Assembly: GCA_945869735.1 (NCBI GenBank)
Contig: CAMBPQ010000011.1
Coordinates: 1,023-65,022, forward strand
Reading direction: 5' to 3'
DNA length: 64,000 nucleotides
From: Planctomicrobium piriforme
Lineage (GTDB): Bacteria; Planctomycetota; Planctomycetia; Pirellulales; UBA1268
The notes beneath the pieces were generated by a model, which saw nothing but the letters and a program-made list of their open reading frames with translations, searched no databases and had not been told where the DNA came from. This document shows, piece after piece, positions 1 through 64,000 of the stretch (within the stretch, counting starts at the first letter, position 1; every line of letters starts with the position of its first letter). The position numbers and the translations under genes are program-made.

Positions 1-2352
1 CCCCTCCGGCTCGAAGGGCCGGTCGCGGCCGTGGCCCCGCGTGGCAGTGATCCCCGTGAACGACATCCGCCGGTAGGTTCGCTCGACCTTGGGGGGCGGG
101 GCGAGAGTGAGCGACGTGCCGTCAGCGGTGTCCCTGCCGAGTACGCGCTTCAACGTCGTGCGGCCATTGGGCCGGGCCATCGGGTCCGGCAGGGTCATCG
201 TCTCTTCAAGGATCGACGGTTGCACGGGCTTCTTCGTTGACGGCTTGCCTCGCGCGACGAGCAAGGCTAGGTAGTGCTGGGCCCGCGTGGCGGCGACGTA
301 AAGGAGCCGCTTGGCCTCCTCCTTCTCGGCTGCCTCCTTTCGGCTCTTGGCATGGGGCAATGCCTTTTCCTTGCCAAGCACGAAGTCGAGATCGAGCTTC
401 CGCCTACAGTCGTCGTCATAAAAAATGGCAAGCTTCTTTTCGCCGCGGTTATCAGGCGGCTTCCACAGATCGGCGACGATCACGCAGGGAAACTCAAGCC
501 CCTTGGCCGCGTGGATCGTGTAGATCTTGACGGCATCGGCATCGCTCTCCACCCGCCGGGCGACGAGTTCGTGCTTCTTGTCCATGGTCGCCAGCCGGCT
601 GTAAATCTCGATCGCCCGCTCCGCCGTGCAGCCCTTACCCGGGCCGGCTGAGTCCATCAGCTCGATCACGTGCAGGAAATCGGTAACGTTTCGCTCGCCG
701 TGCCGGCCCTGGGCGATCCGCGTCATCACGGTCTCGTCGGCCTCGATCGTGGCCCCCAAGGCCGCGATCCCCTTTTTCACAAGGATCGCCGAGTAGGCCA
801 GGAGCTTGTCCTGAACGTCCTGGAGCTCCCGGCTTGCGTCGTCGGCGAGCGATCCCACCTCGGCGAGCGAGTGGCCGAAAAACTTCGTCGCCGCCGCCCG
901 CCGCACCCGCCCGAGTTCGCTCGGCCGCTCCATCGCGTCGAGGAGCGAGCGGATGTCGAGGGCCATGCTGCTGGCCATCACGCTCGCCGTGCCGCCGGTG
1001 ACCGCCGGAATGCCAGCCCGCCCGAGCGTCTGCTGGATGAGCTGACCAACGCCCCCGGACCGGACGAGCACGCAGATGTCTTTCGGTTCGATGGGCCGGC
1101 CCGGGCTGGCGGGATCGTTCTTTTTGGTGAGCCGAGCGTCAAGCGAAGTGAGCAAGGCATCGTCGAGCAGTTCGATCACCTTCCCGAGCACCGGCTTGGC
1201 AAGGGCGGCCTGGTTGCCAGCGCTGCCAAGATCGAGAAACTCGACGCTGCCGGGCATGTCGCAGATCTGTGAGGTCTTGTGATGCTGTGGTGCGTGAACC
1301 TCGAGGTAACTGATCCCCGCCCCAAACTCCTTGCCCGCGAAGGCCTCATTGAGGCTGTCGAGTACGGGCTGATCCGAGCGGAAGTTGACGGCCAGCGTGC
1401 GGTGGGTGGTCTCGGGCTTCTTCGCATGATCCATAGAGGCCCGCACGTCGGCCCCGCGAAACCCGTAGATCGCCTGCTTGGGGTCGCCCACGCTGATCAG
1501 CCGGCGGCCGTCTTTCCCAGGAAAAAGCCGGTCGAAAAAGGCCCACTGCAACTGGTCGGTGTCTTGAGCTTCGTCCACGATTCCGAGTGTGAAGCGGGCC
1601 TTGAGGGCCTCCAAAAGGTCGCCGCGGGCCTCGTCGCAGACAAGCTCACGGGCGATCCGGAGCAGGTCATTGAAGCTTGGGGCCGCGGTCATCGCCTGCT
1701 GGATTCGCTTGACGCAAGCTGTGAGATGCGGCCGGAACTCCTCGAGCAGTTTCTTGCTGCCGTCATCGAGCGTGGGATCGATCCAGGCTTCGATGTACGG
1801 ATCCTCCCGCAACGCCTTGACGACCTTCCTGACCTTCTCCTCGTCCCAGCGATGGGCGGGAGTGGAATGGTTGACCACGAGGTCGTTGACCGCCTCGGTG
1901 ACGATCCGATCGGTCTCGTCGGTGTCGGAGAGCGAGCCGGCCTCCATGCCCGCCAGCCGGAGCACGCGGCTGCAGACGCCGTGGATTGTCGTGATCGTGG
2001 CCGTGTCGAACTCGACGAGGGCCCGCTCAAGCCGCCGGATGCAGTTGGTGACTTCGGCGTCGCCCTGCTGCTGGAGCCGTGTGACCACCGTGTCGTCGCC
2101 CGGCTCGGTCCTGCGACGGAGCTTGGCAGCCGTCTCGACGAGCCGCTTCCGCACCCGGTCGCGGAGCTCCGCGGCGGCGTTTCGCGTGAACGTCGTGATC
2201 AGGATCTGGCCGATGCGGAGTTTCTCGTCGAGCGCGAGCTCCAGCGTGACGATCGTCGCCACGGAGTACGTCTTACCCGTGCCGGCGCTCGCCTCGACGA
2301 CGAGACCGTGCGGGAAGTCGTCGTTGAAGGGGTCAAGGGGTGTCGGCGGCAT
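1..2352 (-). CDS. recB: RecB-like exodeoxyribonuclease V beta subunit / UvrD-family helicase, N-terminal ~780 aa; C-terminus runs off the window
   Basis: My own translation of the minus strand from the ATG at 2352; this ORF is absent from the track because it has no stop in the window. It reads MPPTPLDPFNDDFPHGLVVEASAGTGKTYSV (Walker A), then TIHGVCSRVL, IVDEAQDT (Walker B), GDPKQAIYGFRGADV, and later IYTIHAAKGLEFPCV and RLLYVAATRA. The open frame continues to position 1. It overlaps the recC stop by 20 nt. Confidence 0.85.
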   Translation of the reverse strand, partial: MPPTPLDPFNDDFPHGLVVEASAGTGKTYSVATIVTLELALDEKLRIGQILITTFTRNAAAELRDRVRKRLVETAAKLRRRTEPGDDTVVTRLQQQGDAEVTNCIRRLERALVEFDTATITTIHGVCSRVLRLAGMEAGSLSDTDETDRIVTEAVNDLVVNHSTPAHRWDEEKVRKVVKALREDPYIEAWIDPTLDDGSKKLLEEFRPHLTACVKRIQQAMTAAPSFNDLLRIARELVCDEARGDLLEALKARFTLGIVDEAQDTDQLQWAFFDRLFPGKDGRRLISVGDPKQAIYGFRGADVRASMDHAKKPETTHRTLAVNFRSDQPVLDSLNEAFAGKEFGAGISYLEVHAPQHHKTSQICDMPGSVEFLDLGSAGNQAALAKPVLGKVIELLDDALLTSLDARLTKKNDPASPGRPIEPKDICVLVRSGGVGQLIQQTLGRAGIPAVTGGTASVMASSMALDIRSLLDAMERPSELGRVRRAAATKFFGHSLAEVGSLADDASRELQDVQDKLLAYSAILVKKGIAALGATIEADETVMTRIAQGRHGERNVTDFLHVIELMDSAGPGKGCTAERAIEIYSRLATMDKKHELVARRVESDADAVKIYTIHAAKGLEFPCVIVADLWKPPDNRGEKKLAIFYDDDCRRKLDLDFVLGKEKALPHAKSRKEAAEKEEAKRLLYVAATRAQHYLALLVARGKPSTKKPVQPSILEETMTLPDPMARPNGRTTLKRVLGRDTADGTSLTLAPPPKVERTYRRMSFTGITATRGHGRDRPFEPEG

Positions 2353-5300
2353 AGACGTAGATTTTTTTGATTTTGTCGTAGGGCACTTTGTTCAGTGCGA
2401 GGAATCGCTGGTAGAAGTGCAGGGTTGATCGCCATTGTTCGGGGTTCGCATCGTCGAACACGTGGCTGAAGTCTGGCTGGCCTCCATAGACGACGGCTTC
2501 ATTGCTCTGTGCGTAGCGGTCACTCGTAGTGGACGTGGTAAACGCCTCCAATGCTGCGGCCATGTCATTCGCGAGGTGCCCTGCGGTTTCATCAAACAGG
2601 CCTCGCGGCTGGTGTGTGGCCTCGTGATAGAGCACCCCGAGTTCGCGGAGCATCTGCGCCGCCATCGTCTGGGTGATCTCGTCGGCGAGTTGAATGACGC
2701 GGAGTTGGACGATCTTCTTGGGCTCGGCTACTTCCCCACTCAGGCTGGGCTTCCACTTTTCATTCTGACTGAGAGTCCAGCCCGTTGCCTGACGCCCTTC
2801 AGCCCGAAGAGCAAGGAGCTGCAGCCCCGCGAGGGCCTTCGCAACCCGAAATCCGTGATCGCCCGTGTCGATTGCATCTGGCCGCACAAGGACGATCGTC
2901 GCGACGTTTTCGGTATCTGGATAGCACCGTTCGATCCTGCCCGTGAGGCTGACGCCATCGAGCGACAGGGCGATGTCTTTTGGGCGTCCCTTATTGAGAG
3001 GAACATCCTCGTCCTCCGCCAACGCGAGCAGCGCCGCCGAGAACTGCGTGATCTCCGCGACCGCGGCCTCGCCGAAGCCGAGGACGGGGACGTCGCCGTT
3101 GGCTGTGACCGACTCTTTCCAGGCGGCTTCGAAGGCTTTGCTGTCACCGGCCGCGAGCAGTTGCTCGATGTAAGGATCCCGCAAATTCCGCTTCTCAAAC
3201 TTTTCCAGCTCCAGTGGCAGCGTGGCGGGCGTTGAGAGGTCGTCTTCTCGCCAAGGATTGATGCCGAGCGTCCTGCGAACGTAGGGCCAGAGCGGGTCGT
3301 GCATAAACTCGGCGAGCGACTTGAGATCAATCACGTCCGGAACGACTTGGGTCGTGACCGGATCGGCTGCAGCCGTCACGGTCTGCCGCTCAGGCTCCTT
3401 GCCGAGCGCCTTTGCCGCGGCCAGGGCGGCGGCATCGTGGCTCCAGGGCTCGGCGGTCTGCAGCACCCCGTTCTCACCGCTCACGAAGTTGCCGCGGCTG
3501 CAGGCATGGCGGGGATGGATGATTTCGATCGCGCTGAAGCGTTCGCCGTCATGCTCGAAGGTCGGCACGCCGTGACGCCCGACAAAGTCGGTGAACTCAG
3601 CCAAGGGTGTCACCAGCGGCCGCGTCTTGTTGTTCTTCACGTCCATGCCGGTGCAGGTTATGACGAGGCGATCGCCAGCGGCGAGCAGGCAGTCAAGCAG
3701 CTCGCGGCGGACCTCCAGGCCGCGGTCCCGGTCGCCCAGCAGCTGCTGGCGATCGGTGAGGTCTTCGCTGTCGCCCTCCCGCGGCGTGACCGCGTCGTCG
3801 TCATAGCCGGCGAGGCAGACCACGCGAAACGGCACGCCCCGCAGCGGGATCAACGACGTGGCCGTGATCACGCCCGTCCGCAGCGGCTGGCGGCCCACCG
3901 GGGCGGTGAGCGTGGCGGCGAGGATCGTCTTCAGATCGTGCCAGGGGACTTTGGTATCGGCCGGCGCCGCACCCTTGGCCGCTGCAGCCGCTTGCCGCAG
4001 CGTGTTGAGTTCCCCCAGCGGCACGGCCAGCTCGTCGCTCTCCGCACCGGCCAACTGGCCGAGCGCCTGCTCAAGCAGGTCGCACCACTCTCCTGTTGGC
4101 CGCTCCTTGGCGACAACCTGGTCGAGGTCGTCGATGATCCTGAAGATCGTGATCAGCGGCGCCAGCGACGTGACGTCAGCCGCGGCGACTGCTCGCAGCG
4201 GTACTACGCCGCCGAGCGCGGGCTCGGGGGCACCGTCGGGCATGACCGCGCCCAGGAGCGTCCGCTCGAGGCCCAGCCGCCAGGTGTGCGCGAGGAGATC
4301 GGGCTGGTCGAGGCCGGCCCGGCCGCGGCGGGCGGCGTCGAGACCCCAGCGGATCTTTGTCCGTTCGATGCACCGCTGCCAGATATCGACGTCTTTGTTG
4401 TCCAGGCCGAAGTGGGCGAGCACGAGCGGATGCGCGGCCACCGCCAGCATCGCATCGACCGAGCAGCGGGAGCCGGCCAACTCGATGAGCGCCGCCAGCA
4501 GTTCGGCCCCACGGCTCACCTCACGGATGCCACGGTCGGCCACGAGCAAAGGCAGATGCAGTTCAGCCCGCTTCCCGCTCTCGTCGTTGCCGGTCACATC
4601 GCGGTTGAACACCGCCTCGAGATGCGGAGCAAGCTTCGCGATCTGTGGGCTCAGGATCACAACCTCATGGGGAGCGAGATCGGGGATCTCCCGGAAGGCG
4701 TGGAGGATCGCATCGTGCAGCACCTCCGCCTGCCGGCCGAGGTCGTGGCAGCGATGGATCCGCACCGACTGGTCGTCTTGCTTGAGTGCGGCCTCGCCGG
4801 CGGCGGTATCGGGTAGCTGTCCGGTGGCGACGGTGTATGTGAGCCGGGCGAGCAGGGCTGCTTCGGCCGGTGGCGACGCCTCGATCGTCGCGTTGGCATG
4901 CGCGGGGTGCAGCCCCTGCGAGGCCAGGAGCCACTGGGATTCCTGGGTGCCCCGCAGCCAGGCATCTACGAGCGGATCGACGCCGCTCGCCGGCTGCGGA
5001 TCGCCACGAACCGGCGCAGTGGCCTTGTCTTTGGAAACGGGCGGCGCGTTGCCTGCCCAGACTTCACGGAGTGCAGGCGACGGGTGGACGAGCAGCACCG
5101 TGACGTCGCAGGCGTCTCCCGCCTTCGACGGCATCCCGGCCAGCCGCTCCAGCAGGCCGATCTGGTGCAGTGACAGCCCCTGCATGCCGGCCACAAACAC
5201 GGCTTCGGGGACAGGCCCCGTTGCCTCTTGCTCACGGGCCGGCGGGCTCGGTTCGCCGATCTTCGCCCGCACCTTCTGCCAGAGGTCGAACTGCCAGCGG

Positions 5301-5824
5301 TCGCGAGTCCGAAGGTCTATGTCGAGGCGACTACCCGCGGCGTCGGCTTCAGGGCTCAGCCGAGCCTCGCCCTTCTCCCACTCAAGGATCATCCCGGGGC
5401 GACGGAAGTGGTAGTGGTCGAAGCGGTCAGCGATCCGGCGAGCGGCCAGCAGGGGGCCGCCAGCCCGCTTGACTGCCTGCTCAAACACTTCGTCGTTCGC
5501 GAGTACCTCGAGGATCGTGACCGTCACGTGATCGACGTCCCACGGATCGATCTCGGGCCGTGGGTCATCCGAGAGCAGCGCTGAGATCGTCCCCGGATAC
5601 GAAAAATTGACGTGGGCGACGATCCCGTCGCCCACAGACTCTCCATCGGCCCGCTTGCCCGCGCCCAGCCGCTCCGCGAGCTTGGCCGCCAGCCAGGCTT
5701 TTGCCCCGGCCGTTGGCACAACGATCCGCTGCCGCGTGAAGAGATCGACCGGCCGGGAGAGAAACTCCACGGCCGGATCGATCACCTCCAAGAGCGAGCG
5801 AACACAGCGGATCGAGAGCGGCAT
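2333..5824 (-). CDS. recC: RecC-like exodeoxyribonuclease V gamma subunit
   Basis: 1163-aa ORF. The N-terminus (MPLSIRCVRSLLEVIDPAVEFLSRPVDLFTRQRIVVPTAGAKAWL) is RecC-like. Its size and its position immediately upstream of, and overlapping, recB fit the recC-recB order. Confidence 0.8.
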   Translation of the reverse strand: MPLSIRCVRSLLEVIDPAVEFLSRPVDLFTRQRIVVPTAGAKAWLAAKLAERLGAGKRADGESVGDGIVAHVNFSYPGTISALLSDDPRPEIDPWDVDHVTVTILEVLANDEVFEQAVKRAGGPLLAARRIADRFDHYHFRRPGMILEWEKGEARLSPEADAAGSRLDIDLRTRDRWQFDLWQKVRAKIGEPSPPAREQEATGPVPEAVFVAGMQGLSLHQIGLLERLAGMPSKAGDACDVTVLLVHPSPALREVWAGNAPPVSKDKATAPVRGDPQPASGVDPLVDAWLRGTQESQWLLASQGLHPAHANATIEASPPAEAALLARLTYTVATGQLPDTAAGEAALKQDDQSVRIHRCHDLGRQAEVLHDAILHAFREIPDLAPHEVVILSPQIAKLAPHLEAVFNRDVTGNDESGKRAELHLPLLVADRGIREVSRGAELLAALIELAGSRCSVDAMLAVAAHPLVLAHFGLDNKDVDIWQRCIERTKIRWGLDAARRGRAGLDQPDLLAHTWRLGLERTLLGAVMPDGAPEPALGGVVPLRAVAAADVTSLAPLITIFRIIDDLDQVVAKERPTGEWCDLLEQALGQLAGAESDELAVPLGELNTLRQAAAAAKGAAPADTKVPWHDLKTILAATLTAPVGRQPLRTGVITATSLIPLRGVPFRVVCLAGYDDDAVTPREGDSEDLTDRQQLLGDRDRGLEVRRELLDCLLAAGDRLVITCTGMDVKNNKTRPLVTPLAEFTDFVGRHGVPTFEHDGERFSAIEIIHPRHACSRGNFVSGENGVLQTAEPWSHDAAALAAAKALGKEPERQTVTAAADPVTTQVVPDVIDLKSLAEFMHDPLWPYVRRTLGINPWREDDLSTPATLPLELEKFEKRNLRDPYIEQLLAAGDSKAFEAAWKESVTANGDVPVLGFGEAAVAEITQFSAALLALAEDEDVPLNKGRPKDIALSLDGVSLTGRIERCYPDTENVATIVLVRPDAIDTGDHGFRVAKALAGLQLLALRAEGRQATGWTLSQNEKWKPSLSGEVAEPKKIVQLRVIQLADEITQTMAAQMLRELGVLYHEATHQPRGLFDETAGHLANDMAAALEAFTTSTTSDRYAQSNEAVVYGGQPDFSHVFDDANPEQWRSTLHFYQRFLALNKVPYDKIKKIYVYAADTP

Positions 5825-5848
5825 TTTGGGATCCTAGCGAAAACTTAC

Positions 5849-5998
5849 TCAGGCACGCTCGACGGAGAGCACGGTAACCGTGCCGCCGTACTGGGCAAGC
5901 ACGAGTTGCTTAGCATGGCCGGCGCTGCTCGCCTGCACATGCGTGTAACTGATCCGCCATTGAACCGAAACTTCACGTTGGAGGTCGTCATGGGTCAC
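5849..5998 (-). CDS. Candidate small ORF (49 aa, GTG start), hypothetical
   Basis: Found by hand and below the track's length cutoff. It reads VTHDDLQREVSVQWRISYTHVQASSAGHAKQLVLAQYGGTVTVLSVERA. The composition is protein-like and third positions are GC-biased. The GGAG lies too close to the GTG for a good SD. It sits upstream of recC on the same strand. Confidence 0.2.
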   Translation of the reverse strand: MTHDDLQREVSVQWRISYTHVQASSAGHAKQLVLAQYGGTVTVLSVERA

Positions 5999-6233
5999 CT
6001 CCGACCATGTCTACGCCGACCCCCAGGGGAACGTTGCAGCAACATTCTTTTCCACTCCCACCATGTCGGGTAGTGCGGGGGTTTATGGGAAAATCTAGAG
6101 AGTTTGGCCGATTATGCCTCAGCGCCGCCACCGAGCATGGTCGCCGCGAAGCGCCGGGAGGATCGTTCCGTAGACTAGGCGGGTTCATGGCGCAAGCTGG
6201 CCGCCCGTCGCGATTCCAGGAGCCATCCATTCC

Positions 6234-7364
6234 ATGCCCATTCGCATCGTTCACACGGCCGACAACCACATCGGCCTGCCGTTCCAGCAACACCCCGCCG
6301 ACGTGCGAGACAAGCTCGTCGAGGAGCGGTTCGCGGCCCTTGAGCGGCTCGTCGCGACGGCGAATGATCGGGGGGCCGATTTTTTCGTGGTCGCTGGGGA
6401 TCTCTTCGACTCGCCGCGGGTCACGGTGAAGGACATCAGGCGGACGGCGGCCGTCCTCAAGGGCTTTGCCGGTACAGCGGCCATCGTTGTGCCCGGAAAC
6501 CACGACTTCTGCACCGGCCCGGAAACTGAGGTCTGGAAGCGGTTTCTCCAGGAGATCGAGGGAGCGGGAAACGTCGATCTTCTCACCGATGGCAAGGTGA
6601 AGACGTACGAGGTCGCTGGCCAGGCAGTGCACTTTTTCCCATGCCCGTGCCCCTCGAAGACGGGCCGTGAGCCGACGATCGGCTGGGTGGCCGATGCCGC
6701 CCGGGAGCATCCCGACGGCCTGCGGATCGGGATCGCCCACGGCAACGTGACGGGCCTCAGTCTCGACGCCGAGGGGCAGTACTTCACCATGGAGCCGGCG
6801 GCCCTCGAGTCGGCCGGCATGGCAACCTGGCTGCTCGGCCATGTCCATGTGCCATTTCCGACGACCGAGCAGGGCGAGCGATCTCCCTACTTCATGGCCG
6901 GTATCCACACGCCCAACTCGCTCCGCTGCCACCACGGCGGCTCGGCCTGGTGGATCGAGTGTGACGGCGACCGAGTGGTGCGGTACGAGCGGCTCGCCCC
7001 GGGCCAGATCCGGTTCGTGCGACTGGTGAACGAGGTGTGCTCGGCCGACGACGTCGCCGCGTTGCTGCACGAATGCGAGTCATACGACGCAGCTTCCACG
7101 GTCCTCGACCTGCAGCTCTCGGGGCGGTTGTCGGCGGCGGAGCGCGGCGAGCTCGACGCCGCGATCGAACGGCTACGGCCAGGGTTTCTGACGCTCTCGG
7201 AGGAACGTGACCTCCACGACCGGATCGATGCCGCGCACGTCGCCGCCCGCTACCGCACCGGGGGGCTGGCCCATCGGCTCTTGACCGCGCTGTTGGCTGA
7301 CGAGGAGCATCCCGACGCGGCCACGCTCGCCTACGAGCTGATTGAGGAGGTTGCGCGGCGATGA
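6234..7364 (+). CDS. sbcD: SbcD/Mre11-like metallophosphoesterase (DNA repair exonuclease)
   Basis: MPIRIVHTADNHIG, then FFVVAGDLFD, then VVPGNHDF and GHVH, which are the calcineurin-like phosphoesterase motifs. It overlaps the next ORF by 4 nt. Confidence 0.8.
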   Translation: MPIRIVHTADNHIGLPFQQHPADVRDKLVEERFAALERLVATANDRGADFFVVAGDLFDSPRVTVKDIRRTAAVLKGFAGTAAIVVPGNHDFCTGPETEVWKRFLQEIEGAGNVDLLTDGKVKTYEVAGQAVHFFPCPCPSKTGREPTIGWVADAAREHPDGLRIGIAHGNVTGLSLDAEGQYFTMEPAALESAGMATWLLGHVHVPFPTTEQGERSPYFMAGIHTPNSLRCHHGGSAWWIECDGDRVVRYERLAPGQIRFVRLVNEVCSADDVAALLHECESYDAASTVLDLQLSGRLSAAERGELDAAIERLRPGFLTLSEERDLHDRIDAAHVAARYRTGGLAHRLLTALLADEEHPDAATLAYELIEEVARR

Positions 7365-9784
7365 GGCTCAAGACGATCAAGCTCCACCCCTTCGGGAGAT
7401 TCCCCAACGAGTCATGGGATTTCCACAAGCACCTCGTGGTGATCGACGGCCCCAACGAGCTGGGCAAGACCACGCTGCGGCAGGCGATTTTTCATGCCCT
7501 GTTCACGCCGACAAACCTTACAAAGTCGAAACTCGAGAATCAGAACTCAGTCGGCCGCTGGCTACCGCTGCCGGCGGGCGACCACGCGGCAGTCATGCTC
7601 ACCTTCGACCACGGAGGCAAAACGTGGACGCTCGAGAAGCAATGGGGCGCTGGCGAGTCGAGCTCGCTGAGCGACGGCACGACCTCATTTGCTGATCCGG
7701 AAGTCGTGCAGACGGAACTCGCCGCGATGCTCGCGCACAGCGAGGCGACGTTTCGGCACGTCCTGTTTACTGGTCAGGCTGAGTTGGAAAGCACACTGAA
7801 AGTCATCCAGGAGAACGCGGCCGAGTTACAGGACATTGGCGAGTTGCTACGGGCCGCAGCTGGCGGAGACGCCGACGTGAACGAGCAGCGGCTGCTCAAT
7901 GAGCTCGACGCTCGGATCAAAGCCGCCTTCGGCCGCTGGAATGAGGAACGAGGCAGGCCCGAGTCTCAGAATGGTCAAGAAAAAGGCATCAATAATCGTT
8001 GGATAAAAGGCGTCGGCGGGATCCTCGCGGCGTGGTATTCCTGGCAGCAGCTCATGGCGGAGCACGAGGAGATCCTTGGCACCGAGCGGGAGATCGACCG
8101 ACTGAGCGGTGAGGTGGCGACGATCGAGCAGGCGAATGCCACGGCTGCTGCTTTCGTAGAGCACTTCGGCGGCCTGCGGAACGGCGTGACCGAACGCGGC
8201 GAGCTTGGCGAACGGTTGCGAAGGCTCGAAGGAGAAGAGACTGCGATGGCGGCGGCGTTCGGCAGCTGGCCGCGGGCCGAAGCCGCTATCGACGAGTGGG
8301 AACGCCAGCAGAAAGATCTTCAGCCGCAGCTGATCACGCTCCAGAAAGAACTGGAGAATGCGAAGAGACGGCAGGTCGCTGCAGCCACCCGGCAGGCCTT
8401 CACGGCGGTCGAAGATGCCAAGCGGGCATGGGAGCAGGCGACGGCGGAGCTCGCCAACCATCCGGATCCCGGTAAGGAGCGGCTCGACACGGTCGAGCGA
8501 CTCGAGCGGGTGATCACTGCAGCGGAAAATAAGCTGGCCTCCCGCACACTGGCGTGGCGGATTGAGGCAGAGGAGGCCGGCACGGTTTCGGTCGAGGGAG
8601 GTGTCGAGCCTGCCAGGACCTTGGCCGTGGGACCGGAAACCACGACCGGCACGGCTGAGGCCCGCGTCCGCGTGGTCGCCGGCGGCATCACGCTCACCGT
8701 CGAGAGTGGCGGTGACGACGTGGCCGCGCTCTTCGAGTCGCTGGTCCACGATCGCAAGGCCCTCGCACACGAGCTGGTGGCCTGCGACGCCAAGGTGCCC
8801 AACGACATGCGAATCAAAGCCGAACTGCACCGAGAGGCCGCGAATCAGGCTGACAACCAGAAAGCTTTGTTCGAGGGACGGCTGGCCGGGAAAACTTTCG
8901 AGGAGTGGGCCTCGGAGATCAAGGCGATCGACAACCTGCCGAACGCCAGAGACGTCAACGCGATCGAACAGGCCATCGATGATGTTCACAAAAAGCGTGC
9001 CGACGGCGACGCACGAGCCGCCACGCACAAGCAGTCGATCGAGGATTGGAAAACTACCTACACCGATCATGCAACTGTAGGTGAGAACCTGGTGCAATCG
9101 CGAAGCGTTCTCAAGCAGGTCAGGGAGGAACTCGCCGCACTCCCCAAGCTGCCCGAGGGATTCGATTCGCCAAGGGCGTTCGTCGCGGCGATCGACACGG
9201 CCCAGGCGAGCCAGCTCACGGGCCAGCAGCAACTCACGGTGAAAAAGGCGGAGGCCGCCGCGCTCATGGGCCAGTTGGGAGATCGCCGCAGTGAGGACGT
9301 AGCCGAGAAGGCCGCGGCTGAGAAACGGAAGTTTGAACGAGCGCGGGCCCACGGGCGGGCGTATCTACGGATTCGGCAGGAGTTCGATCGGACCGTGGCG
9401 GCTCGCGAGGAGGATCCGCTTAAGGAGTTTGGCAAACGGGTGTCCGAAATCTTCTCGCAGATCACGGGTGGCGGCGCGGCGCTTGAGTTCGATGGCCAAC
9501 TTCCGGCCACGGTGGTGCGAGGGCCGGTGTCCCTGCGGCCGGAGCGGCTGTCGCATGGCGGCGGCGGCGCGTTGGCCCTGGCCGTGCGGCTGGCGATGGC
9601 AGAAGCCTATCTGGCGCACGGTGGTGGCTTCCTGATGCTCGACGACCCACTGGTTCACTTCGATCCGACGCGGATGGGCATCGCCGTCGACATCTTGCGG
9701 GAGTTTTCCAAGCGCACGCAGGTAATCTTCTTCACCTGCCACGACCACCATGCCGCGCGGCTTCAGAAAGCTGAGCGAAACTGA
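7361..9784 (+). CDS. sbcC: SbcC/Rad50/YhaN-like AAA ATPase with a long coiled coil
   Basis: N-terminal P-loop VVIDGPNELGKTTL, a long E/A/R/L-rich helical middle region, and a C-terminal LSHGGGG signature. Walker B FLMLDDP and an H-loop FFTCHD are also present. Confidence 0.75.
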   Translation: MRLKTIKLHPFGRFPNESWDFHKHLVVIDGPNELGKTTLRQAIFHALFTPTNLTKSKLENQNSVGRWLPLPAGDHAAVMLTFDHGGKTWTLEKQWGAGESSSLSDGTTSFADPEVVQTELAAMLAHSEATFRHVLFTGQAELESTLKVIQENAAELQDIGELLRAAAGGDADVNEQRLLNELDARIKAAFGRWNEERGRPESQNGQEKGINNRWIKGVGGILAAWYSWQQLMAEHEEILGTEREIDRLSGEVATIEQANATAAAFVEHFGGLRNGVTERGELGERLRRLEGEETAMAAAFGSWPRAEAAIDEWERQQKDLQPQLITLQKELENAKRRQVAAATRQAFTAVEDAKRAWEQATAELANHPDPGKERLDTVERLERVITAAENKLASRTLAWRIEAEEAGTVSVEGGVEPARTLAVGPETTTGTAEARVRVVAGGITLTVESGGDDVAALFESLVHDRKALAHELVACDAKVPNDMRIKAELHREAANQADNQKALFEGRLAGKTFEEWASEIKAIDNLPNARDVNAIEQAIDDVHKKRADGDARAATHKQSIEDWKTTYTDHATVGENLVQSRSVLKQVREELAALPKLPEGFDSPRAFVAAIDTAQASQLTGQQQLTVKKAEAAALMGQLGDRRSEDVAEKAAAEKRKFERARAHGRAYLRIRQEFDRTVAAREEDPLKEFGKRVSEIFSQITGGGAALEFDGQLPATVVRGPVSLRPERLSHGGGGALALAVRLAMAEAYLAHGGGFLMLDDPLVHFDPTRMGIAVDILREFSKRTQVIFFTCHDHHAARLQKAERN

Positions 9785-9950
9785 GGTCTTCGTTGGAGGA
9801 GATCCACACGTCTCATGCCGGTGCGTGACCATGACACGTGACGAGAAAAATCCACCGAGCGAAGCCCCCGGTCAACGGCCCCGGCGGGCTGCTTGTGACA
9901 CGACCCACTCCGGCCCGTCGCCGATGAGTAGGTCGGTGAACTCCTTCGCT

Positions 9951-10109
9951 TCGAACGCATTCGACTTCCGTGGATCGCCGGCTCGGGGCGGCAAAATTCT
10001 CGTCGCCGGGGCGAGGATACGCTCCAGGCTCCTCGAGCGTTCGCCGACCCCCTTGCCTCCCTCCTCCAGGCTGCCATCTCGCCGCTCCACCAAAGGCAGA
10101 GGCGGTCTA
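9951..10109 (-). repeat. Family-1 MITE-like repeat, copy A (reverse orientation)
   Basis: Aligns by eye over about 160 bp with 13587-13748 and 50725-50884. Shared cores are gggggtcggcgaacgctcgag and cgacgagaNttttgccgcc. Confidence 0.8.
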
Positions 10110-10157
10110 GTCGGCCGTGCCCTCGAGGTCGAACTCCGTTGCGACCGTGCTGCCGAT

Positions 10158-10672
10158 CTACGATTGCACGAGCCGCGACTCGGCCTGCACGGCGACGTGG
10201 GTGGTCACTTCGCTGGCGAAGTTGACGAGGTCGTAGACCCGGCACTTCACGGGCCATAGCCGCTGGCGGCGAACCGGGAGCGTGTCGAGGTCGGTCAGGC
10301 CGTAGAACTCTTGAATTCGGCCGGTCAGTCGGTCGAAATCCTTGAGTGCCCGGATCTTGTGGGCCGGATCGATCGCCTTCGTCTTCACGAGCTGACGGGA
10401 AAGCCCGTGCGCCTCGCGGACCGACGCTCACGACGACTACGATGCCAGGAGCCGCTCACCGATCGCCGTGAAGCCGTCGGCATGGTCGAAGCCCTCGATG
10501 GCGCGTGTGCCGGGGGTTCTTGCTCGCCGGGACCAAGAGATGTTTTGCGGACAAGCAAGCAGCGCCTTCGCAGCGGCCCGGGAAAGCTCTTCTTTCGCGC
10601 CCAACTCGACATCACGATGTGGACGAAGCTCGTGCAGATCGAGCGTGTCCGAGAGGACAGGGAGATCCGTCT
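10158..10672 (-). pseudogene. Decayed ORF fragments in two minus-strand frames (unidentified gene remnant)
   Basis: Hand translation gives two fragments. The first is DRQTDLPVLSDTLDLHELRPHRDVELGAKEELSRAAAKALLACPQNISWSRRARTPGTRAIEGFDHADGFTAIGERLLAS*. The second, in a different frame, is ASVREAHGLSRQLVKTKAIDPAHKIRALKDFDRLTGRIQEFYGLTDLDTLPVRRQRLWPVKCRVYDLVNFASEVTTHVAVQAESRLVQS*. Both look protein-like, but the first has no convincing start and I recognise no family. Confidence 0.3.
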
Positions 10673-11256
10673 GACGGTCTTATGCGGAGGGCGGACGAAT
10701 CCAATCGGCTGTTCAATCCGTAACGTGGGTAACGTACCGCAACTCTCCTGGTAGTGGGTTGTAAGGATCTTCTTGCGGTGACCTGGGGACTTCATCGAGC
10801 CATCGACGATCTGAGCTGTGTCTGAAGCGGGATGCCCCGCTCCCCAGCCCGCGGCGATGATCTCGCCCACATAATCATCGGCGTTTGGTTTGGTGTGGAC
10901 GACCGCCCGCGTGGCAGTCTTCTCCACGAAGAACACCTCGTCCCAGCCGATGGAGCCAGGATTGATCGCCCGGTTGATCGGGTGATGGTTGCAGGTGCGA
11001 TGCTCGTCAAACGACGCGGCTGCAGGCTGGAGGTGCTCCATTTTCGATAGCGTGCCATCCACTCAGCATGAGCCTGAGCCGCCTTCTCGAGCGCCTTATC
11101 GTAGGTGCAGGGCTTCAGCCTGTGCTGTTGCCGCTGGACGTTGATTCGGCCGAAGACATCGCGGACGAATGGGGCTTCTTGGGCAGATACGGTCACGCCC
11201 GAGGCGGCACGGCCTTGGCCGACGACGCCGTCCAAGGTGCTTTGCAGTCCTGACAC
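10673..11256 (-). pseudogene. CAP/SCP/PR1-like (YkwD-type) domain gene, interrupted by a frameshift
   Basis: The N-terminal half is in one frame from the GTG at 11256: FGRINVQRQQHRLKPCTYDKALEKAAQAHAEWMA. The C-terminal half is in another frame: GEIIAAGWG...SMKSPGHRKKIL. The switch lies at or near an A4 run (plus-strand T4 at 11041-11044). The 3' boundary is uncertain because the frame stays open to 10385. Confidence 0.5.
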
Positions 11257-11260
11257 TTTT

Positions 11261-11962
11261 TTACCTGAGGAGGCTCGCGACCAGTTCAGGCACGCCTTCG
11301 CAAGCGGTCTTGGCGATGCATTCGCAGATGTCGCCGGGCACAAGATCGGGCACCTCGGGATTCACGACGATCCGTCGGGTGCGGCGGGGCGCTGCGTCGA
11401 TGAGCGAGTTGGCTGGGTAGACCTGCAGCGACGTGCCGACGCAAACAAAGATGTCAGCCTGCGACACGATCCTGGCCGCCTCGTCCATCGCAGGCACCAT
11501 TTCTCCAAACCACACGATGTGCGGCCGCAGTTGGCTGCCGAGTGGGCATGTGTCGCCGAGGGCAATGTCGGTGTCGCCAAGGTATTGTGTGTGGCTCGGA
11601 TCCCGCGTGCTCCTGGCGTAAAGAACCTCGCCGTGCAGGTGCAGCACATGCATCGAGCCGGCCCGTTCATGGAGGTCGTCAACGTTCTGCGTGACGATCC
11701 GAACGTCGTAGGCGCTCTCCAGGTCGACGAGGGCCCGGTGCGCGGCGTTCGGCTGTGCCGCCCGCACCTTTCGCCGCCGCTTGTTGTAAAACTCGAGCAC
11801 GAGGACCGGGTCTTTGGCCCAGGCCTCGGGCGTGGCCACATCCTCGACGCGATGACCCTCCCAGAGGCCGCCGTCGCCGCGAAAGGTCTGCAGGCCGCTT
11901 TCGACGCTCATGCCAGCGCCAGTGAACACGACGACATTTTTCCTCGAGACTTCAGCGGACAC
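11261..11962 (-). CDS. cobB: Sir2-family NAD-dependent protein deacylase (short CobB-like form without the Cys4 zinc module)
   Basis: FTGAGMSVESGLQTFRG, TQNVDDLHERAG, HLHG (catalytic His), RPHIVWFGE and GTSLQVYPA. GTG start with AGGAGG 8 nt upstream. Confidence 0.85.
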   Translation of the reverse strand: MSAEVSRKNVVVFTGAGMSVESGLQTFRGDGGLWEGHRVEDVATPEAWAKDPVLVLEFYNKRRRKVRAAQPNAAHRALVDLESAYDVRIVTQNVDDLHERAGSMHVLHLHGEVLYARSTRDPSHTQYLGDTDIALGDTCPLGSQLRPHIVWFGEMVPAMDEAARIVSQADIFVCVGTSLQVYPANSLIDAAPRRTRRIVVNPEVPDLVPGDICECIAKTACEGVPELVASLLR

Positions 11963-11984
11963 GGAAGAGCCTCCTGGTGGTGTG

Positions 11985-13337
11985 CTACTTGATATTCAGC
12001 GCTTCTTCGCCCGCTTGGGCAATGCGTTCGATGACCGCGATCATTTCGTCTTGGCTTGGATGGGGCGATAATCCGGTCGCGGCGGGAGTCGCCGGGTCGA
12101 GCCGCAGCCGGTGTGGCAGTTCGATGCCCGGGTTTTGCCAGAGTTTTGCAAGCCGCGAGGGACTCACGTTGCCGAGCCCCTTGAGCGATAGCGATCCGCC
12201 TGCATGGGAGGCGAGGATATCTGCGACTCGGTCGGTCACGCTCGTGATGCCATCGAGGGTCAGAAGCGGATGCCTCACAAGTTCACGGGCTGTCTCCTCG
12301 GTGAGAGCCGTGATGCCGTTCAACGAGAGTTCTCCTGCTCGGTGTGTCGCCAGGATCGCGGCCACCGGCGGCGTGACGTGCTCGATATTGTTCACAAAAA
12401 GTCCGGAGAGGCCGGGGATGCCCCGTGGACCCTGCTGACTCGCGAGGATCGCAGCAGTGCGTTGATCCAGCGTTGTGAGTCCGCCGAGTAAAAGTGGCCC
12501 GACATGCTGGATGAGCGACGCGAGGTGGTGGTCGCGGATGCCGCTTGGCGGCGAGAGCGAGAGGGATCCTTCGTGCTGGCCGAGGGAGTGCACAACGGCA
12601 TCGGTGATCTCGACGGCATTGAGATAGAGCGGACCTCGATGCTTCGAGAGAAGGTGCGCCTCGGTCGGCGAAAGCGACTTGAGCCCGCGGAGGCAGAGAT
12701 GCCCTGTCCGGCTGCCGAGTGCGTGGGCGGCGGCTTCCTTCAGATGCGTGAGCCGGTGGAGGTGCAGCTTGCCGAAATGCCTTGCAAGGTGCGTCGCCAC
12801 CTCGTCGGGCAGCCAAGCCAGCCCCTCGAGAAACAGATCGCCGCGCTGGCACGACAGGGCGGCTGCGGCACTCGGCGACAGGTGCTTCAAGCCCCACAGG
12901 TAAAGCTCGTTGTCGTGCTGCGCCAGGCCGAGGGCGGCTTTGTCATTGAGGTTCTGGATGCGTTTGAGTGAGAGTTCGCCATCGTGACGGCCCAGCGACC
13001 AGGCGGCTGAGTCGGAGAGCCTTCGGAGGTTGTTGAGCGAGAGCCCGCCGCCTGTGTGCTTCCCGAGTTCGGCAGCGACGGCATCGGTGACGGTCGTCAG
13101 CGTATCGAGATAGAGGTGCCCTCGATGCTGCGCGAGTTGTCGGGCCACGGAGAGCGGGAGGCGGATGACCTCATGCAGGTAGAGATGCGTGGCATAGTGG
13201 CCGATGATACCTTCGGCTGCGTCGCCGGGTGATCGCTCGAGTGAGGCCTCTCCGTAGGTCGCGGCCACGACCGGGTCGAGAGCGTCGTTCGCAAGCGTCG
13301 GCCCCGTCGCCGGAATGGGCCGGCGAAACAGGGCCAC
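11985..13337 (-). CDS. Leucine-rich-repeat-like protein, about 15 tandem 23-residue repeats
   Basis: Visible periodicity with consensus xLxLxGLxxLsxxaAxxLaxHxG, for example ELSLKRIQNLNDKAALGLAQHDN, ELYLWGLKHLSPSAAAALSCQRG and DLFLEGLAWLPDEVATHLARHFG. Confidence 0.7.
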   Translation of the reverse strand: MALFRRPIPATGPTLANDALDPVVAATYGEASLERSPGDAAEGIIGHYATHLYLHEVIRLPLSVARQLAQHRGHLYLDTLTTVTDAVAAELGKHTGGGLSLNNLRRLSDSAAWSLGRHDGELSLKRIQNLNDKAALGLAQHDNELYLWGLKHLSPSAAAALSCQRGDLFLEGLAWLPDEVATHLARHFGKLHLHRLTHLKEAAAHALGSRTGHLCLRGLKSLSPTEAHLLSKHRGPLYLNAVEITDAVVHSLGQHEGSLSLSPPSGIRDHHLASLIQHVGPLLLGGLTTLDQRTAAILASQQGPRGIPGLSGLFVNNIEHVTPPVAAILATHRAGELSLNGITALTEETARELVRHPLLTLDGITSVTDRVADILASHAGGSLSLKGLGNVSPSRLAKLWQNPGIELPHRLRLDPATPAATGLSPHPSQDEMIAVIERIAQAGEEALNIK

Positions 13338-13445
13338 GAGTTCCCGGGCTCGAGCCGCATCAAGGTGGCGGATCCTACTCGTGTATTCCCGCAGGGATCG
13401 CTGGGTTGGTGGTTGATTATTGTTGAAGGTGTTTACTCTTTTCGG

Positions 13446-14510
13446 TCATTCGGCCAAGACGGTCACGTAGAGTGGGGTCGCTGCGTCGAGGGAGGTATCG
13501 AACGCCTCGAAGCGGTGGTGCGAAGCCGCGTGCGGGGCGGAAGCCGTTCCTCCTCCGCGGGCGTCGATCGAGTGGACACGTGGTTGTCTAGATCGCATCT
13601 GCCTTTGGTGGAGCGGCGAGATGGCAGCTTGGTGAAGTAGGCGAGGGGGTCGGCGAACGCTCGAGAAGCCTGGGGCGTATCCTCGCCCCGGCGACGAGAC
13701 TTTTGCCGCCCCCGAGCCGGCGTTCCACGGAAGTCGAATGCGCTCTAGCCACTCGCGGATCGGTTCGATGGATGGCGGTTCGGTTGCCGCGCCGCTCGCC
13801 TGATCACGCTGCTCCCGCTGCCCGATGGCCTCCGTGGCTGCTGCCCGCAGTAGTTTTCGCCAGAGCTTGGCGAAGAGGTGCGGGCTCGCATAGTGATCCG
13901 CATGGCTGAGGACGCCGTTGATCGCCCACACCACGCCGACCGCGCTGCCGCTGGTCTCGGGCAGGGCCTTATCCAACACGGCCGCATAGTCCTCGACCGC
14001 GTCGGTCACGCCTTCGCTTTCGTAGGTGAGCTGCAGGCTGGTGGGGGATTCGGCGTCACTGACCTCCTGCTGAACCGCTTTTACCAGTTGCTCCTGCTCT
14101 TCCGTGATCCTGTCCCACACCTCGCTTTGGCTTTTTGAAAACCTGAGGGCGAGTCGGGCCTTCTTCGACGCGAGAAAGTCCTTGGCTGTGGAGAAGAGCT
14201 TGTCCGACTCCTTGTGGCGGCGGTGCCAGCGCGACCGCTCTACGCAGGAGGCGGGGAGCGGGATTTTTCCCGACCTGGCCGGCACGATGAAGTCGGCACC
14301 GATGGTGCGGTCCTGGCGGCCGCCCTTCACGATGTCGCCTGCTTGGATGAAGAGGTCGACGTTGCCCGTTTCATGAAGCACCGCCGTTTCGGTGGCAATC
14401 GTCTCCTCGAGAACCGCGTAGTCGCGGGCGGAAGAGACGGCCGCTGGCGGGGCGAAGATGAACCACGCGGTCAGGTTATGGACACGAACGGGCTGGCTCA
14501 GCGAGGGCAT
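13446..14510 (-). CDS. ARPP-1 / DUF6569-like protein; the C-terminal third reads through a repeat element
   Basis: NLT..., AGDIVKGGRQDRT, IPLPASCVERSRWH, SQSEVWDRI, VGVVWAINGVL and LFAKLWRKLL match my memory of ARPP-1 family motifs. This has not been verified against a database. Confidence 0.55.
   Translation of the reverse strand: MPSLSQPVRVHNLTAWFIFAPPAAVSSARDYAVLEETIATETAVLHETGNVDLFIQAGDIVKGGRQDRTIGADFIVPARSGKIPLPASCVERSRWHRRHKESDKLFSTAKDFLASKKARLALRFSKSQSEVWDRITEEQEQLVKAVQQEVSDAESPTSLQLTYESEGVTDAVEDYAAVLDKALPETSGSAVGVVWAINGVLSHADHYASPHLFAKLWRKLLRAAATEAIGQREQRDQASGAATEPPSIEPIREWLERIRLPWNAGSGAAKVSSPGRGYAPGFSSVRRPPRLLHQAAISPLHQRQMRSRQPRVHSIDARGGGTASAPHAASHHRFEAFDTSLDAATPLYVTVLAE
13587..13748 (+). 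repeat. Family-1 MITE-like repeat, copy B (forward), inside the ARPP-1-like ORF
   Basis: Best-bounded copy. The ends are tctagatcgcatctgcctttggtgg ... ccacggaagtcgaatgcgctctag, an imperfect terminal inverted repeat of about 24 bp (18/24 by eye). Confidence 0.8.
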
Positions 14511-14639
14511 CGTGCGTACTTCAGAATGAGCAACGCATCAGGAACCAATCCGATGGGCGTCGCCGCCCGGCAGACTGCTGCAACATTCTTTTCGTGAGGA
14601 ACGAGTCCTCACGCACATCCCGCCGACATTTTCATGCCG

Positions 14640-14855
14640 GCGGAAGCACCGTTTGCCGTGCAGTGGCCCGGTTGCCGAAACACCTCTGAGGCGTTTCCAA
14701 CACGTCTTGGGGGACGTATCGTTCCTGATGCTATGTGCACTCTATCCAACGACTTCCTCGAAGACCATCTTTCGGACGGCATCGAGCGTGTCATAGCCGG
14801 GTTCTCACAAACGCCGGGCCGCAACCATGAGGGACCAAGGTTGTCCCTGCCGTAG
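14640..14855 (+). mobile_element. Possible IS630-like transposase C-terminal fragment
   Basis: The + frame reads ...EAFPTRLGGRIVPDAMCTLSNDFLEDHLSDGIERVIAGFSQTPG*. This resembles the extreme C-terminus of IS630/Tc1-type transposases. The similarity is weak and by eye. Confidence 0.3.
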
Positions 14856-14856
14856 G

Positions 14857-15138
14857 TCACAAGGGCGCACGCCGCCGCTTCAACAAAGGTGCAGTCTTGT
14901 TGAGCTCCCGACGCTCTTGCTTCATACGGCGCACCCACGACTCACTCACATCAAACTTCGTCGCAACCTCGCGAGTGCTGCGACCTCTATCGCACTCCAA
15001 CTCAGCCCGCTGCCACTCCGGCAGCGGCAACGTCCCCACTTCGTGAACGACGCTGTCCCAGATCGCGTCGGCGAGTTGGGGTCGCTCTTCGATGCTGAGC
15101 CGGTCGAGCCCCAAGTCACGAAGTGAAACGCTTGCCAT
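14857..15138 (-). pseudogene. Chimeric ORF: truncated addiction-module antitoxin (Unstab_antitox-like) fused to an IS630-type transposase HTH fragment
   Basis: MASVSLRDLGLDRLSIEERPQLADAIWDSVVHEVGTLPLPEWQRAELE is the antitoxin-like part. It is followed by CDRGRSTREVATKFDVSESWVRRMKQERRELNKTAPLLKRRRAPL*, which is a transposase N-terminal HTH. Confidence 0.5.
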
Positions 15139-15415
15139 GGAGGTGTCTCCGAATCCGTGTTGGCAACAGAAAGGGAATATACGCCCGTGCACGTATGGTG
15201 GCACGCGGGCGTTGGTGGGTATCGCTTCGAGCGAATCTGGCCGGGACCAAGGCTGTCCCTGCGGGTTCGTGCCCTGCCGGCAGGAAGCCAACCGTCGATG
15301 AGCAAGATGACCCGATTGTCGCGGAGGTGGCTCACGACCAAGGACAAGGTCTACCCGCTCGTCGACTCGGCCCTTTCGATTCCACCTCGAAAAGGTGCCA
15401 CCTTCTTGCTCGCAG

Positions 15416-15489
15416 TACCCTCGACTGGGATCGAACCAGTAACCTTCAACTTCGGAGGCTGACGCTCTATCCAATTGAGCTACGAGGGC
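15416..15489 (-). tRNA. tRNA-Arg (anticodon CCG)
   Basis: The 74-nt sequence GCCCTCGTAGCTCAATTGGATAGAGCGTCAGCCTCCGAAGTTGAAGGTTACTGGTTCGATCCCAGTCGAGGGTA folds by hand into a cloverleaf. The anticodon loop is CTCCGAA and the T-loop is TTCGATC. Confidence 0.9.
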
Positions 15490-15588
15490 ATATCCGACGC
15501 CTGGAGTCTAGCAGCCTCGGTAGGTCGGAAAAAGCAGTGGCCTTTCGCGGCCGCGGCTGGCAGTGACGGCCGAGTGACGGGCCGATGG

Positions 15589-16602
15589 TCAGGCCGACCG
15601 CTTGAGAGCTGGGGCCCGTGAATCGACGCGCGGTCGGGATGGTGACTCGTGCGAGCCGTCGACCCTGAGCGTGCGGGCCGATGTCTCTCCAGCTACGGGA
15701 TGGCGGGCCTCTTGGCTCATAAGAATCGCGAGTTGCCGTGTGCGGGGCACGCATGAACCAAACTGCACGAGCGCCGCGAGCCGGCCCGCAAGCATGCCGA
15801 ATGTGCCCCAGGGGACCGTCGCCGCCGCATGCCGCAGCACCTCGCCGGCGTGGGCGATCAGAGCAGGCACCAGACGTTCGCAAGATAGCGATCGCCAGAA
15901 GAGCCGCTCGGCATGGAGGCCGGCCGTAAACCCGCCGCAGCACTGCTGGGCCGGACCGCTCACGACCCGTGAACTGGTCTCGACGATCACGTCGAGCTTC
16001 GCCGCTGTGAGCGCCGCCGCCATGTCGGCGGCCGCGAGCGAGTCGCCGCATGCCGTCGAGAAACCGATGGTGGTCAGGACCTCGGCCCGCCAAAACCCTG
16101 CCTCGATGATCGGAGCCGACGGCGCTACGCGCATCGTGATGCTGCCATCGTCGTTACGATGCGGCACCACCGGCACGCTCCTGCCCCCTGCAGCGCGGTA
16201 AATGCCAGCCACTACGGGCTGGTCGCAATCGCCCTCGGAAACAGCGAGCGGCACCACGGCGCCGACGTCGCCGCGAGCAAAGTGGTCAAGCGCCCGATCG
16301 GTCCAGCCCGCGGTGGCCTTCCAGCCCGCGGCGAGCACGTGGACCACGTCGCCCGTACTCGCGGCCGCACCGGCGTTGATGCACTCGACGAGGCTCACAG
16401 CCTGAGGCACGTCGACGAACGTGACCTCGTCGCGGATGTTCCACGGATCGTCATAGGGGACGCCGAGCGCGACGATTACGTCGCAGGCGTCGGGCCGATG
16501 TTCGAGGACGCTGATGAGCGTTTCCTCGAGCGCAACGACGTTGGTCGCGGGAACTACGATCGAAAGCCGGCGCGGCCGCCCTGCGTAAGCCTGCATCGAC
16601 AT
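15589..16602 (-). CDS. Glycosyltransferase family 2-like protein
   Basis: LSIVVPATNVVALEETLISVLEHRPDACDVIVALGVPYDD is a GT-A fold N-terminus. The rest is not diagnostic. Confidence 0.55.
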   Translation of the reverse strand: MSMQAYAGRPRRLSIVVPATNVVALEETLISVLEHRPDACDVIVALGVPYDDPWNIRDEVTFVDVPQAVSLVECINAGAAASTGDVVHVLAAGWKATAGWTDRALDHFARGDVGAVVPLAVSEGDCDQPVVAGIYRAAGGRSVPVVPHRNDDGSITMRVAPSAPIIEAGFWRAEVLTTIGFSTACGDSLAAADMAAALTAAKLDVIVETSSRVVSGPAQQCCGGFTAGLHAERLFWRSLSCERLVPALIAHAGEVLRHAAATVPWGTFGMLAGRLAALVQFGSCVPRTRQLAILMSQEARHPVAGETSARTLRVDGSHESPSRPRVDSRAPALKRSA

Positions 16603-16693
16603 AAACCCCCCGCTTCATCCCGTGCGGGCCGCGCTGACGCTCCCCCCGGAACGCCCACGAACTCCGCTGTTTTCCGATATGAGGCTGTCGCGA

Positions 16694-16972
16694 TCAGGCC
16701 GCGGCTCGCTGTGGCTGGAGTTCTGTGAACAGGTTCACGGTGTGCAGCATCTCGCCGTCAGCGTCGTAAAACTGCAGAACACCCACGTCGATCATCCACA
16801 TCGCGAACATCTCCGACACGCGATAGCACCGCGCCACGCACCGGCCGCGGTCGATGCGGATGTTTTCCTGGAGATCATCGACGTCGACGACGCAGGCACC
16901 CAGTTTGATGAAGTGACGCGAAACGAGACCACGGACATCCGCGGCATTCATGTGCAGACGCATGGAAGGCAA
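16694..16972 (-). CDS. Hypothetical protein (92 aa)
   Basis: ORF with protein-like composition and no recognised motif. It follows a 300 bp untranslated upstream region. Confidence 0.4.
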   Translation of the reverse strand: MPSMRLHMNAADVRGLVSRHFIKLGACVVDVDDLQENIRIDRGRCVARCYRVSEMFAMWMIDVGVLQFYDADGEMLHTVNLFTELQPQRAAA

Positions 16973-17273
16973 CCTCCTGTTGCGGGCTGACGATTCGACG
17001 TCTTGTCGATCGGGTCGGGAAACCTATCGTGGCGCCGCCGCTGACGAAAGGCTGGTTTACCGAGGGAAGGAGTCCCGTGTGAGACATCCCTACCCGACAC
17101 CATAGTTTGGGACATCGACTGGGGACCCTGGCCACGATGACCCACGGATTCGACCGCTTCCCATCCGACAGATCCGGTGTCGTCGACGCAGATTGCCAGG
17201 TCGACGCAGTCGGACGGGTCGTGGCTCCGGTTGGCGGTTTGGACCGCACTCGCCGTGTCGGTGCAGAGACGCG

Positions 17274-18032
17274 TCACGGCAGGCGGTGGGTCCATGCGAC
17301 GTCGAGATAGCGATCGCGGACGAGCGAAGCAACGTGCTCCTCGGGCCAGTTGCGGCGCAGAGTGTCGGCTCCGAATGCCTGCCGCACCGCGGCCTCGAGC
17401 GGCCCGCGACCGAGACCGAGGTTGGCGACGAAGGCGGCGTGATCGCGGCCAGCACGATACCCGGGTTCGCGTGGCGGATGCCTGAGCACCTGCGATATCA
17501 GATCGAGGTCGAAGTCGTCGAGCAGCGTGCCGTGATAGAGGACGGCCTGCCGCCGCACCCGCAGCGCATTGCCCGACACCTTTCTCTCGATGCCATCCAC
17601 CGCGACGGCGAGGTCGCTCGAACCGCGCCGCACGACCGCCCTTCCGGCCACGACGAGCGCGGCGCAGAGCGGATCGAGCATCGCCGCATGGATCCGTTCG
17701 ATCGACGGCGTAGCCTCCGGGGTCGGCGCGATCACCGACCACATTACGCATCCCGGACCAAGCACGACAGTGAGCCCGCCGCTCGGCCGTCGCAGCACCT
17801 GCACGCCGCGGGAGCGGCAGGTATCGAGATCGATCTCCTGTTCCACATGGCTCGACGATCCCAGCACGACTGTCGGGGCGCGGGCCATCCATGTCCTGAC
17901 CACGGATCCGGTGAGCAGGCCGTCGTGGGCGTCGGCAAGGAGTGCCTCGTCGAGGGCCAGATTTTCAGCGACGGTCGGCAGGTCGGCATCAAGCCAGCAG
18001 GTACGGCCGTCTACGTGGAGACGTTGACTCAC
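17274..18032 (-). CDS. Lipoate-protein ligase / BPL-LplA-LipB family protein
   Basis: LALDEALL, VVRTWMARAPTVVLGSS, RRPSGGLTVVLGPG and RKVSGNALRVRRQAVLYHGTLL are typical of LplA-family catalytic domains. GTG start. Confidence 0.7.
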   Translation of the reverse strand: MSQRLHVDGRTCWLDADLPTVAENLALDEALLADAHDGLLTGSVVRTWMARAPTVVLGSSSHVEQEIDLDTCRSRGVQVLRRPSGGLTVVLGPGCVMWSVIAPTPEATPSIERIHAAMLDPLCAALVVAGRAVVRRGSSDLAVAVDGIERKVSGNALRVRRQAVLYHGTLLDDFDLDLISQVLRHPPREPGYRAGRDHAAFVANLGLGRGPLEAAVRQAFGADTLRRNWPEEHVASLVRDRYLDVAWTHRLP

Positions 18033-18057
18033 TTTCCCGACCTCCTAGACTTGCAGC

Positions 18058-19068
18058 ATGAGCGAACCCACCCGTCGCGGCCCCACGCCGGACGATGCCC
18101 TGCCGCACGTTGAACCGCCAAGCGCTGCGTTTCTGGTGCAACTTTTTTTGGTTCCGCTGACGATCGTGGCCTGCGGGCTGTTTGTGGTGTGGGGATTTTA
18201 CTGGCTCGCCCAGATGGGCAACGATCCCGAGAGTTATGTGCGGGCCCTGCGACGCAATAACGAGGGCCGCTGGCAGGTGGCCCTCAACTTCGCCAACGAC
18301 CTTCGAGGTCCGGGCGGCGCTGCACTCAAGGGCGACACGAAACTCGCTGCGGACCTCGCGGGCATTCTCGACGACGAGGTGGCCAGCGGCCGGCCGAAGG
18401 GTAGCGGCAACGCGGCCGAACAGTCGAAGACGCTCTGCGGCTACCTCTGCCGAGCGCTCGGGGAGTTTTCTGTGCCCGAGGCGGCCGTGCCGCTGCTGAA
18501 GCGGGCCACCGACACCACCGACCCGCAGACCGCTCAGGCGGCCGTCGAAGCGCTCGCCGTGCTTGCATCCAACCTCGCTGCCGCCGGGAAGTCGTTTGCC
18601 GAGCCGGCCGCTGTGACCAAGGCGATCCTCGTGGCCACGCAGAGCGATATGAAGACGCTACGGTCATCGGCCACGTTTGCGCTCGGCGTGATCGGCGGGC
18701 CGGGGGCCGGCGAGCGGCTCGGCCAGCTCGTGGAGGACGGCGACGACGACGTTCGCTACAACGCCGCAATCGGGTTGGCGAGGCAGGGCGCGGATGCCGC
18801 CTGGCAGCCGCTCGAAGAGATGCTCTCCCTGCCGGACGTGGTACCGCCTGAGGGTGACCAAAAGGGTCAGGCCGAGCGGTATCGGCGGGCGATGATCGTG
18901 GTCAACGCCCTCAAGGGGGTGAGCTTGCTCATCGATGACACGAAGCAGCCGCCTCCCGCAGCGATCACAAAACTCATCACGAACCTTGCCGAGGATCCCG
19001 TTTCCGACGTGCGGTCGAGCGCCACAGCGCTCGACCGGCGGATCGGCAGGCTCGCTGCCGGCGAGTAG
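18058..19068 (+). CDS. HEAT-repeat protein with an N-terminal TM helix
   Basis: Hydrophobic N-terminal segment FLVQLFLVPLTIVACGLFVVWGFYWLA. Repeats of the type DDDVRYNAAIGLARQG and DPVSDVRSSA are present. Confidence 0.65.
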   Translation: MSEPTRRGPTPDDALPHVEPPSAAFLVQLFLVPLTIVACGLFVVWGFYWLAQMGNDPESYVRALRRNNEGRWQVALNFANDLRGPGGAALKGDTKLAADLAGILDDEVASGRPKGSGNAAEQSKTLCGYLCRALGEFSVPEAAVPLLKRATDTTDPQTAQAAVEALAVLASNLAAAGKSFAEPAAVTKAILVATQSDMKTLRSSATFALGVIGGPGAGERLGQLVEDGDDDVRYNAAIGLARQGADAAWQPLEEMLSLPDVVPPEGDQKGQAERYRRAMIVVNALKGVSLLIDDTKQPPPAAITKLITNLAEDPVSDVRSSATALDRRIGRLAAGE

Positions 19069-19138
19069 CGTCGCGCCGGCGAATCATCGAAGCTCAGCGG
19101 TTGTGTTGTCCCGTCACCCCTGCCACCCGGAGTCTGCC

Positions 19139-19594
19139 ATGGCCGTCACCACCCAAGAGACGATTACCCTGCTTCTCGAGAGCTACCAGATGGAGCTCGA
19201 GACGGTGCTCAACTACCTCGCCAACAGCACGAACCTCGACGGCGTGCGGGCCGAGGAAATCAAGAAGTCGCTCGCGGCCGACGTGACCGGCGAGATCGGT
19301 CACGCCCAGCAACTTGCCAACCGCATCAAGCAGATTGGCGGCCACGTGCCTGGCTCGAAGAGCCTGGTGTTCGGCGGTCAGATCCAGCCCGTCACCGTCA
19401 CCACCGACGTCGTCGGTGTGATCAAGTCGGTGATCGCCGCCGAGGAGGCCGCCTGCGCGCAGTACAAGAAGATCATCAGGGCGGTCGACGGCGAGGATTA
19501 CGTCACCCAGGATCTCTGCATCCGTTTGCTGGCCGACGAAGAGGGGCATCTGGTGCAGTTCAAGGGCTTCCTGAAGGAATACACCACGGGCTAA
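19139..19594 (+). CDS. Ferritin-like / DPS-like domain protein
   Basis: ELETVLNYLANS..., GEIGHAQQLANRI, EEAACAQYKK and ADEEGHLVQFKGFL give a four-helix-bundle E/H ligand pattern. The internal ATG was chosen to avoid overlap with the preceding gene. Confidence 0.7.
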   Translation: MAVTTQETITLLLESYQMELETVLNYLANSTNLDGVRAEEIKKSLAADVTGEIGHAQQLANRIKQIGGHVPGSKSLVFGGQIQPVTVTTDVVGVIKSVIAAEEAACAQYKKIIRAVDGEDYVTQDLCIRLLADEEGHLVQFKGFLKEYTTG

Positions 19595-19596
19595 GG

Positions 19597-19651
19597 CGCA
19601 TTCGCTTTTGGGAGAGCGGCGAGATGGCACATACGTTGGATGCGCTCTCAG
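19597..19651 (+). repeat. Family-1 repeat, miniature derivative (ends only)
   Basis: gcgcattcgcttttgggagagcggcgagatggca...gttggatgcgctctc retains the left arm and right terminus of the 160-bp element. It lies in a convergent intergenic gap. Confidence 0.55.
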
Positions 19652-19691
19652 GCGGCCGCAGGGACTCCGCGAGAATCACGTGGAGGCCGGC

Positions 19692-20519
19692 TCACTCGCT
19701 GAGAAACTCTTCCAGCGCATCGCGAAGCATCTCTGCATCGGGCTCGACGCCCGACAGGGCGTGGAAGTCGATCGCCGTCTGCGCAGCGTGGATCTCGATC
19801 CCATCGACGACACAGCACCCCTGATCGGCGGCCTGCGCGGCGGCGGGAGAGAGGTGGCCGGCGAGCACGGCGTCGGCGACGAAGACTTCGCGACGCAGCT
19901 CCATGAACGCGGACTTGTGGCCGCTGAGCGGCGCGAGCACGATGATGCCCACCTGATCCGGCAGGGCGATTGCGGCCTGCCATTCGAGCATCGAAGCTTC
20001 CACCGCGTGGACGCCTGTGAGCGCGTCGACCAGCGCAAGCGTCCGCTCTGCTTGCGGATCGCAGACGAGCAGTCGCGATGCGCCGGCAAGCGCGAGTTCG
20101 AGGGCCGCAGCCCGGCCACAGGCATCGGCGCCCACGATCAGCACCGACTTGCCCGCCGGGTCGACGTGGGCCCGCAGCGCCTCGACGATGCCGCGGCCGT
20201 CGGTCATGTGGCCGACGAGGCCTTCGGGCCGCTGCTCAATCAGGCTCACGGCGCCGGAGAACGTGGCTGTCGGGCTAGCCGCGGCCACGAGCGGGAGCGC
20301 TGCTTCGCGAAGCGGACCGGAAAGAACACAGCCGCGAAATCCGAGGGCGCCGACGCCCGCAATCGCAGCGGCTACGTTTCCTGCTGCGACCTCGCAGGTG
20401 ACGAACCGCCAGTCGAGTTCGGCTGCGGTGATCGCCCGCTCAAAGAGATACTGCGCCGGATTGCCGGCGGCCGGGCAGCCGAGCAGCGCGATGAGTTCCT
20501 GGAGGGCGGGGCTGGTCAT
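19692..20519 (-). CDS. aroE: Shikimate dehydrogenase
   Basis: The GNPAQYLFERA region, GFRGCVLSGPLRE, MTDGRG and VLIVGADACGRAAALELA (Rossmann) are present. Confidence 0.8.
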   Translation of the reverse strand: MTSPALQELIALLGCPAAGNPAQYLFERAITAAELDWRFVTCEVAAGNVAAAIAGVGALGFRGCVLSGPLREAALPLVAAASPTATFSGAVSLIEQRPEGLVGHMTDGRGIVEALRAHVDPAGKSVLIVGADACGRAAALELALAGASRLLVCDPQAERTLALVDALTGVHAVEASMLEWQAAIALPDQVGIIVLAPLSGHKSAFMELRREVFVADAVLAGHLSPAAAQAADQGCCVVDGIEIHAAQTAIDFHALSGVEPDAEMLRDALEEFLSE

Positions 20520-20585
20520 CCGATGATCCGTCCTTGCATCCTTGCATCCAGGATCCGTCCGCGACTCACCGCGGATCGGAATCGC

Positions 20586-21140
20586 TCACACCACCACCAG
20601 CGTGGCCGCAAGGAATCGTGGATCCCCCCGGATCGGATCGAAGTCGCGCTCCGCACCGGTGAGATCGCGGAAGCGGTCGTCGAGCGAAATCGCCTGCGTG
20701 AGGTGTCCCACTGCCGCCGACACGTCACCGGCGAGCGAGTGATAACAGGCAAGGTTATAGAGCAGGAGCGGCTGGCTCGGCGCCGTCTCAAGACCGGTGT
20801 GAAGCACCTCGATGGCCTCCTTGAGCCGACCGAGTCGCTTGTAGCACCAGCCGAGGCCAAGCCAGGCCTCCAACTGGTCGGGTACGGCCTCCGCCGCCCG
20901 CCGGAACGGGGAAACAGCCGCTTCCCATTCGCCCAGGGAACGGAGGGCACGCCCCTCGAGCAGGCTCGCCACCGGCCCGGAACGGTTGGGTTCCGGCAGG
21001 TGCCGCAGTTCCGCCAGGGCCCGCTGCAGCAGTTTTCGGCCGTTTTCAGGCACGGGCGCGTCGCCGTCGGCGAGCAGCTCGCCGAGTTCGATATAGCCCG
21101 CGGCGTGCCGCAGGTGCAGATGTCGACAAAGGCTGTTCAT
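20586..21140 (-). CDS. Tetratricopeptide repeat protein
   Basis: Repeated W..LG.CY..LGRL.EA and YNLACYHSLAGD TPR signatures. Confidence 0.7.
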   Translation of the reverse strand: MNSLCRHLHLRHAAGYIELGELLADGDAPVPENGRKLLQRALAELRHLPEPNRSGPVASLLEGRALRSLGEWEAAVSPFRRAAEAVPDQLEAWLGLGWCYKRLGRLKEAIEVLHTGLETAPSQPLLLYNLACYHSLAGDVSAAVGHLTQAISLDDRFRDLTGAERDFDPIRGDPRFLAATLVVV

Positions 21141-21406
21141 GGATCGAGGGGCCCCGGGCGATGTGCCGAGTTTTGCCGTCTCCGGTAAATTTTAGCCCGC
21201 GTTCTGGAAACGCCAACCCAACAGACGACATCTCTACGCAGGAAAGCCCCCGTCGGATCGCTCCCGACAAAGCTTTCTGGCCAGCTTTTCGCCGCTGGCC
21301 AGAAAATCTGCACGAAAAGTCCGAGGGAATGCCACTCTTATCTATGGAAGGGCGAAAGAAGGGCACGCGAGCCCCTGCAGCCCCGACCCACCTCCCGGAG
21401 GACTAG

Positions 21407-23692
21407 ATGCGGCTGACCGTGAGAACCCTGCTGGCCTGGATCGACGGCGTGCTCGGCTCCGACGACCAGAAGGCTCTCGGCGAGAAAGTGGCCGCGAGCG
21501 ATGTGGCTCCGCGGCTCGTCGAGCGGACGAATGGCGCCGTGGCTCATCCGGGGCTCTCGGCCCCTGCGCCGGAGGGCAGGGGGCTCGCCGACGACCCCAA
21601 CACTGCGGCGGAGTTTCTCGACAATGTGCTCGGAGCGGAACGCCTCCAGGTCTTCGAACGGGTCTGTATCGACTCAGACATACATCTGGCGGAAGTGGCT
21701 GCCTGCCACCGCCTGCTCGCCGAGATGACTGGCGACCCGCAGGCTCTTGAGCTTCTCGATGCAGGTCAGCGGCGAACGCTTCTGGCCGCGGTCGCCAAGC
21801 ACGTCGCCGCTAGCGGAAAACCGGCTGCGATGAATGCCGCCCTTGCAGGGACCGAGCGGCTGCGCACGCCCGAGTCTTCGGCCGCGGCACGACAGTCGAC
21901 TCGCGCGGTGGCCCCGGTGTTGTCTTCTCAGCCGCGCCGCCCGCCGCGGAAGGCCCCGCTGGCCGCATGGATTTCGGCTGCCGCTGCAGTCGGCCTGCTG
22001 CTCCTGCTGGGGGGCTTTTTTGTCTGGTCGCTCACTCGCGGCAACGGCAGGCGCGGGCCGAAGCCCACAGAGATCGCCGTCGCGTCGGTCGTGCCCGAGT
22101 CACCGCCCGAGAAGCCGGCAGCGGAGCCTGCGGCCGTGGTGAAACCAGTCACCGTCGCCGAGCCACCGGCCGCACAGGCTCCGATCCCCGCCGCGATCCC
22201 GGAGCAACCCATACCACCGCCGCCCGCGGCCGCCCCCGCCGAGCAGCCTGCCGTGGCCGCTGCCGTGCCACCGTCGCCGCCCAGCCTGCTGGGCCTGGAG
22301 GAGCATCGCGTACCCAACGGCGACGCGCTCGCGATCGTCGCGCCGCCGGCCGCGCGGCCGGTCGCACCAGACGGACCGGTGATGGCACCCATCGGCCAGG
22401 CGGCTGATGCACGCCTGGCACTGCACGACCCGCCTGCCGCCGGTGCACCGCTTCCCGATGCGGCCACCGGAGGCGATGTTGGCCTGCTTTTGCATCTTGT
22501 GGAAGGGAAGGAGAGGCCGCGCTGGCAGCCGCTTAGAGTCAACGACGCGCTCGCCGATCGGGAAAATCTGCTCGCGCCGCCCTGGTGCCACTCGGTAGTC
22601 ACGATCAACGGGATAACGATCCGGCTGCATCCCGACACCCGCGCCGTGCTGAGCCGCGATCCCGACGGTACACCCCGGCTCGAGGTTGTGTTTGGCCGTG
22701 CCGTGGTAAGAGGCGAGGCCGCCGACGCGAAGCTCGGCGTGATGGCGGGCGGACTGTGCGGCGTGCTCTCCGGAGTGATGCGGCAGCCAGCGGGCATCGA
22801 AGTCTTGCTCACGCGGGATGCGGGAGGCGACGCGGAGCCACGGAGGCGAGCGACCATCTTCGCGGGAGCGGCCGAGAAAGTGTGGCGGCAGACGGGGGCC
22901 GACGGCGGCGCAGCTGAACCGCTCGCGGGCATGCCCGCCGAACTGCTCGTCGCCCCGCGGGCTACGCTTGCCTGGGACGACCGTGACCCGGCGGCCGGCG
23001 TCGTCGGCCCGCCGCCCGTCGACCCCACGTGGATGAGTGCCACGGCCAGCAACGACCGCCTCGCACGGGCCGCCTCGCGGACGCTTGCCGGTCTGCTCAC
23101 AACGGATGCCGATGGCGATGTCGAGAAACCGCTCAGTGACTTGGCGGACGATCGACGCGTTGAGAATCGAATGATTGCCGCTGCCACGCTCGCGCTGCTC
23201 GGCGACTACGACCAGTTGGTGACGCTGCTCGGCGACGAATCGCCGCGCGGGATGCTCAACGAGACCCAGTGGACGACGCTTGAGGAGATGACGGTGCCGC
23301 TGGCACTCGCCCGCGGTGAGAACGCCGCCGCCAGGCTCGGCGACGCGCTGCAAACCTGCGGCCCGGCCGGCAAGGGCGACATGCTTTTGAGACTGGCCAG
23401 GGGATTCACCGACGCCGAACTCGCAGCCGGCGAAGACGCACTCCTGGTCGGAGCGCTCGACGACGGCAGTCTTGCCGTGCGTCGCTACGCGATCCGCCGG
23501 CTCATCGAGATCGTGCAGCCAGACGCACGTCACCGGATGGGGTATCGGGCCGACCGGGCGCCCGGGATCCGGAAGGACGGGATCGCGTGGTGGAACTCCC
23601 AGCTCCAGCAGGGCCGCATCCGCCGCGAGCCGCCACCCGCAGAGTCGGCCCCACCCGCAGCGTCGCGTCCGGCGGCACGCGACGACGAGTGA
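21407..23692 (+). CDS. Large membrane-anchored hypothetical protein (Pro/Ala-rich linker, C-terminal HEAT-like repeats)
   Basis: 761-aa ORF with a TM segment AAWISAAAAVGLLLLLGGFFVW, a P/A-rich tract, and C-terminal RRVENRMIAAATLALLGD / LAVRRYAIRRL repeats. Confidence 0.6.
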   Translation: MRLTVRTLLAWIDGVLGSDDQKALGEKVAASDVAPRLVERTNGAVAHPGLSAPAPEGRGLADDPNTAAEFLDNVLGAERLQVFERVCIDSDIHLAEVAACHRLLAEMTGDPQALELLDAGQRRTLLAAVAKHVAASGKPAAMNAALAGTERLRTPESSAAARQSTRAVAPVLSSQPRRPPRKAPLAAWISAAAAVGLLLLLGGFFVWSLTRGNGRRGPKPTEIAVASVVPESPPEKPAAEPAAVVKPVTVAEPPAAQAPIPAAIPEQPIPPPPAAAPAEQPAVAAAVPPSPPSLLGLEEHRVPNGDALAIVAPPAARPVAPDGPVMAPIGQAADARLALHDPPAAGAPLPDAATGGDVGLLLHLVEGKERPRWQPLRVNDALADRENLLAPPWCHSVVTINGITIRLHPDTRAVLSRDPDGTPRLEVVFGRAVVRGEAADAKLGVMAGGLCGVLSGVMRQPAGIEVLLTRDAGGDAEPRRRATIFAGAAEKVWRQTGADGGAAEPLAGMPAELLVAPRATLAWDDRDPAAGVVGPPPVDPTWMSATASNDRLARAASRTLAGLLTTDADGDVEKPLSDLADDRRVENRMIAAATLALLGDYDQLVTLLGDESPRGMLNETQWTTLEEMTVPLALARGENAAARLGDALQTCGPAGKGDMLLRLARGFTDAELAAGEDALLVGALDDGSLAVRRYAIRRLIEIVQPDARHRMGYRADRAPGIRKDGIAWWNSQLQQGRIRREPPPAESAPPAASRPAARDDE

Positions 23693-23872
23693 GTTTCGCG
23701 TCGCACGCGAGGATTCCGTGGTGCGAATTGCTGCGATAGTGGCGGCGGTGATATGCTCCTCGACAACCGTCGCAGGGCCCCCGAGGGCCACCGCGGCCCG
23801 GCCATAAATGAGGCCGGAGTGCCCCGGGCGACCTCGAAATCCTTATCGCCATCCTTTTTTGGGAGCTACTGG

Positions 23873-24193
23873 GTGCAAATCAAACTCTCATCGCGTCATG
23901 GGCAACTGAGCCCTGCCGCCCAATCGAAGGTCGAGTCGAAAGTGTCGCGGCTGACCCGGTATTTCGACCGGCTGACGGCCCTCAATGTGACCGTCGACCT
24001 GCAGAATCGGGCCCTGCCGGCGGTCGAGATCGTGGCCTCTTCCGAACACTTCCACGAACTCGTCAGCCACGAAACCTCCGCGCATCTCTGGCGGAGCGTC
24101 GACGGCGCCGTGCAGAAGATGGAGCAGCAACTCCGCAAGCACAAGGAAAAGGTCCGCGACCACAAGCATGTGCAGTCGGGCCGCCGGTCCTGA
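23873..24193 (+). CDS. hpf: Ribosome hibernation promoting factor (HPF/RaiA family)
   Basis: VQIKLSSRHGQLSPAAQSKVESKVSRLTRYFDRLTALNVTVDL... GTG start with GGGAG 7 nt upstream. Confidence 0.8.
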   Translation: MQIKLSSRHGQLSPAAQSKVESKVSRLTRYFDRLTALNVTVDLQNRALPAVEIVASSEHFHELVSHETSAHLWRSVDGAVQKMEQQLRKHKEKVRDHKHVQSGRRS

Positions 24194-24237
24194 CCCTCCT
24201 TGGCCCCCCGGCCCCACCCTTCGAGACGGCAGCACGC

Positions 24238-24714
24238 ATGAAGTTTTCCGATTTCGTCGCCACCGATACGATCCGCTCGGACGTTCAGGCGGATTCCAAG
24301 GAGGGTGTGATCCGCGAGATGGCGCAGTCGCTCGTCGACGCGGGGAAGATCGCGGCCTGTGACCTGGAAGGCATCGTCAAGGCGATCATGAAGCGGGAGG
24401 ATCTCGGCAGCACCGGCATAGGTCGCGGCGTCGCGGTGCCCCACACGAAGCACCCGAGCGTGAGTAGGCTGGTGGGCACGGTGGCAGTAAGCAAGGGAGG
24501 CATCGACTTCCAAAGCCTCGACGGGGAGCCCGTGCAACTGTTCTTCCTGCTCGTCTCTCCGCCAGACCGTCCCGGCGACCACCTGCGGGCGCTTGAGAAC
24601 ATCTCACGACAACTCCGCGACGACTCCTTCTGTCGGCTCCTGAAGTCAGCGAAGGAGCCCATCGACATCCAGCATCTCCTCGAAGAGGCCGACAGCCACG
24701 GCGTGGCGTCCTGA
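24238..24714 (+). CDS. ptsN: PTS IIA-Ntr type regulatory protein
   Basis: REDLGSTGIGRGVAVPHTK contains the phospho-His motif, and FFLLVSP...HLRALENISR follows. Confidence 0.85.
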   Translation: MKFSDFVATDTIRSDVQADSKEGVIREMAQSLVDAGKIAACDLEGIVKAIMKREDLGSTGIGRGVAVPHTKHPSVSRLVGTVAVSKGGIDFQSLDGEPVQLFFLLVSPPDRPGDHLRALENISRQLRDDSFCRLLKSAKEPIDIQHLLEEADSHGVAS

Positions 24715-24715
24715 C

Positions 24716-25060
24716 ATGACCGCAAAGAGCAATGAATCGATTCACGATGCCGCCTCCGGCGGTCTCCAGATGGAGACTGTGTCGAGGGAAGTCATCGTGA
24801 TCAACGCCGCAGGGCTGCACGCTCGGCCGGCGGATCTGCTCGCGCGGGAAGCACGCAAGTGGCAGTCGCGGATCGAGTTGGTCAACGACGCGCAGCGGGC
24901 TGACGGCAAGAGCATCCTCGAGCTGCTCACGCTGGCGGCCGAGTCGGGCACCCGGCTCGTGGTGGAGGCGACTGGCCCCGACGCCCGTGAGGCGCTCGAC
25001 GCGATCGGCAGCCTTTTTGAAACACGATTCAACGAACGAGACAGCGACCAGAAATCCTGA
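24716..25060 (+). CDS. ptsH: HPr-family phosphocarrier protein (start may be the internal Met at METVSRE)
   Basis: VINAAGLHARPA is the active-site His motif, followed by DGKSILELLTLAA. Confidence 0.8.
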   Translation: MTAKSNESIHDAASGGLQMETVSREVIVINAAGLHARPADLLAREARKWQSRIELVNDAQRADGKSILELLTLAAESGTRLVVEATGPDAREALDAIGSLFETRFNERDSDQKS

Positions 25061-25250
25061 CCGGAGCGAACGCCCAGGGGCCGAGCACGGCCCCCGATCG
25101 TGCCGGCCGCAGAGACAGACCGAAAACCTACAAAGGAGCCGCAACCAGCCGCCAGGCGCGAGACCCCGGGATCGTGATCGCCTTCCGCTCAACGTGGAAC
25201 GAGTGATCTCCCGAGTGGGTGCTCTGCTGCCAGCGCGTTGACTGCGCCCG

Positions 25251-26990
25251 ATGCTCAAACTCCAAGGCATCGCCGTTTCACCCGGCGTCACGATCGGCGA
25301 GGCGCTGGTCCTCGATAGCGAGGGATTTCGCATCCCGCGGCGGTTCGTCGAGCGCAGTGCCGTCGACACCGAACTGGCCCGCCTGGCCGTCGCCGTGGCC
25401 GAGACCTCCCGTGAGGTGGAGCGCAACCGCGATGCGATCCGCGTTGAGCTCGGCGATCAGTACGCTGCCATCTTCGAGGCCCACCTGGCGATGCTTCACG
25501 ACCCGAAGCTCCAGGAGGAGTTGACCAGCGCCGTCCGCGACAAGAACTGGTGGCCCGAATACGCGGTGAGCCGCACGCTGCGCCGCTACGCGAAGGCCTT
25601 TCAAAACCTCGACAACCACATCGCGCAGCGGGCCCACGACATCTACGACCTCGAGAAGAGCCTGCTGCGAAACCTGCTCGGACAGCGGCGGGAGACGCTC
25701 GCCGCGATCTCGCAGCCGGTGGTCGTGCTGGCCCACAACCTGACGCCGAGCGAGACGGCCAACCTCGACCGCCGGCTCGTGAAGGGCTTCGCCACCGAAC
25801 TCGGTGGCCCCGGCAGCCACACCGCGATCGTGGCCGAGGGGCTCGAGATCCCGGCTGTCGTCGGCATCGGGCCGTTTCTCGCCGACGTGTCGGGGGGCGA
25901 GCCGGTGATCCTCGACGGCAACCAGGGGGTGATCATCCTCCAGCCCGACGAGGAGACGATCGCGCAGTATCGCCTCAAGGAGGAGGCTGCCCGCACGGTG
26001 GCGGCACGCCTCGATCGGCTCCGCGACCTGCCCGCCGAGACGACCGACGGTGTTCGTGTGCAGATCTTGGGCAACATCGAGTTTCCCAGTGAAGTCGAGC
26101 AGTGCATCAGCCGCGGCTGCGATGGCATCGGCCTCTATCGCACCGAGTTTCTCTACCTCACGAGCAAGCGCGAGCCCACCGAGGCGGACCACTACGACGC
26201 CTACAGCGAAGTGGTGAACGCGATGGCCGGCAAGCCGGTCGTGATCCGCACCCTCGACCTCGGCGCCGACAAGATGCTCACGGCGACGACGCCCGAGGAG
26301 GAACGCAATCCCTGCCTCGGCCTGCGAAGCATCCGGCTTTCGCTGCGGCAGTTGCCGATCTTCCGCACGCAACTGCGGGCGATCCTCCGAGCCAGCGCCT
26401 TAGGCGACGTCCGCGTGATGTTTCCGCTCATCTCCACGATCGTGGAACTTCGGCAGGCCCGGATGGTGCTCGCCGACGTGATGGAGGATCTCGCCGAACA
26501 CGGCATCGCGTTTAACCCGAAGATGCCGGTGGGGATGATGGTCGAGACGCCAGCCGCCGTGATGATGCTCGACGCATTCATCAAAGAGGTCGATTTTGTC
26601 TCGATCGGCACCAACGACCTGATCCAGTACACGCTGGCGGTCGACCGGGGCAACAAGGAGGTTGCGGATCTGTACAACGCCTGCGATCCGGCGGTGCTGC
26701 GGCTGTTGCGCCGCTCGCTGGACGTGGCGGCCGAGGCCGGCGTGCCGGCCAGCGTGTGCGGTCAGATGAGCGGCAGCGTGATGTTCACGCAGCTGCTTCT
26801 GGGATTGGGTCTCCGGCAACTGAGTGTGCCGGCGAGCTCCGTTCCGGAGGTGAAGCAGGCGTGCCGAAGCGTTTCGGCCGCCGACTGTCGCCTGATCGCC
26901 GATAAGGCACTGACGATGTACGGCGCGCAGGAGGTGAAAGCCTACCTGCGCGAGCAGTTGCGTCGCCTGCTTGCCCAGACAGTGGCCTAG
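25251..26990 (+). CDS. ptsI: Phosphoenolpyruvate-protein phosphotransferase (Enzyme I)
   Basis: GGPGSHTAIVAEGLEIPAVVG contains the phospho-His. GIGLYRTEFLY, IRTLDLGADK and SIGTNDLIQYTLAVDR are also present. Confidence 0.9.
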   Translation: MLKLQGIAVSPGVTIGEALVLDSEGFRIPRRFVERSAVDTELARLAVAVAETSREVERNRDAIRVELGDQYAAIFEAHLAMLHDPKLQEELTSAVRDKNWWPEYAVSRTLRRYAKAFQNLDNHIAQRAHDIYDLEKSLLRNLLGQRRETLAAISQPVVVLAHNLTPSETANLDRRLVKGFATELGGPGSHTAIVAEGLEIPAVVGIGPFLADVSGGEPVILDGNQGVIILQPDEETIAQYRLKEEAARTVAARLDRLRDLPAETTDGVRVQILGNIEFPSEVEQCISRGCDGIGLYRTEFLYLTSKREPTEADHYDAYSEVVNAMAGKPVVIRTLDLGADKMLTATTPEEERNPCLGLRSIRLSLRQLPIFRTQLRAILRASALGDVRVMFPLISTIVELRQARMVLADVMEDLAEHGIAFNPKMPVGMMVETPAAVMMLDAFIKEVDFVSIGTNDLIQYTLAVDRGNKEVADLYNACDPAVLRLLRRSLDVAAEAGVPASVCGQMSGSVMFTQLLLGLGLRQLSVPASSVPEVKQACRSVSAADCRLIADKALTMYGAQEVKAYLREQLRRLLAQTVA

Positions 26991-27036
26991 GAGCCATTCC
27001 GCCTTCGGGCGGATGACACACAGAAGGGAAAACCAG

Positions 27037-28644
27037 ATGAAGCAGGAAATGCTGATCAACGTGTCGCAGCCGGAGGAATGCCGGATCGCGATCATGGAGG
27101 ACGGTGTGCTGGAGGAGCTCTACGTCGAGCGGACCAGCCAGGACAATCTCGTCGGCAACATCTATAAGGGCCGGATCGTCAACATCGAGCCGTCGATCCA
27201 GGCGGCCTTCGTCGATTTCGGCGTGGGTCGCAACGGCTTCCTCCACATCAGTGACGTGGAGCCGCAGTACTACCGACAGGGCGGGCTCGACCCCGACAAG
27301 GCATTCGACGCGGTCGACACGGCGGGCCGCGCGATGGAGGCCGGCGGCGGTGACGACGCCCAGCGGGCCGCGCGACGGAAGCCACGGCTGGGAGATCGGC
27401 CGCGGGTCAAGCCGCCCATCCAAGACGTCTTGCGTCGTGGCGATGAGGTGCTGGTGCAGGTGATCAAGGAGGGCTTCGGCACCAAGGGGCCGACCCTCTC
27501 CACCTACATCTCGATCCCTGGACGGTATCTCGTGCTGATGCCGCCGCTGGGCCGCGTGGGGATTTCCAAGAAGATCGACGACGAACGGGATCGCCGCGTG
27601 CTCCGCGACATCATGCTCGACCTCAAGCCGCCGAAGGGCGTGGGCTTCGTGGTCCGCACCGCGGGCACGGAGCGGACGAAGTCGGAAATGGCCCGCGACA
27701 TGGCCTATCTCCTCCGGCTCTGGAAGAGCATCGTGAAGCGGATGCGGAAGTATTCCGCCCCGATCGACATCTATCAAGAAAGCGACATGATCATCCGGAC
27801 TATCCGTGACATGTTTACGGAGGACGTGGGTCGCATCCTGATCGACGAACCGGCCGCCTACGAGCGGGCCCGCGAGTTTCTCGAACTCGTGATGCCGAAA
27901 TACGCGCCGCGGCTGCAGCTCTACGAGGGCAAGGAGCCGCTCTTTCACCGCTACGGGCTGGAGGAGGAGATCAGCCGCATCCATCAGCGGAAGGTTCCGC
28001 TCAAGGGAGGCGGTTCGATTGTCATCGACCAGACCGAGGCTCTGGTGGCAATCGACGTCAACTCCGGCTCCTTCCGCACCGAGAAGAGTGCTGAGGAGAA
28101 TGCCTACCAAATGAATCTCATCGCTGCGAAGGAGATCGCGCGGCAGCTGCGGCTCCGCGACCTCGGGGGCGTGATCGTCAACGACTTCATCGACATGCGG
28201 AAGGAGAAATACCGCCGGGGCGTCGAGAAGGCGCTCCACGACGCGATGAAGCGGGACCGGGCCCGGACGAAGATCCTGCGGACGAGCCCGTTTGGCTTGG
28301 TGGAAATGACCAGGCAGCGCATCCGGCCCTCGCTCAGAAAGAGCATCTTTCGTGACTGTCCCACCTGCACCGGCACGGGCACGGTGAAGACCGCGGAAAG
28401 CATGGCGATCGAGGTAATGCGGACGCTTCATCTCTCGGAGAGTCGCGATGACGTCACGCGGCTCACCGTCACGGTGCACGACGAGGTCGCCACCTGGATC
28501 AACAACCGCAAGCGGCGGGAGATCACGCAGTTTGAGGACCGGACGCACATCCAGCTGCATGTCGTCGGCAAGGACGGCGTGTCGCCGGAGCATCTCGTGT
28601 TCGACGCCTGGGATTCCAGCGGCCGCAGCATCCGGGTTCCGTAG
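27037..28644 (+). CDS. rng: Ribonuclease E/G family
   Basis: S1 domain NIYKGRIVNIEPSIQAAFVDFG and GFLHISD are present, with VAIDVNSG and GGVIVNDFIDM catalytic motifs. GAAGGGA SD precedes the ATG at 27037. Confidence 0.85.
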   Translation: MKQEMLINVSQPEECRIAIMEDGVLEELYVERTSQDNLVGNIYKGRIVNIEPSIQAAFVDFGVGRNGFLHISDVEPQYYRQGGLDPDKAFDAVDTAGRAMEAGGGDDAQRAARRKPRLGDRPRVKPPIQDVLRRGDEVLVQVIKEGFGTKGPTLSTYISIPGRYLVLMPPLGRVGISKKIDDERDRRVLRDIMLDLKPPKGVGFVVRTAGTERTKSEMARDMAYLLRLWKSIVKRMRKYSAPIDIYQESDMIIRTIRDMFTEDVGRILIDEPAAYERAREFLELVMPKYAPRLQLYEGKEPLFHRYGLEEEISRIHQRKVPLKGGGSIVIDQTEALVAIDVNSGSFRTEKSAEENAYQMNLIAAKEIARQLRLRDLGGVIVNDFIDMRKEKYRRGVEKALHDAMKRDRARTKILRTSPFGLVEMTRQRIRPSLRKSIFRDCPTCTGTGTVKTAESMAIEVMRTLHLSESRDDVTRLTVTVHDEVATWINNRKRREITQFEDRTHIQLHVVGKDGVSPEHLVFDAWDSSGRSIRVP

Positions 28645-28654
28645 GAGGCCGATC

Positions 28655-29632
28655 GTGGGGATAACGCGTCGCTCGATGCTGCGGGCAGGTCTCGCGGGAG
28701 TCATCGCCGCACCGCTGGTGCCTGCAGGCGAGTCGCCCGCAGGGCGGCGGGGCGGGTTTCGGATTGCCCACCTCACCGACATCCACGTGCAGCCTGAGCG
28801 GGAGAGCGCCAAGGGGCTGGCCCAGTGCCTCGCCCACGTGCAGTCGCTGCCTGATCGTGGGGGCGGCCCGCCCGTCGACATGATCGTGACCGGCGGCGAC
28901 ACGATCATGGACTGCATGGAGGCCGGACGCGACCGTGCGCAGGTCCAATGGGATCTGTGGCGGAAGGTGAAGACTGATCACTGCAGCCTCGAAGTGAAGA
29001 GCGTGGTCGGCAACCATGATGTCTGGGGCTGGACCAAGGCGAAATCGGGTGTGACCGGCGCCGAGCCGCTCTACGGGAAGCAATGGGCCTGCGAGCAGTT
29101 CGGTCGGCAGTTGCCCTACGACAGTTTCGACCGCGGCGGCTGGCACATCGTGCTGCTCGACAGCGTGTTTCCACACGAGCAGAGTTACGTCGGTAAGCTC
29201 GACGATGCCCAATGGGACTGGCTGGAGCGTGATCTCGCCGCCGTGCCCACCGCCACGCCGGTACTCGTCGTGTCGCACATCCCGATCCTGTCGGTCCATC
29301 CGCTCGCGGCGGCCGCGGCGAACGGCGGAGCCGGTAGCGACGGGAAGCCCGCCTTCAGCCTCTCGGGCGGGCTCGTGCACGTCGATCACGACCGTTTCCA
29401 GCGGCTCTTCGCCCGGCATCGCAACGTGAAGGCCTGCCTCAGCGGCCACCTCCACATCATCGAACAGATCGACTACGGCGGCGTGCGCTATCTCTGCAAC
29501 GGCGCCGTGAGTGCCGGCTGGTGGAAGGGGCCCCATGGCGGCACGGACTTCGGCTATGCCGTCATCGACCTCTTCGACGACGGCACGCTCGCCTGCGACT
29601 ACCGGACCTACGGCTGGACCGCCCGCGGCTGA
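28655..29632 (+). CDS. Tat-signal metallophosphoesterase
   Basis: The GTG start is preceded by AGGAGG. Twin-arginine motif TRRSMLRAG, then HLTDIHV, TGGD, GNHD, VVSHIP and GHLH. Confidence 0.75.
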   Translation: MGITRRSMLRAGLAGVIAAPLVPAGESPAGRRGGFRIAHLTDIHVQPERESAKGLAQCLAHVQSLPDRGGGPPVDMIVTGGDTIMDCMEAGRDRAQVQWDLWRKVKTDHCSLEVKSVVGNHDVWGWTKAKSGVTGAEPLYGKQWACEQFGRQLPYDSFDRGGWHIVLLDSVFPHEQSYVGKLDDAQWDWLERDLAAVPTATPVLVVSHIPILSVHPLAAAAANGGAGSDGKPAFSLSGGLVHVDHDRFQRLFARHRNVKACLSGHLHIIEQIDYGGVRYLCNGAVSAGWWKGPHGGTDFGYAVIDLFDDGTLACDYRTYGWTARG

Positions 29633-29640
29633 CGAGGGCT

Positions 29641-29722
29641 GATTCCCGATCGTGACGGGGGCGCGGAGCGAGACGAGGTGGAAGGCGTAATCCCCGCGCT
29701 CCCGCTTGGGGCTTCCGGAGGG
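29641..29722. repeat. Family-2 short repeat, copy a
   Basis: gattcccgatcgtgacgg ... tccccgcgctcccgcttggggcttccggaggg. The cores recur at 46321-46352 and 60986-61060. Confidence 0.65.
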
Positions 29723-29743
29723 AGAGTCACCCGGTTTGTCACC

Positions 29744-31348
29744 CTATGACGGTGGCAGGAGGTACGACTCCGCGAGCCTGACAAACGCCGCAGCGGATGC
29801 GGCGGCGTCGAAGCGATCGCCCAGTTCGTCTCGCATGATCGCGGCGACGGCGCCGGCCGCTCCTGCCGCGAGGCGGGCGTCGAGTAGCAGCCAGCGCGAC
29901 CGCCGCGCAAGGACGTCTTCGACGGTCCGGGCGGCCTCGTGCCGCGCGGCGAACCGAACCATCGCCTCGGAGAAGCCGGGAAGGATCATCCGTTCGGCAC
30001 CGGGGAGCGTGGCGATCACAGGGGCTTCGGTGCCATAGAGGTGCGGGCCCGGCGGGGCCGAGAGGGGTGTCAGCGATGACCCCGGCGGCGGGGCGCCGAC
30101 GAGCCTCAGGTGCCGCGTGATGCCGGCGGGTCGCTCAGGCACGAGGCCGTGGGCGAAGCAGGCCGCGAGCACGCTCTCCGCCATCGACCGGTAGGTGGTC
30201 CACTTCCCGCCGGTCACGCTGACCAGCCCGTGGGGCGACACCTCGACGACGTGCTCCCGCGACAGCCGCTTCGTGTCGCCACCGCCGGCCGCCGGCTTCA
30301 CCAGCGGCCGCAGGCCAGCCCACGCCGAGCGGACGCTCGCCCGTGATAGCGGCACGGCTAGCCGTCGGCCGGCCTCGGCGAGAATGAACTCGACCTCGGC
30401 GTCGAAGGGCCGCGGCTCGAGCGGCAGGTCGGTCCGTGGCGTGTCAGTCGTGCCGAGAATCACCTTCCCCAGCCATGGCACCGCGAACAGCACGCGGCCG
30501 TCGGCCGTCTTGGGCACGAGCATGGCGCTCGTTGACGGGAAGCACTCGTGGTCGACGACCAGGTGCACGCCCTGGCTCGGCGCCACGAGATCGGTGGCAG
30601 CCGGCTCGTCGAGATGGCGGAGACGATCGACCCAGACGCCCGTGGCGTTGATCACACAGCGGCATGGCACGTCGTACCGGTGGCCGGTCTCCACGTCCTC
30701 GATACTGACGCCCTCGATGCGGTCGCCGTCGTACAAAAAACCGACGGTGCGGCAGTAGTTGAGGGCGACCGCAGCCTCGCGATGCGCCGTGCGGGCGAGC
30801 GCCACGGCGAATCGGGCGTCGTCGAACTGGCCATCCCAGTAGCGGATGCCACCCACGAGGCCGTCGGGCTCAAGGCCGGGCGCGGCGTCGAGAGCAGCTC
30901 GGCGACCGAGCAGGCTGACGCCCCCGAGACGGTTCGAGCCGGAGAGCATCTCGTAGATCGCCAAGCCGGCCGCGTAGAAGGGCAGTTCACAGAGTCGGCC
31001 GCGCAGCCCGTAGGCCGGCACCACGAAGGGGAGCGGCTGGGCGAGGTGCGGTGCGTTGTCGAGAAAGAGCCTCCGCTCGCGGAGGGCCTCGCGGACGAGA
31101 GTCACGTTGCCCTGCGCGAGATACCGCACGCCACCGTGGACGAGTTTCGTGGCCCGGCTGGAAGTGCCCTTGGCGAAGTCTTCGGCCTCCACAAGTAGCG
31201 TGGAGAAGCCGCGGGCCGCGGCGTCGACGGCCACGCCGAGACCGGTGGCCCCGCCCCCGACGATGACCACGTCGAACGCCGCGCCCGACTGGAGCCGGGC
31301 GAGCATCAAGTCGCGACGGAAGGGGGCTGGAGTGTCTGGCATAAACAT
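29744..31348 (-). CDS. glpD: FAD-dependent glycerol-3-phosphate dehydrogenase
   Basis: FDVVIVGGGATGLGVAVDAAARG and GTSSRATKLVHGGVRYL. The start is set at the internal Met (31348 or 31342) to avoid overlap with the rplU leader. Confidence 0.85.
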   Translation of the reverse strand: MFMPDTPAPFRRDLMLARLQSGAAFDVVIVGGGATGLGVAVDAAARGFSTLLVEAEDFAKGTSSRATKLVHGGVRYLAQGNVTLVREALRERRLFLDNAPHLAQPLPFVVPAYGLRGRLCELPFYAAGLAIYEMLSGSNRLGGVSLLGRRAALDAAPGLEPDGLVGGIRYWDGQFDDARFAVALARTAHREAAVALNYCRTVGFLYDGDRIEGVSIEDVETGHRYDVPCRCVINATGVWVDRLRHLDEPAATDLVAPSQGVHLVVDHECFPSTSAMLVPKTADGRVLFAVPWLGKVILGTTDTPRTDLPLEPRPFDAEVEFILAEAGRRLAVPLSRASVRSAWAGLRPLVKPAAGGGDTKRLSREHVVEVSPHGLVSVTGGKWTTYRSMAESVLAACFAHGLVPERPAGITRHLRLVGAPPPGSSLTPLSAPPGPHLYGTEAPVIATLPGAERMILPGFSEAMVRFAARHEAARTVEDVLARRSRWLLLDARLAAGAAGAVAAIMRDELGDRFDAAASAAAFVRLAESYLLPPS

Positions 31349-31497
31349 GATTGAGACGGGCCCTGCCGGCCCGGAACGCCCTCGGAAACCGTTCTTTTCC
31401 GGGGCCGAACGGCCCCACTCGACCCGCGACCCGGGCCTCGATATCGTACAAGGCTCGGTTTCCCAGTTTTTTCCGCAGCCAGCATCGGACCAGAGCC

Positions 31498-31872
31498 ATG
31501 GCCAAGGCCACCACCCCCGCCCCCGCATCCTCGGCCGCCAGCATGACGGGCGCCGCCCACAACTACGCCGTCGTGGTCGACGGCGGCCGCCAATACCGCG
31601 TCATGGAGGGCCAGGAACTTGAGATCGACTTCCGCCACCTGCCCGCGGGCAGCGAGGTGGTCTTCGACGACGTGCTCGCCGTCAGCAAGGCCGGCCAACT
31701 CACGATCGGCAAGCCGAAGGTGAAGGGCGCCAAGGTGAAGGCCGAGGTGCTCGGGCTCGTGCAGGGCGAGAAGATCTACGTGCAGAAGTTCGCCCGCCGC
31801 AAGAACTACCGCCGCCGCACCGGCCATCGGTCGATCTCGACCAAGATCCGGATCGCGTCGATCTCGGCCTGA
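31498..31872 (+). CDS. rplU: 50S ribosomal protein L21 (alternative start at 31543)
   Basis: YAVVVDGGRQYRVMEGQELEID...KIYVQKFARRKNYRRRTGHR. Confidence 0.85.
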   Translation: MAKATTPAPASSAASMTGAAHNYAVVVDGGRQYRVMEGQELEIDFRHLPAGSEVVFDDVLAVSKAGQLTIGKPKVKGAKVKAEVLGLVQGEKIYVQKFARRKNYRRRTGHRSISTKIRIASISA

Positions 31873-31873
31873 C

Positions 31874-33766
31874 TCACAGTCCGAGGTTGCCGAGCGGTCC
31901 ACCGCGGGCGCAGAGTGCGTCGACTGCGGCACTGATGGCAGGATCCTCCTCGACCGGCGGCGCGTGGTGGGGCTTGAGCCGCGCGTCGATCACGAGTGGG
32001 CCGCGGCAGCCCCAGTGCTTCTGGTGAGTGAAGGCGTCGACGCCGTACACGTCGGCGGCCGGATTTGAGCGTGTGAATGTCAGCCAGAGGAAGTTGGCGA
32101 GCGACGCGGCCGCGAAGCCGGCGTCATCGACGATCACGACGAGCGGCCATGCTCGCAGCGGATGGTCCGCGCCGACACCCTGACAAAACCGCTCGATGTC
32201 GGCCGACCACGGCGCCGATCGTGCCGTCTCCCAGATTGCCGCGTCGTTCGCCGCGTCGAGTCGCGGCTGCGGCTCGATGCGGGGTCCTTCGACCGCTACG
32301 ACGCCCGGCAGGCAGACCTGCGGATGACGGAAGCCGTCGGGCAGCGGCAGGCTGGCGGGGAGTGATGTCTTGAGTTCGCGGATCGCCGGGCCGCGGGCGG
32401 CGACCACGAGCTTCGATCCCGTATTGAAGCCACTGCCTGAGTAGTCGAGCGTGTCGATCGTGGTCTCGGTGTGGAAGTGGCAGTCGCGGCTCCAGTCAGC
32501 CCGTGCGAGCAGGTGTGAGAGGAAGGGGGCCACGTCGTGGGCGTCGAGGCCGGGCGCGTCGCCGGCCGCCACGATGAAGAGATACTTCGCGAGCGAGAGC
32601 TGTCCCTGGCCGAGGATTGCGGCGGCCTGCGTGAGGAGTTCGGCGGGGCGGTTCGACGGCTTCCACGGGAGATAGCGCTCGCTCCCCACGGCGAGGAGTA
32701 GGGGATGCACGCCCGACGCATCGACCGCATGCACGCTCGTCACGCCGGGCAGCACCGTCGGGATCACGGGCCCGGTGAGTTCGTGGACGAGCCAGCCGAA
32801 GAGCGTGTCTTCCTGCGGCGGACGGCCCACGACGGTAATCGGCCAGATGGCCCCCTCGCGATGCCAAACGTGGTCGACCCGCAGCACGGGAAAATCGTGC
32901 TGCCGGGCATAGTAGCCAAGATGGTCGCCGAACGGTCCCTCGGGCTTCATGGCCCCGGGCATGACGCTGCCCTCGATCACGAAGTCGGCGTCGGCGTAGA
33001 TGGCCGGGCCGCTTCCGCGCGGGATCATCGGGATCCGGTGGCCGGCCAGAACGCCCGCGAACGTCAGCTCCGAGAGGCCCTCGGGCAGCGGCATCACCGC
33101 CGACACGGCCATCGCCGGCGAGCCGCCGACGAAGATCGCGACCTTGAGCGGTTGGCCCCGCTCGAGCGCCGCAGCGTGGTGGATGCCGATGCCGCGGTGG
33201 AGTTGGTAGTGCAGCCCCGTCTCGTGGTCGCGGTGGTAGGCGTTGCCGGCCAACTGCACGCGGTACATGCCGAGGTTTGACAACTTGGTGCCGGGCTTGG
33301 CCGGGTGCTCCGTATAGACCGCGGGCAGCGTGATGAACGGCCCGCCGTCGCCTGGCCATGAGACCACCTGCGGCAGTTGTGAGAGCGGGATGCTGCGGGC
33401 CAAGACCGGACCGGTTCGCACCCGCCTGGGTAGCATCGCCAGCGCGTCGACCGGCGACCTCCAATACCGCCACGGCTTCTGCAGCGCGGCGGTGGGGTCG
33501 ATCTTGAGCTCGACGAGACGCTTCACACGATCGAGTGTGTCGGAGAAGATCCGTTCGATCCGGGCTTGCGTGCCGTAGAGGTTCGCAAGGATCGGGAAAT
33601 CGGACCCGCGTGGTTTCGTGAACAGCACCGCCGGGCCACCCGCGCGAAACAGCCGCCGCTGGATCTCCGCGATCTCGAGGTACGGGTCGACGGGATGGTC
33701 GATGAAGACCGCCTGCCCTGCGGCATGCAGGGTGTCGACACAGGCTTTGAGCGAGCGAAATCCCAT
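31874..33766 (-). CDS. UbiD-family (prenyl-FMN dependent) decarboxylase
   Basis: LEIAEIQRRLFRAGGPAVLFTKPRGSDFPILANLYG, LSNLGMYRVQL and GPFGDHLGYY. The internal Met at 33766 was chosen to avoid overlap with the divergent osmC-like gene. Confidence 0.8.
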   Translation of the reverse strand: MGFRSLKACVDTLHAAGQAVFIDHPVDPYLEIAEIQRRLFRAGGPAVLFTKPRGSDFPILANLYGTQARIERIFSDTLDRVKRLVELKIDPTAALQKPWRYWRSPVDALAMLPRRVRTGPVLARSIPLSQLPQVVSWPGDGGPFITLPAVYTEHPAKPGTKLSNLGMYRVQLAGNAYHRDHETGLHYQLHRGIGIHHAAALERGQPLKVAIFVGGSPAMAVSAVMPLPEGLSELTFAGVLAGHRIPMIPRGSGPAIYADADFVIEGSVMPGAMKPEGPFGDHLGYYARQHDFPVLRVDHVWHREGAIWPITVVGRPPQEDTLFGWLVHELTGPVIPTVLPGVTSVHAVDASGVHPLLLAVGSERYLPWKPSNRPAELLTQAAAILGQGQLSLAKYLFIVAAGDAPGLDAHDVAPFLSHLLARADWSRDCHFHTETTIDTLDYSGSGFNTGSKLVVAARGPAIRELKTSLPASLPLPDGFRHPQVCLPGVVAVEGPRIEPQPRLDAANDAAIWETARSAPWSADIERFCQGVGADHPLRAWPLVVIVDDAGFAAASLANFLWLTFTRSNPAADVYGVDAFTHQKHWGCRGPLVIDARLKPHHAPPVEEDPAISAAVDALCARGGPLGNLGL

Positions 33767-33878
33767 GGGCGGCGTGATCGTCTCGGTTGTCCGGGAAGGG
33801 GCCTCATCATCGTAGCCTCGTCGCCGTGTAGAATGACCGGGATCGGACCCGAGTTTTTCGCCCGGAGCCAGCGCATCC

Positions 33879-34289
33879 ATGGTCATGCTCACCAGCACCT
33901 ACGCAGGCGGCCTCCGCTGCCAGGCCGTCCACGGCCCGTCGGGGGCCACGCTCTTCACCGACGCGCCGGTCGACAACCACGGCAAGGGGGAGAGTTTTTC
34001 GCCCACCGACCTCGTGGCCACGGCGCTCGGGGCCTGCATGATGACGATCATGGGGATCGTGGCCGAGCGGCATGGGCTGAACCTCACTGGCATGAAGGCC
34101 GAGACGGTCAAGGAAATGACGAAGGAGCCGCCGCGGCGGATCGCGTCGCTCCGCACGCGGCTCACGATCCCCCTGTCGGCCGACCACCCGCAGCGGGAAC
34201 TGCTCGAACAGGCCGCCCACACCTGCCCGGTGCACAAGAGCCTTCATCCCGACATCGACGCCGCGATCGAGTTTGTCTGGGCCGGCTAA
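33879..34289 (+). CDS. OsmC family protein
   Basis: GESFSPTDLVATALGACMMT and EQAAHTCPVHKSL give the two conserved Cys motifs. Confidence 0.8.
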   Translation: MVMLTSTYAGGLRCQAVHGPSGATLFTDAPVDNHGKGESFSPTDLVATALGACMMTIMGIVAERHGLNLTGMKAETVKEMTKEPPRRIASLRTRLTIPLSADHPQRELLEQAAHTCPVHKSLHPDIDAAIEFVWAG

Positions 34290-34311
34290 CGGCATCCAAT
34301 CGGAGGCAGGC

Positions 34312-35640
34312 ATGCCCGACCTCTTCGCCGCATCTCGGGCCGCCAACGTGGCCCGCGCCGCGCCGCTCGCGGCCCGGATGCGGCCCCGGCGGCTCGCCGA
34401 CTACGTGGGCCAGCAGAAGATCGTGGGCCAGGGCACGCTCCTGCGGCGGCTCATCGAGGCCGACCGGCTGGGATCGGTGATCCTCTACGGGCCGCCCGGC
34501 GTGGGGAAGACGACGCTTGCGGAGATCATTGCCCACGAGACGAAGCGGCGATTCGTCGAACTCTCCGCGACGGCCGCGGGTGTGAAGGATGTGCGTGACG
34601 TGCTGGAGGTCGCACGGCGGCGACTGGAGGACGACGGCCAGCGGACATGCCTGTTCATCGATGAGATCCACCGGTTCAACAAGGCCCAGCAGGACGTGCT
34701 CCTGCCCGACGTCGAGAACGGCGTGATCGCACTCATCGGTGCGACCACGCAGAATCCCTTCTTCGCGCTTACCAGCGCGCTCGTCAGTCGCAGTCGGATT
34801 TTCGAGCTCGAGAGCCTCGCCATCGACGACGTCGGCGCAATCCTCGACCGGGCCGTCGCCGATCGAGAACACGGCCTCGGGGGTGAGCAGGTGACGCTTA
34901 CATCCGAGGCCCGGGCGTTTCTCGTGGAGACGTCCGACGGCGATGCCCGGCGGGCGCTCGGGGCGCTCGAGGTCGGCGTGCTGTCGAGCACGTCGCGGCC
35001 GCTTGAGTTCACGCTCGCGCTCGCCCGCGAGAGCGTCCAGCGGAAGGCCATCGCCTATGACTCGGGCGACACCCACTACGACTGCGCCAGCGCCCTCATC
35101 AAGAGCATCAGGGGCAGCGACGCCGATGCGGGGCTCTACTGGCTCGCGCGGATGCTCGAGGGGGGCGAGGACGTGCGGTTTCTATCCCGCCGTCTCGTGA
35201 TTCTCGCCAGTGAAGACGTCGGTAACGCCGATCCCCGGGCCCTGATGATCGCGGTTGCCGCCATGCAGGCGACCGAGTTTGTGGGGCTGCCCGAGTGCCA
35301 GCTCACGCTTGCCCAGGCCGTGATCTACCTTGCGCTCGCTCCCAAGAGCAACGCCTGCACGACCGCGATCGGTGCGGCCCGTCGCGACGTCCGTGAGCAG
35401 GCGGTGATCCCCGTGCCCCGGCATCTGCAGGACAAGCATTACTCCGGCGCGAAGCGTCTCGGCCACGGCCAGGGCTACGAGTATTCCCACGACGCGGTCG
35501 ACGGGATCGCCTCGCAGGATTACCTCGGTGTCGAGAAGACCTACTACGAGCCGACCGACCGCGGGATGGAGCGGGATCTTGCCGAGCGATTGGCCGAGAT
35601 CAGGCGGCGACTCCGGCAGGAGCAGCCGGAACACTCCTGA
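34312..35640 (+). CDS. rarA: Replication-associated recombination protein A
   Basis: LAARMRPRRLADYVGQ, ILYGPPGVGKTTLA, LFIDEIHRFNKAQQD, GDARRALGALE and KSIRGSDADAGLYWLARM. Confidence 0.9.
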   Translation: MPDLFAASRAANVARAAPLAARMRPRRLADYVGQQKIVGQGTLLRRLIEADRLGSVILYGPPGVGKTTLAEIIAHETKRRFVELSATAAGVKDVRDVLEVARRRLEDDGQRTCLFIDEIHRFNKAQQDVLLPDVENGVIALIGATTQNPFFALTSALVSRSRIFELESLAIDDVGAILDRAVADREHGLGGEQVTLTSEARAFLVETSDGDARRALGALEVGVLSSTSRPLEFTLALARESVQRKAIAYDSGDTHYDCASALIKSIRGSDADAGLYWLARMLEGGEDVRFLSRRLVILASEDVGNADPRALMIAVAAMQATEFVGLPECQLTLAQAVIYLALAPKSNACTTAIGAARRDVREQAVIPVPRHLQDKHYSGAKRLGHGQGYEYSHDAVDGIASQDYLGVEKTYYEPTDRGMERDLAERLAEIRRRLRQEQPEHS

Positions 35641-36418
35641 GCTCGGTGACAATCTCGTTGGTGAGCACCTCCTCGAGGCGGGCGAGAGCCCGGGCCACGG
35701 CGGCCCCGTCGAGCACGCGATGGTCGGCGATCGCAGTGACGAGGCAGCGGCCGTCGGCGTCGAGCGGTCCATAAGACAGGCTCGTGGTGCAGAGCGTGGG
35801 ATGAAAACGGTTGGTGACACCGAAGCCGGCGAGCGTGGAGAGACTGAAGGTGCCGACCCGCGTGGCCCGCTTGGGCGAGGCCGACCGCATGTTCCAGCGG
35901 AGGATCACGCGGCGAAGCCCGCCGGGCAACGCCTCGAGTTGCAGTTGCCGTTTGAACACCCGTTCGGTCGGCTCGGTCGCGAAGCGGTCGATCGCCGCCT
36001 GGAGAAGCGGCAGAGGCGTGTCGTCGGGGCGGACGAGCCGGGCGAAGAACAATCGGTCGGCCTCCTCGTCAGTTCGGTTGATGGTGAGCACGGCCACGCT
36101 GTGGGAACTCGTGGCGATGCGCCGCACGATCCGGCCGGCGAGCCAGCTGCGGAGAACGGGCACCTCCCGCGCGACGATCCCATAGCCCTTGAGGAAGATC
36201 GCGGCCCAGCCGATCCGCTCAGCCGCTGCTGACCGAGCCGCCGCCACGTCAGCAAGCTGCATTTCCCGATCGACGGGAAAGAGCGGGATGGTCTTCGCGA
36301 GCTCCGCGATATCGATGACGCAGCCGCGGCCGACGGCGAGCGGCGCCGTGGTGACGGTGATCGGATGCGGTGAAGGGTGACTCATGGAGGGGCTGCCTGG
36401 GATGCGGGATTGAAGCAA
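35600..36418 (-). CDS. Acyltransferase with a 2-oxoacid-dehydrogenase E2 / CAT-like catalytic domain
   Basis: The C-terminal motif [17 protein letters not shown] is of DHRxxDG type. The start is uncertain (36418 or 36385). The 3' end overlaps rarA convergently by 41 nt. Confidence 0.55.
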
Positions 36419-36504
36419 TTGTCCTTACCGGATGGAATGCCAGATTCGCTGCGGAGTTCCGCGGCCGCCAGGTCTTGAGCAGCCGAGCCGGTTACACTCG
36501 CGGC

Positions 36505-36957
36505 ATGCGAGCCGTGATCCAGAGGGTGTCGGAAGCGAGCGTGGCGATCGCCGGTGAGGTGGTGGCACGGATCGGGACCGGCCTGCTCGTGCTGGTGGGC
36601 GTAGAGACTGGCGACTCCACCGAAGACGCCCACTGGCTGGCCGGGAAGATCGCGCAGTTACGGATTTTCGCTGATGACACCAGCAAGATGAATCTCAGCG
36701 TCGTTGAGGCCGACGGTGGCATGCTCGTGGTCAGCCAGTTCACGCTCGTCGCGGCCACGGCCAAGGGCAACCGGCCGAGTTTCATCCGGGCGGCGCGGCC
36801 CGAGGAGGCGGTGCCGCTCTACGAGTTGTTTCTCGCCGCGCTCGAGCCGCTCGTGGGGCAACGGCCGGAGCGGGGCGTGTTTGCCGCCGACATGCGGGTG
36901 GCACTCGTCAACGACGGCCCGGTGACGATCGTGATTGACTCGCGGCGGCGGGAGTGA
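36505..36957 (+). CDS. dtd: D-aminoacyl-tRNA deacylase
   Basis: [30 protein letters not shown] and GNRPSF. Confidence 0.9.
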
Positions 36958-37081
36958 CGGTTGCCGGCCGGGGGCCGGCCAAGCGGGCGGTTGCTGCGGA
37001 AACATGCGGCAATCGACCCCCGTAGCGCCGCTGTCGGGGGGCCTGAAATCCGATCGCCGTGTGGTACACTTTCGCCCGCAT

Positions 37082-37156
37082 GGTGGTTGTAGCTCAGTTG
37101 GTTAGAGCATCGGTTTGTGGTACCGAGGGTCGCGGGTTCGAGTCCCGTCAGCCACC
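37082..37156 (+). tRNA. tRNA-His (anticodon GTG) with genomically encoded G-1
   Basis: Hand-folded cloverleaf: G-1 + GTGGTTG / TA / GCTC-AGTTGGTTA-GAGC / TCGGT-TTGTGGT-ACCGA / GCGGG-TTCGAGT-CCCGT / CAGCCAC + C. No CCA is encoded. Confidence 0.9.
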
Positions 37157-37198
37157 CTGAATTCTTTTCATTCGGCACTCACAGCGGAGACAGTTGCC

Positions 37199-37948
37199 AT
37201 GATTCTCGGCAAGCTCTGGAAGGCGCTCGCGGCCCAGATGAACAAGGTCGCCAACTTCTTTTGGACGGCCGACCCGATCGCCCAACTGCAGTACGAATAC
37301 GACAAGGCCGTCGACCAGATGAAGGAAGGCCGCGAGGGGCTCGAGCAGTATCGGGCGCTCGTGGAGCGGGTCACGCGGCAGGTCAACGGCGACCAGCAGC
37401 ACGTGGCCCAGCTGGAGGCGCGGATCAAGGCCTACCTCCAGGCTGGCGAGCGGGAGACTGCCTCAAAGTTTGCCCTGGAACTGCAGGCCGCGAAGAAGCA
37501 GCTGGCCGAGAACGAGGGCCAGCTCAAAATGCACGAGACCGCCTACACCAATAACGTCACCAAGATCAAGCACGCCACGAAGAAGCTGTCGGATCTCAAG
37601 ACCAAGATTCAGAAGTACGACGCCGACCTCAAGCTCTCGCGGGCCGAGGCCGAACTTGCCAAGCTCGCGCATAGTTTCAACTTCGACGTTACGACCGACT
37701 TTGGCCAGATTGAGGACGTGATCCAGGACAAGATCGGGCTCAACCGGGCCAAGGTCCGCGTCGCCGCTGATCTCTCGGGCGAGGGCCTCGAAGACATCAA
37801 GCGCGAGGAGGCCGTCGAGAAGACGATGGCCGACAATGCCCTCCGCGAGTTCGAGATCGAGATGGGGATGGTCACGCCCGAGACCGCCGGCGTGAAGGCG
37901 GACGACAAGGAACTCGGATCCGAGCGGATCACGCAGAAGACGACTTGA
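37199..37948 (+). CDS. pspA: PspA/IM30 family protein (bacterial ESCRT-III superfamily)
   Basis: MILGKLWKALAAQMNKVANFFWTADPIAQLQYEYDKAVDQMKEGREGLEQYRALVERV... is followed by continuous coiled-coil heptads, as is typical of PspA_IM30. Confidence 0.85.
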   Translation: MILGKLWKALAAQMNKVANFFWTADPIAQLQYEYDKAVDQMKEGREGLEQYRALVERVTRQVNGDQQHVAQLEARIKAYLQAGERETASKFALELQAAKKQLAENEGQLKMHETAYTNNVTKIKHATKKLSDLKTKIQKYDADLKLSRAEAELAKLAHSFNFDVTTDFGQIEDVIQDKIGLNRAKVRVAADLSGEGLEDIKREEAVEKTMADNALREFEIEMGMVTPETAGVKADDKELGSERITQKTT

Positions 37949-37988
37949 GCGAGCGTCGCGACGCGTTGAGCCACCGTAGGAGCCGATC

Positions 37989-39866
37989 GTGAGCACTCCC
38001 TCTGCATCCACCGATATGCCCCGGTCGCCGGCGGCCGCCGGGACCTCCCCGCCGGCCGCGACGGGTCTCGGCACCGGGGCGGCGACGGGAGGATCCGTCG
38101 CCTTGCCGGAATGGTGTCCGTCGTGGGCGGAGCGGCTTGGCGATGCGTATCTCTCCGGCACGAGCTGCGTTTTTCTCCTGCACGGCAACGTCCGCGACCT
38201 GGTGCCGATCACCGCGCCTGCGGCGGCCGGTCAGGCCGATACCGCCGCCTGGGGAACGGTGCCCGACTTCCTCGCCCGTGAGATGTTTGGCCGCTGGGAC
38301 ATCGTGCTGGCCTACGACGTGGGGAAGGGTCTGCGGCCGCTCGCGGGCCCCGATCCTGCCCGACTCCGAACGATGGCCCAGTGGCTGACGGAACGGCTAG
38401 GCAACGCCGCCACCTGGCCGCGTGATCCCGATCAGGCCATCGCCGCGATCGACGGGATTCTGGAGCGGAATCTGATCGATCCGCCGGAACAGCGAAAGCG
38501 GATCGCCGTCGTGCTCGACTACGCACAGTATCTCGTGCCCGCGAGCGAGGCGGGCGGCCGCTCGGGGGCTGCGCGGATGGTGCGGATTCTCGGCTGGGCG
38601 ACCAACCCGTTGCTCCGTCGCGTCAACGTCGCGATCGCGCTGCTCACCGACTCGCTCGCCGAGATGCATCCGCGGTTGGCTGCCAATCCGGCCGTGACTG
38701 CGATCGAGGTGCCGATGCCGGAGGCCGAAGAGCGGGAGCGGTTTGCGCTGACGACAGCCGCTGCGGCAGGCATGCCAGCGGAGCAACTTGACGGCGTGCG
38801 GCGGGTTGCCGCGCTCTCCGGCGGCCTCACGCTCGAGAGCCTGCGGGCCGTGGTCGCGCTTTCGGCTCGCGAGCGCACGGCCCCCGACGGACCCGAGTTT
38901 ACCGCCCGCAAGAAGGACTTGATCGAGCGGTCGTGCCAGGGCCTGATCGAGTTCATCCAGCCGCGGCTGACCCTCGACGCCGTGGCTGGCCATGCCGCGG
39001 CGAAAAACCGCCTCGAGTCCGATGCACGGGCGATCAAGCGTGGCCAGTTCGAAAGCGCCCCGATGGGCTATCTCATCTGTGGTCCTGTCGGCACCGGCAA
39101 GAGCTTCATCGCCGAGTGTTATGCCGGCAGCGTTGGGATTCCCTGCGTGGTGCTCAAGAACTTCCGCAGCAAATACGTGGGCGAGACGGAGGGCAATCTG
39201 GAGCATGCCCTCGGCGTGCTGCGGAGCCTCGGCCCGGTTGTGGTCGTCATCGATGAGGCCGACGCGGCGCTCGGCAACCGCCAGAGCGACGGTGATTCCG
39301 GCACCTCGGCGCGAGTGTTCTCGATGATCGCCCGGCAGATGGGCGACACGCGGTATCGCGGCAAGATTGTCTGGATGCTGCTCACGAGCCGTCCCGACCT
39401 GCTCCCGATCGACCTCAAGCGGCAGGGCCGTGCGGAGGTGCACATCCCACTCTTCTATCCTCACGACCAAGCGGAGATGGAGGCGATGTTCGCGGCGATG
39501 GCAAGGAAGTGCCATGTGAAGCTCGCCCCCGGCCTGCCGGGACCGATCGACCTCTCGCTCGGCCTGTCCGGCGCCGACGTTGAGAGCCTGGTGCTCGCCG
39601 CCCGCCGCCAGAGCCTCGACCGGGCGGCCGACGCCGGCCAGCCCACCCCCAACACGATCTCGCCGGACGATCTTGCGGCCGCGCTTGACAACTTCATGCC
39701 CAGCGCCCAGGGTCTCGAGAAGGAGATGCAGGAAGTGGCCGCGGTGCTTGAATGCACCGAGAAGCGGTTCCTTCCCGAACACTGGCAGGAGACGGTAGGC
39801 CAGCCCGGTGGCCGGTCCCGCCTCCAGGAGAGGCTCGCGGCGATCCGCGACGTCATTGGTTCCTGA
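37989..39866 (+). CDS. Classic-clade AAA+ ATPase with a long N-terminal region resembling a degenerate AAA domain
   Basis: Walker A ICGPVGTGKSF, SKYVGETEGNLEHAL, Walker B VVVIDEADAAL, and second region of homology LLTSRPDLLPIDLKRQGRAEVHIPL. The N-terminal half has VFLLHGNVRD where a P-loop would sit, and AVVLDYAQYL. Confidence 0.8.
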   Translation: MSTPSASTDMPRSPAAAGTSPPAATGLGTGAATGGSVALPEWCPSWAERLGDAYLSGTSCVFLLHGNVRDLVPITAPAAAGQADTAAWGTVPDFLAREMFGRWDIVLAYDVGKGLRPLAGPDPARLRTMAQWLTERLGNAATWPRDPDQAIAAIDGILERNLIDPPEQRKRIAVVLDYAQYLVPASEAGGRSGAARMVRILGWATNPLLRRVNVAIALLTDSLAEMHPRLAANPAVTAIEVPMPEAEERERFALTTAAAAGMPAEQLDGVRRVAALSGGLTLESLRAVVALSARERTAPDGPEFTARKKDLIERSCQGLIEFIQPRLTLDAVAGHAAAKNRLESDARAIKRGQFESAPMGYLICGPVGTGKSFIAECYAGSVGIPCVVLKNFRSKYVGETEGNLEHALGVLRSLGPVVVVIDEADAALGNRQSDGDSGTSARVFSMIARQMGDTRYRGKIVWMLLTSRPDLLPIDLKRQGRAEVHIPLFYPHDQAEMEAMFAAMARKCHVKLAPGLPGPIDLSLGLSGADVESLVLAARRQSLDRAADAGQPTPNTISPDDLAAALDNFMPSAQGLEKEMQEVAAVLECTEKRFLPEHWQETVGQPGGRSRLQERLAAIRDVIGS

Positions 39867-39898
39867 TTCATCGCACGCACCCACAGGAGATTTTCCAC

Positions 39899-40192
39899 AT
39901 GGCCGCCACGACCCCGTGGTTTGAAGACTCGAGTGAGACCCCGCTGATTGCTGAGTATGCCCGCAAGCTCGACTCGTTTCTCGACGCGATCGCCGACTCG
40001 GTCGTCGAAACGAAGGAGCTTGCCGAGCAGGAGAAGCGGGTGGTGACGCTGATGAAGGAGGTCGAGCCGCTGCTCTCGCCGGAGGCCCACGAAAAAGTCA
40101 CCCGGCTGCTTTGTGAGGTGACGGCCTACGATCTCATGCACGCCCTGCACATGGCCGGTCTCGCGCGTCCGAAGACGAAGTTTCGCGGCTGA
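39899..40192 (+). CDS. Small predicted all-helical protein (97 aa), hypothetical
   Basis: The ATG is preceded by AGGAG 9 nt upstream. MAATTPWFEDSSETPLIAEYARKLDSFLDAIADSVVETKELAEQEKRVVTLMKEVEPLL... It is tightly spaced with its neighbours. Confidence 0.55.
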   Translation: MAATTPWFEDSSETPLIAEYARKLDSFLDAIADSVVETKELAEQEKRVVTLMKEVEPLLSPEAHEKVTRLLCEVTAYDLMHALHMAGLARPKTKFRG

Positions 40193-40212
40193 TCTTTCTC
40201 CCGAGGTGAAAT

Positions 40213-41958
40213 ATGTCCACTCAACCCAAGGCTCCCTTCTGGCTCGCAGTGTGGGCCGTCATCTTCGGGCTCGTCGGCCTCGCCGCGTGGCGGGCGGGGA
40301 TGCTCGAGCAGTTTGGGATCGCCCGCCCGGGGGCTGCCGGTCAGCGGCCGGTCGCCGGCGGTGGCGCGGCTGCCGGCGGTGATGCTGAGACCATGAGCGA
40401 GGCCCCCGATGTGGCGGTGCCCACAACCGTCAAGGAATACACATTCAAGCCGGCCGAGAAGCTGCCCCCGGTGAAGGGCGTGAGCGGCTACAAACCGCTC
40501 GAGGACAACACCGTACGTTTCGCCCTCAATGTCTGGGCGGGCTGGGCGCCGATCATCAGGGCCAACGGCGGGTTCAAGCCGGGAAAGGTCTGGCAGTCAC
40601 CGGGTGGTAAGCCCTTCAAGGTGGAGCTCGTCCTGATCGACGACCCGGTGCAGATGCGCGACGCCTACGCCGCCGGCAACGTCCACATTGGCTGGGCGAC
40701 TCTCGACATGCTGCCGCTGTTCGTCGACAGCTTCGCCAAGGACTCGCGGATCATGCCCCGCGTCTATCAGCAGGTCGACTTCTCCAACGGCGGCGACGGG
40801 ATCGTCGTCCGCGAGTCGATCAAGACGGTCAAGGATCTGGCGGGAAAGAAGCTCGTGATGGCGCAGAACTCGCCCAGCCAGTTCTTCGCCCTCAATATGC
40901 TCGTGGCCGGCGGCCTGCAGCCGGCTGATGTCGAGATGATCTACGTCAACACCGCCTTCGAGGCCGCTGCGGCGTTCAATCGTGACAAGAGCATCGCCGG
41001 CTGCGTGTCGTGGGCCCCCGACATCTACAACTTGGCCGATGCCAAGGGCAACCGGATGCTCGTCACCACGCAGACGGCCAACCGTCTGATCGCCGACGTC
41101 TGGTTTGCTCGGGCAGACTTTGCCAAGGATCACCCCGACATGATCGAGGCCATCGCGAGGGGTATCTTCGACGGGATGGCGGAACTCAAGAGCGAGTCGG
41201 CGCGGAAGGAGGTGGCGGAGTTGATGGCCGACGGCTACACGATTCCGGCGGCCGACGCGCTCTCGATGCTTGGCGACGCCCATAGCACCAACTGGGCGGA
41301 GAACTATCAGTTCTTCCTCAACCGCAACAACCCGGCCAACTTCGAGCGGATCTGGAAGCAGGCCTACATGCTCTACCGCCGCATCGGAGCGATCGCCAAT
41401 AACCCGGTGCCCTTCGACCAGGTGATGGATTTTTCGGTGATCCAGAAACTTGGCCGCGAGCCCACGTACGCGGAGACGAAGGACGAGTACGCCAGCACAC
41501 TGTCGCCGAAAACGGTGCAGCAGATTCGTGCCGAGAACGAGGAGATTCTCACCAACACGATCGTGATCCACTTCTTTCCCAATAGCGCCGAGTTGCGGAA
41601 GAAGGTGATCCGGCGGATCGAAGGCAAGGACGTCGAGGAGCCGTACGACGCTCGGGTCGACCTCGTGATCGATGAGGCAGGAGTGCTTGCCAAGCAGTTT
41701 GGCAACGCACGGATCGTCGTCGAGGGGCACACCGATAGTTCGATGCGGGGAGCCGTACCGGCCGCGATGGTGCGGGAACTCTCGCTCGAGAGGGCCCGCT
41801 CCGTGAAGGATGCGCTGGTAGAGAAGTTCAAGTTTGACGACGGCCGCTTCGCCGTCGACGGGCTGGGCTGGGATCAGCCTGCCGATGACGACCATCCCGA
41901 CAACCACGCACTCAACCGCCGCGTGGAGATCAAGGTCTACGCAGCGGAAAAGGAATGA
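40213..41958 (+). CDS. ABC-transporter substrate-binding (NMT1/SsuA-like) protein fused to a C-terminal OmpA-like domain
   Basis: N-terminal TM/signal anchor FWLAVWAVIFGLVGLAAW and a periplasmic-binding-like middle. The C-terminal RIVVEGHTDS...LSLERARSVKDALV...NRRVEIKV is the OmpA_C motif. Confidence 0.75.
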   Translation: MSTQPKAPFWLAVWAVIFGLVGLAAWRAGMLEQFGIARPGAAGQRPVAGGGAAAGGDAETMSEAPDVAVPTTVKEYTFKPAEKLPPVKGVSGYKPLEDNTVRFALNVWAGWAPIIRANGGFKPGKVWQSPGGKPFKVELVLIDDPVQMRDAYAAGNVHIGWATLDMLPLFVDSFAKDSRIMPRVYQQVDFSNGGDGIVVRESIKTVKDLAGKKLVMAQNSPSQFFALNMLVAGGLQPADVEMIYVNTAFEAAAAFNRDKSIAGCVSWAPDIYNLADAKGNRMLVTTQTANRLIADVWFARADFAKDHPDMIEAIARGIFDGMAELKSESARKEVAELMADGYTIPAADALSMLGDAHSTNWAENYQFFLNRNNPANFERIWKQAYMLYRRIGAIANNPVPFDQVMDFSVIQKLGREPTYAETKDEYASTLSPKTVQQIRAENEEILTNTIVIHFFPNSAELRKKVIRRIEGKDVEEPYDARVDLVIDEAGVLAKQFGNARIVVEGHTDSSMRGAVPAAMVRELSLERARSVKDALVEKFKFDDGRFAVDGLGWDQPADDDHPDNHALNRRVEIKVYAAEKE

Positions 41959-42878
41959 CCACGACTCCTGTACCGTTCGCTCCGCCGAGCCCGCCACCCG
42001 CGGTGGCGGTCCAACCGTTGCGGGGCGAGGTATCTGCGGCGACGGCGGTGTTCTGGGGTGTGACCTGCATCGCGGCGGTGCTTGCCCTGTGGTTCATCGC
42101 CACCGCCGGCGAGGCAGAGATGCGGTTCATCAGCCCGGCCACGCTGCCGAGCCCCGGCGAAACGGTGTCGGCGATTCCCGATGTGTTCGGGCAGCGGCGG
42201 CTCGTCGCCAACACGCTCGTGACGCTCGGCCGCGTCTGCCTCGGATTTGGCCTGAGCGGCCTGATCGGCGTACCGCTGGGTGTGGTCGCCGCCTGCTTCC
42301 CGGCGGTGCGGTCGTTCGTGGCACCGCTTACGATCTTCGGCCGCAACATCCCCGTCGCGGCGCTCATCCCGCTGACGTTCTTCTTCTTCGGGATCGGGGA
42401 GTTCCAGAAGGTGATGTTCCTATTCATCGCGAGCGTGGCCTTCGTCATTAGCGACACGACGGCCGCCGTGCTCGAGGTGCCGCAGCGGTACGTCGATACC
42501 GCGCTGACGCTCGGTGCCTCACGGCTGCAGATCATCCTGAAAGTGCTCGTGCCCCTGGCGGCCCCGGCGATCTTCAACTCGCTGCGGCTGCTCTTTGGCA
42601 TTGCCTTCGGCTACGTGATGCTCGCCGAGGTGGTGAAACTCGGGGGAGACACCGGCGGCCTCGGCGACCTGATCAATGTGTCGCAGCGGCGGGGTGAGCG
42701 GGAGCCGATCCTGATCGTGCTCGTTGTGATCCCACTGGTCGCCTACACGATCGACCGGCTACTCTGGTGGCTGCAGTGCGATCTCTTTCCGCACCGCTAT
42801 GGCGGCCGGGGCTTGCTGCCTCGGTTGTTTCGAAGCCTCCTGCACGGGGCGGCGGGGTCCGCCGAGGCTGCGGCATGA
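41955..42878 (+). CDS. ABC transporter permease (NitT/TauT-type)
   Basis: Multi-TM protein with the EAA-like loop TALTLGASRLQIILKVLVPLAAP. It shares 4-nt overlaps with both neighbours. Confidence 0.85.
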   Translation: MTTTPVPFAPPSPPPAVAVQPLRGEVSAATAVFWGVTCIAAVLALWFIATAGEAEMRFISPATLPSPGETVSAIPDVFGQRRLVANTLVTLGRVCLGFGLSGLIGVPLGVVAACFPAVRSFVAPLTIFGRNIPVAALIPLTFFFFGIGEFQKVMFLFIASVAFVISDTTAAVLEVPQRYVDTALTLGASRLQIILKVLVPLAAPAIFNSLRLLFGIAFGYVMLAEVVKLGGDTGGLGDLINVSQRRGEREPILIVLVVIPLVAYTIDRLLWWLQCDLFPHRYGGRGLLPRLFRSLLHGAAGSAEAAA

Positions 42879-43771
42879 GCGACGTGGTGCCCCCGACGAT
42901 TCCCGCTTCACTGCTAACGGCTGCCGATCGGCCGGCAGTGGTCGAGTTCCTCGGCGTGACGAAGATTTATGGCCAGGGCAACCCGCGCGAGTACGTGGCA
43001 ATCTCGGACGTGACCTTCACGATTCCCGACGTGGTGGATCACGGCGAGATTTCGTCGTTCCTGGGGCCGAGTGGCTGCGGCAAGAGCACGGTGCTCAGGC
43101 TCGTTGCCGGCCTCGAACCGCAGCATTCGCCGACGAGCGGCACGGTGACGGTGCTTGGCCGGCCGGTCGTCGGGCCTGGCGCCGACAGGGGCATGGTGTT
43201 TCAGGACTACACGAGCTTCGACAACCGCACGGTGCTCGATAACGTGGTCTTCGGGCTGGAGTGCCGCGGTGTGCCCCGGCGGGAGCGGGAGGCTGAAGGG
43301 CTCGACTGGATCGCGAAAGTTGGCCTCGATCCGAAGAGGGATGCGACGAAATACCCACATGAACTCTCGGGCGGCATGCGGCAGCGGGTGGCCATCGCCC
43401 GCACGCTCATCCTGCGACCGCGGGTGATCCTTATGGACGAACCCTTCGGGGCACTCGATCCGGCGACGCGGCTCGACATGCAGGATCTCCTGATCCGACT
43501 CTGGCGGGAGGTACAGGCGACCGTGCTGTTCGTGACGCACTCCGTCGAGGAAGCCGTGTATCTCGGCGACCGCGTGTTTGTGATGGCCACGACCCCGGGC
43601 CGAATCGTCGATGAGATTCGGCTGCCCGCGCCGACCCGGCCGGCTCGCGAGATCCAGTCGGAGCCCTGGTTTCACGAGCAGGTCAACGCCCTGCATGCCC
43701 GGATCGAGCAGGTTGAGGCCGCCGCGAAGCGTCCCGAAAACGGTGCTAGGCACCAAATCCAGGCCGGATAG
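42875..43771 (+). CDS. ABC transporter ATP-binding protein
   Basis: GPSGCGKST, LSGGMRQRVAIARTL, ILMDEPFGALD and VTHSVEEA. ATGA start/stop overlap with the permease. Confidence 0.9.
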   Translation: MSDVVPPTIPASLLTAADRPAVVEFLGVTKIYGQGNPREYVAISDVTFTIPDVVDHGEISSFLGPSGCGKSTVLRLVAGLEPQHSPTSGTVTVLGRPVVGPGADRGMVFQDYTSFDNRTVLDNVVFGLECRGVPRREREAEGLDWIAKVGLDPKRDATKYPHELSGGMRQRVAIARTLILRPRVILMDEPFGALDPATRLDMQDLLIRLWREVQATVLFVTHSVEEAVYLGDRVFVMATTPGRIVDEIRLPAPTRPAREIQSEPWFHEQVNALHARIEQVEAAAKRPENGARHQIQAG

Positions 43772-43800
43772 GCAGTTCGTAGCCCACACTCCCCCAGATT

Positions 43801-43820
43801 CGGTGCCAGGCACCGTTTTT
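43801..43820 (+). terminator. Candidate intrinsic terminator or attenuator hairpin plus T5
   Basis: cggtgccaggcaccg is followed by ttttt, and the next ATG is only 2 nt further on. A near-identical hairpin, cggtgctaggcacc, occurs 60 nt upstream inside the CDS. Confidence 0.35.
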
Positions 43821-43822
43821 CT

Positions 43823-44665
43823 ATGTTCAGCCGATTTAGCTCGTATGTGAAGACCGCGTTTACGACGCGATGGAATCTACTGCTCTTCGGCGGCGGCGTG
43901 GTCGCGGCGTTCATCAGCGGCTTTCCCGGTATCCTGCTGCCGTTGGTGGTTGCCAGCGAGGTCTACTACCTGGCGAGCATGCTTGCCAACGACCGCTTTC
44001 GCAGCGCTGTTGAGGCGCAGGATGCGAAGTCGCGGCGGGCCGTGGAGGCGTCAGGGGCCCGCGAGGCGTACGAACGAATCCGGAAGAATCTCCCGCCGCC
44101 ACTGCTCAAGCGATTCGATCAGCTTCGGGATCATTGCCTCAAACTCGTCGAACTCGGCGGCAGCATGCGGGGGCCGGACGGCGGCGGCCCCGACACCAAC
44201 GCTTTGGAGTCGCTCGACCGCCTGCTCTGGGGCTACCTGCGGATGATCTGGGGGGCGTCCACGCTTTCCGACTTCCTCAACCACACCGACGACGCCGCGA
44301 TCCGGGCGCGGATCGCCGACCTCGAGCGACGGCTGGCGAAACTTCCCGGAGGTGATCCGGGCTCCGCGCAGATGCGGGCCGCCCTCGAGGATCACCTGAA
44401 GACAAGCCGCGAGCGGCTCGACAATATCGAGGAGGCCCGCCGGAAGCTCGACCTCGTGTCCGCCGAGGTCGAGCGGCTCGAGGCCAAGATCGCCGCGCTC
44501 GCCGAGAGCTCGGTCGCGAAGCGGGACGTCAGCGACATCGCGAAGCGGGTCGACGAGGTGGCCGAGGGGATGCGGAAGACCGACGAGACGATGCGGCAGC
44601 TCCAGCTTCCGCCGGAGCTCGAAGACCTCGACGAGGCCCCGCCGATGCTCCGCGAGGAGGCGTAG
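43823..44665 (+). CDS. Membrane-anchored coiled-coil protein, hypothetical
   Basis: Two N-terminal hydrophobic helices (WNLLLFGGGVVAAFISGFPGILLPLVVASEVYYLA), then long E/R/L/A heptad-like stretches. Confidence 0.6.
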   Translation: MFSRFSSYVKTAFTTRWNLLLFGGGVVAAFISGFPGILLPLVVASEVYYLASMLANDRFRSAVEAQDAKSRRAVEASGAREAYERIRKNLPPPLLKRFDQLRDHCLKLVELGGSMRGPDGGGPDTNALESLDRLLWGYLRMIWGASTLSDFLNHTDDAAIRARIADLERRLAKLPGGDPGSAQMRAALEDHLKTSRERLDNIEEARRKLDLVSAEVERLEAKIAALAESSVAKRDVSDIAKRVDEVAEGMRKTDETMRQLQLPPELEDLDEAPPMLREEA

Positions 44666-44695
44666 AGAGCGGCTGCGGGCTCGTGTGGCGGGGCT

Positions 44696-44824
44696 CGGGG
44701 CTGCCCGTGCCCGTCGCCGGACGCTCGCTGCGGGCATCCTGCCCTTCGCTCGCTGCGCGGCGGCTGCGCTTCGCCATCCTGGCTTCGCTGGCCGCCGAGC
44801 CCGGCTCCCGGGCACGGGCAGCCC
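44696..44824. repeat. 17-bp perfect inverted repeat (ggggctgcccgtgcccg / cgggcacgggcagcccc) with a 95-nt spacer
   Basis: The arms at 44696-44712 and 44808-44824 were read directly. The spacer contains degenerate direct repeats (catcctgSCttcgct). Confidence 0.8.
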
Positions 44825-44984
44825 CTCGCTAGGGGCGAGAGGACGGTGGTGTTTCGCGTGTCGCCGCCGGGATGGCGGCGAGTCAGGCGCGGCGAACCTT
44901 GGCTTCGCCCCGCCTGACCCAAGCGCTGGCTTCAGACGGGCGTCCGCCCGTCGTGGCGGCAGGATGCCTGTGTTTCGCGTGTAT

Positions 44985-46127
44985 TCAGTCCAGCCAGTCG
45001 GCTTCTTCGAGCCGTTCGGGGGTGTACGTGTCGGTGACGTAGCTGATGTCCTTCGAGATCAGCGACTCGACCTCGAGCTTGAAGCCGTTGGCGAGCATCA
45101 TCTCGATCTCTTTCTGCCACGCCTTCTTGCCGGCGAACCAGGGATAGGCGGCAATCTGTTTCGCCCGCTTGATGTCGGTGTCGTTGAGCTGGATCTGGAC
45201 GCTCGGGGAGAGTTTGCACCGCTGATAGTCGCGGGAACGGATGCCAAGGAACTTGGCCTCGGGGATCGCCATTCGCTTCGATTCGTAGGCCAGGTTGATC
45301 GAGCCCTGCTTGAGCACCGAGTAGATGTAGTAGCCCCAGGGATCGTTGTCGAGCAGACAGTAGACGGGCAACTTCAGCTCATTGTGGAGTCGGTGAAGCA
45401 TTCGCCGCACGCCCCGCGGCGGCTGGCCACCGCCATGGGTGAGCAGACAGTTGTGTTTCCGCCAGAACTTATCCTCGTTGAACCGCCGCCAGACCGTGTC
45501 TTTCTCGACGTGGAGAATGAACGTGGCGTCACAAGTCTTAAACTTCACCACATCGGCCTCGACGATCGAGGGTATCGAGTAGCCGCCGGAGCCCATCCGA
45601 GAGCAGTCGATCTCGTCGCCCGAGTCGATGAGCGTGATCGGGCCGACCATGCCGCCGCGGTTACTCGCATAGACGTGGAGTTCTTCGCGGAGGCTCTCCA
45701 GCGTGACCTCGAGGTCCTCAATGATCGGGTCGCACTCCTCCTGCGCGGTGAAGGTCTCCTCGCGGGTGCCCTCGATCGTGTGCTTGAGGAGGTAGTAAAG
45801 ACCTCGGATACTCGTGGTCTTCTGCTGGTCGAGCAATTGCTTGCAACCGGTGGCCACAAGCAGGGTCTGCATGTAGCTCTTGGCCTGCGAGAGATTGAAG
45901 AGCTGACGGCGGTTTGTCTGGCCGCCCATCTCGATGATTTTCTGCGACTTGTTAAAGCGGACATTCGAGAGGCTGCGGGTGGGGATGTCGAGGAAGGGAT
46001 CGCGGCGCTTCTCGGCGGCGGCCGCGACCTCGTCGGCGAGGCCCTCGATCAGCTTGAGCGTCTTGATGTCGACCGCAGGCAGTTTGCCGGCGGCGGCCTT
46101 CGCGGCGCGTTTCGACTTCGTGGCCAT
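44985..46127 (-). CDS. DNA topoisomerase VI subunit A / Spo11-like protein
   Basis: SIRGLYYLLKH is the region of the catalytic Tyr in the winged helix. The Toprim domain shows ILHVEKDTVW (Glu), LLTHGGGQPPRGVRRML and VYCLLDNDPWGYYIYSV (DxD). Downstream are GSINLAYES and EAKFLGIRSRD. The 380-aa length is typical of Top6A. Confidence 0.85.
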   Translation of the reverse strand: MATKSKRAAKAAAGKLPAVDIKTLKLIEGLADEVAAAAEKRRDPFLDIPTRSLSNVRFNKSQKIIEMGGQTNRRQLFNLSQAKSYMQTLLVATGCKQLLDQQKTTSIRGLYYLLKHTIEGTREETFTAQEECDPIIEDLEVTLESLREELHVYASNRGGMVGPITLIDSGDEIDCSRMGSGGYSIPSIVEADVVKFKTCDATFILHVEKDTVWRRFNEDKFWRKHNCLLTHGGGQPPRGVRRMLHRLHNELKLPVYCLLDNDPWGYYIYSVLKQGSINLAYESKRMAIPEAKFLGIRSRDYQRCKLSPSVQIQLNDTDIKRAKQIAAYPWFAGKKAWQKEIEMMLANGFKLEVESLISKDISYVTDTYTPERLEEADWLD

Positions 46128-46203
46128 GTCGGGTAAAGTAAGTTCAAAGGAAACCGGTGGAAAACGACCGGAATCCTACCTGCAATCACGGCCACCCGCA
46201 TCC

Positions 46204-46302
46204 ATGTCGAAATACACGCTCTCCTACGCACTCCTCGGACTATTGATCACCCTGGGGGTGTATCTCGTCTGCCGGCCCGCCCGCCGCTTCGATCCGGAAT
46301 GA
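46204..46302 (+). CDS. Possible 32-aa single-TM peptide
   Basis: MSKYTLSYALLGLLITLGVYLVCRPARRFDPE. The only support is an ORF plus a hydrophobic helix. Confidence 0.2.
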   Translation: MSKYTLSYALLGLLITLGVYLVCRPARRFDPE

Positions 46303-46320
46303 TCTGGTGGCGGGCCGTAT

Positions 46321-46352
46321 TCCCCGCGCTGGCGCTTGGGGCTTCCTGACGG
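46321..46352. repeat. Family-2 short repeat, copy b (core only)
   Basis: tccccgcgctggcgcttggggcttcctgacgg matches 29691-29722 and 60986-61016. Confidence 0.65.
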
Positions 46353-46359
46353 CTCGGCT

Positions 46360-47661
46360 CTAGCACCGCACGTCGTCGGCCTTGCCGACGGCTCGGCGGA
46401 TGAAGTGGGGCGAGGGAAGGCTGCCCGTGTTGGCCAGGACTTCCTGCCGCGGTTTCGCGATCGGGGCGGTTCGCGTGGTGGCGCTGAAGAACTCGGCGAT
46501 CCGCGCGACCACCGTTCGCTGCTCGGCCGAGTCGAGTTCCGGGAAGATCGGCAGGGCGAGCGTCTGCTCAGCGGCACGCTCCGTCTCTGGGAGATCGCCC
46601 TTGGCCCAGCCGAGGTGCGTGAAGCACTTTTGCAGGTGGAGCGGCACTGGGTAGTAGATCTCGGTGCCCACGCCGTGCTTAGCGAGGTGGGCACGGAGGG
46701 CGTCGCGGCTGTCGTCGAGCACGCGGATGACGAACTGGTTCCAGACGTGGCGGCCGCGGGGCTCGTCTCCGGGCACGGCGACCCGGCTAGCCAGATCGTA
46801 TTCGGAGAAAATCTCCTGGTAGCGGGCGGCGTTCATCTGCCGCGCCGTGGTCCAGGAGTCGAGGTGTGGCAACTTGACGCGGAGCACGGCCGCCTGGATC
46901 GAATCGAGGCGACTGTTGATGCCGATCACCTCGTGATAATAGCGGGGCTCCATGCCATGCACGCGGAGCAGGCGGAGCGACTTGGCGACATCGTCGCGGG
47001 TGGTGGTGAGGAATCCGCCGTCGCCCGCGCCGCCGAGGTTTTTGGTGGGATAGAAGCTGAAGCAGCCGACGTCTCCGAGGCTACCCGAGCAGCGGCCGTG
47101 CCACGTCGAGAGAATCGACTGCGCGGCGTCCTCCACGATTGGCAGACCGGCCTTCACGGCGATCGGCCCGATCGCATCCATGTCGGCGGTACGTCCGAAG
47201 AGGTGGACCGGCACAATCGCCCGCGTCCGGCTGCTGATCTTCTTCTCGATGTCGCGGGGGTCGACAAGGTAGGTCACGGGATCGATGTCGGCGAAGATCG
47301 GCACGGCGCCCAGGCGGGTGACGGCGCTGGCGGTTGCGAAAAAGGTGTAGCTCGGCACGATCACTTCGTCGCCGGTGCCGACGTCCAGGGCCATCAGCGC
47401 CAGGAGCAGCGCATCGCTGCCTGAGGCACACGAGATCACGTGGGGCACGCCGAGCGCCTTGGCGAGTTCGGCCTCGAGGTCGGCGACGTCGGGGCCGAGC
47501 ACGAATCTCCCCGAATCACAGACACGGTTGATCGCCTCGCGAATCTGCTCACGGAGGGCGGCGTATTGGCGATCGAGGGCCAACAGCGGCACGGCCGGCA
47601 GCAGGTCTCCAGTGGTCTGGTGTGTCGTGGTCGTGGCTGCTTCCGGGCTGCGGCGAATCAT
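46360..47661 (-). CDS. DegT/DnrJ/EryC1/StrS family aminotransferase
   Basis: FVLGPDVADLEAELA, SCASGSDALLLAL, FATASAV, FSFYPTKNLGGAGDGG and LPIFPEL. Confidence 0.85.
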   Translation of the reverse strand: MIRRSPEAATTTTHQTTGDLLPAVPLLALDRQYAALREQIREAINRVCDSGRFVLGPDVADLEAELAKALGVPHVISCASGSDALLLALMALDVGTGDEVIVPSYTFFATASAVTRLGAVPIFADIDPVTYLVDPRDIEKKISSRTRAIVPVHLFGRTADMDAIGPIAVKAGLPIVEDAAQSILSTWHGRCSGSLGDVGCFSFYPTKNLGGAGDGGFLTTTRDDVAKSLRLLRVHGMEPRYYHEVIGINSRLDSIQAAVLRVKLPHLDSWTTARQMNAARYQEIFSEYDLASRVAVPGDEPRGRHVWNQFVIRVLDDSRDALRAHLAKHGVGTEIYYPVPLHLQKCFTHLGWAKGDLPETERAAEQTLALPIFPELDSAEQRTVVARIAEFFSATTRTAPIAKPRQEVLANTGSLPSPHFIRRAVGKADDVRC

Positions 47662-47949
47662 GGTGCGGAGAACTCCGATGGGCCTGCTCTGAATGGGGGC
47701 AGATCGTGATACGTGCGAACGGATCGGCCAGCTGACACTCCCTGATCGTCACGATCGTGCAGGCCGCTCCAGTGGATTCCGCCGTTTCCACGACGGCGAA
47801 CGACGAGGCGGCCCTCGGGCCAGATCCCGCGCGACATGCGGGGAATAGGTCAGTTCGCGACAGCGGGTCAAGGGCATGCCAACCGCCGCACAGCCTGGGA
47901 AAAGACGGCAGACTGGGGGAAGGGCGGGGGAGGGGGTTACCGTGGCCGT

Positions 47950-47979
47950 TTGACATCGATCGGGCAGGCAACCTAGATT
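47950..47979 (+). promoter_or_regulatory. Candidate sigma70-type promoter upstream of tex
   Basis: TTGACA (47950-47955), an 18-nt spacer, then TAGATT (47974-47979), about 115 nt upstream of the tex ATG. This is a consensus match only. Confidence 0.3.
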
Positions 47980-48092
47980 CCATCTGATTTCCAAGTCCAT
48001 CGTTCTCCGCCCCCGTGCACGCGCGGGCGACGTGGACCGCGGAGGAGAGTTGCGCGGCCGGAGTGTTTGATCACCCTTGGTTCGCGAGTCGG

Positions 48093-50639
48093 ATGGCATC
48101 CACGGCGATTACTGCTGTCATCGACCTGGGAAAGATTGCCCAGCGGCTGGCGCTCCCCGTCGCGGGGGTGCAGTCGACGGTCGAACTGCTCGATGACGGC
48201 AACACGATTCCGTTCATCACGCGGTATCGCCGCGATCAGACTGGCGGTCTCGACGAGGAGGGCGTGCGCCGGATTGCGGAGTGCGTGACCCGTGCGCGGC
48301 AACTCGCCGACCGGAAGCAGACGATCCTCCGGACCATCCAAGGGCAGGGAAAACTGAGCCCGGAACTGGAGGCGGGGATCGCCACCGCAGAGAGCCTCAA
48401 GCAACTCGAGGATCTCTACCTGCCGTTCAAGGCCCGAAAACTCTCGTTGGCCGAGGTCGCCCGGCAGCGGAAGCTCGAGCCCCTGGCCCGCGAGATTCTG
48501 GCCACCGACCAAGCCGCCGCCGATCTCGACACCCGGGCGGCCGACTTCGTCGATGCCGACGCTCAGGTGCCCGCCGTCGCTGACGTGCTGCTCGGTGTCG
48601 GCCACATCATTGCCCACGAGTTCAGCGAACGTGCCGATGTCCGCCAGCGGCTTCGCGACATTCTCTACCGCGCGGCTCATCTCAAGAGTCAGCGGGTTGA
48701 GACGGCCGGTAAGGCGCTCTCGAAGGACGAGAAGCATTACCGCGACTATTTTGACTACGGCGAGCACATCCAGCGGGTGCCGCCCCACCGGCTGCTGGCG
48801 ATCAACCGCGGCGAACGCGCGCGGCTGCTGAAGGTGCGGGTCGAGGGGCCGGCGGCGGAGATGCAGGCCGCGGCCGAGGAACTGCTCGTGCCAGCGGGCC
48901 ACCCGCACGCTGATTTTCTCCGGGCCTGTGTCCGCGATTCACTCGCCCGGCTGATCCTCCCGAGCCTCGAACGCGAGGTCCGGCGGGAGATGACCGAGGT
49001 CTGCGAGTCGCACGCCGTGCAGGTCTTCGCCCGCAACCTCCGCAACCTGCTGCTCCAATCGCCGGTGCCAGGCCGCCGAGTGCTGGCCCTCGACCCGGGG
49101 TTCAAGAGCGGCTGTAAGGCGGTGGTGATCGACGAGTGCGGCACGCCACTGGAGCACGCGGTGCTCCACGTCGTCGGCAAGGACGAGAAGCGGGCAGCCT
49201 CGGCGCAGAAGATCCTGGAACTGGTGAAGAGCCACTCGTGCGGGGTGATCGCCGTCGGCAATGGCACCGCCGGCCGGGAGACTGAGACGCTCGTGGCCGA
49301 ACTGGTGACGGGTGAACTCGCGGAGTTCGACGTGGGCTATGCGATCGTCAACGAGGCCGGCGCAAGCGTCTACTCGACCAGCGCCTATGGCCGTGAGGAA
49401 CTCCCAACGCACGAGGCCTCGATTCGTGGTGCAATCTCGATCGGCCGCCGCTTGCAGGATCCGCTCTCAGAACTCGTGAAGATCGAGCCGGCGAACATCG
49501 GAGTGGGCCTCTATCAGCATGACGTCAAGGCGCGGCATCTCCATGCGTCGCTCGACCAGGTGGTGGAGAGCTGCGTGAACTACGTGGGCGTCGACGTCAA
49601 CACGGCCAGCCCGGCGCTCCTGCGGCGGGTGTCCGGCTTCAATCAGTCGACCGCAAAAAACTTCCACGAGTGGCGGACCAAGAACGGACCGTTCACCTCG
49701 AGGCAGCAGTTTCTCGAAGTGCCCGGCTTCGGCGAGGCGGCGTTCGTGCAGGCCGTCGGGTTTCTGAAGATCCCGGGAGGCACCAATCCGCTCGATGCGA
49801 CGTGGATCCACCCGGAAAGTTACCCAATAGCTGAGAAGGTGTTAGAGCGGCTCGGTGGCAGCCCGGCCGACCTTGCGAGCCAACAGGAGGCCAAGTCCCT
49901 CGCGGAAAAGGCGGCCGCGGTCGATCTTGTCGCCCTCTCCCACGAGCTTGGCGTGGGACGGCTCCTGCTGGCCGACATTCTCGAGCAACTGGCTCGCCCG
50001 GGCCGCGACCCCCGCGAGGATCTGCCAAAGCCGTTCTTCAAGAAGGGCGTGCTCAAACTCGAGGATCTGGCGGTGGGGATGGAACTGCTGGGCTCAGTGC
50101 TCAACGTGGTCGACTTCGGTGCGTTCGTCGACATCGGGCTTCACGACAGCGGGATGGTGCACATCAGCCAGTTGTCGAGCCAGTTCGTCCGCGACCCGCA
50201 TGACTTCGTTAGCGTCGGCCAGATCGTGCAGGTCTGGGTGCTGGAACTCGATAAGGCCCGTCGCCGGGTGGCGCTCACGATGATCCCGCCCGTCGAACGG
50301 GAGCGGCAGCAGCGCCGGGAGGATACCCGCAAGGAGCACAAGGCTCGGCGGGCCGAACAGCGGCAGTCCGCTCCCCCGGCGACCGGTGCACCGGCTGATG
50401 GGGGCGGTCGGCCCGCACGGCCGGCGAAGGGCGGAGGTCGTCCGCAACGGCGGGATCGGCCCCCGCGGGAGCCGGAACCCCGGACCTACGTGGCGGCTGG
50501 CCCGAAGAAGCCGGCGGCGCCGATCTCGAAAGCCATGCAGGAGGGCAAGGAGCCGCTCCGAACGTTTGGTGATCTCAAGCAGTTTCTTGAGAAAAAGAAC
50601 GACGCCGGGACCGACGAACACGTTGCCCCACCGTCTTGA
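48093..50639 (+). CDS. tex: Tex-like transcription accessory protein (YqgF + HhH + S1 domains)
   Basis: TIPFITRYRRDQTGGLDEE, LALDPGFKSGCKAVVIDE and IAVGNGTAGRET, with a C-terminal S1 domain GSVLNVVDFGAFVDIGLHDSGMVHISQL and a basic tail. Confidence 0.9.
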   Translation: MASTAITAVIDLGKIAQRLALPVAGVQSTVELLDDGNTIPFITRYRRDQTGGLDEEGVRRIAECVTRARQLADRKQTILRTIQGQGKLSPELEAGIATAESLKQLEDLYLPFKARKLSLAEVARQRKLEPLAREILATDQAAADLDTRAADFVDADAQVPAVADVLLGVGHIIAHEFSERADVRQRLRDILYRAAHLKSQRVETAGKALSKDEKHYRDYFDYGEHIQRVPPHRLLAINRGERARLLKVRVEGPAAEMQAAAEELLVPAGHPHADFLRACVRDSLARLILPSLEREVRREMTEVCESHAVQVFARNLRNLLLQSPVPGRRVLALDPGFKSGCKAVVIDECGTPLEHAVLHVVGKDEKRAASAQKILELVKSHSCGVIAVGNGTAGRETETLVAELVTGELAEFDVGYAIVNEAGASVYSTSAYGREELPTHEASIRGAISIGRRLQDPLSELVKIEPANIGVGLYQHDVKARHLHASLDQVVESCVNYVGVDVNTASPALLRRVSGFNQSTAKNFHEWRTKNGPFTSRQQFLEVPGFGEAAFVQAVGFLKIPGGTNPLDATWIHPESYPIAEKVLERLGGSPADLASQQEAKSLAEKAAAVDLVALSHELGVGRLLLADILEQLARPGRDPREDLPKPFFKKGVLKLEDLAVGMELLGSVLNVVDFGAFVDIGLHDSGMVHISQLSSQFVRDPHDFVSVGQIVQVWVLELDKARRRVALTMIPPVERERQQRREDTRKEHKARRAEQRQSAPPATGAPADGGGRPARPAKGGGRPQRRDRPPREPEPRTYVAAGPKKPAAPISKAMQEGKEPLRTFGDLKQFLEKKNDAGTDEHVAPPS

Positions 50640-50724
50640 TTCAGAATGCGGAACCGCATGAGCGGTGCGGCTGCGTCGAGGATGGTTCCGTCCCCACGGC
50701 TTGCGCCGTTGGGCTTCCTGGCAG

Positions 50725-50884
50725 ATAGAGCGCATCTGCCTGTGGTGGAGCGGAGAGATGGCACCCTGGAGGAGGGAGGCAAGGGGGTCGGCGAACGCTC
50801 GAGGAGCGTCGGGCCGCCGAGGCCCTCAGCGACGAGAGTTTTGCCGCTCCAAGCCGGTGATCCACCACAGTTGAATGCGCTCTC
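50725..50884 (+). repeat. Family-1 MITE-like repeat, copy C (forward)
   Basis: gatagagcgcatctgcctgtggtggagcgg...ggtcggcgaacgctcgaggagc...gacgagagttttgccgc...ccaccacagttgaatgcgctctc. It lies between tex and infA. Confidence 0.8.
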
Positions 50885-50902
50885 GCGGTCCGTTCCGGGA
50901 AA

Positions 50903-51124
50903 CTACCGCTCGCGGAACGTGATCCGCCCCTTGGTGAGGTCGTAGGGGGAAAGTTCGACCTTCACCTTGTCGCCGGGGACGATACGGATGAAGTTCTTCC
51001 GCATCCGACCGGCGACGTGGGCGTTGACGATATGCCCACCCGTGATCTGCACGCGAAACCGCGTGTTGGCAAGAGCCTGCGTGACGACGCCCTCGACCTC
51101 AAGTGCCTGTTCTTTTTCCGCCAT
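50903..51124 (-). CDS. infA: Translation initiation factor IF-1
   Basis: The 73-aa sequence [63 protein letters not shown] is diagnostic. Confidence 0.95.
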
Positions 51125-51193
51125 GGATATCCTTGGTGAACCGCTGGGAGAGCATCAACTGTAGCCCGCCGGGACCTCTCAGTCCAGCGGGCC

Positions 51194-52319
51194 TCACGCT
51201 TCGTCGTCGGCCGTGGGGGCCGATCCCGAGGCTTTCCAGCGGAGATAAGCGTTGAAGAAGCCGTCGAGATTGCCGTCGAGCACGCTCTGGAAGTTGCCGA
51301 CGTAGTGGCCCGTGCGCTGGTCCTTCACCCGTTGGTCGGGGTGGAGGAAGTAGTTGCGGATCTGTGATCCGAAGCCCGTCTTGGGCTGCTGCTTGTAGCG
51401 GGCGAGTTGCTCAGCCTCGCGTTTCTCCTCCTGAAGCCTCGCGATCCGAGCGCGGAGCATCTTGATGGCCGTGGCCCGGTTCTTGTGCTGACTCCGCTCG
51501 CTTTGGCACTGCACCACGATGCCCGTGGGGAAGTGCGTCATCCGAATCGCACTCGATGTCTTATTGACATGCTGACCGCCGGCACCGCTGGCGCGGAACA
51601 CGTCCTCGCGGATATCCTCGTCTTTGAGTTCGACCTCTGTGTCGTCATCGGCGATCTCGGGGGCCACATCGACCGCCGCGAAGCTTGTCTGCCGTTTGCC
51701 TTCAGCGTTGAAAGGACTGATGCGGACGAGCCGATGGATACCGGTTTCCCCTTTCAGGTAGCCGTAGGCCTGGGGGCCCTTGATGGCGACCGTGGCGCTC
51801 TGGATGCCGGCCACGGCGTCGTCTTGGCGGTCGAGCAGTTCAACCGAGTAGTCGTGCTTCGACGCCCAGGCCGAGTACATCCGCAGGAGCATCTCCGCCC
51901 AGTCGTTAGCGTCGGTGCCACCGTCACGGGCGTGGATCGAGACCAGGGCGTCGCAGGAGTCGTGCGCCCCGGAGAGGAGCGACGCGAGTTCCAACGCATC
52001 GACCATTTTCTCGAGACGGTCGGCCTCAGCGGCCAGTTCCGGCTCGAGCGAGACCTCCTCGCGGGCTAGGTCCTCGAGTGCCTCAAGGTCGGCACCGACA
52101 GCGAGTGCCTCTTCGAGCGGCTTGAGGATGGAATTGATTCCCTTGAGCTCGGCGACGGTGGCCTGGGCCTTCTCGGAGTTGTTCCAGAAGTCGCCCTCGC
52201 TCATCGCCCCTTCGAGTTTCTGGGCGGATTGCCTGCGTCCATCCCAGTCAAAGAGAGTCTCGAAGCTGGAGGAGGCGGGCCCGGATCGATGCAGAGCGAT
52301 TGAGAAGAGCAGTATCCAT
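51194..52319 (-). CDS. prfB: Peptide chain release factor 2, requiring a programmed +1 frameshift at CUU UGA C
   Basis: ORF0, MDTALLNRSASIRARLLQLRDSL, stops at the TGA at 52250-52248. Shifting +1 gives DWDGRRQSAQKLEGAMSEGDFWNN..., which continues into the 336-aa ORF with SGAGGQHVNKTSSAIR (GGQ) and an SPF-type region. Confidence 0.9.
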
Positions 52320-52387
52320 GCCTGAGAGTCTACGCGGTCTGAGTCCGCCGGAGAAGCCGGGGCTACCTTGCCTCGGCGACGGGTGGC

Positions 52388-53524
52388 CTACGCGCGTTCG
52401 ACCCGGTTACCTGGCAGCCGGCGGAGGATCCGCCGCATTTCCAGCACGCCGATCGTGGAGAGCACCTGCGACGCCGCCAGGCCGCTGGCGGCCATGAGTT
52501 CATTGATATCGACCGCGGCGTGATCCCCATGGGCGTCAACCGCCGCGAGCACCTGTTGCTCGACGTCGCCGAGCTGTAGCTCCGCCGGTGACTTTACCTC
52601 GCGGCCGTCGGCGGTGGTCGTCGTCTCGAAGAGCGGTCCGAGTTCCTCAAGGATGTCATCGATGCTCTCGACCAGTCGGGCCCCGTCACGGATGAGTTTG
52701 TGGCAGCCGCGGGCCATGCGGCAGTCGATCTGGCCCGGCACCGCGAAGACCTCGCGGCCCTGCTCGCCCGCCAGTCGCGCGGTGATCAGCGCCCCTGACC
52801 GATCAGCCGCCTCGACGACCACCGTGCCGAGCGACAGCCCCGATACGATCCGATTGCGCTGGGGAAATGCTCCGGCATGCGGCCCGGAAAAAGGTGGCGC
52901 TTCACTCACCAAGGCACCGTGGGCGATGACCTCCGTCGCGAGGTCGGCATGCTCGGGAGGGTACATAGTGAGCACGCCCGTGCCGAGCACCGCGATGGTC
53001 CGGCCGCCGGCGTCGATCGCACCGCGGTGAGCTGCAGCGTCAATGCCGCGGGCCAGCCCGCTGACGACGGTATAGCCGGCCCGCGCGAGGCCGCCGGCGA
53101 TCTGCCACGCTACCCGTTTGCCGTAGGGTGTGGCATGGCGAGCGCCGACGACTGAGACCGCGAGGGCATCGCACGGCTCGAAGCCGCCGCGAACGAAGAG
53201 CACTCCCGGTGGGTCGTCGATCCGCGAGAGCAGCGCCGGGTAGTTCTCCGCGCCCTCAATCAGCATGGCAACGCCACGGTTGCGGCAGATATCGATTACC
53301 TCCTCGGCCGTACGGTCGGCCACGAGCGCCGGGATCTTCGCCGCGAGCGTGGGCCCGATCCTGCCGACCGAGGCGATCTCCCGGGGACTCGCGGCGAACA
53401 CGGCCTGCGGCGAGCCGAACCGTTCCAAGAGCATGTGTCGAAGCCTCCCGCCGATCCCCGGCACGCACGATAGCCGGACGTGGGCAAGAAAGTCATCGTC
53501 GATCGCCGGGCTAGAGGCAGGCAT
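52388..53524 (-). CDS. dprA: DNA-processing protein DprA/Smf
   Basis: GARHATPYGKRVA, VVSGLARGIDAAAHRGA, FPQRNRIVSGLS and a C-terminal winged-helix-like tail. Confidence 0.85.
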   Translation of the reverse strand: MPASSPAIDDDFLAHVRLSCVPGIGGRLRHMLLERFGSPQAVFAASPREIASVGRIGPTLAAKIPALVADRTAEEVIDICRNRGVAMLIEGAENYPALLSRIDDPPGVLFVRGGFEPCDALAVSVVGARHATPYGKRVAWQIAGGLARAGYTVVSGLARGIDAAAHRGAIDAGGRTIAVLGTGVLTMYPPEHADLATEVIAHGALVSEAPPFSGPHAGAFPQRNRIVSGLSLGTVVVEAADRSGALITARLAGEQGREVFAVPGQIDCRMARGCHKLIRDGARLVESIDDILEELGPLFETTTTADGREVKSPAELQLGDVEQQVLAAVDAHGDHAAVDINELMAASGLAASQVLSTIGVLEMRRILRRLPGNRVERA

Positions 53525-53663
53525 CGGTGGGCTCCGGTGGCATCATGGACAGAACGTGTACAGATGTTCCGTTGTATGCGATCGGGACGCGGCCGTCAAA
53601 ACGGCCTCCCTGCAGAGCGTGCGGAGGCCAAGAATGGCTCTATCCGCGAGCGGCACGGGCCAC

Positions 53664-54059
53664 TCAGCCCGCAGCCATCTTCAGCTCTGCCAGATGCTGG
53701 GCCGTGTTCACGAGGCGGTCCCAGTTTTGCTCGACGTATTCCGGCGGGCCGCCAATCTGGGCCACCACCTCGGCCACCTGCTCCGTGGGGACCATCTCGA
53801 TCGCGTCCCAGGGGCAGACCTTGAGGTCGTAGGGATTCGACTTCTTTCCCGGGATGTGCACGCACACCTCACAGCCCACGCACCGCTCGATGTCTATCTC
53901 GCACCAGCTCTGCAGGTTTTGAAACTTGTCGTACTGCTGGAGCTTGATGATGCAGTCGACAGGACAGACCTCGAGGCACGACTCGCACCCGGTGCAGTTG
54001 TCGGCGTTGATGACCGCGAGTTCCTTGGGAAGCTTCTTGCGGGGTCCTGCTTTGGCCAT
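53664..54059 (-). CDS. 4Fe-4S dicluster ferredoxin-domain protein
   Basis: CTGCESCLEVCP and CVGCEVCVHIP cluster motifs. Confidence 0.75.
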   Translation of the reverse strand: MAKAGPRKKLPKELAVINADNCTGCESCLEVCPVDCIIKLQQYDKFQNLQSWCEIDIERCVGCEVCVHIPGKKSNPYDLKVCPWDAIEMVPTEQVAEVVAQIGGPPEYVEQNWDRLVNTAQHLAELKMAAG

Positions 54060-54093
54060 GATGAATATGATCGGAAGGGTGGGGCGGAGATCT

Positions 54094-54864
54094 CTACCAG
54101 GAGTATCGTAGCCGGCCCGGGCCGGCCGTCAAAATCGAAACAGCCCCGTGAATCAGGCCGCCCGGCGCAGGCTGGCGCAGGCTGGCGTCCGGAGAGGTTT
54201 GCGAGTCTCCCGCGTCGAAGTCGTAGCCAAACCGCTCGATATCCTCCGCGAAGTGGTCGCGGACGAGGGCCGCGAGCCGATCGCTGTAATACTCGCGATA
54301 GTCGCGCCGGGAGCTGGCGTTTACGTGGCCAAGCGGGGCCACGATGGCGATCCGCCGACAAATATGGTTGTAGTCCGAGGCCACCGTTTCATAGCGGCCG
54401 AGGAAGTCGACCAGCAGCCGACCGCGGGGGCCGCAGAGCATCCGCGTCTGCGAGATCTTCCCGCGCCGGATCTCGTAACGGAGGTAGGCCTCGAAATCGG
54501 GTAGTCGTGTGGCGAGGCGGCGGCGATGGCTGAAGTGGGTGGCGTGGTCCGAGGAGGCACGGAGGAAGTGGAAATACGACACCATCAGATCCCAGGGGTT
54601 CCGCACGAAGGCGAACTTAAACAGCGACTCGAACACCTCGCCGGGCAGGTGCCGTCGGAGGGTGTCGGCCGATGCGTGGGGGCGGAACCTCCGCAGGCGA
54701 TACGGTGCGTAATGGTTGACCTGGATGCCGATCCGCGCGAGCCAACGGTTGGCCCAGTAGTGTTGGCTGTGGTCCGCATGCGGAGAGAGCGCGCCGGTCA
54801 CGCTCGAGCCAGCCGTCTTGGGCACGTGGATGAAAGCGAACTGGTGGCGGTATGAGATGAGCAT
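54094..54864 (-). CDS. Sulfotransferase family protein
   Basis: FAFIHVPKTAGSSV is the PAPS 5'-phosphosulfate-binding-loop type, followed by FAFVRNPWDLMVSYF. The start is set at Met 54864; the longer track ORF to 55140 reads through repeat copy D. Confidence 0.7.
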   Translation of the reverse strand: MLISYRHQFAFIHVPKTAGSSVTGALSPHADHSQHYWANRWLARIGIQVNHYAPYRLRRFRPHASADTLRRHLPGEVFESLFKFAFVRNPWDLMVSYFHFLRASSDHATHFSHRRRLATRLPDFEAYLRYEIRRGKISQTRMLCGPRGRLLVDFLGRYETVASDYNHICRRIAIVAPLGHVNASSRRDYREYYSDRLAALVRDHFAEDIERFGYDFDAGDSQTSPDASLRQPAPGGLIHGAVSILTAGPGRLRYSW

Positions 54865-54940
54865 GAAGGGGCCTCCAGGGCCGGGGAGAATCGCGAAACC
54901 GGCGGCCATCTGCAAGGTCGGTTTGCCGGGGCGAGACGTA

Positions 54941-55092
54941 CACGACTTTGATGGATCGCCGGCACGGGGGCGGCAAAAGTCTCGTCGCCGGGGCGAGGAT
55001 ACGCCCAAGGCTCCTCGAGCGTTCGCCGACCCCCGTGCCTCGTCCCCTGGTGCGCCAAGTCGTCGCTCCAGATCTTCCGAATGCGATCTAGA
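54941..55092 (-). repeat. Family-1 MITE-like repeat, copy D (reverse, rearranged right arm)
   Basis: cgactttgatggatcgccgg...ggcaaaagtctcgtcgcc...ctcgagcgttcgccgaccccc...ccgaatgcgatctaga. Confidence 0.7.
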
Positions 55093-56386
55093 CGCACTCG
55101 CCGCGGACGAGATCCTCGGGCGTCTGCCGGGCACGGACAAGCCTGTGCGCTGTGCCGTCGATGAGCACTTCGGCCGGCAGCGGCTTCGAGTTGTAGTTGC
55201 TCGCCATCACAAACCCGTAGGCGCCGGCGATTTCGATTACGAGCAGGTCGCCCACTGCCGCCGCGGGCAGACTGCGGGTGGCCACGAAGCCACCATCGGT
55301 CTGCGTAAAGATGTCGCCCGACTCGCACAAAGGACCGCCCACCGCTACCTCTTCGGCAGCGCCACGCGGGGCCGCGTCCTGCGGGCAGAGGCTCATCGGA
55401 TGGTAGGAGCCGTAGAGCACCGGCCGGGCGAGCGTGTTGAAGCCCGCGTCGACGAGGAGGTATTTTCTCGCGCCCTGCGTCTTGATCGCGCGGACCTCGG
55501 TGATCACCGAGCCCGATTCAGCCGTGAGGTAGCGGCCGGGCTCGATCTCGAGCCGGATACGGTGGCCGAACCGGTCCTCGAGCCGCTTTCGCGTCGCATC
55601 CCAGAGCGTGAAGTAACCCGAGAGGTCGGCATGGACCTCGCCCGGCTTGTAGGGCACCGGCAGTCCGCCGCCAGCGCTCACCATCGTAAGCGACCGGCCG
55701 ACCTCGATCGCCACCCGCTCGAGGGCCTCGGCCACCTCCGCCAGATGCACAAGATCGGTGCCGCTGCCGATGTGCATATGAAGGCCACTGACGGCAAGCC
55801 CGGCCCACTCGGCACGCCTGAGCACATCGGGGATCTCCTCGTGCCAGATGCCGTGCTTCGATCCTTCACCCCCGGTGTTGGTCTTCTGGCTGTGGCCGTG
55901 GCCGAAGCCTGGGTTGACGCGCAGCGTGACATCCGCCCCCGGCATCCGCTCGGCCAACTGCTCGAGCATGTCGGCTGAGCCGCAGTTGACGTGAATGCCG
56001 TGCTTGACGACCGCTTCGAGGCTGTCGCGGTCGAAGATGTCGGCCGTATAGACGATCGGCTGCGCCGGCGGCAGGCCGTCGGGACCAGGCTGGTGGGCGG
56101 CATGGGCCGGGTAGCCAGCGGCGAGAGCCCGATGGATCTCGCCGGTGCTGACGGCGTCGACGAGCACACCCTCACGGCGAATGAGGTCGAGCACTGCAAG
56201 GTTGGAGCAGGCCTTCTGTGCGAACCGCACGGTGTCCCAGGCCGCCAGGTCGCGGCAGCGACGGCGGATCGTCTCCGCATCGTAGACGTAGATGGGCGTG
56301 CCGTATTGCTTGGCAAGCGCGGCGACACTCGCTCCGGCGATCTCGTGGCGGAAGCCGCCCGTGGCGGTGGTCATGGAGGCGATCAT
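55088..56386 (-). CDS. lysA: Diaminopimelate decarboxylase
   Basis: YGTPIYVYD, FAQKACSN (PLP Lys), GFGHGHS, the GGGL region, EPGRYL and GPLCESGD. Confidence 0.9.
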   Translation of the reverse strand: MIASMTTATGGFRHEIAGASVAALAKQYGTPIYVYDAETIRRRCRDLAAWDTVRFAQKACSNLAVLDLIRREGVLVDAVSTGEIHRALAAGYPAHAAHQPGPDGLPPAQPIVYTADIFDRDSLEAVVKHGIHVNCGSADMLEQLAERMPGADVTLRVNPGFGHGHSQKTNTGGEGSKHGIWHEEIPDVLRRAEWAGLAVSGLHMHIGSGTDLVHLAEVAEALERVAIEVGRSLTMVSAGGGLPVPYKPGEVHADLSGYFTLWDATRKRLEDRFGHRIRLEIEPGRYLTAESGSVITEVRAIKTQGARKYLLVDAGFNTLARPVLYGSYHPMSLCPQDAAPRGAAEEVAVGGPLCESGDIFTQTDGGFVATRSLPAAAVGDLLVIEIAGAYGFVMASNYNSKPLPAEVLIDGTAHRLVRARQTPEDLVRGECV

Positions 56387-56421
56387 AAAAAGGAATCAGA
56401 TTGGGGTTGGAAAAGAGCTCA

Positions 56422-58131
56422 TCACGGCGTGAGCGCAGGGGACCCGTCGGCGGGCGCACGCTCGGCACGGGGGCGGGGCCGCGGCATCGGCGCCGGCGCG
56501 GCGCCCTGCCGCACCGCCGCACTAGCGGCGATCGTCCGGATCGCGCCGGCATCGGCTGAGAGCCGAATCGTGACGCCGCGTGCGACCGGCTGCACTGAGA
56601 ACCGCACCTGCGTCGTGTCCTTTACCGCCGCCTCCTCGGCCACCTCGCGGAGCATGTCGCCCTGCGAATCATCGGGACTGAACGCTTTTGTCATCTTCGC
56701 CGCGTAGTCGATCAGGCTCGCAAGCGACAACTCGACGCCGCTGATTGGCTTCGAATCGGGAAGGGGTTTGCCGCCGGCGCCCATCACGGCCGCCAGCCGC
56801 TTGGGCACGTTGCCGCCTGCCATCAGGTAGGCATACTGCGGTAGGACTGCGAGTGTGAGCGTGACCTTGTCGCCGAGTTGCTTGGCGACAGGCGTGCCCG
56901 ACACGTCGATGGTGACCTCGTGGAGCCGGGCGTCGCTCTGCTTGCCGGTGTCGAATTGTACGGTGACATTCGCCGGCAGACTGTCCTTGGCGGCGAGCCG
57001 CTCCTTGACCTTCTTCTCGAGCGCGGCCCCGTCCTTGATTCGCATGCCGACGGTCAACGCCGGCAGCGGCTGCTCCTCGTTGGCTGCGCTCGTGTCGAGT
57101 GTCATGCCTGCATCGACACTTCCGGTCTCGAGCATCGCGGCGACCATGTCGCTGGCGAGGCCGGCAAGCGTCGTCGCCATCGGATCGGTTCCACCCGACG
57201 CCAGGGCGCCGAGGATCCCGGCCTCGATCACCGCGCGGGTAGCCGCGGGTACGGCCTGGGCGTAGTGGCCGCGCACCGCAGCGGGCTTCCCGTCAGCGGT
57301 GGCCGGCGAGCCGACCGTGGCCGTCGCCTTCGCGGCATCCGTCCAGACGTCCGCCGCCGCGGAGCCTGGTGCCATCACGGCAGTCGTGTCGAGGAGCATG
57401 AGATTCTTGTCTTTGTCGACGGCGAATCCGAACAGGAGTCTCTCGACGTCATCGAGGTTGTCGATCACGGCTGCCAGCGGGGCGGCATCCATTGCCTGCC
57501 CCTGCGCCGCGGCGGTTCGCGCGGCCTCGTCGAGCAGACCCTTGAGCCGCTGACGCATCTCGTCGGGCATGCGGGACGGGAAGAGTTCGATGCCGAGCGA
57601 ATAGTCTTTCACGACCGGACCGATCAGCGGCAGCGGATCATCGATCCCGGCGGTCACCCCCTCCTGCGAGATGATCGCCCAGCCGTTCTTTTCGGAGATC
57701 GTGACGAGCGGGGCACCGGGGAGTGCGATGCGTCGCACGCCATCCACCTCCTCGACCGGCCCGGTCATGCCCCGGATCGCCTCGAGGAGCTTGCCGAGAT
57801 CCTTCACGGGCACGAAGGCATGCGCCGACGGCAGCGGGCCTCCTTCCGTGGTGACGACCACGCCGATGGGCCGCTTCACGTCGAGCCCTGCCAACCCCTT
57901 GCCCTGCGTCGCCAGCAGCAGGAACGACTCCGCGAAGCCGGCGAGCGTGGGGTTGCCCACCTGTTCGCCAACCCACGTGAGCTGGTCACGGAGTTCGGCA
58001 TAGCCATCGCTGGCAACGACGGCAATTACCTCCGGCTGGCCGGCCGCGCGGCTCACCGTTCCTCCGCAGAGCAGGGCGACCGCGACCACCTCGATTCCGC
58101 GGATGGAAAGGGAAGACAGGCAGGGTCGCAT
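56422..58131 (-). CDS. Secreted hypothetical protein (alternative upstream start at 58173)
   Basis: Signal-peptide-like N-terminus MRPCLSSLSIRGIEVVAVALLCGGTVSRAAG. The ORF is about 570 aa with no recognised motif. Confidence 0.55.
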   Translation of the reverse strand: MRPCLSSLSIRGIEVVAVALLCGGTVSRAAGQPEVIAVVASDGYAELRDQLTWVGEQVGNPTLAGFAESFLLLATQGKGLAGLDVKRPIGVVVTTEGGPLPSAHAFVPVKDLGKLLEAIRGMTGPVEEVDGVRRIALPGAPLVTISEKNGWAIISQEGVTAGIDDPLPLIGPVVKDYSLGIELFPSRMPDEMRQRLKGLLDEAARTAAAQGQAMDAAPLAAVIDNLDDVERLLFGFAVDKDKNLMLLDTTAVMAPGSAAADVWTDAAKATATVGSPATADGKPAAVRGHYAQAVPAATRAVIEAGILGALASGGTDPMATTLAGLASDMVAAMLETGSVDAGMTLDTSAANEEQPLPALTVGMRIKDGAALEKKVKERLAAKDSLPANVTVQFDTGKQSDARLHEVTIDVSGTPVAKQLGDKVTLTLAVLPQYAYLMAGGNVPKRLAAVMGAGGKPLPDSKPISGVELSLASLIDYAAKMTKAFSPDDSQGDMLREVAEEAAVKDTTQVRFSVQPVARGVTIRLSADAGAIRTIAASAAVRQGAAPAPMPRPRPRAERAPADGSPALTP

Positions 58132-58219
58132 CGGGAAACCTCGTGCTGGTAGTGATGGAGCAGGACCACTCAAATCGTATCAGATGCGACGTGAAATCTG
58201 TATTCTAGAGTCTCTCCTG

Positions 58220-59119
58220 ATGCAGCACGCCCCGCACCATCACGACGCCGAACTCGAGACGCTGCTGCGGTCGCCTGGATCACCACGGATTCGGCTGCAG
58301 GCGCTACTCTATCTGCTCACTGCTCTGACCACATTCGCCGCCGGCGCTGTGGGCTGGCAGCCGTTGGTGCTCGGTGTGGACGAGATTGGCGACGAAATCG
58401 CCGACCACTGGCCGCGCGGCCTGGCCTACACGGTCGCCGTGATGGCCGTGCTGACGGCGCACGAGGCGGGGCACTTCATCGCCGCCCGGCTCCACGGCAT
58501 CCCGGCGACGCTGCCGTTCTTCATTCCGGTGCCCGTGCTCCTCACGGGCACACTCGGTGCGGTGATCGGCATGGAGGGCGGCCGGGCCAACCGGCGGCAA
58601 CTCTTCGACATCGCGTTGGCGGGCCCGCTCGCCGGGCTCGTCGTCGCGGTGCCGATCCTCGCCTGGGGCATGCTCACCGGCGCGGACGATGCGTCGAATC
58701 CCTTCACGCTTGCGCCGCTGGCCCGCTGGGTGCAGGCGGCCGTGCGGCCCGACCTACCGCCGGATGTGGCGGTCGCCCCCAACGCGCTCTTCATGGCGGG
58801 CTGGGTCGGTCTACTCGTGACCGGCCTCAACATGGTTCCCATCAGCCAGCTCGACGGCGGCCACATCAGTCGGGCGGTGTTCGGTCGCTACGGCGACTGG
58901 GTAGCCCGTGGCGTGCTCATGGCGGCGATCGCCGCGGTCATCGCCTTCGGCCAATACAACTGGGTCGTGATGCTCGTGATCGTGACGCTGATGGGCGTCG
59001 ATCACCCGCCCATCCGCGACGATGGGCAGCCGCTCGGGGCCCTGCGAACGGCCCTGGGGATTGCCTCATTCCTGATTCCGATTGTCACCTTCATGCCCGA
59101 GCCACTGCGGCTGAAATGA
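58220..59119 (+). CDS. Site-2 protease (M50) family membrane metalloprotease
   Basis: The HEAGHFIAARLHG HExxH motif lies in a TM context. Multiple TM helices are present, with NMVPISQLDGGH (NxxPxxxLDG). Confidence 0.75.
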   Translation: MQHAPHHHDAELETLLRSPGSPRIRLQALLYLLTALTTFAAGAVGWQPLVLGVDEIGDEIADHWPRGLAYTVAVMAVLTAHEAGHFIAARLHGIPATLPFFIPVPVLLTGTLGAVIGMEGGRANRRQLFDIALAGPLAGLVVAVPILAWGMLTGADDASNPFTLAPLARWVQAAVRPDLPPDVAVAPNALFMAGWVGLLVTGLNMVPISQLDGGHISRAVFGRYGDWVARGVLMAAIAAVIAFGQYNWVVMLVIVTLMGVDHPPIRDDGQPLGALRTALGIASFLIPIVTFMPEPLRLK

Positions 59120-59233
59120 CGAAAAATACCGGCGGATTGCCCGAGGACGAACCGCAGGCTATCTCTTGACGTACTGGCTGGTGGCGTTGTTTTGCCTTCT
59201 GCCCTTCGCCCGCCGCGCTCTTCTGGAAGAATC

Positions 59234-60688
59234 ATGCCGGCTCATCACCGCTCCCGAAAGACGTCGTCCGGCCGCGATCGGCTTCGGGTCGAGGTGCTCG
59301 AACCGCGGCAGGTGCTCGCCTCGACGCTCGTCGCCGTGGGCTCCGACATCGGTCCCGCGAGCACGCCACTCATTCGGCTGATGGATGCCGAGACCGGTGC
59401 GATCGTCGCCCAGACACTGGCGTTTGAGGAGGCGTTCCGGGGCGGCGTCCGCGTGGCGATGGCCGACGTTGACCGTAACGGCACAGCTGAGATCCTGGCC
59501 GCACCGGGTCCGGGCCGCGTCGGAGAGATCCGTCTCTTCGAGCAGCAGGTCTCCGGCAGTGTGACCACGCTGCGCGAGCTGACCAATTTCCGTATCCAGC
59601 CGTTCGGCCCGGGCTATCGCGGCGGCATCGACGTTGCCGGTGGCGACGTTGATGGCGACCGCCACGACGACATCGTCGCCTCGGTCTCGCGAGGCCTGAG
59701 CCTCGTGAACGTCTATCGAGCGCCCTCCTTCGGCGAATCGATCTCGAACGTGCCGTATCGGACGTTCCGTCCGTTCTCAGCCAACTTCCTCGGCGGTGCA
59801 TCTGTTGCCGTGGCCGACGTGGGCACGTTCACCGACGGCAGGCTCGTCGATGCCTCGAGGCCCGATGGCAAGGTCGAGATCGTCATGGGCAGCGGTCCGG
59901 GCATGGCGCCGCAGGTGCGGGTGTATGACATCTCGAGGGCGGCGCCGCGGGTCGTTGACACCATCGCGCCGTTCTCGACCGCCTTCCGTGGCGGCGTGTC
60001 GTTGACCGCGGGCCGGTTGAACGCCGATGCGATCGACGACCCGGTCGTGTCGTCGGCCGCCGGCGGCCCGGGCACCGAGATCTACGACGGCCGTGTGGGA
60101 GCTGCGGCAAACCAGCAGTTGACGAGTTTCGCTGCGTTCGCCGGCCTCTCCCAGGCGCGGGCCGCGGCCTTCGCAGCCGGGATCGACCGCAACGGTGACG
60201 GCCGGATCGACGGGTTTGTCGGCACGCAGGGCTTCGCGGGTGGCAACGCCAACGGCCCCGCATTCCTCGCGCAGGTCGGCAGCCGCACACAGACCTTCTC
60301 AACGGTGACGGGCCCGCTGCGGGTGGCGGCGCTTCGGACGAGCTTCAACGACTTCACGACCACGCTCTCCGGCATGCACTACCGCGTGTTGACTCAGGGC
60401 ACAGGCGTGGCACCGACGGCGGGCCAGACGGTCCGCACGCAGTACACCGGCTGGCTCGTCGATGGCACGAAGTTTGACAGTTCCCGCGACCGGGGGCAGC
60501 CGTTCGCGTTTACGCTCGGCCGCGGGCAGGTGATCGCGGGCTGGGACGAGATCGTCGCCCAGATGAAGCCGGGCGAGCGGCGAACGGTGATCATCCCGGC
60601 GAATCTCGCGTATGGCAGCGCGGCGCGGACCGGCATCCCCGCCAACTCAACGCTCGTGTTCGACATCGAACTGGTGTCCGCAAGCTGA
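59234..60688 (+). CDS. FG-GAP/VCBS-like repeat protein with a C-terminal FKBP-type peptidyl-prolyl isomerase domain
   Basis: N-terminal RLRVEVLEPRQVLA motif and repeated GG(V/I)xVAxxDVDxDG units. The C-terminal SGMHYRVLTQGTG...QYTGWLVDGTKFDSSRDRGQPFAFTLGRGQVIAGWDE...LVFDIELV is FKBP. Confidence 0.75.
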   Translation: MPAHHRSRKTSSGRDRLRVEVLEPRQVLASTLVAVGSDIGPASTPLIRLMDAETGAIVAQTLAFEEAFRGGVRVAMADVDRNGTAEILAAPGPGRVGEIRLFEQQVSGSVTTLRELTNFRIQPFGPGYRGGIDVAGGDVDGDRHDDIVASVSRGLSLVNVYRAPSFGESISNVPYRTFRPFSANFLGGASVAVADVGTFTDGRLVDASRPDGKVEIVMGSGPGMAPQVRVYDISRAAPRVVDTIAPFSTAFRGGVSLTAGRLNADAIDDPVVSSAAGGPGTEIYDGRVGAAANQQLTSFAAFAGLSQARAAAFAAGIDRNGDGRIDGFVGTQGFAGGNANGPAFLAQVGSRTQTFSTVTGPLRVAALRTSFNDFTTTLSGMHYRVLTQGTGVAPTAGQTVRTQYTGWLVDGTKFDSSRDRGQPFAFTLGRGQVIAGWDEIVAQMKPGERRTVIIPANLAYGSAARTGIPANSTLVFDIELVSAS

Positions 60689-60762
60689 GCCGAGCAGGAT
60701 CGGACGGCTCACGCTTTCTTTGCGGTCACTCGACATCGGCGGTGTCTCCCACATCGCCACGT

Positions 60763-60810
60763 CCCTCAGCGACGAGACTTGTGCCGCCCCCGAGCCGGCG
60801 ATACACGGAC
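60763..60810 (+). repeat. Family-1 repeat, partial copy E
   Basis: ccctcagcgacgagacttgtgccgcccccgagccggcgatacacgga matches the right half of copies B and C. Confidence 0.55.
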
Positions 60811-60949
60811 TACTGGGAGCATCCAATAGTGGTCCATCCGGGGTTTTCATGGGCAGAGCGGTAAACGGCCGCGGCGCAGGGCGATCACATCGGTGGTCTG
60901 GACGGGTTTTGTGGAGCGGGAGCCACCAGGCCTTTGAGCGTCCACGGGC

Positions 60950-61060
60950 GAACCAATCCGGCACCGTCTCGATGCGACCCGGATACCCCACGTTCACGCT
61001 TGGGGCTTCCTGACGGGAGGCAAGCTGCACGGATGATCGAACCGATTCCCGATCGTGAGG
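60950..61060. repeat. Composite of the family-2 repeat (copy c) and an 18-nt direct repeat
   Basis: gaaccaatccggcaccgt occurs at 60950-60967 and again at 61179-61196. The family-2 cores are at 60986-61016 (accccacgttcacgcttggggcttcctgacgg) and 61044-61060 (gattcccgatcgtgagg). Confidence 0.65.
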
Positions 61061-61363
61061 AGCCGGGGGTGGCACGCGCAGACGCCGGGGAATCTTTGCG
61101 ACTCACGAGCAATTCCCCAGTCGGCCACCCGAGCAGCCTGTAGCAAAATCCCCCGGCGGCGAGCATGTCACCGCCGGTGAACCAATCCGGCACCGTTTCG
61201 CCCGCGACCCCACGGGCGCACTTCATGGGCAACCCCACGCCCACAAAGTTCCCCGAAGGACCCCTTTTCAGCGGCATGGTGCGGCGATCACTCATCGAAG
61301 CCCAGGCACGCATCGCCGCGGCCTCCGGGCTTTCTGAGGGCGGCATCGCGAACAGTGTGCCGA

Positions 61364-62680
61364 TCAGTCTGCCTTGATCGCATACAGCGCGTCGTACGAT
61401 CGCACGTAGAGCGTGCCGTCGGCAGTAAGCAGCGACGCCGTGATCGCCTCACCGAAGTCGATCGTGTCGAGCTGCTCGAACGTGCGGCCGGCCCGCACCA
61501 CCGTCACCCAGCCGTCGTTCGAACCGTAGTAGAGCCGGCCGTCGACGAGGAGCGGGCTCGTGCGGTGCTGGCCGGTATGCGTCCGCTCGAAGTAGACGTC
61601 CTTGCCCGTCTCCAGATCGACGCACTGGAGCTTGCCGTCCTTGTGCAACAGGTAGACGAGGCCGTCGGCCACCAGCGGAATGCTGACGTCGGGCGTGACG
61701 GGGCTGATCCACTTCACGACCGACTTCTTACCGGTGCAGTCACCAACGAGATCGTCGGTGACACGCAGCGCGACTGTCGGTCCCCCCTTGCAGGTTGGCA
61801 CGATAATCATTCCCGGCGCGAGACAGGGCGAGGAGACGAACCGAAACGTCTGGTCGTGCGGTTTTGGATTCATGTCCGAGGGGCCGTTGAGGCCGCCGAA
61901 CCGCCACACCTCCCGGCCGTCGGCGAGGGCGTGGCCCGTGATGCAGTCGGCCCCGTGCACCACGAGGAACTCGCGACCGTCGTGCCGGTACAGAAAGGGC
62001 GACGCGTAGGAATGCTTGCACTCAAACTGGGCGTTTGTGACGCGGTCTCCTTCCCACACGGTCTTACCCGTCTGCTTATCGAGCCGGATCACCTTGCCCG
62101 TGCGAGTGTCGTCATCAAGCTTCATGGCCCCGTGAATTAACTGCAGGTAGAGCGAATCACCGTCGAGGACGGGCGTGCTCGTCATGCCGAACTGGATATC
62201 GAACCGACCGAACCGCTCGTTGAGGTCGGTCTTCCACACCTCAACGCCGTCCACCGTGTAGCAGGCGAGGATTCCCGTGCCGAAGAACACCCAGACGTGC
62301 TCGCCGTCGGTACAGGGGGAAGGGGAGGCCGAGTTGCCTTCACCAGCGCGGGCATCCTGGTTGCCGCTGGTCACGCGTTGCTTCCAGAGGATCCCGCCGT
62401 CGCGCGTGTTCACGCAGAGGAGCACGAGATCGTCTCCCTCGTTGCTCGTGAGAAAGATCCGGTTGCCCCACACACAGGGCGTGGCGCCTGCCCGGCCGGG
62501 TAACGGCGTCCGCCAGGCCACGTGTTTCGTTTTCGACCAGCCGTCGGGAATGCCTCGCTTGGTGGAGATACTGTCGTTACGCGGCCCACGCCACTGCGGC
62601 CAATGCTCGGCGCAGGCAAGGGGAGCGCACACGGCCAGAGTGAGTGTGGCGACGCTGAAATAGGCAAGTATGCGGTTCAT
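61364..62680 (-). CDS. PQQ-like beta-propeller repeat protein (BamB-like fold), secreted
   Basis: Signal peptide MNRILAYFSVATLTLAVCAPLACA, then WPQWRGPRNDS and repeated ...G.V.A.D..TGK..W propeller blades. AAGGAG SD precedes the ATG at 62680. Confidence 0.8.
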   Translation of the reverse strand: MNRILAYFSVATLTLAVCAPLACAEHWPQWRGPRNDSISTKRGIPDGWSKTKHVAWRTPLPGRAGATPCVWGNRIFLTSNEGDDLVLLCVNTRDGGILWKQRVTSGNQDARAGEGNSASPSPCTDGEHVWVFFGTGILACYTVDGVEVWKTDLNERFGRFDIQFGMTSTPVLDGDSLYLQLIHGAMKLDDDTRTGKVIRLDKQTGKTVWEGDRVTNAQFECKHSYASPFLYRHDGREFLVVHGADCITGHALADGREVWRFGGLNGPSDMNPKPHDQTFRFVSSPCLAPGMIIVPTCKGGPTVALRVTDDLVGDCTGKKSVVKWISPVTPDVSIPLVADGLVYLLHKDGKLQCVDLETGKDVYFERTHTGQHRTSPLLVDGRLYYGSNDGWVTVVRAGRTFEQLDTIDFGEAITASLLTADGTLYVRSYDALYAIKAD

Positions 62681-62815
62681 GGCTCTCCTTGCGTGGGCCC
62701 GGATGAGAGAATACCACAGAGGGCCGCGGAGTTGCTCGAGCACGGTTGTCTTGCCGGCCGACTCGATCAGCGTGGCCTGCTCGACGAGACGCTCGTCGTC
62801 CGGGCCGGCGGTGCG

Positions 62816-63985
62816 TCAGTACCGCACCAAGCCTGCGAGGTAGAGCTTGTCGATCAGCCAATGGCGGCGGACGTAGGACGTGATCTCGCGCCGGACCCGT
62901 TCACGACTCGGCGTATCGCCGAGCGTGCGGGCGGTGAGCCGCTCGGTCTCGCGGCGACCCGTTGGTAGCCACCACGACACGCTCTTCTGGTCCTGCCAGA
63001 CGCGGAACGCCCCGAGGAACCGCGGCAGCCGGCGGAAGGTCAGGCCCGCCGCGCGGAAGCGGAGGATGAGGTCCCAGTCCATCGCGAACCGGAACGACTC
63101 GTCGATGCCACCGCCTACCGCCTCCCAGGCCCGCCGCCGCCAGAACATCGTCTCCTGCGGAATGAAGTCGGCGAAGGCAAGCGCGCGGTCGTCGTGCGGG
63201 GGCAGCACCCAACGGCCAATCTCGGCGTCGGCTTCGTCGATGAGCACGCGGTGGCCGTAGACAACGTCGACTTCCGGATGGGCGCGGAAATAACGTGCCA
63301 CGTAGGCCAGTGAGCCGGGCAGGAGCATGTCGTCGGAGTTGAGATAGGCCATGATCTCACCGGTCGTCCGCCGTAGCCCGCGGTTGATGGCCGGCGCCTG
63401 GCCACCGTCCGCGGCCGACTCCCAGGCGAAGAGCCGCGGAGTGTACCGCTCCAGGATGGCCACGCTCGCATCGGTCGAGCCCCCATCCTGCACGACATAT
63501 TCGAGGGCGGGATAGCCTTGGTCGAGCACGCTCCGGAGCGTCGCCTCGAGCACGTGACCCTGGTTAAAGCTCGGTGTCACGATCGCGATCACGGGGGGAT
63601 CGGCCGGCGGGACTGTCCGCAGGTAGGCGGCTGGCACCTGGAGCGGACGCGGCGCATGATGCACAAGGCGGAAGATCTTGCGGCTGAGGAGCTGGAACCG
63701 CCGCATGGCGAGCGGCTCGAGCGGCTTGACCGTGAACTCCTTCCGGACCGAGCCGCGGAGCCGCTGCTTTGCAAGTTTGGCGGCGACCGCGAGCCGCCAG
63801 GCCGGCCCCAGTGGCCTGCCGTCGTGCCAGCGGTGCCACGCGGCGACCGCCTGATGGAGCGTGGCGTTGAAACCGGGCGTGGTCGGGTCGCTCGCAGCGG
63901 CAGCGACCGCAGCCCCCGTGCTGCCGTACCAGGCGAGTAACGACGTGGAGAGCCGGCCGGCGTTTGCCCGTAGTCGCACCTCCAT
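62816..63985 (-). CDS. Glycosyltransferase family 2 protein
   Basis: IAIVTPSFNQGHVLEATLRSVLDQGYPALEYVVQDGGSTD, then LNSDDMLLPG (DxD-type). The N-terminal limit near the window end is uncertain. Confidence 0.8.
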   Translation of the reverse strand: MEVRLRANAGRLSTSLLAWYGSTGAAVAAAASDPTTPGFNATLHQAVAAWHRWHDGRPLGPAWRLAVAAKLAKQRLRGSVRKEFTVKPLEPLAMRRFQLLSRKIFRLVHHAPRPLQVPAAYLRTVPPADPPVIAIVTPSFNQGHVLEATLRSVLDQGYPALEYVVQDGGSTDASVAILERYTPRLFAWESAADGGQAPAINRGLRRTTGEIMAYLNSDDMLLPGSLAYVARYFRAHPEVDVVYGHRVLIDEADAEIGRWVLPPHDDRALAFADFIPQETMFWRRRAWEAVGGGIDESFRFAMDWDLILRFRAAGLTFRRLPRFLGAFRVWQDQKSVSWWLPTGRRETERLTARTLGDTPSRERVRREITSYVRRHWLIDKLYLAGLVRY

Positions 63986-64000
63986 GAGTTCGGCGAGCGA

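Follow-up and report, generated by a model that had tools for sequence, protein, structure and literature searches.

Beside a tRNA-Arg gene in the 64,000-nucleotide stretch of DNA analysed here (the window), genes for ARPP-1, LRR-like, Sir2 and CAP-domain proteins follow one another on the minus strand. An earlier note on this DNA proposed that the four act together as an NAD-linked sensor-effector set, which raises the question of which of them belong to one unit and what such a unit may do. The explanation favoured here, to which we assign a probability of about 0.55, is that ARPP-1, LRR and Sir2 form an operon headed by a leader RNA and belonging to a modular family, and that this operon was transferred, is decaying and possibly has an NAD-linked role. 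The operon architecture, the covariation of the leader, the recurrent set of cargo genes, the transfer and the decay are established by the comparisons described below.

Locus layout and gene assignments

The following features were identified:

10385..11256, minus strand: CAP/SCP pseudogene with GTG start at 11256, partial PF00188 match, degenerate 3' part
11261-11962, minus strand: Sir2, predicted CobB/Sirt5-like class III sirtuin of the 'type A' lineage, 233 aa, AGGAGG SD
11985-13337, minus strand: gene of predicted LRR fold, annotated ORF from GTG at 13337, 450 aa
11985..13427, minus strand: LRR gene including its ancestral start region (N-terminal alignment)
13446-14510, minus strand: ARPP-1 (DUF6569) gene, 354 aa, PF20208
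13587..13748, minus strand: MITE-like dispersed repeat inside the ARPP-1 linker, in frame (genomic copies and alignment)
14508..14751, minus strand: structured 5' leader RNA, approximately 240 nt up to the ARPP-1 ATG (covariance model)
14752..14862, minus strand: conserved region 5' of the leader (BLASTN conservation), putatively promoter-proximal
14857..15489, minus strand: tRNA-Arg(CCG) at 15415-15489 and antitoxin/HTH debris (Unstab_antitox, HTH_23)

All four minus-strand ORFs described in the earlier note were present, in series, at the coordinates listed above, and the AGGAGG SD it placed before Sir2 was verified. Its assignment of ARPP-1 was borne out by profile search (PF20208, E=6.4e-41, with a score of 141 bits where the gathering cut-off is 27), with the match covering only profile positions 5-257 of 297, so that the domain is incomplete and interrupted. 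ARPP-1 was found as a single copy in the genome, and residues C89, Q56 and Q66, which are invariant in an alignment with six homologues of 316-320 aa, are kept in the window protein.

The LRR protein gave no match to any Pfam, NCBIfam or PADLOC model, in the case of Pfam even at E<=10. An AlphaFold2 model (pLDDT 89.4, pTM 0.84) formed a solenoid of approximately 15-16 beta-alpha units, for which the best Foldseek matches were SHOC2, Leptospira LIC12759 and FBXL2 (probability 1.0); among the 50 matches listed, every one was LRR-type with probability 1.0. The protein is thus predicted from its modelled structure to have an LRR solenoid fold, so that the LRR-like call of the earlier note stands on the predicted fold and not on Pfam LRR models. 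It belongs to a conserved family of approximately 480 aa; the search for homologues yielded more than 100 clusters, and no Pfam domain occurs in any of them. Intergenic gaps of 108, 22 and 4 nt had been reported, and these are correct as annotated, but the first is an artefact, since N-terminal alignment places the beginning of the conserved LRR frame 18 nt past the ARPP-1 stop and the start codon there has been mutated. In relatives the LRR gene starts at this position behind an SD of AAAGGAG, while in the window copy the ancestral TTG/GTG start at 13425-13427 has become TTC and the SD AAAAGAG.

The Sir2 ORF is intact and lies 22 nt behind LRR with an SD in the gap. PF02146 matched it over positions 1-180 of 180 (E=7.6e-42), as expected from its earlier assignment, and it aligned over its full length with E. 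coli CobB 1s5p (E=2e-56) and with 6rxj. The motifs GAGxSxESG and TQNVDxLHE, the catalytic HG and the acyl-lysine motif FYNxRR were found intact when sequence and alignment were examined by eye, a reading that covers the NAD-binding motifs and the catalytic His. Opposite the Cys-rich segment of CobB the protein has a single Cys, the Zn-binding Cys tetrad being absent; the alignment therefore agrees with the caveat, raised previously, of a short CobB-like form with one Cys. The best NCBIfam CobB equivalog model (NF001755) gave 217 bits, short of its cut-off of 318, so that the protein lies below all equivalog cut-offs, and no family of PADLOC defence-Sir2 models matched it at E<=0.01. These features identify it as a predicted CobB/Sirt5-like class III deacylase. 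A search of the genome for a second cobB or sirtuin, a check proposed in the earlier note, returned none, leaving the window Sir2 as the only one. It is not the universally conserved cobB that would speak against an accessory system, as this Sir2 turned up in only 11 of the 42 genomes examined from the genus and in 53 of the 150 from the family; a sirtuin is lacking from most members of the genus, indicating that Sir2 is dispensable. Within g28, another genus of the family, its dN/dS is approximately 0.1 (purifying selection). Its ordinary CobB motifs and this selection resemble those of a housekeeping deacylase, an observation that counts against the favoured explanation.

In the CAP gene, the first frame covers only positions 3-44 of the 117 of PF00188 and the remainder lies in a second frame, which verified the frameshift already noted and located it near 11041-11044; the 3' end is degenerate. 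Next to other cassette copies, a CAP gene was never found downstream of Sir2, and it was also absent from the five relatives searched. The gene had been counted as the fourth member of the set; being found beside no other copy, it is instead an unrelated pseudogene outside the operon family.

The accessory nature of the stretch was upheld. The tRNA-Arg(CCG) region marks the edge of the variable part, conserved synteny (GT2, LplA, HEAT) returning beyond it, and contig C86 of the sister genome (G022) is alignable from window position 15413 on. The same antitoxin adjoins the operon copies of G070 and G089. A calcineurin-like gene at 6234-7364 was considered as a coupled phosphatase and rejected, as it pairs with an SMC-like ATPase and resembles SbcD/Mre11.

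The leader RNA

The gene set was extended by a structured leader of approximately 240 nt lying directly 5' of ARPP-1, which the earlier note had missed. The covariance model matched the window leader over its full length with 260 bits. Double-sided changes were found in 30 of its 69 base pairs, whereas shuffles gave 15.3±2.2. Pairing was possible in 97% of alignment cells, compared to 32-44% in slid controls. The minimum free energy was -117.8 kcal/mol (z=-7.4), and the G-U wobbles are compatible with the sense strand only. The RNA consists of multiple helices with invariant internal loops and a 5' segment with two alternative pairings, and in its last hairpin GCUC is base-paired with the SD (GGAG in relatives, GAAG in the window). 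Compensatory changes that preserve a secondary structure, on the sense strand and 5' of a coding gene, are characteristic of cis-regulatory structured RNA, as which the leader is classed here from its alignment. With the SD sequestered by the final hairpin, a putative ligand or factor probably controls expression at the step of translation initiation.

In the leader interval, a -10-like box at approximately 14739-14744 reads TAAAAT in relatives and TAGAGT in the window. The region 14752..14862 holds a CTATGACAC box as well as the inverted repeat AGGGAC-N7-GTCCCT at approximately 14830-14848; BLASTN conservation 5' of the leader reaches window position 14862 in G125 and G149.

A search of Rfam with the leader gave no match. 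It was found in 34 of 176 genomes of the family, with 84-94% identity as against a synonymous divergence of 0.45-0.6 for the cargo genes, and no genome was positive in the 29 other families of the order in which it was sought.

A modular operon family

The neighbourhood search proposed in the earlier note found ARPP-1, LRR and Sir2 co-occurring as a tight tandem unit in approximately ten related genomes or contigs, in several arrangements. The order ARPP-1→LRR→Sir2 was found in G022, G060/L059, G149/L058 and L041, ARPP-1→Sir2 without LRR in G119, LRR→Sir2 in G125 (with ARPP-1 precisely deleted) and G070, and small-A→Zn-ribbon→Sir2 in G107, with Sir2 divergent from small108→ARPP-1→LRR in L040. 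Across one Pirellulales family, the same leader with the same start-codon position precedes operons of this kind. Their genes are drawn from seven families in a constant order, namely small108 (a small AP2/integrase-like protein), small-A (approximately 110 aa), ARPP-1, a Zn-ribbon protein (approximately 90 aa), DUF6717, LRR and Sir2, the last being a dedicated CobB-type paralogue ('type A').

ARPP-1, LRR and Sir2 of the window would thus be one transcription unit behind the leader, and this unit one version of an accessory operon family that appears to be limited, as far as searched, to one freshwater family of Pirellulales (Planctomycetota). Co-regulation of the three genes is well supported.

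None of the three strictly needs the others, since each has been singly lost or broken in relatives in which the others persist; in G022, G149 and L041, Sir2 is dead and LRR still open. Among 24 genomes of the genus, LRR orthologues were found in 14, Sir2 in 6 and ARPP-1 in 2, with all three in G022 only. As many of the observations stem from close relatives, the independent events are few. Type A Sir2 genes also occur outside leader operons (G051, G106, G094). Such occurrence, the loose phyletic patterns, the small number of independent events and the lack of an obligatory component count against the favoured explanation.

Horizontal transfer and decay

The core proteins LplA and HEAT are 96-97% identical to those of G022, 88-89% to those of G023 and 61-66% to those of g28. 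Compared to g28, the cassette LRR is 78% and Sir2 90% identical; for the genus-native copies, the values are 47-57% and 72%. In the Sir2 tree the window copy is nested within g28/g25, and G022 carries the cassette LRR together with a native LRR paralogue. These relationships indicate that ARPP-1, LRR and Sir2 moved as a block between genera. Horizontal transfer from a different genus of the family brought the cassette into the common ancestor of the source genome and its sister species. The possibility that the cluster reflects residual synteny or chance adjacency among close relatives, to which the loose synteny of GT2, LplA, HEAT, recBC and DTW at similar divergence might point, is largely rejected in view of the cassette's flanks, which differ even between the window and its sister genome, the transfer en bloc and the one covarying leader common to all other configurations.

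Decay of the cassette is under way in both genomes of the lineage. When mapped against G022, the window ARPP-1 was found to have an in-frame deletion of 33 nt at approximately 14366, removing 11 conserved residues directly before the DLFIQAGD motif. Its residues 256-308 are a copy of a dispersed repeat of approximately 155-162 nt present in approximately 300 copies in the genome, inserted in frame over 54 codons; this MITE-like copy pairs invertedly with another at 9953-10119, and the conserved C-terminus (HRFEAFDT...VLAE) stays in frame despite the insertion. In ARPP-1 of G022, the segment with the Cys is deleted. The LRR dN/dS against G022 is 0.26. Comparison with relatives thus indicates that the window cassette is eroding, by the weakened -10 box and leader SD, the deletion and MITE in ARPP-1 and the loss of the LRR start. 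Having landed beside tRNA-Arg, it is now degenerating with Sir2 spared.

Possible function and alternative explanations

The proposal of the earlier note is supported in part. ARPP-1, LRR and Sir2 make up one unit, with a shared leader and joint transfer; the CAP gene lies outside this unit, the genome has no ARG partner for ARPP-1, and Sir2 matches no PADLOC defence model. We suggest, tentatively and at odds well below even, that the module handles NAD-dependent protein modification. The LRR protein would be a target-binding scaffold, the sirtuin would strip acyl groups with release of O-acyl-ADP-ribose, and ARPP-1 would act on the ADP-ribose sugar. A fusion of ADP-ribosylglycohydrolase (ARG) and phosphatase encoded nearby may contribute too in relatives; in G067, G148, G060, L036 and L039 this ARG-DSPc fusion is no more than 7 kb away from a leader operon. 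The source genome has no ARG-DSPc orthologue, only weak matches of 23-33% identity on other contigs, and no coupled phosphatase (rhodanese-phosphatase superfamily, calcineurin-like, HD or HAD) was found with the cassette; the ARG and phosphatase partners for which ARPP-1 was named are thus missing from the genome. A sensor-effector or defence role of the cassette remains hypothetical.

A less probable explanation, although one that deserves weight, is that the leader is a portable expression element taking up whichever genes are close by and its cargo unrelated, with Sir2 an ordinary CobB paralogue captured from adjacent chromosomal DNA and the genes sharing regulation, not biochemistry. Capture by duplication is plausible because a 'type B' Sir2 occupies the neighbourhood (DTW, ARG-DSPc, CIA30) that is the usual site of the operon, and components are lost independently and no cargo protein matches PADLOC. 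However, the cargo is non-random, as approximately 33 leader copies, representing six genera or more, draw on the same seven families in the same order. Coupling is tight where ARPP-1 meets LRR and where LRR meets Sir2, and the rare ARG-DSPc fusion is nearly always near a leader operon.

The model of the earlier note in its fullest form, in which all four genes including CAP make up an NAD-consuming anti-phage system, LRR being the sensor and Sir2 an NADase effector, is improbable. It would fit the horizontally acquired, accessory site next to a tRNA gene amid toxin-antitoxin and IS remnants, the G125 copy, which adjoins a patatin-like gene, an IS and a serine recombinase, and the assignment of ARPP to predicted conflict systems (PMC9503650, as described there). 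Against it, CAP is nowhere else tied to the cluster, Sir2 aligns over its whole length with the deacylases CobB and Sirt5, retains the substrate motif FYNxRR as judged by eye, has no additional sensor or effector domain and matches no PADLOC Sir2 model, and the cassette decays in both genomes of the lineage.

Comparison with known systems

ARPP has been reported to form part of ARG-centred ADP-ribose systems, planctomycetes included (Iyer, Burroughs, Anantharaman, Aravind 2022, Viruses 14:1977, PMC9503650, section 3.8), its domain having an absolutely conserved Cys and Gln, and these systems are there defined as having no sirtuin or ART coupled to them. The leader-headed operon resembles them in the ARPP-1 domain with conserved Cys and Gln, in its planctomycete occurrence and in the relatives' fusion of ADP-ribosylglycohydrolase and dual-specificity phosphatase (rhodanese-phosphatase superfamily) within 7 kb. 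It differs in that the source genome is without an ARG or phosphatase partner, and in that the operon ends with a sirtuin gene, whereas those systems have none coupled, a point that counts against the favoured explanation. No Nudix- or WYL-HTH regulator domain was found in Pfam scans of the tested window ORFs, some small ORFs lying outside the scan, and control here is apparently exerted through an RNA leader. LRR, DUF6717, small-A and Zn-ribbon are not among the components given in section 3.8 of that paper.

Compared to CobB/Sirt5 (E. coli CobB 1s5p; PDB 6rxj series), the window Sir2 is alike in full-length alignment, motifs and size (approximately 233 aa), and differs in lacking the Zn-ribbon Cys4 tetrad (one Cys), in its equivalog scores and in coming from a dispensable paralogue lineage in leader-controlled accessory operons. 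With defence SIR2 proteins (Thoeris ThsA, DSR1/2, SIR2-HerA, SIR2-pAgo) it shares a Sir2 domain, an accessory mobile locus and an adjoining putative binding module, but it is CobB-like, without a fused sensor domain or PADLOC match, and NADase activity is not indicated. The leader, although it belongs to no Rfam family and its cargo consists of seven defined families and not one metabolic pathway, is comparable to translational riboswitches and other SD-sequestering leaders in its multi-helix structure of approximately 240 nt, its strong covariation, its terminal SD hairpin and its variable downstream genes.

Gene content of the locus

The four minus-strand ORFs claimed in the earlier note, for ARPP-1, an LRR-like protein, Sir2 and a CAP-domain protein, were all found as stated on this draft genome (G000; 3.2 Mb, 65% G+C, 95%-complete). 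The following features were located in the window.

Features of the window locus
13446-14510, minus strand: ARPP-1 ORF (Pfam PF20208, 141 bits, E=6.4e-41)
11261-11962, minus strand: Sir2 ORF (Pfam PF02146, E=7.6e-42)
GTG 11256, minus strand: CAP frame beginning 4 nt past the Sir2 stop, first 44 CAP-domain positions matched
15415-15489: tRNA-Arg(CCG)
9953-10119, 13587-13748 and 19582-19629: copies of a dispersed repeat

The ARPP-1 assignment was upheld by the Pfam match, and the CAP gene is frameshifted as described, the remainder of its domain being located in a different frame. The 4 nt gap between Sir2 and CAP also held, but the 108 nt reported between ARPP-1 and LRR did not, as the sequence conserved at the start of LRR-family proteins (SLREYTxxIRHLDAxRARELV) lies 5' of the annotated GTG.

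The dispersed repeat is a MITE-like element of ~155-162 nt with ~300 genomic copies, an extreme abundance for a 3.2-Mb genome, and is also carried by several other members of the genus (G022, G009, G011, G007, G016). One copy lies in frame inside ARPP-1 as residues 256-308, at what an alignment of six homologues of 316-320 aa identified as a poorly conserved linker, with the conserved C-terminus (HRFEAFDT...VLAE) still translated past the insertion. The window ARPP-1 is also without 11 conserved residues (VNELLIENxGD) directly before the invariant DLFIQAGD motif. The copies at 9953-10119 and ~13588-13745 form an inverted pair bounding CAP, Sir2 and LRR; a composite transposon was ruled out, these being two of the ~300 dispersed copies.

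The LRR protein and its start

Searches by sequence with the 450-aa repeat protein gave no match in Pfam at cut-offs up to E<=10, nor in NCBIfam, PADLOC or the PDB (phmmer), and its assignment comes from a fold search. An AlphaFold2 model built with 45 homologues (pLDDT 89.4, pTM 0.84) was found to be a solenoid of ~15-16 beta-alpha units, the top structural matches of which were all LRR proteins (SHOC2, Leptospira LIC12759, FBXL2 and internalins; probability 1.0). The description of the protein as LRR-like thus stands at the level of predicted fold, but not at that of the Pfam LRR sequence models.

Among relatives, LRR starts at a TTG or GTG 18 nt past the ARPP-1 TGA, preceded by an AAAGGAG SD, while the start in both the window and the sister species (G022) is TTC. 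At the junction (13425-13448 in the window; also L028, L039-L041, L058 and L059), the ARPP-1 TGA was observed in the LRR frame, six codons apart, in every copy. In G000 and G022, the 28 codons upstream of the annotated LRR start are still conserved despite the TTC (dN/dS 0.16); judged from sequence, initiation here could involve read-through of the stop codon or a non-canonical start. DUF6717 (PF20475) was the most frequent immediate upstream partner of the LRR gene at native loci (L036, L044, L046, L047, L049, L053, L055), and both families are uncharacterised and seem limited to these planctomycetes.

Sir2 and the sirtuins of the family

Sir2 was found to align over its full length to E. coli CobB (1s5p) and the 6rxj deacylase series (E ~1e-56), and also to Sirt5. 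In our reading of its sequence, the NAD motifs, catalytic His and FYNxRR acyl-lysine motif are intact, with a single Cys where CobB has a Cys-rich segment. The protein fell below every NCBIfam equivalog cut-off and matched no PADLOC defence-Sir2 model.

This is the sole Sir2 of the 95%-complete genome, but sirtuins are not universal, occurring in 11 of 42 genus genomes and 53 of 150 genomes of its Pirellulales family. A sole housekeeping cobB in conserved synteny is therefore true in part (one Sir2) and was rejected overall, because most genus genomes are without Sir2 and the window copy groups with paralogues from other genera. Two sirtuin paralogue lineages, types A and B, exist in the family, with one genome (G060) holding both on one contig. 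In the tree, the window Sir2 is of type A, nested among the copies of genera g28 and g25 of the same family and apart from those native to its own genus, which share ~72% identity with it. The lack of a sirtuin in most genus genomes, along with the repeated inactivations described below, seems to indicate that sirtuin loss is ongoing in this lineage.

A conserved leader RNA

Directly 5' of the ARPP-1 ATG, ~290 nt were found to share 77-87% identity among seven loci (G022, L059, L041, L058, G125, G070, G119), regardless of the gene downstream. Of 176 family genomes, ~20 have this leader at 84-94% identity and another 14 match it more weakly; in contrast, synonymous divergence of the genes of the cassette (leader, ARPP-1, LRR and Sir2) between the window and g28 is 0.45-0.6. 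The leader is single-copy in the genome, matched no Rfam family and was not found in 141 genomes from 29 other families of the order.

RNAalifold predicted nine helices, the last pairing the SD GGAG with GCUC, and the leader probably gates translation. The window copy folds at -117.8 kcal/mol (z=-7.4). In a MAFFT alignment of 22 sequences, 12 pairs carried double-sided changes, compared with 3.5±1.5 in shuffles. A covariance model, the E-values of which are rough, recovered diverged full-length copies. Among 31 leaders, in an alignment that is fitted to the model and so biased towards structure, compensatory changes occurred in 30 of 69 pairs (15.3±2.2 in shuffles) and 97% of cells paired, compared with 32-44% with slid partners. 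No variation was seen in helices 4 and 5 or their loops. No compensatory support was obtained for the long-range helix 2 of RNAalifold; its 5' strand showed such changes only for an alternative local hairpin, which suggests two competing folds. The two are treated here as alternatives, neither being asserted.

An AT-rich 14-mer (14580-14593, GAAAAGAATGTTGC on the minus strand) lies in the unpaired linker that joins helices 7 and 8, where its GUUGCAGCA core is nearly invariant, and a second copy occurs at 6039-6052, upstream of recC. A perfect inverted repeat, AGGGAC-N7-GTCCCT (~14830-14848, minus strand), located ~90 nt upstream of the -10-like box of the leader and conserved in several copies (G125, G149, L061, G070), may be an operator.

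Recurrence of the cassette in related genomes

The proposal that the four genes form a unit was borne out for ARPP-1, LRR and Sir2, which recur together in relatives, but not for CAP, which was not found in five relatives searched, never lies 3' of Sir2 in other copies, and is outside the unit. ARPP-1, LRR and Sir2 follow one another with the same spacing in G022, G060 (L059), G149 (L058) and L041. Partial series consist of ARPP-1 and LRR (L039, L040), LRR and Sir2 (G125, G070, with a remnant in G089), and ARPP-1 and Sir2 without LRR (G119 = L060). At L040, small108 (a small AP2/integrase-like gene), ARPP-1 and LRR run divergently from a type B Sir2.

Downstream of ~33 leader copies, many from close relatives and so representing few independent events, genes of seven families were identified in a constant order: small108, small-A (~110 aa), ARPP-1, a ~90-aa Zn-ribbon protein, DUF6717, LRR and type A Sir2. 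Neighbours were assigned by tblastn from a predefined set of queries, on contigs that were mostly short, so that cargo outside the set could be missed. Configurations observed include small-A-ZnRib-DUF6717, DUF6717-LRR, ZnRib-DUF6717, small-A-ARPP-1-ZnRib-DUF6717, small-A-ZnRib-Sir2, small-A-LRR-Sir2, LRR-Sir2 and ARPP-1-LRR-Sir2. A fusion of ADP-ribosylglycohydrolase and dual-specificity phosphatase (ARG-DSPc), rare in the family (6 of 176 genomes), was located <=7 kb from a leader operon in G067, G148, G060, L036 and L039. A metagenome scan with the ARPP-1 protein returned 5 loci only. In a metagenomic protein (P0121), ARPP-1(1-234) is fused to DUF6717. Near distant ARPP-1 genes of Verrucomicrobiota and Gemmatimonadota, none of the cassette neighbours were found.

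In G125 (L082, G125:C1 ~6000-16000), genes for a patatin-like phospholipase (696 aa) and a large serine recombinase, together with an IS (rve integrase), lie around the leader, LRR and Sir2, a context that resembles a mobile or defence island.

Acquisition and decay of the window copy

Identity of window genes to relatives
Relative; LplA+HEAT; LRR; Sir2
G022 (sister species); 96-97%; 91% (cassette); 90-91% (cassette)
G023 (same genus); 88-89%; 57% (native copy); none found
Genus g28; 61-66%; 78% (cassette); 90% (cassette)

These identities, with the placing of Sir2 in the tree, point to horizontal transfer as the origin of the cassette. It adjoins tRNA-Arg and antitoxin/IS debris in both G000 and G022. 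Past Sir2 the two diverge, G022 running into the equivalent of another G000 contig (C45). G022 possesses, besides the cassette LRR, a native LRR paralogue beside DUF6717 and small108. Also in the window, at 6234-9784 on the plus strand, are a calcineurin-like nuclease (376 aa) and an SMC/Rad50-like ATPase (807 aa), with weak PADLOC matches to LmuB and mad3. This SbcCD-like pair is missing from G022 and 56-60% identical in G023 and G024 (core genes 64-89%), and from these comparisons looks accessory and not a housekeeping SbcCD.

Several lesions were identified in the window copy. The -10 box reads TAGAGT in place of TAAAAT and the leader SD reads GAAG in place of GGAG, ARPP-1 carries a 33-nt deletion and the MITE insertion, and LRR has lost its start with a weakened SD. 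In G022, ARPP-1 lacks 75 nt, the invariant Cys among them, and a further ~486 nt, and Sir2 residues 93-163 are deleted. Sir2 carries an internal deletion in G149 and G089 and a truncation in L041, and ARPP-1 was excised in frame in G125 (MASLS/PSLRDHT junction, "/" marking the excision point). Repeated inactivation of family sirtuins by in-frame internal deletion or truncation was observed (G022, G149/L058, G089, G068, G013, G020, G001, L041). Between G000 and G022, dN/dS was 0.23-0.35 for cassette genes compared with 0.10-0.16 for LplA and HEAT, and the same cassette genes gave 0.12-0.16 within g28, indicating that constraint is relaxed and not gone. For this genome the practical lesson is smaller: what it carries is an acquired copy in decay, with an intact Sir2 that is the one sirtuin the cell has.

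Interpretation

There is good support for ARPP-1, LRR and Sir2 being co-regulated and inherited together in modular fashion, and we favour their reading as an operon module at slightly better than even odds (roughly 0.55). For the function itself we tentatively infer a link to NAD/ADP-ribose: two of the seven families touch this chemistry, and an ARG-phosphatase is a frequent neighbour. The LRR protein would be a generic binding scaffold.

A credible if less probable alternative, to which we give about one chance in four, is that the cargo shares the leader and is otherwise biochemically unrelated. The full sensor-effector defence set suggested earlier is unlikely: the sirtuin has the appearance of an ordinary CobB, each component is dispensable somewhere, and PADLOC had no match for any cassette or cargo protein. 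Mere synteny is very improbable for genes that recur behind one covarying leader.

The operon-module reading gives ARPP-1, a family with no tested function that is otherwise published only as part of computationally predicted anti-ADP-ribosylation systems, a place beside LRR and a dedicated CobB-type sirtuin in a small, recurring operon family that moves horizontally and has one covarying RNA leader. It also provides an example of a housekeeping-type sirtuin paralogue recruited into an accessory operon. The family offers a small, concrete gene set for joint expression, its natural deletion series reveals dispensable parts, and the leader is a candidate RNA sensor whose ligand could show what the module responds to. 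As a speculative extension, as doubtful as the defence set, the leader might be a riboswitch for an NAD/ADP-ribose-derived signal (e.g. ADP-ribose or O-acyl-ADP-ribose), heading an RNA-gated system that reverses or senses protein ADP-ribosylation or acylation, in which LRR would be the target-binding scaffold, with ARPP-1 and the dedicated sirtuin as the enzymes.

ARPP was named for its association with ARG and phosphatase (PMC9503650). The published ARG systems are defined by lacking a sirtuin (PMC9503650), which also counts against the defence set, whereas the window operon has one. An RNA-gated operon of seven families, if real, would be an undescribed planctomycete counterpart of the protein-regulated ARG-centred systems.

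Follow-up and report, generated by a model that had tools for sequence, protein, structure and literature searches.

The window (the whole 64,000-nt stretch of DNA analysed) carries, downstream of tRNA-His, three co-directional genes encoding a PspA_IM30 protein, a classic-clade AAA ATPase and a 97-aa protein (Table 1). Three such ORFs, with gaps of 40 nt (pspA to ATPase) and 32 nt (ATPase to 97-aa gene), had been described in the initial annotation, with which our coordinates agree. The AGGAG SD that it assigned to the 97-aa gene is located 8-9 nt 5' of the start codon, as is an AGGAG for the ATPase gene; GGAGA is found 5' of the pspA start. The three-gene unit is thus real, but its extent had been drawn too narrowly: the trio heads an operon of seven genes (37199-44665), whose remaining four, further downstream, encode a membrane-anchored solute-binding/OmpA protein, the permease and the ATPase of an ABC transporter, and p280, a helical protein with two TM segments. 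Genes in the operon are separated by short gaps, or overlap by 4 nt at two junctions, and public gene calls on identical metagenome contigs show the same genes. The neighbourhood of the locus (dtd, mgsA, tRNA-His) is stable and housekeeping in character, and the locus is vertically conserved across many genomes with 80-97% identity. A GC-rich hairpin followed by TTTTT, upstream of the last gene, may act as an attenuator or terminator inside the operon or may have arisen by chance; the count of hairpin plus T-run sites in the region is not above shuffled expectation.

Table 1. Features of the operon and its upstream flank, with positions in the window.
Feature	Position	Strand	Remarks
tRNA-His(GTG)	37083-37157	+	
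pspA	37199..37948	+	PspA/IM30 (ESCRT-III superfamily) protein, 249 aa; Pfam PF04012
AAA+ ATPase	37989..39866	+	625 aa; GTG start; disordered N-terminus aa 1-34, degenerate D1, predicted active D2, C-terminal helical extension
D1 of ATPase	38106..38942	+	AAA-like domain, predicted inactive, aa 40-318
D2 of ATPase	38943..39698	+	classic AAA domain, predicted active, aa 319-570
C-terminal helical extension of ATPase	39699..39866	+	aa 571-625; from family alignment
p97 (the 97-aa protein)	39899..40192	+	conserved small protein, 97 aa
Periplasmic solute-binding protein	40213..41958	+	NMT1/SsuA-like, with C-terminal OmpA-like peptidoglycan-binding domain; membrane-anchored; 581 aa
ABC importer permease	41955..42878	+	BPD_transp_1; NitT/TauT-like; 307 aa; 4-nt overlap with each neighbour
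ABC transporter ATP-binding subunit	42875..43771	+	taurine/nitrate/sulfonate-like; 298 aa
GC-rich hairpin, then TTTTT	43801..43815	+	ends 7 nt 5' of the last gene's start codon
p280	43823..44665	+	280 aa; N-terminal hydrophobic hairpin (about aa 17-55), long helical cytoplasmic part

PspA and the tandem AAA+ ATPase

The product of the first ORF, previously called PspA_IM30-type, matches the Pfam profile of that name (PF04012) at 50.5 bits, above the gathering cutoff of 33.9, with aa 1-179 aligned to profile positions 1-178 of 220; on its sequence it is a bona fide PspA/IM30 protein. Operon PspAs of other ATPase subfamilies score 69-73 bits against the same profile, and sequence matches of the present PspA to solved Vipp1/PspA chains in the PDB are weak (E 0.0016-0.2). 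The protein has an amphipathic N-terminal segment, MILGKLWKALAAQMNKVANFFW, and a conserved C-terminal tail, ALREFEIEMGMVTPETAG...KELGS, the motif of which is retained in AAA-linked PspAs at just 18-28% identity.

The ATPase matches Pfam AAA (PF00004) at 74.4 bits over aa 362-487 and belongs to a family that, clustered at 50% identity, has 748 representatives at E<=1e-30. Its AF2 model (52 diverse homologues) has a pLDDT of 91.3 and a pTM of 0.88. Foldseek matched this model to p97/Cdc48, Rix7 and NVL across 530-628 columns (E about 1e-18), and it superposes on p97/Cdc48, Rix7/NVL and Afg2 across both AAA domains; the best sequence matches in the PDB are Afg2, Cdc48, p97, VAT and NVL/Rix7. The Walker A position of D1 reads FLLHGNVRD, without the lysine, and the DE position of its Walker B reads D177-Y178, without the glutamate; a domain of this sequence should be incapable of conventional ATP binding or hydrolysis. 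Family D1 and D2 nevertheless align to each other by hhalign with a probability of 92% (E 5.9e-7, 127 columns).

We found in D2 a Walker A motif GPVGTGKS (K371), Walker B residues D422-E423, a pore loop 1 of K395-Y396-V397-G398 and the arginine fingers R478 and R481. Residues K371, D422, E423, G398, R478 and R481 are invariant in 52 of 52 diverse family members and the pore-loop aromatic is retained in 51 of them, while many members, the present ATPase (S467) included, have Ser, Ala or Cys in place of the Sensor-1 Asn. D2 retains every element required for hand-over-hand substrate threading. All four motifs reported for the ATPase core (GPVGTGKS, SKYVGETE, VVVIDEAD and TSRPDLLPIDLKRQGRAEVH) are present in the translation, and its earlier placement in the classic AAA clade stands: the aromatic-hydrophobic-Gly of pore loop 1, the two arginine fingers and Walker A and B are invariant or nearly so in the 52 members. 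The C-terminal extension carries the family motif A-x-x-x-E-C-T-x-x-x-F-L-P-E, and its helices are modelled with high confidence by AF2.

Accessory genes of the operon

The 97-aa protein has no match in Pfam or NCBIfam, and none of its 495 homologues carries a Pfam domain. Its motifs are W7-F-[DE], F27-x-x-A-x-A-D33-G-x-V-x-x-x-E40, LLCE-x-T-A-Y and a C-terminal RPKTxFRG tail. In a second ATPase subfamily, about 33% identical, 23 of 69 loci have a gene for a genuine TerB protein directly 3' of the ATPase. TerB proteins are found in stress and conflict loci. Comparison of the 97-aa family with the TerB proteins in the equivalent position gave hhalign probabilities of 13-25%, over the ADGxVxxxE motif only, against 0.1-1.9% for negative controls; the TerB profile (PF05099) matched none of 24 members of the 97-aa family. 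The small PspA partner PspAA consists of three helices together with a sheet of four strands and forms a dyad with PspA (Popp et al. 2024, PMC11237479). The 97-aa gene adjoins the 3' side of the ATPase gene, not pspA, and its product, going by the helical structure predicted for it in the initial annotation, is probably not PspAA.

The genes at 40213-43771 encode an SsuA/NMT1-type binding protein, a BPD_transp_1 permease and a TauB/NtrCD-like ATPase, and thus a NitT/TauT-type ABC importer, with equivalog scores all below cutoffs. The binding protein matches NMT1, NMT1_2 and OmpA in Pfam, has below-cutoff NCBIfam matches to urea, sulfonate and taurine binding proteins, and contains one hydrophobic segment (aa 6-31). 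The last gene product, p280, is conserved in the operon, and its 636 homologues are likewise devoid of Pfam domains. In its place within the operon and in its architecture it corresponds to the 'SIG+TM+Snf7' protein of Popp et al. (PMC11237479), who gave their equivalently placed protein a TM-anchored 'divergent Snf7 domain'. Pfam searches of 20 p280 members yielded no match to Snf7 (PF03357) or PspA at E<=1, a p280 profile search of the PDB no match to Snf7 or PspA, and hhalign comparison with operon PspAs a probability below 1%.

Conservation of the neighbourhood and relation to known systems

The same three genes stand together in about 90% of 80 genome loci, counted at species level. The PspA gene lies directly 5' of the ATPase gene in 65 of 74 loci, and in five more p280 takes this position while PspA heads the operon; the 97-aa gene lies directly 3' of the ATPase gene in 73 of 77. 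This synteny test upholds the linkage of PspA and ATPase that had been suggested from the single locus: PspA, ATPase and 97-aa genes are co-inherited across Planctomycetota, in an arrangement far beyond chance. Genomes labelled as Acidobacteriota, Myxococcota and Armatimonadota show another gene order, with the ATPase still within a PspA operon; a 97-aa-family gene is found 3' of the ATPase in the Acidobacteriota- and Myxococcota-labelled loci, and a TerB gene, one gene further on, in the Armatimonadota-labelled contig. The second ATPase subfamily is likewise embedded in PspA operons despite rearranged gene order, with PspA or p280 directly 5' of the ATPase in 49 of 61 loci and, in 21 of 24, a PspA gene on the same strand no more than 6 kb away. 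Linkage to PspA is present in further subfamilies, and five of eleven other sampled subfamilies are without PspA in their context (P0415, P0395, P0373, P0486 and the phage-like contig of P0495); the fold of the ATPase does not, therefore, by itself imply a link to PspA. Among 43 planctomycete-type loci, 16 have no transporter or p280 downstream. Three of these have them upstream, and 13 retain PspA, ATPase and 97-aa gene with neither nearby, which identifies PspA and the ATPase as the core.

Operons that combine PspA with an 'inactive-Classical-AAA'/classical-AAA ATPase have been described by Popp, Ravi, Aravind, Gennaro et al. (mSystems 2024, PMC11237479; text and Table S3), for example AEY64320.1/AEY64321.1 (Clostridium sp. 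BNL1100) and OGG56892.1 (Candidatus Handelsmanbacteria), and these authors arrived from independent data at the same functional proposal, ATP-dependent membrane remodelling. Common to their operons and ours are PspA, a tandem AAA protein whose N-terminal copy is inactive, PBPB+OmpA, permease, ABC ATPase and TM-anchored helical protein; two AAA domains, the N-terminal one apparently inactive, lie in one polypeptide here too, and the gene set at 37199-44665 is complete. The order differs in that PspA, ATPase and 97-aa gene here come first, followed by transporter and p280. Their order recurs in loci L080-L083 and L085. It also recurs across much of the metagenome set L091-L170, where some 21 of 80 loci have it in full. 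The 97-aa partner and the TerB protein that replaces it are not mentioned in that paper, which gives no Planctomycetota example of the system, no structure model and no motif census, and in which we did not find the conserved PspA tail motif. The gene pairing has thus already been predicted computationally, and the 97-aa/TerB partner and the tail motif of PspA are added to it here. We found no experiments on the PspA-ATPase gene set in the literature.

As in ESCRT-III/Vps4 (CdvB/CdvC), the gene for an ESCRT-III-superfamily polymer is followed in an operon by a classic-clade AAA+ gene, and the ATPase shares with Vps4/CdvC the aromatic-hydrophobic-Gly pore loop 1, two SRH arginine fingers and Walker A and B. 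Unlike Vps4, it is a tandem of an apparently dead D1 and an active D2 rather than a single AAA cassette, is without the beta-domain and is accompanied by ABC transporter genes. Neither MIT (PF04212) nor Vps4_C (PF09336) has a Pfam match in it, and Vps4 is absent among its best 60 PDB sequence matches. Its NCBIfam scores rank CDC48 (TIGR01243; 57.5 bits, cutoff 802.65) above PAN, and PAN above CdvC (36.8 bits, cutoff 650) and FtsH, which are about equal; all are far below the family cutoffs. Membership of the Vps4 family is ruled out by the lack of MIT and Vps4_C, the tandem architecture and the CdvC score. Of the Vps4-like module suggested by the initial annotation, the classic-clade motifs and the adjacency to an ESCRT-III-superfamily gene hold, but the architecture does not.

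The stacked AAA domains align throughout with Cdc48/p97/VAT, NVL/Rix7 and Afg2/Drg1, the best structural and sequence matches, and the pore-loop-2 and ISS regions of D2 resemble those of p97/Cdc48 D2. The ATPase differs from Cdc48/p97/VAT in having no N-terminal double-psi-barrel substrate domain and no Walker A/B in D1, and from type-II AAA unfoldases in its family-specific C-terminal ECT...LPE extension. An AAA+ protein is also genetically coupled to PspA in the PspF-PspA pair of Proteobacteria; PspF, however, is a divergently transcribed NtrC-type enhancer-binding protein with HTH, inhibited by PspA, whereas the present ATPase is of the classic clade and without a DNA-binding domain. In chloroplasts, the HSP70B-CDJ2-CGE1 chaperones act on VIPP1. 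They resemble the system proposed here in the ATP-driven assembly and disassembly of a PspA-family polymer, but are unrelated machinery (Hsp70) and have no dedicated operon.

Proposed function and alternatives

We consider it reasonably, if not strongly, probable that this envelope-maintenance operon encodes an ATP-driven module for remodelling PspA polymers, Vps4-like in its working, its core consisting of the polymer formed by PspA and a hexameric AAA+ unfoldase dedicated to it. The D2 ring would engage PspA, probably via its conserved flexible C-terminal tail (...GMVTPETAG...KELG), and would extract subunits from membrane-bound PspA assemblies, so that the polymer is recycled or reshaped as ESCRT-III is by Vps4. 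Vps4 recognises its substrates via MIT, which binds ESCRT-III MIM motifs, and, as the ATPase has no MIT, recognition would have to differ. The ATPase subfamilies without PspA in their context and the substitution at Sensor-1 also weigh against this reading. The D1 ring may serve as a platform for assembly and docking, the 97-aa protein (or the TerB-domain protein in its place in other subfamilies) as a regulator or adaptor of the ATPase, and p280 as a membrane-resident partner or nucleation site, while the OmpA-anchored importer might couple the system to periplasmic solute or cell-wall state.

It is established that PspA binds the AAA+ domain of PspF and inhibits it (PMC7619361), and adjacency alone therefore cannot separate a substrate from a regulator. 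On this model PspA would be a regulator or adaptor that gates the AAA+ ring by membrane state, the client of the ATPase lying elsewhere (damaged membrane proteins, transporter subunits); the operon offers several membrane proteins as possible clients, and some ATPase subfamilies operate without PspA. We regard such a role as unlikely: PspF comes from another AAA+ clade, being an enhancer-binding protein that has a DNA-binding domain, the present ATPase has the full threading apparatus of an unfoldase, the conserved flexible tail of PspA is typical of a threading entry site, and archaeal and eukaryotic classic-clade partners of ESCRT-III-superfamily proteins work on the polymer itself. Distinctly unlikely, in our view, is a main client other than PspA alone, namely membrane-anchored p280, possibly an ESCRT-III-like polymer, or a PspA/p280 co-polymer. 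The classification of its equivalent as a divergent TM-anchored Snf7 (PMC11237479) would fit such a client, as would the position of p280 directly 5' of the ATPase in the five Acidobacteriota-, Myxococcota- and Armatimonadota-labelled loci and in 28 of 61 loci of the second, soil-metagenome subfamily; set against this are the 13 planctomycete-type loci with the trio only and the failure of Pfam, PDB profile and hhalign searches to detect Snf7/PspA similarity in p280.

It is extremely improbable that the operon serves in anti-phage defence or in another kind of conflict, with the AAA ATPase as effector. The ATPase shows weak similarity to the IetA/IteA anti-phage ATPase (37 bits in PADLOC, 32.6 bits in NCBIfam), one distant family member is found on a phage-like contig, and TerB is known from stress and conflict loci; the similarity, however, does not reach beyond the generic AAA core, none of the partner proteins is hit by a defence model, and the stable housekeeping surroundings and vertical inheritance are unlike those of mobile defence islands. 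A coincidental neighbour, a general housekeeping chaperone that happens to lie beside pspA, could appeal to the generic nature of AAA domains and to nothing more, and is effectively refuted by the synteny counts, both in the species-level loci and in the rearranged second subfamily.

Returning to the remodelling module, one may ask whether its pairing of PspA and AAA protein shares ancestry with ESCRT-III/Vps4, instead of having arisen late in bacteria as an imitation of it. A Cdc48-like tandem AAA would then have partnered the PspA/ESCRT-III ancestor before the bacteria-archaea split, and Vps4 would have arisen by loss of one AAA domain; Vps4 has reportedly been derived from Cdc48 by Makarova and colleagues in 2024. 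We think this scenario highly doubtful. If it were true, 'ESCRT-III plus dedicated unfoldase' would be a universal, LUCA-age membrane-remodelling unit, and the 97-aa/TerB partner a regulatory subunit so far unrecognised.

Planctomycetota are known for elaborate membrane invaginations, and structural work since 2021 has placed PspA and Vipp1 within the ESCRT-III superfamily. According to a review, a Vps4-like ATPase 'appears absent in bacteria' (PMC7619361), and a structural study left open what disassembles PspA rods in the cell (PMC11746142). The operon is a concrete, very well conserved candidate for this missing activity, and supplies a confident ATPase model, mutable catalytic residues, a tail on PspA as candidate recognition site, and two proteins as candidate accessory factors. 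Should the ATPase not remodel PspA, a regulatory role of PspA would carry the PspA-PspF principle over to AAA+ machines of a new class; if it does, bacterial ESCRT-III biology would acquire an energy-consuming step, and the view of Vps4 as a purely archaeal invention would need revisiting.

Organisation of the pspA operon

The initial annotation described three co-directional ORFs directly after tRNA-His, separated by 40 and 32 nt, and public gene calls concur: the boundaries of the trio are the same on identical public metagenome contigs, and a GGAG or AGGAG box lies 5' of each start. All the motifs that it quoted were found in the translation, and the PspA_IM30 identity that it gave to the first ORF is upheld by Pfam. 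It overlooked, however, four downstream genes; the trio belongs to a seven-gene operon, in which the four further same-strand genes follow with gaps of 20, -4, -4 and 51 nt. As the next gene (topoisomerase VI A/Spo11-like) lies on the opposite strand, the operon ends at 44665.

A promoter scan of 36900-45100 yielded no sigma-70-like sites, and terminator-like sites were not enriched in that region. The hairpin that precedes p280, the gene for a 280-aa two-TM helical protein, might partly uncouple it from the upstream genes, or may be a chance match. The upstream genes within 34273-36957 are unrelated to the PspA operon. We considered the tRNA-His gene as a part of the module and rejected it because its adjacency to pspA, compared between the window and loci including L005 and L026, is restricted to the closest relatives: in other relatives it lies several kb off or is missing from the locus.

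Features of the operon, its flanks and the TerB-containing comparison loci (window coordinates unless prefixed by a locus)
Feature	Coordinates	Strand	Description
MgsA/WRNIP-type AAA+ protein	34273-35640		Upstream housekeeping gene
272-aa ORF	35600-36418	-	Solely a C-terminal 2-oxoacid_dh acyltransferase motif
D-Tyr-tRNA deacylase	36505-36957		Upstream housekeeping gene
tRNA-His(GTG)	37083-37157		Directly upstream of pspA
pspA	37199-37948	+	249 aa; Pfam PspA_IM30 50.5 bits (gathering score 33.9)
AAA ATPase	37989-39866	+	625 aa; Pfam AAA (PF00004) matched at aa 362-487 only
97-aa protein	39899-40192	+	No match in Pfam or NCBIfam
581-aa protein		+	Fourth gene; one N-terminal hydrophobic segment, NMT1/SsuA-type solute-binding domain, C-terminal OmpA-like domain
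BPD_transp_1 permease		+	Fifth gene
TauB/NtrCD-like ABC ATPase		+	Sixth gene
Hairpin	43801-43815		GC-rich CGGTGCC-AGG-CACCG, then TTTTT; immediately 5' of the p280 start codon
p280	43823-44665	+	Seventh gene; 280 aa; N-terminal hydrophobic hairpin, long helical remainder
Topoisomerase VI subunit A/Spo11-like gene	44985-46127	-	TP6A_N, Topo_VI_alpha and Toprim domains (public gene call); convergent with operon end
TerB gene of L084	L084:9912-10325		Directly downstream of the ATPase
Second TerB gene of L084	L084:12403-12795	-	Opposite strand, about 2.6 kb beyond the first
TerB gene of L085	L085:9346-9879		Armatimonadota-labelled locus

Conservation of the gene neighbourhood

When one genome was scanned for each GTDB species, 80 loci emerged (45-97% identity), and these were annotated using HMMs made from the window proteins. 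Most belong to Pirellulales, Planctomycetales, Gemmatales, Isosphaerales and Phycisphaerae; a few carry the label Acidobacteriota, Myxococcota, Bryobacterales or Gemmatimonadales. PspA lies directly upstream of the ATPase in 65 of 74 assessable loci; p280 occupies that position, with PspA at the operon head, in 5/74. The 97-aa protein is directly downstream in 73 of 77. The transporter genes and p280 are found downstream in 24 of 43 loci and are missing there in 16, three of which have them upstream. Thus, the core of the operon consists of PspA, the AAA ATPase and the 97-aa protein. Singulisphaera (L077) carries this trio. The gene order in non-planctomycete loci is PspA, solute-binding/OmpA protein, permease, ABC ATPase, p280, AAA ATPase and 97-aa protein.

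We carried out a further scan, of metagenomes, starting from a second ATPase subfamily that shares about 33% identity with the enzyme of the window, and recovered 80 further loci. In this subfamily PspA is directly upstream of the ATPase in 21/61 loci and a p280-like gene in 28/61, and a same-strand PspA is found within 6 kb in 21 of 24. For three of these loci the PspA_IM30 identity is upheld by Pfam, at 69-73 bits. The neighbourhood that the initial annotation had treated as a module is therefore conserved, and is again PspA-linked in the second subfamily. Single look-ups of representatives of other subfamilies gave mixed contexts: P0435, P0380 and P0464 are PspA-linked, P0422 is transporter-linked, and P0415, P0395, P0373 and P0486 occur in contexts unrelated to PspA. 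This indicates that the association of ATPase and PspA is recurrent and deep, yet not universal for the fold.

Eight loci (L010, L013, L015, L018, L019, L030, L035 and L049) come from MAGs labelled Candidatus Kuenenia, Chitinophaga or Deltaproteobacteria; their ATPases are 56-82% identical to the planctomycete enzyme of the window, and mis-binning or a wrong taxonomic assignment may account for the labels. The distant family member P0495 (602 aa, L088:7001-8809) lies on a contig dense with short co-directional ORFs and bearing a DUF6744 gene, which resembles a phage or another kind of mobile element.

Architecture and placement of the ATPase

An AF2 model of the ATPase built from 33 close homologues (>80% identity) reached a pLDDT of 51 and was set aside for one built from 52 diverse family representatives (pLDDT 91.3, pTM 0.88), in which disorder is confined to residues 1-34. 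Compared with the PDB using Foldseek, this model shares the tandem AAA fold of the type-II unfoldases p97/Cdc48, Rix7/NVL and Afg2/Drg1, with alignments of 530-628 columns that cover both halves of the protein (E about 1e-18). The N-terminal (D1) and C-terminal (D2) AAA domains of the family match each other by hhalign (probability 92%, E 6e-7). In the same analysis, columns were counted over 52 family sequences: the D1 P-loop is replaced by [HY]-G-N-[VI]-x-D, with the lysine missing, and the Walker B D-E by D-[YFH]; D2 keeps K371, D422, E423, G398, R478 and R481 in 52/52 sequences and the aromatic pore-loop residue in 51/52, while sensor-1 is N, S, A or C (S467 in the window). Because Walker motifs are lost in D1 and catalytic and pore residues are kept in D2, sequence and model together identify the protein as a predicted dead-D1/live-D2 unfoldase.

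At E<=1e-30 the family numbers 748 representatives, clustered at 50% identity, and it has its own conserved C-terminal helical extension, 'ECT...LPE'. Members of 820-856 aa are not fusions of PspA and ATPase, as their N-terminal surplus is a second dead D1 copy; some members of 818-856 aa, namely P0371, P0373, P0385 and P0390, have this layout of two consecutive dead D1 copies before the active D2. P0373 (L171:6001-8457), the only one of these whose context was examined, has no PspA nearby.

Placement relative to Vps4, Cdc48, FtsH, spastin and katanin was gauged from the ranking of HMM scores and from fold matches, as a stand-in for a tree. Unlike Vps4, the window ATPase has no Pfam match to MIT or Vps4_C. 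NCBIfam ranks CDC48 (57.5 bits) above PAN (48), CdvC (36.8) and FtsH (35.9), the last two nearly equal and all four far under their cutoffs. The best 60 PDB sequence matches include Afg2, Cdc48, VAT, p97, NVL/Rix7 and Yme1 but not Vps4. The Vps4-like remodelling module suggested by the initial annotation is upheld in part: a remodelling role like that of Vps4 is slightly favoured as the mechanism, but the tandem D1-D2 protein, lacking MIT and Vps4_C, is not of the Vps4 family.

Partners of the ATPase and its proposed action

The 97-aa protein has 495 homologues; those that are named all come from planctomycete MAGs, and no Pfam domain was seen in any of the 495. W7, F27, D33-G34, E40, H64, E73 and a C-terminal RPKTxFRG tail are conserved, and LLCE is nearly invariant. 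In other ATPase subfamilies, a genuine TerB protein (PF05099 at 28-47 bits, gathering score 24.4) is at or next to the slot directly 3' of the ATPase, as in L084, in 23 of 69 metagenome loci (L091-L170) and, with one gene in between, in L085. The positional equivalence of the two proteins is clear. Their homology is unproven, as the likeness amounts to one shared signature, A-D-G-x-[VI]-x-x-x-E, and an hhalign probability of 13-25% (controls 0.1-1.9%); neither Pfam (24 members) nor a PDB profile search matched the 97-aa protein to TerB. It is probably not PspAA, which combines three helices with a sheet of four strands and adjoins PspA (Popp et al. 2024, PMC11237479). Between ATPase and TerB gene in L085 lies a gene for a 197-aa protein (L085:8629-9222) that faintly resembles PspA_IM30 over profile positions 75-136 (E 0.063) and could, judging by that match, be a second, divergent PspA-like gene.

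A functional link between ATPase and PspA is very well supported, and we lean, by a little, towards a machine that would remodel or disassemble the PspA polymer, acting like Vps4 from outside the Vps4 family. AAA-linked PspAs share a C-terminal A-L-x-x-F-x-x-[EQ]-[LM]-G-[LM]-x-x-P, followed by a short linker and [KR]-[DE]-L-G-P, a pattern retained even where overall identity is just 18-28%, and this tail is the candidate site that the ATPase may engage. One main rival makes PspA a regulator of the ATPase, after the PspF paradigm; the other makes p280 its principal client. Judged by its place in the operon and its architecture, p280 is the counterpart of the 'SIG+TM+Snf7' protein of Popp et al.; at the sequence and profile level, Pfam (20 members), a profile search of the PDB and two comparisons by hhalign gave no likeness of p280 to Snf7 or PspA. 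A defence-system reading was rejected, since PADLOC similarities are generic only (AAA, ABC, MotB).

Popp et al. 2024 (PMC11237479) already described PspA adjoining an 'inactive-classical-AAA + classical-AAA' protein, and a long operon that also encodes PBPB+OmpA, a permease, an ABC ATPase and TM+Snf7; taking Snf7/Vps4 as the analogue, they suggest that membranes are remodelled in an ATP-dependent manner, and they make no mention of TerB or a 97-aa partner. The window operon is a variant gene order of this published type. A 2025 review (PMC7619361) considers a Vps4-like ATPase seemingly absent in bacteria, and Makarova et al. 2024 restrict Vps4-containing ESCRT systems to archaea and eukaryotes and trace Vps4 back to Cdc48. 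Our literature searches brought up no relevant experiments on a classic AAA ATPase partnered with PspA, and nothing relevant on a link between TerB and PspA. To the published operon type the present analysis adds a high-confidence ATPase model, a count of how far catalytic and pore motifs are kept across the family, synteny statistics, the 97-aa/TerB partner and the PspA tail motif.

Follow-up and report, generated by a model that had tools for sequence, protein, structure and literature searches.

The window analysed here, a 64-kb stretch of DNA from a freshwater Pirellulales planctomycete, encodes what looks like the A subunit of DNA topoisomerase VI (Topo VI) without a B subunit beside it. 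This raises the question whether top6A belongs to an ordinary Topo VI with a partner encoded elsewhere, to a DNA-breaking enzyme of a different kind, or to a newly arrived cassette. With a probability of about 0.93, we take its product to be the A subunit of a conventional A2B2 Topo VI, the B subunit of which would be encoded at an unlinked locus of the same genome; the presence of Top6B is established at the level of clade and population. The features of the locus are given in Table 1.

Table 1. Features around top6A, with positions counted from the first letter of the window
Feature	Position	Strand	Remarks
280-aa membrane and coiled-coil protein, no family assignment	43823..44665	+	convergent with top6A
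Structured spacer, 319 bp	44666..44984		separates top6A from the 280-aa gene, 3' end facing 3' end
Perfect 17-bp inverted repeat	44697-44713 / 44809-44825		closes a 95-nt structured domain
Stem-loop, 15-nt arms, 7-nt loop	44882..44918		inside the repeated unit, ~67 nt past the top6A stop
top6A, DNA topoisomerase VI subunit A	44985..46127	-	380-aa ORF, ATG start
Divergent intergenic region, top6A / micropeptide ORF	46128..46203		position only
32-aa transmembrane micropeptide ORF, MSKYTLSYALLGLLITLGVYLVCRPARRFDPE	46204..46302	+	divergent from top6A; missed by gene callers
Short dispersed repeat ('family 2')	46292..46352		just past the DegT stop; copies at 29662-29722 and 60956-61016
DegT/DnrJ/EryC1 aminotransferase, 433 aa	46360..47661	-	neighbour throughout the split clade

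The top6A gene and its product

The original prediction had assigned the 380-aa ORF to the Top6A/Spo11 type on account of three motifs. All of them are present (SIRGLYYLL from residue 106, HVEKDTVW from residue 206 and, with the DxD motif, LLDNDPWGYYIY from residue 258) and align with the catalytic parts of Top6A proteins of solved structure. Residues 40-379, the N-terminal region included, align with Top6A of Saccharolobus shibatae (2zbk_A, E=1e-72), and the second structure match is Top6A of M. jannaschii (1d3y_A, E=3e-48). The NCBIfam equivalog NF003333 is matched with 556.3 bits (cutoff 465), residues 15-380 covering profile positions 3-367 of 367, and all three Pfam Top6A domains (PF04406, PF20768 and PF21180; TP6A_N, Topo_VI_alpha and TOP6A-Spo11_Toprim) exceed their gathering scores.

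The alignments also place the individual catalytic residues. In the 5Y-CAP domain, R108 and Y112 (S106-I-R108-G-L-Y-Y112) pair with LREAYY of 1d3y and IRDLYY of 2zbk. The conserved arginine and the catalytic tyrosine of this domain are R99 and Y103 in M. jannaschii, and they correspond to R108 and Y112 here. In the Toprim domain, E208 of HVEKD pairs with VEKD (2zbk) and IETS (1d3y), and D260-N-D262 pairs with DADP and DGDP of the solved structures. The T2BI box, defined as (R/K)xExx(A/S) for the Topo VI/Spo11 type, as RVELNAM for Topo VIII and as xWELDAL for Mini-A, is found as K350-L-E352-V-E-S355-L and pairs with RAEQQS of 1d3y. Judged by its sequence, the ORF is a real gene encoding a canonical Top6A.

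The order of 5Y-CAP winged helix, small beta domain and Toprim domain is the same as in archaeal Topo VI (S. shibatae 2ZBK, Methanosarcina mazei 2Q2E, M. jannaschii 1D3Y), from which the present case differs by its bacterial host and by the two genes not forming an operon. Topo VIII and Mini-A, type IIB enzymes of mobile elements (PMC7671362), have 5Y-CAP and Toprim in common with the window protein, and Mini-A, too, is an A-like protein that stands alone. Unlike these, Top6A of the window has neither the RVELNAM nor the xWELDAL box, and its gene is located amid conserved housekeeping genes without any mobile-element genes.

The partner subunit and the fate of the operon

As the original prediction had stated, there is no Top6B or other GHKL gene in the window: tblastn of the 64 kb with archaeal and with Pirellulales Top6B gave no match, and no HATPase_c domain turned up when 35 of the 40 putative window genes, together with the RecB fragment with which the window opens, were scanned against Pfam. 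Contigs from the same population, whose gene tables cover the flanks out to 10 kb, list no GHKL gene either. A motif scan for Top6B yielded 120 genome loci, 118 of which encode a real Top6B, and in most bacterial lineages among them top6A follows directly after top6B. In Top6B of the Pirellulales type, the N-box, G1, G2, PHPYG, RFANRVPL and SESKEA motifs are all intact. The clade of the window carries a lone, highly conserved and canonical Top6B (P0241; 664 bits with NF003218, cutoff 274, and 492 bits with TIGR01052, cutoff 381), the gene of which never adjoins top6A.

The prevalence of the two subunits is similar, since Top6A (P0001) occurs in 105 indexed blocks and Top6B (P0241) in 116 blocks of the same project series. 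The corresponding numbers for a sister population, again within one project series, are 26 blocks (P0034) and 28 blocks (P0255). The sample lists for A and B have project series in common and no identical sample accession. The divergence between the sister populations is matched as well (92.5% for Top6A, 90% for Top6B), and over the 81 loci with both genes the divergence of A correlates with that of B (Spearman 0.73); the nearest operonic relatives show an identity of ~76% for A and ~66% for B. The two subunits seem to share their evolutionary history, being orthologous with operon-encoded pairs, and both appear to be under strong purifying selection. For Top6A, identity amounts to 85-100% over more than 120 clusters, and near-identical proteins are common to several sister species.

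Both a B subunit encoded elsewhere and a canonical Top6B of matching phylogeny as the mark of an ordinary split Topo VI had been named in the original prediction. Such a lone Top6B does exist in the same clade and population, and an ordinary split Topo VI is therefore the reading that we follow. Two candidates for the window genome's own Top6B, P0224 and P0151/P0255, had to be discarded because they belong to other populations. The isolate EUL_332 (L036) was rejected as the window's species, since its DNA shares only 85-91% identity with the contigs that carry Top6B in the sampled populations. A search for bacterial Top6A/B pairs on plasmids returned haloarchaeal megaplasmids only.

How the two genes became separated can be read from their neighbours. 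Among the metagenome matches listed, top6B is located directly upstream of top6A on the same strand in 36 of the 42 loci with a Top6A 72-79% identical to that of the window, whereas it is within reach in none of the 38 loci with an identity of at least 84%. All of these 38 loci keep the synteny of the window, and more than 100 samples yielded contigs with the same top6A neighbourhood. Upstream of top6B, relatives that have kept the operon share orf135 and orf116 with the split clade, while the arrangement Tex-DegT...hyp280-ABC flanks top6A in the split clade only. It is therefore top6A that moved. In some relatives the top6A unit is inverted in place.

These gene orders suggest a single break-up of the top6BA operon in a well-sampled freshwater clade of the Pirellulales, brought about when top6A relocated. 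The relocation appears to have been intragenomic and to date from the ancestor of the clade, with its own top6BA operon as the donor site. Starting from the ancestral order orf135-orf116-top6B-top6A, top6A would have reached the site between the DegT gene and the 280-aa gene, beside a small transmembrane ORF and with an upstream region of its own, and the unit would later have been flipped in place in some sister lineages.

Flanks, repeats and base composition

The convergent gene downstream of top6A, as well as the tiny ORF and the DegT gene upstream, had been described in the original prediction and are confirmed. The 280-aa protein contains transmembrane segments and a coiled coil, and its weak profile matches concern the coiled coil only. 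Its gene belongs to the conserved flank and stays put when the top6A unit inverts. The micropeptide ORF, in contrast, forms a divergent two-gene unit with top6A and stays beside its start even in relatives with an inverted unit. It is conserved at the peptide level in about 25 loci, with conservative substitutions and without frameshifts. The region between the two divergent ORFs presumably has been the promoter of top6A since the operon was split. A scan of the spacers for sigma-70 promoters gave no match, the consensus used being one that does not cover planctomycete promoters.

The structured spacer of approximately 320 bp that had been noticed beside the gene is real. Within its 319 bp lie the 17-bp inverted repeat and two exact direct copies of the 13-bp sequence GTGTTTCGCGTGT (at 44849 and 44970; 0.06 expected by chance), and its predicted fold has an energy of -184 kcal/mol (z = -5.6). 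The arms of the inverted repeat pair in the minimum-free-energy fold and have no other site in the window. As a whole, the spacer consists of tandem copies of a unit of ~95-121 nt that contains a hairpin and starts with ACACGCGAAACAC on the top6A strand. Its length varies among strains (293, 319, 414 and 514 nt) by copy number and by 26-nt hairpin indels. No Rfam family was found in the spacer, and a scan with a terminator consensus was uninformative; the hairpin array is likely a bidirectional terminator or a stabiliser of 3' ends.

On the other side of the gene, the family-2 repeat and its two further copies could be verified too. The notion of a gene bracketed by repeats holds insofar as both repeats exist, but they belong to different, unrelated families, and the downstream one has no further copy elsewhere in the window. 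Inverted repeats bracketing an invertible top6A unit were also considered and rejected, since in this window the two spacers are linked merely by imperfect matches of 11-15 nt. The repeats around top6A are ordinary intergenic hairpin elements.

The window reaches its lowest GC content, 0.594, at 45001-46000, and the overall GC content of top6A is 0.607. The deficit sits in codon positions 1 and 2 and is thus due to the amino acid composition. In regard to third positions, top6A had been thought to use more A/T-ending codons than its neighbours, which is not the case: its GC3 is 0.856 compared to 0.831 +/- 0.028 in 15 neighbouring genes (that of top6B is 0.881). The codon usage of top6A is fully native. 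Since the locus is moreover conserved in relatives with at least 84% identical Top6A, a recent acquisition does not apply.

Competing readings and the likely role of the enzyme

One could assume that the protein is a stand-alone, Spo11-like DNA breaker that manages without Top6B or with a partner other than a GHKL protein, as the original prediction offered as its second option. Mouse SPO11 dimers cut DNA in vitro without partners, at least according to the available part of PMC11922746, and a 64-kb window without a GHKL gene would suit such an enzyme, as would a top6A with an upstream region of its own and, in the whole clade, no linkage to top6B. It might even feed RecBC and SbcCD, as the window, for which recBC and sbcCD had been reported, does encode SbcCD, RecC and a fragment of RecB. 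These genes, however, are located 35-45 kb from top6A among unrelated housekeeping genes, and no candidate partner is present nearby. What makes this reading very unlikely is that the clade keeps a canonical Top6B of matching prevalence with intact ATPase and transducer motifs, that A and B co-diverge, and that operon-encoded Top6A is directly orthologous to the window protein, with 72-79% identity. Also, conservation as high as this over a clade of family rank is in keeping with an essential housekeeping enzyme. Eukaryotic Spo11/TOPOVIBL has a homologous catalytic core with the same logic of tyrosine, Toprim and T2BI box; the partners of Spo11, though, are degenerate B-like subunits and its breaks come without strand passage, whereas Top6B appears to be canonical and ATPase-competent here. 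A lone Top6A in a window is no evidence for a Spo11-like breaker.

Even less probable is a recently acquired mobile cassette that brought a foreign Top6A and inserted between the repeats. The GC minimum, the structured repeats at both sides, the relocation of top6A to this site and the inversion of the unit in some relatives might be taken as its traces. Against this stand the native GC3 with a dip explained by amino acid composition, repeats of different families (the downstream one a local tandem array), the lack of any integrase, transposase or target-site duplication around top6A, the unchanged synteny in all 38 listed relatives down to 84% Top6A identity, and a donor site that would be the genome's own operon. 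Of the proposed horizontal acquisition only a deep archaeal origin of bacterial Topo VI is left, as stated in the available part of PMC11302465, and of the proposed insertion only the relocation of top6A, presumably within the genome of the clade's ancestor. The probability is next to nil for a defence nuclease of the Wadjet/MksBEFG or another type, in which a JetD-type Toprim protein would act with the adjacent coiled-coil protein. PADLOC gave weak matches of Top6A to JetD (25.6 bits) and of the 280-aa protein to the coiled coil of JetC (19.9 bits). The former concerns the distantly homologous Toprim part only, that is, the C-terminal 180 positions of the JetD profile, and compares with 556 bits for the Top6A equivalog. 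The N-terminal domains of JetD are absent, neither JetA, JetB nor an SMC ATPase head of the JetC kind is encoded nearby, the 280-aa protein remains with the flank upon inversion, and the T2BI box is that of Topo VI. A Wadjet/JetD reading of top6A is effectively refuted. The locus gives no indication of a DNA-breaking enzyme that acts alone, nor of a recently arrived cassette.

A conventional Topo VI with separately encoded subunits would be expected to work like the archaeal enzyme. With ATP, two B subunits would close and trap one DNA duplex, and the A dimer would cut a second one with Y112, positioned by R108, while E208, D260 and D262 would hold Mg2+. The captured duplex would pass through the break, which would then be resealed. 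In Pirellulales, going by the literature, Topo VI would most likely serve as decatenase and relaxase of the chromosome. According to the part of Allen & Maxwell 2024 (PMC11302465) available to us, which does not deal with the present genome, Pirellulales possess gyrase and no Topo IV, and the Pirellulaceae, Lacipirellulaceae and Thermoguttaceae have both Topo VI subunits next to gyrase without Topo IV. The same text describes a lineage-specific helical insertion in Top6B of P. staleyi; Pirellulales Top6B is without the C-terminal extension of the M. mazei and haloarchaeal proteins. Top6A of the window falls into the clade of these enzymes (Pirellula staleyi, Lacipirellula parvula, Thermogutta terrifontis), which come from the same order. 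It differs in gene order: one sub-clade has its subunit genes at unlinked sites, and the B-A operon persists in sister Pirellulales.

Since the operon was split by the relocation of top6A, co-transcription of the two subunits is not required. It is unlikely, if somewhat less so than the readings discussed above, that the uncoupling itself is functional, with A being regulated separately or Topo VI being tethered to the membrane or modulated via the micropeptide, for instance in chromosome segregation. Bacterial Topo VI is spread over many more phyla than the list of 17 families from 2024 would imply, and this wider spread bears on what the enzyme does in bacteria. For Pirellulales, a Topo VI with both subunits has already been published, as the available part of PMC11302465 shows. 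The window protein itself is also deposited already, as MEI6504916.1, where the automatic name 'DNA topoisomerase IV subunit A' is misleading.

Identity of the protein encoded by top6A

The motifs that the original prediction had quoted as hallmarks of Top6A are indeed present in the 380-aa protein, where they start at residues 106, 206 and 258. All three Top6A/Spo11 Pfam domains (TP6A_N, the small all-beta domain and the Top6A-type Toprim domain) were matched over their full length, and the NCBIfam equivalog model for Top6A was matched with 556 bits (cutoff 465) over profile positions 3-367 of 367. The best matches among solved structures were all Top6A proteins, namely those of Saccharolobus shibatae (E=1e-72, residues 40-379 of the window protein), Methanocaldococcus jannaschii (3e-48) and Methanosarcina mazei (9e-45). 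R108 and Y112 align with the R99/Y103 pair of the M. jannaschii protein, and the alignments to the solved Top6A structures place E208 at the Toprim glutamate and D260/D262 at the DxD motif.

According to Takahashi et al., the C-terminal T2BI box tells Topo VI and Spo11 from Topo VIII and Mini-A, as it reads (R/K)xExx(A/S) in Topo VI and Spo11, but RVELNAM in Topo VIII and xWELDAL in Mini-A. The window protein differs from the latter two, since it possesses K350-L-E352-V-E-S355 and thus the Topo VI form. Kinship with the defence protein JetD is reduced to a single match of 25.6 bits to its Toprim end, the only one obtained with defence-system models. Together, the Pfam, NCBIfam and structure matches, the T2BI box and the weakness of the JetD match show the protein to be a bona fide Top6A. 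We consider it very likely (probability of about 0.93) that top6A encodes an ordinary subunit of a known enzyme and belongs to a bacterial clade described before, with the Top6B partner seen at the level of clade and population. The addition to this knowledge is only a modest one: in one sub-clade, the operon was split when top6A moved to another site.

The NCBIfam models for Top6A carry the misnomer 'DNA topoisomerase IV subunit A', so that public records of the protein bear the name of another enzyme, ParC of Topo IV. Topo IV is reported to be missing from Pirellulales (PMC11302465). The Pirellulales clade of bacterial Topo VI was described by Allen and Maxwell in 2024, whose article gives both subunits for Pirellula staleyi, Lacipirellula parvula and Thermogutta terrifontis, with gyrase in all three and Topo IV in none, describes a unique helical insertion in the P. 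staleyi Top6B and proposes that Topo VI acts as the decatenase in the absence of Topo IV (PMC11302465). From archaeal Topo VI and the literature we infer a possible decatenase role and the enzymatic mechanism of the Topo VI studied here.

The identical Top6A protein is encoded by 99 lake-metagenome contigs (105 index blocks) and is recorded as NCBI MEI6504916.1 from a Planctomycetota MAG; its close relatives are labelled Pirellulales. Contigs from more than 12 samples share 99.3-99.8% DNA identity and the same gene order with the window, and identity to its Top6A reaches 85-100% in more than 120 protein clusters. In the same relatives, Top6A is better conserved than its neighbours DegT (approximately 75% identity) and Tex (approximately 78%).

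The Top6B partner and the distribution of bacterial Topo VI

As originally noted, the window contains no gene for Top6B or another GHKL protein. No GHKL domain was detected by Pfam in 35 of the 40 putative genes called by codon-position G+C or in the RecB fragment at the window start, and six-frame searches of the window with archaeal and Pirellulales Top6B found no Top6B. We therefore turned to other genomes with Top6B motifs derived from an annotated haloarchaeal top6B-top6A operon and from solved Top6B structures. Scanning one genome per species for R[FY]AN[RK][VI]PL in G+C-rich codons yielded at least 120 loci (L009-L128), and 118 of the 120 listed encode a real Top6B. Among them, top6A directly follows top6B in most bacterial lineages, for instance in Phycisphaerae, Myxococcota, Rokubacteria, Nitrospira and even in the Pirellulaceae member Laterigemmans.

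No top6A follows top6B in the three Pirellulales-type loci with enough downstream sequence (L036, L052 and L094); a fourth, L033 from Aeoliella, was left out as uninformative with only 176 nt downstream of top6B. The Top6B proteins of these loci have all ATPase and transducer motifs intact, plus an insertion. Searched with them, a large protein collection yielded more than 120 Top6B clusters at 83-98% identity, all with HATPase_c and Topo-VIb_trans domains. One 90%-identity cluster of 179 members includes P0127, which shares its sample series (GROS21-1) with the window contigs, P0241, present on 86 contigs (116 index blocks), and P0243, with records in NCBI, JGI and ENA. P0241 clearly exceeds the cutoffs of both Top6B equivalog models (NF003218: 664 bits, cutoff 274; TIGR01052: 492 bits, cutoff 381). 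On the contigs of these three proteins top6B stands alone, preceded by ThuA, a TPR protein and two small ORFs and followed by variable genes, and top6A was never found near it.

The sample lists displayed for Top6A and Top6B have project series in common but no identical accession. Near-identical Top6A is common to several sister species, so that it does not single out one Top6B variant for the window genome. In a sister population, the two subunits match in divergence (A 92.5%, B 90%) and prevalence (26 and 28 index blocks). Overall, A and B divergence is correlated (Spearman 0.73, 81 loci with both genes), with no parallel divergence at a Top6A depth of 31-67% among the loci with both genes in L009-L128 and L200-L241. 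The Top6A proteins of these loci form two classes of 31-36% and 52-79% identity to the window protein; linked Top6B is approximately 47-50% identical to Pirellulales Top6B both in the former class and in the 52-67% part of the latter.

The Top6B scan matched many bacterial groups, among them Rokubacteria, Methylomirabilota, Nitrospirota, Acidobacteriota, Myxococcota, Binatia, Eisenbacteria, Elusimicrobia, Kiritimatiellae, Lentisphaerota, Verrucomicrobiota, Fibrobacteraceae and Burkholderiales. Judged from these sequences, the distribution of bacterial Topo VI looks far wider than the 17 families given in PMC11302465. Three loci are probably from mislabelled or contaminated bins: L094 (CAMDDJ010000083.1, 67% G+C, Pirellulales-type Top6B), titled 'Candidatus Kuenenia stuttgartiensis' MAG, and two further Top6B loci, L116 (CAYMSD010000082.1, 68% G+C), titled 'Klebsiella sp.' bin, and L043 (QWIH01000071.1, 70% G+C), titled 'Leptolyngbya sp. 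PLA1'.

Separation of top6A from top6B

A metagenome scan with the window Top6A yielded at least 80 loci with flanks. Top6B is encoded in none of the 38 listed loci with 84-94% identical Top6A, many of which have the full 4 kb upstream. Among the 42 listed loci with 72-79% identity, top6B lies directly upstream on the same strand in 36 (median gap 84 nt); five of the others are too short upstream to judge, and L231 lacks top6B in 2.7 kb of upstream sequence. The 84-94% group keeps the neighbourhood Tex-DegT-[tiny ORF, top6A]-280-aa gene-ABC transporter, and these neighbours are absent around top6A in the operon-retaining group. Operon-retaining loci with long enough flanks possess homologs of orf135 and orf116, the two small ORFs located ahead of the solitary top6B of the split clade. 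Being common to both groups, these ORFs mark the top6B locus as the ancestral site. On the evidence of gene order, top6A is the gene that moved, and the operon appears to have split once.

In six split-clade loci (L174, L176, L190, L194, L195 and L196), the unit of tiny ORF and top6A is inverted in place between ABC-hyp280 on one side and DegT-Tex on the other, as compared with the window and L162-L199. No long inverted repeats able to drive this inversion are visible in the window.

In L231 (Ga0066697_10014674), Top6A is encoded at 2771-3853 and 78% identical to that of the window, and the upstream sequence holds a 472-aa ORF. This locus may represent a second, independent operon split.

Surroundings of top6A

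The kilobase with top6A has the lowest G+C content (59.4%) of the window (average approximately 66%). The excess of A/T-ending codons seen by eye did not hold up, as GC3 is 0.856 versus 0.831 ± 0.028 for 15 other window genes. The dip sits at codon positions 1 and 2 (0.575 and 0.391) and results from the amino-acid composition of the protein, in which F, Y, M, I, N and K make up 27% (approximately 16% in neighbours). The unlinked top6B has a native GC3 of 0.881. Nothing suggests a recent transfer of top6A.

Coordinates of features in the window
Feature	Position	Strand	Remark
top6A	44985-46127	-	380 aa, ATG start
Uncalled 32-aa ORF	46204-46302	+	MSKYTLSYALLGLLITLGVYLVCRPARRFDPE
280-aa gene	43823-44665	+	conserved neighbour
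Structured spacer	44666-44984		319 bp, between convergent 3' ends, downstream of top6A
Pfam-less ORF	21407-23692	+	761 aa
Pfam-less ORF	56422-58173	-	583 aa
Pfam-less ORF	19608-21188	+	526 aa
Pfam-less ORF	11985-13337	-	450 aa
Pfam-less ORF	15589-16602	-	337 aa
Second dispersed repeat	9953-10119, 13588-13745, 19582-19629, 50726-50850, 54936-55041, 60755-60809		approximately 100-160 nt

The region is a housekeeping one, encoding RecB (truncated by the window start), RecC, SbcD, SbcC, Sir2, lipoate ligase, a ribosome hibernation factor, PTS EIIA and enzyme I, RNase E/G, GlpD, UbiD, RarA/MgsA, D-Tyr-tRNA deacylase, PspA, an AAA ATPase, an ABC transporter, DegT, Tex, IF-1, a release factor, DprA and others. 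At E ≤ 0.001, Pfam gave no match for five sizeable ORFs whose codon-position G+C resembles that of coding sequence. The 280-aa neighbour combines transmembrane segments at its N-terminus with a coiled coil at its C-terminus and has only weak coiled-coil matches (JetC, 19.9 bits; an archaeal SMC-related protein, 20.4 bits).

The originally noted perfect 17-bp inverted repeat and exact 13-bp direct repeat were recovered in the spacer, whose fold is far more stable than that of shuffled sequences (z = -5.6). Alignment of strain variants reveals a tandem array of a hairpin-bearing unit, with two copies in the window and three in the variants L002/L005, and a further 26-nt hairpin indel. Spacer length varies (293, 319, 414 and 514 nt) among strains otherwise more than 99% identical (L001/L002/L004/L252, from 11144 onward). 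The spacer matched no Rfam family and has no further copy within the window, but segments of it are also present downstream of the top6A genes of close relatives. It most likely serves transcription termination or 3'-end protection for both convergent genes. On the upstream side, the family-2 element is a different, short motif dispersed in three copies over the window; the copy near top6A lies just past the DegT stop codon. Repeats thus lie on both sides of top6A as described, but being of different kinds they are not a matching pair bracketing the gene.

The 32-aa ORF, predicted to form one transmembrane helix with CRP and basic residues after it, is conserved at the peptide level in approximately 25 related loci. 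Its orientation is divergent from that of top6A throughout, and it travels with top6A in the inverted loci. In five loci (L165, L178, L179, L186 and L193), a longer ORF ends in this helix and also contains a conserved 'APxLxQAxKP...NVPGAxMAxNF' segment.

No copy of the second dispersed intergenic repeat flanks top6A. Its copies are 85-95% identical, occur in both orientations and look like a REP/MITE-type element of the window genome.
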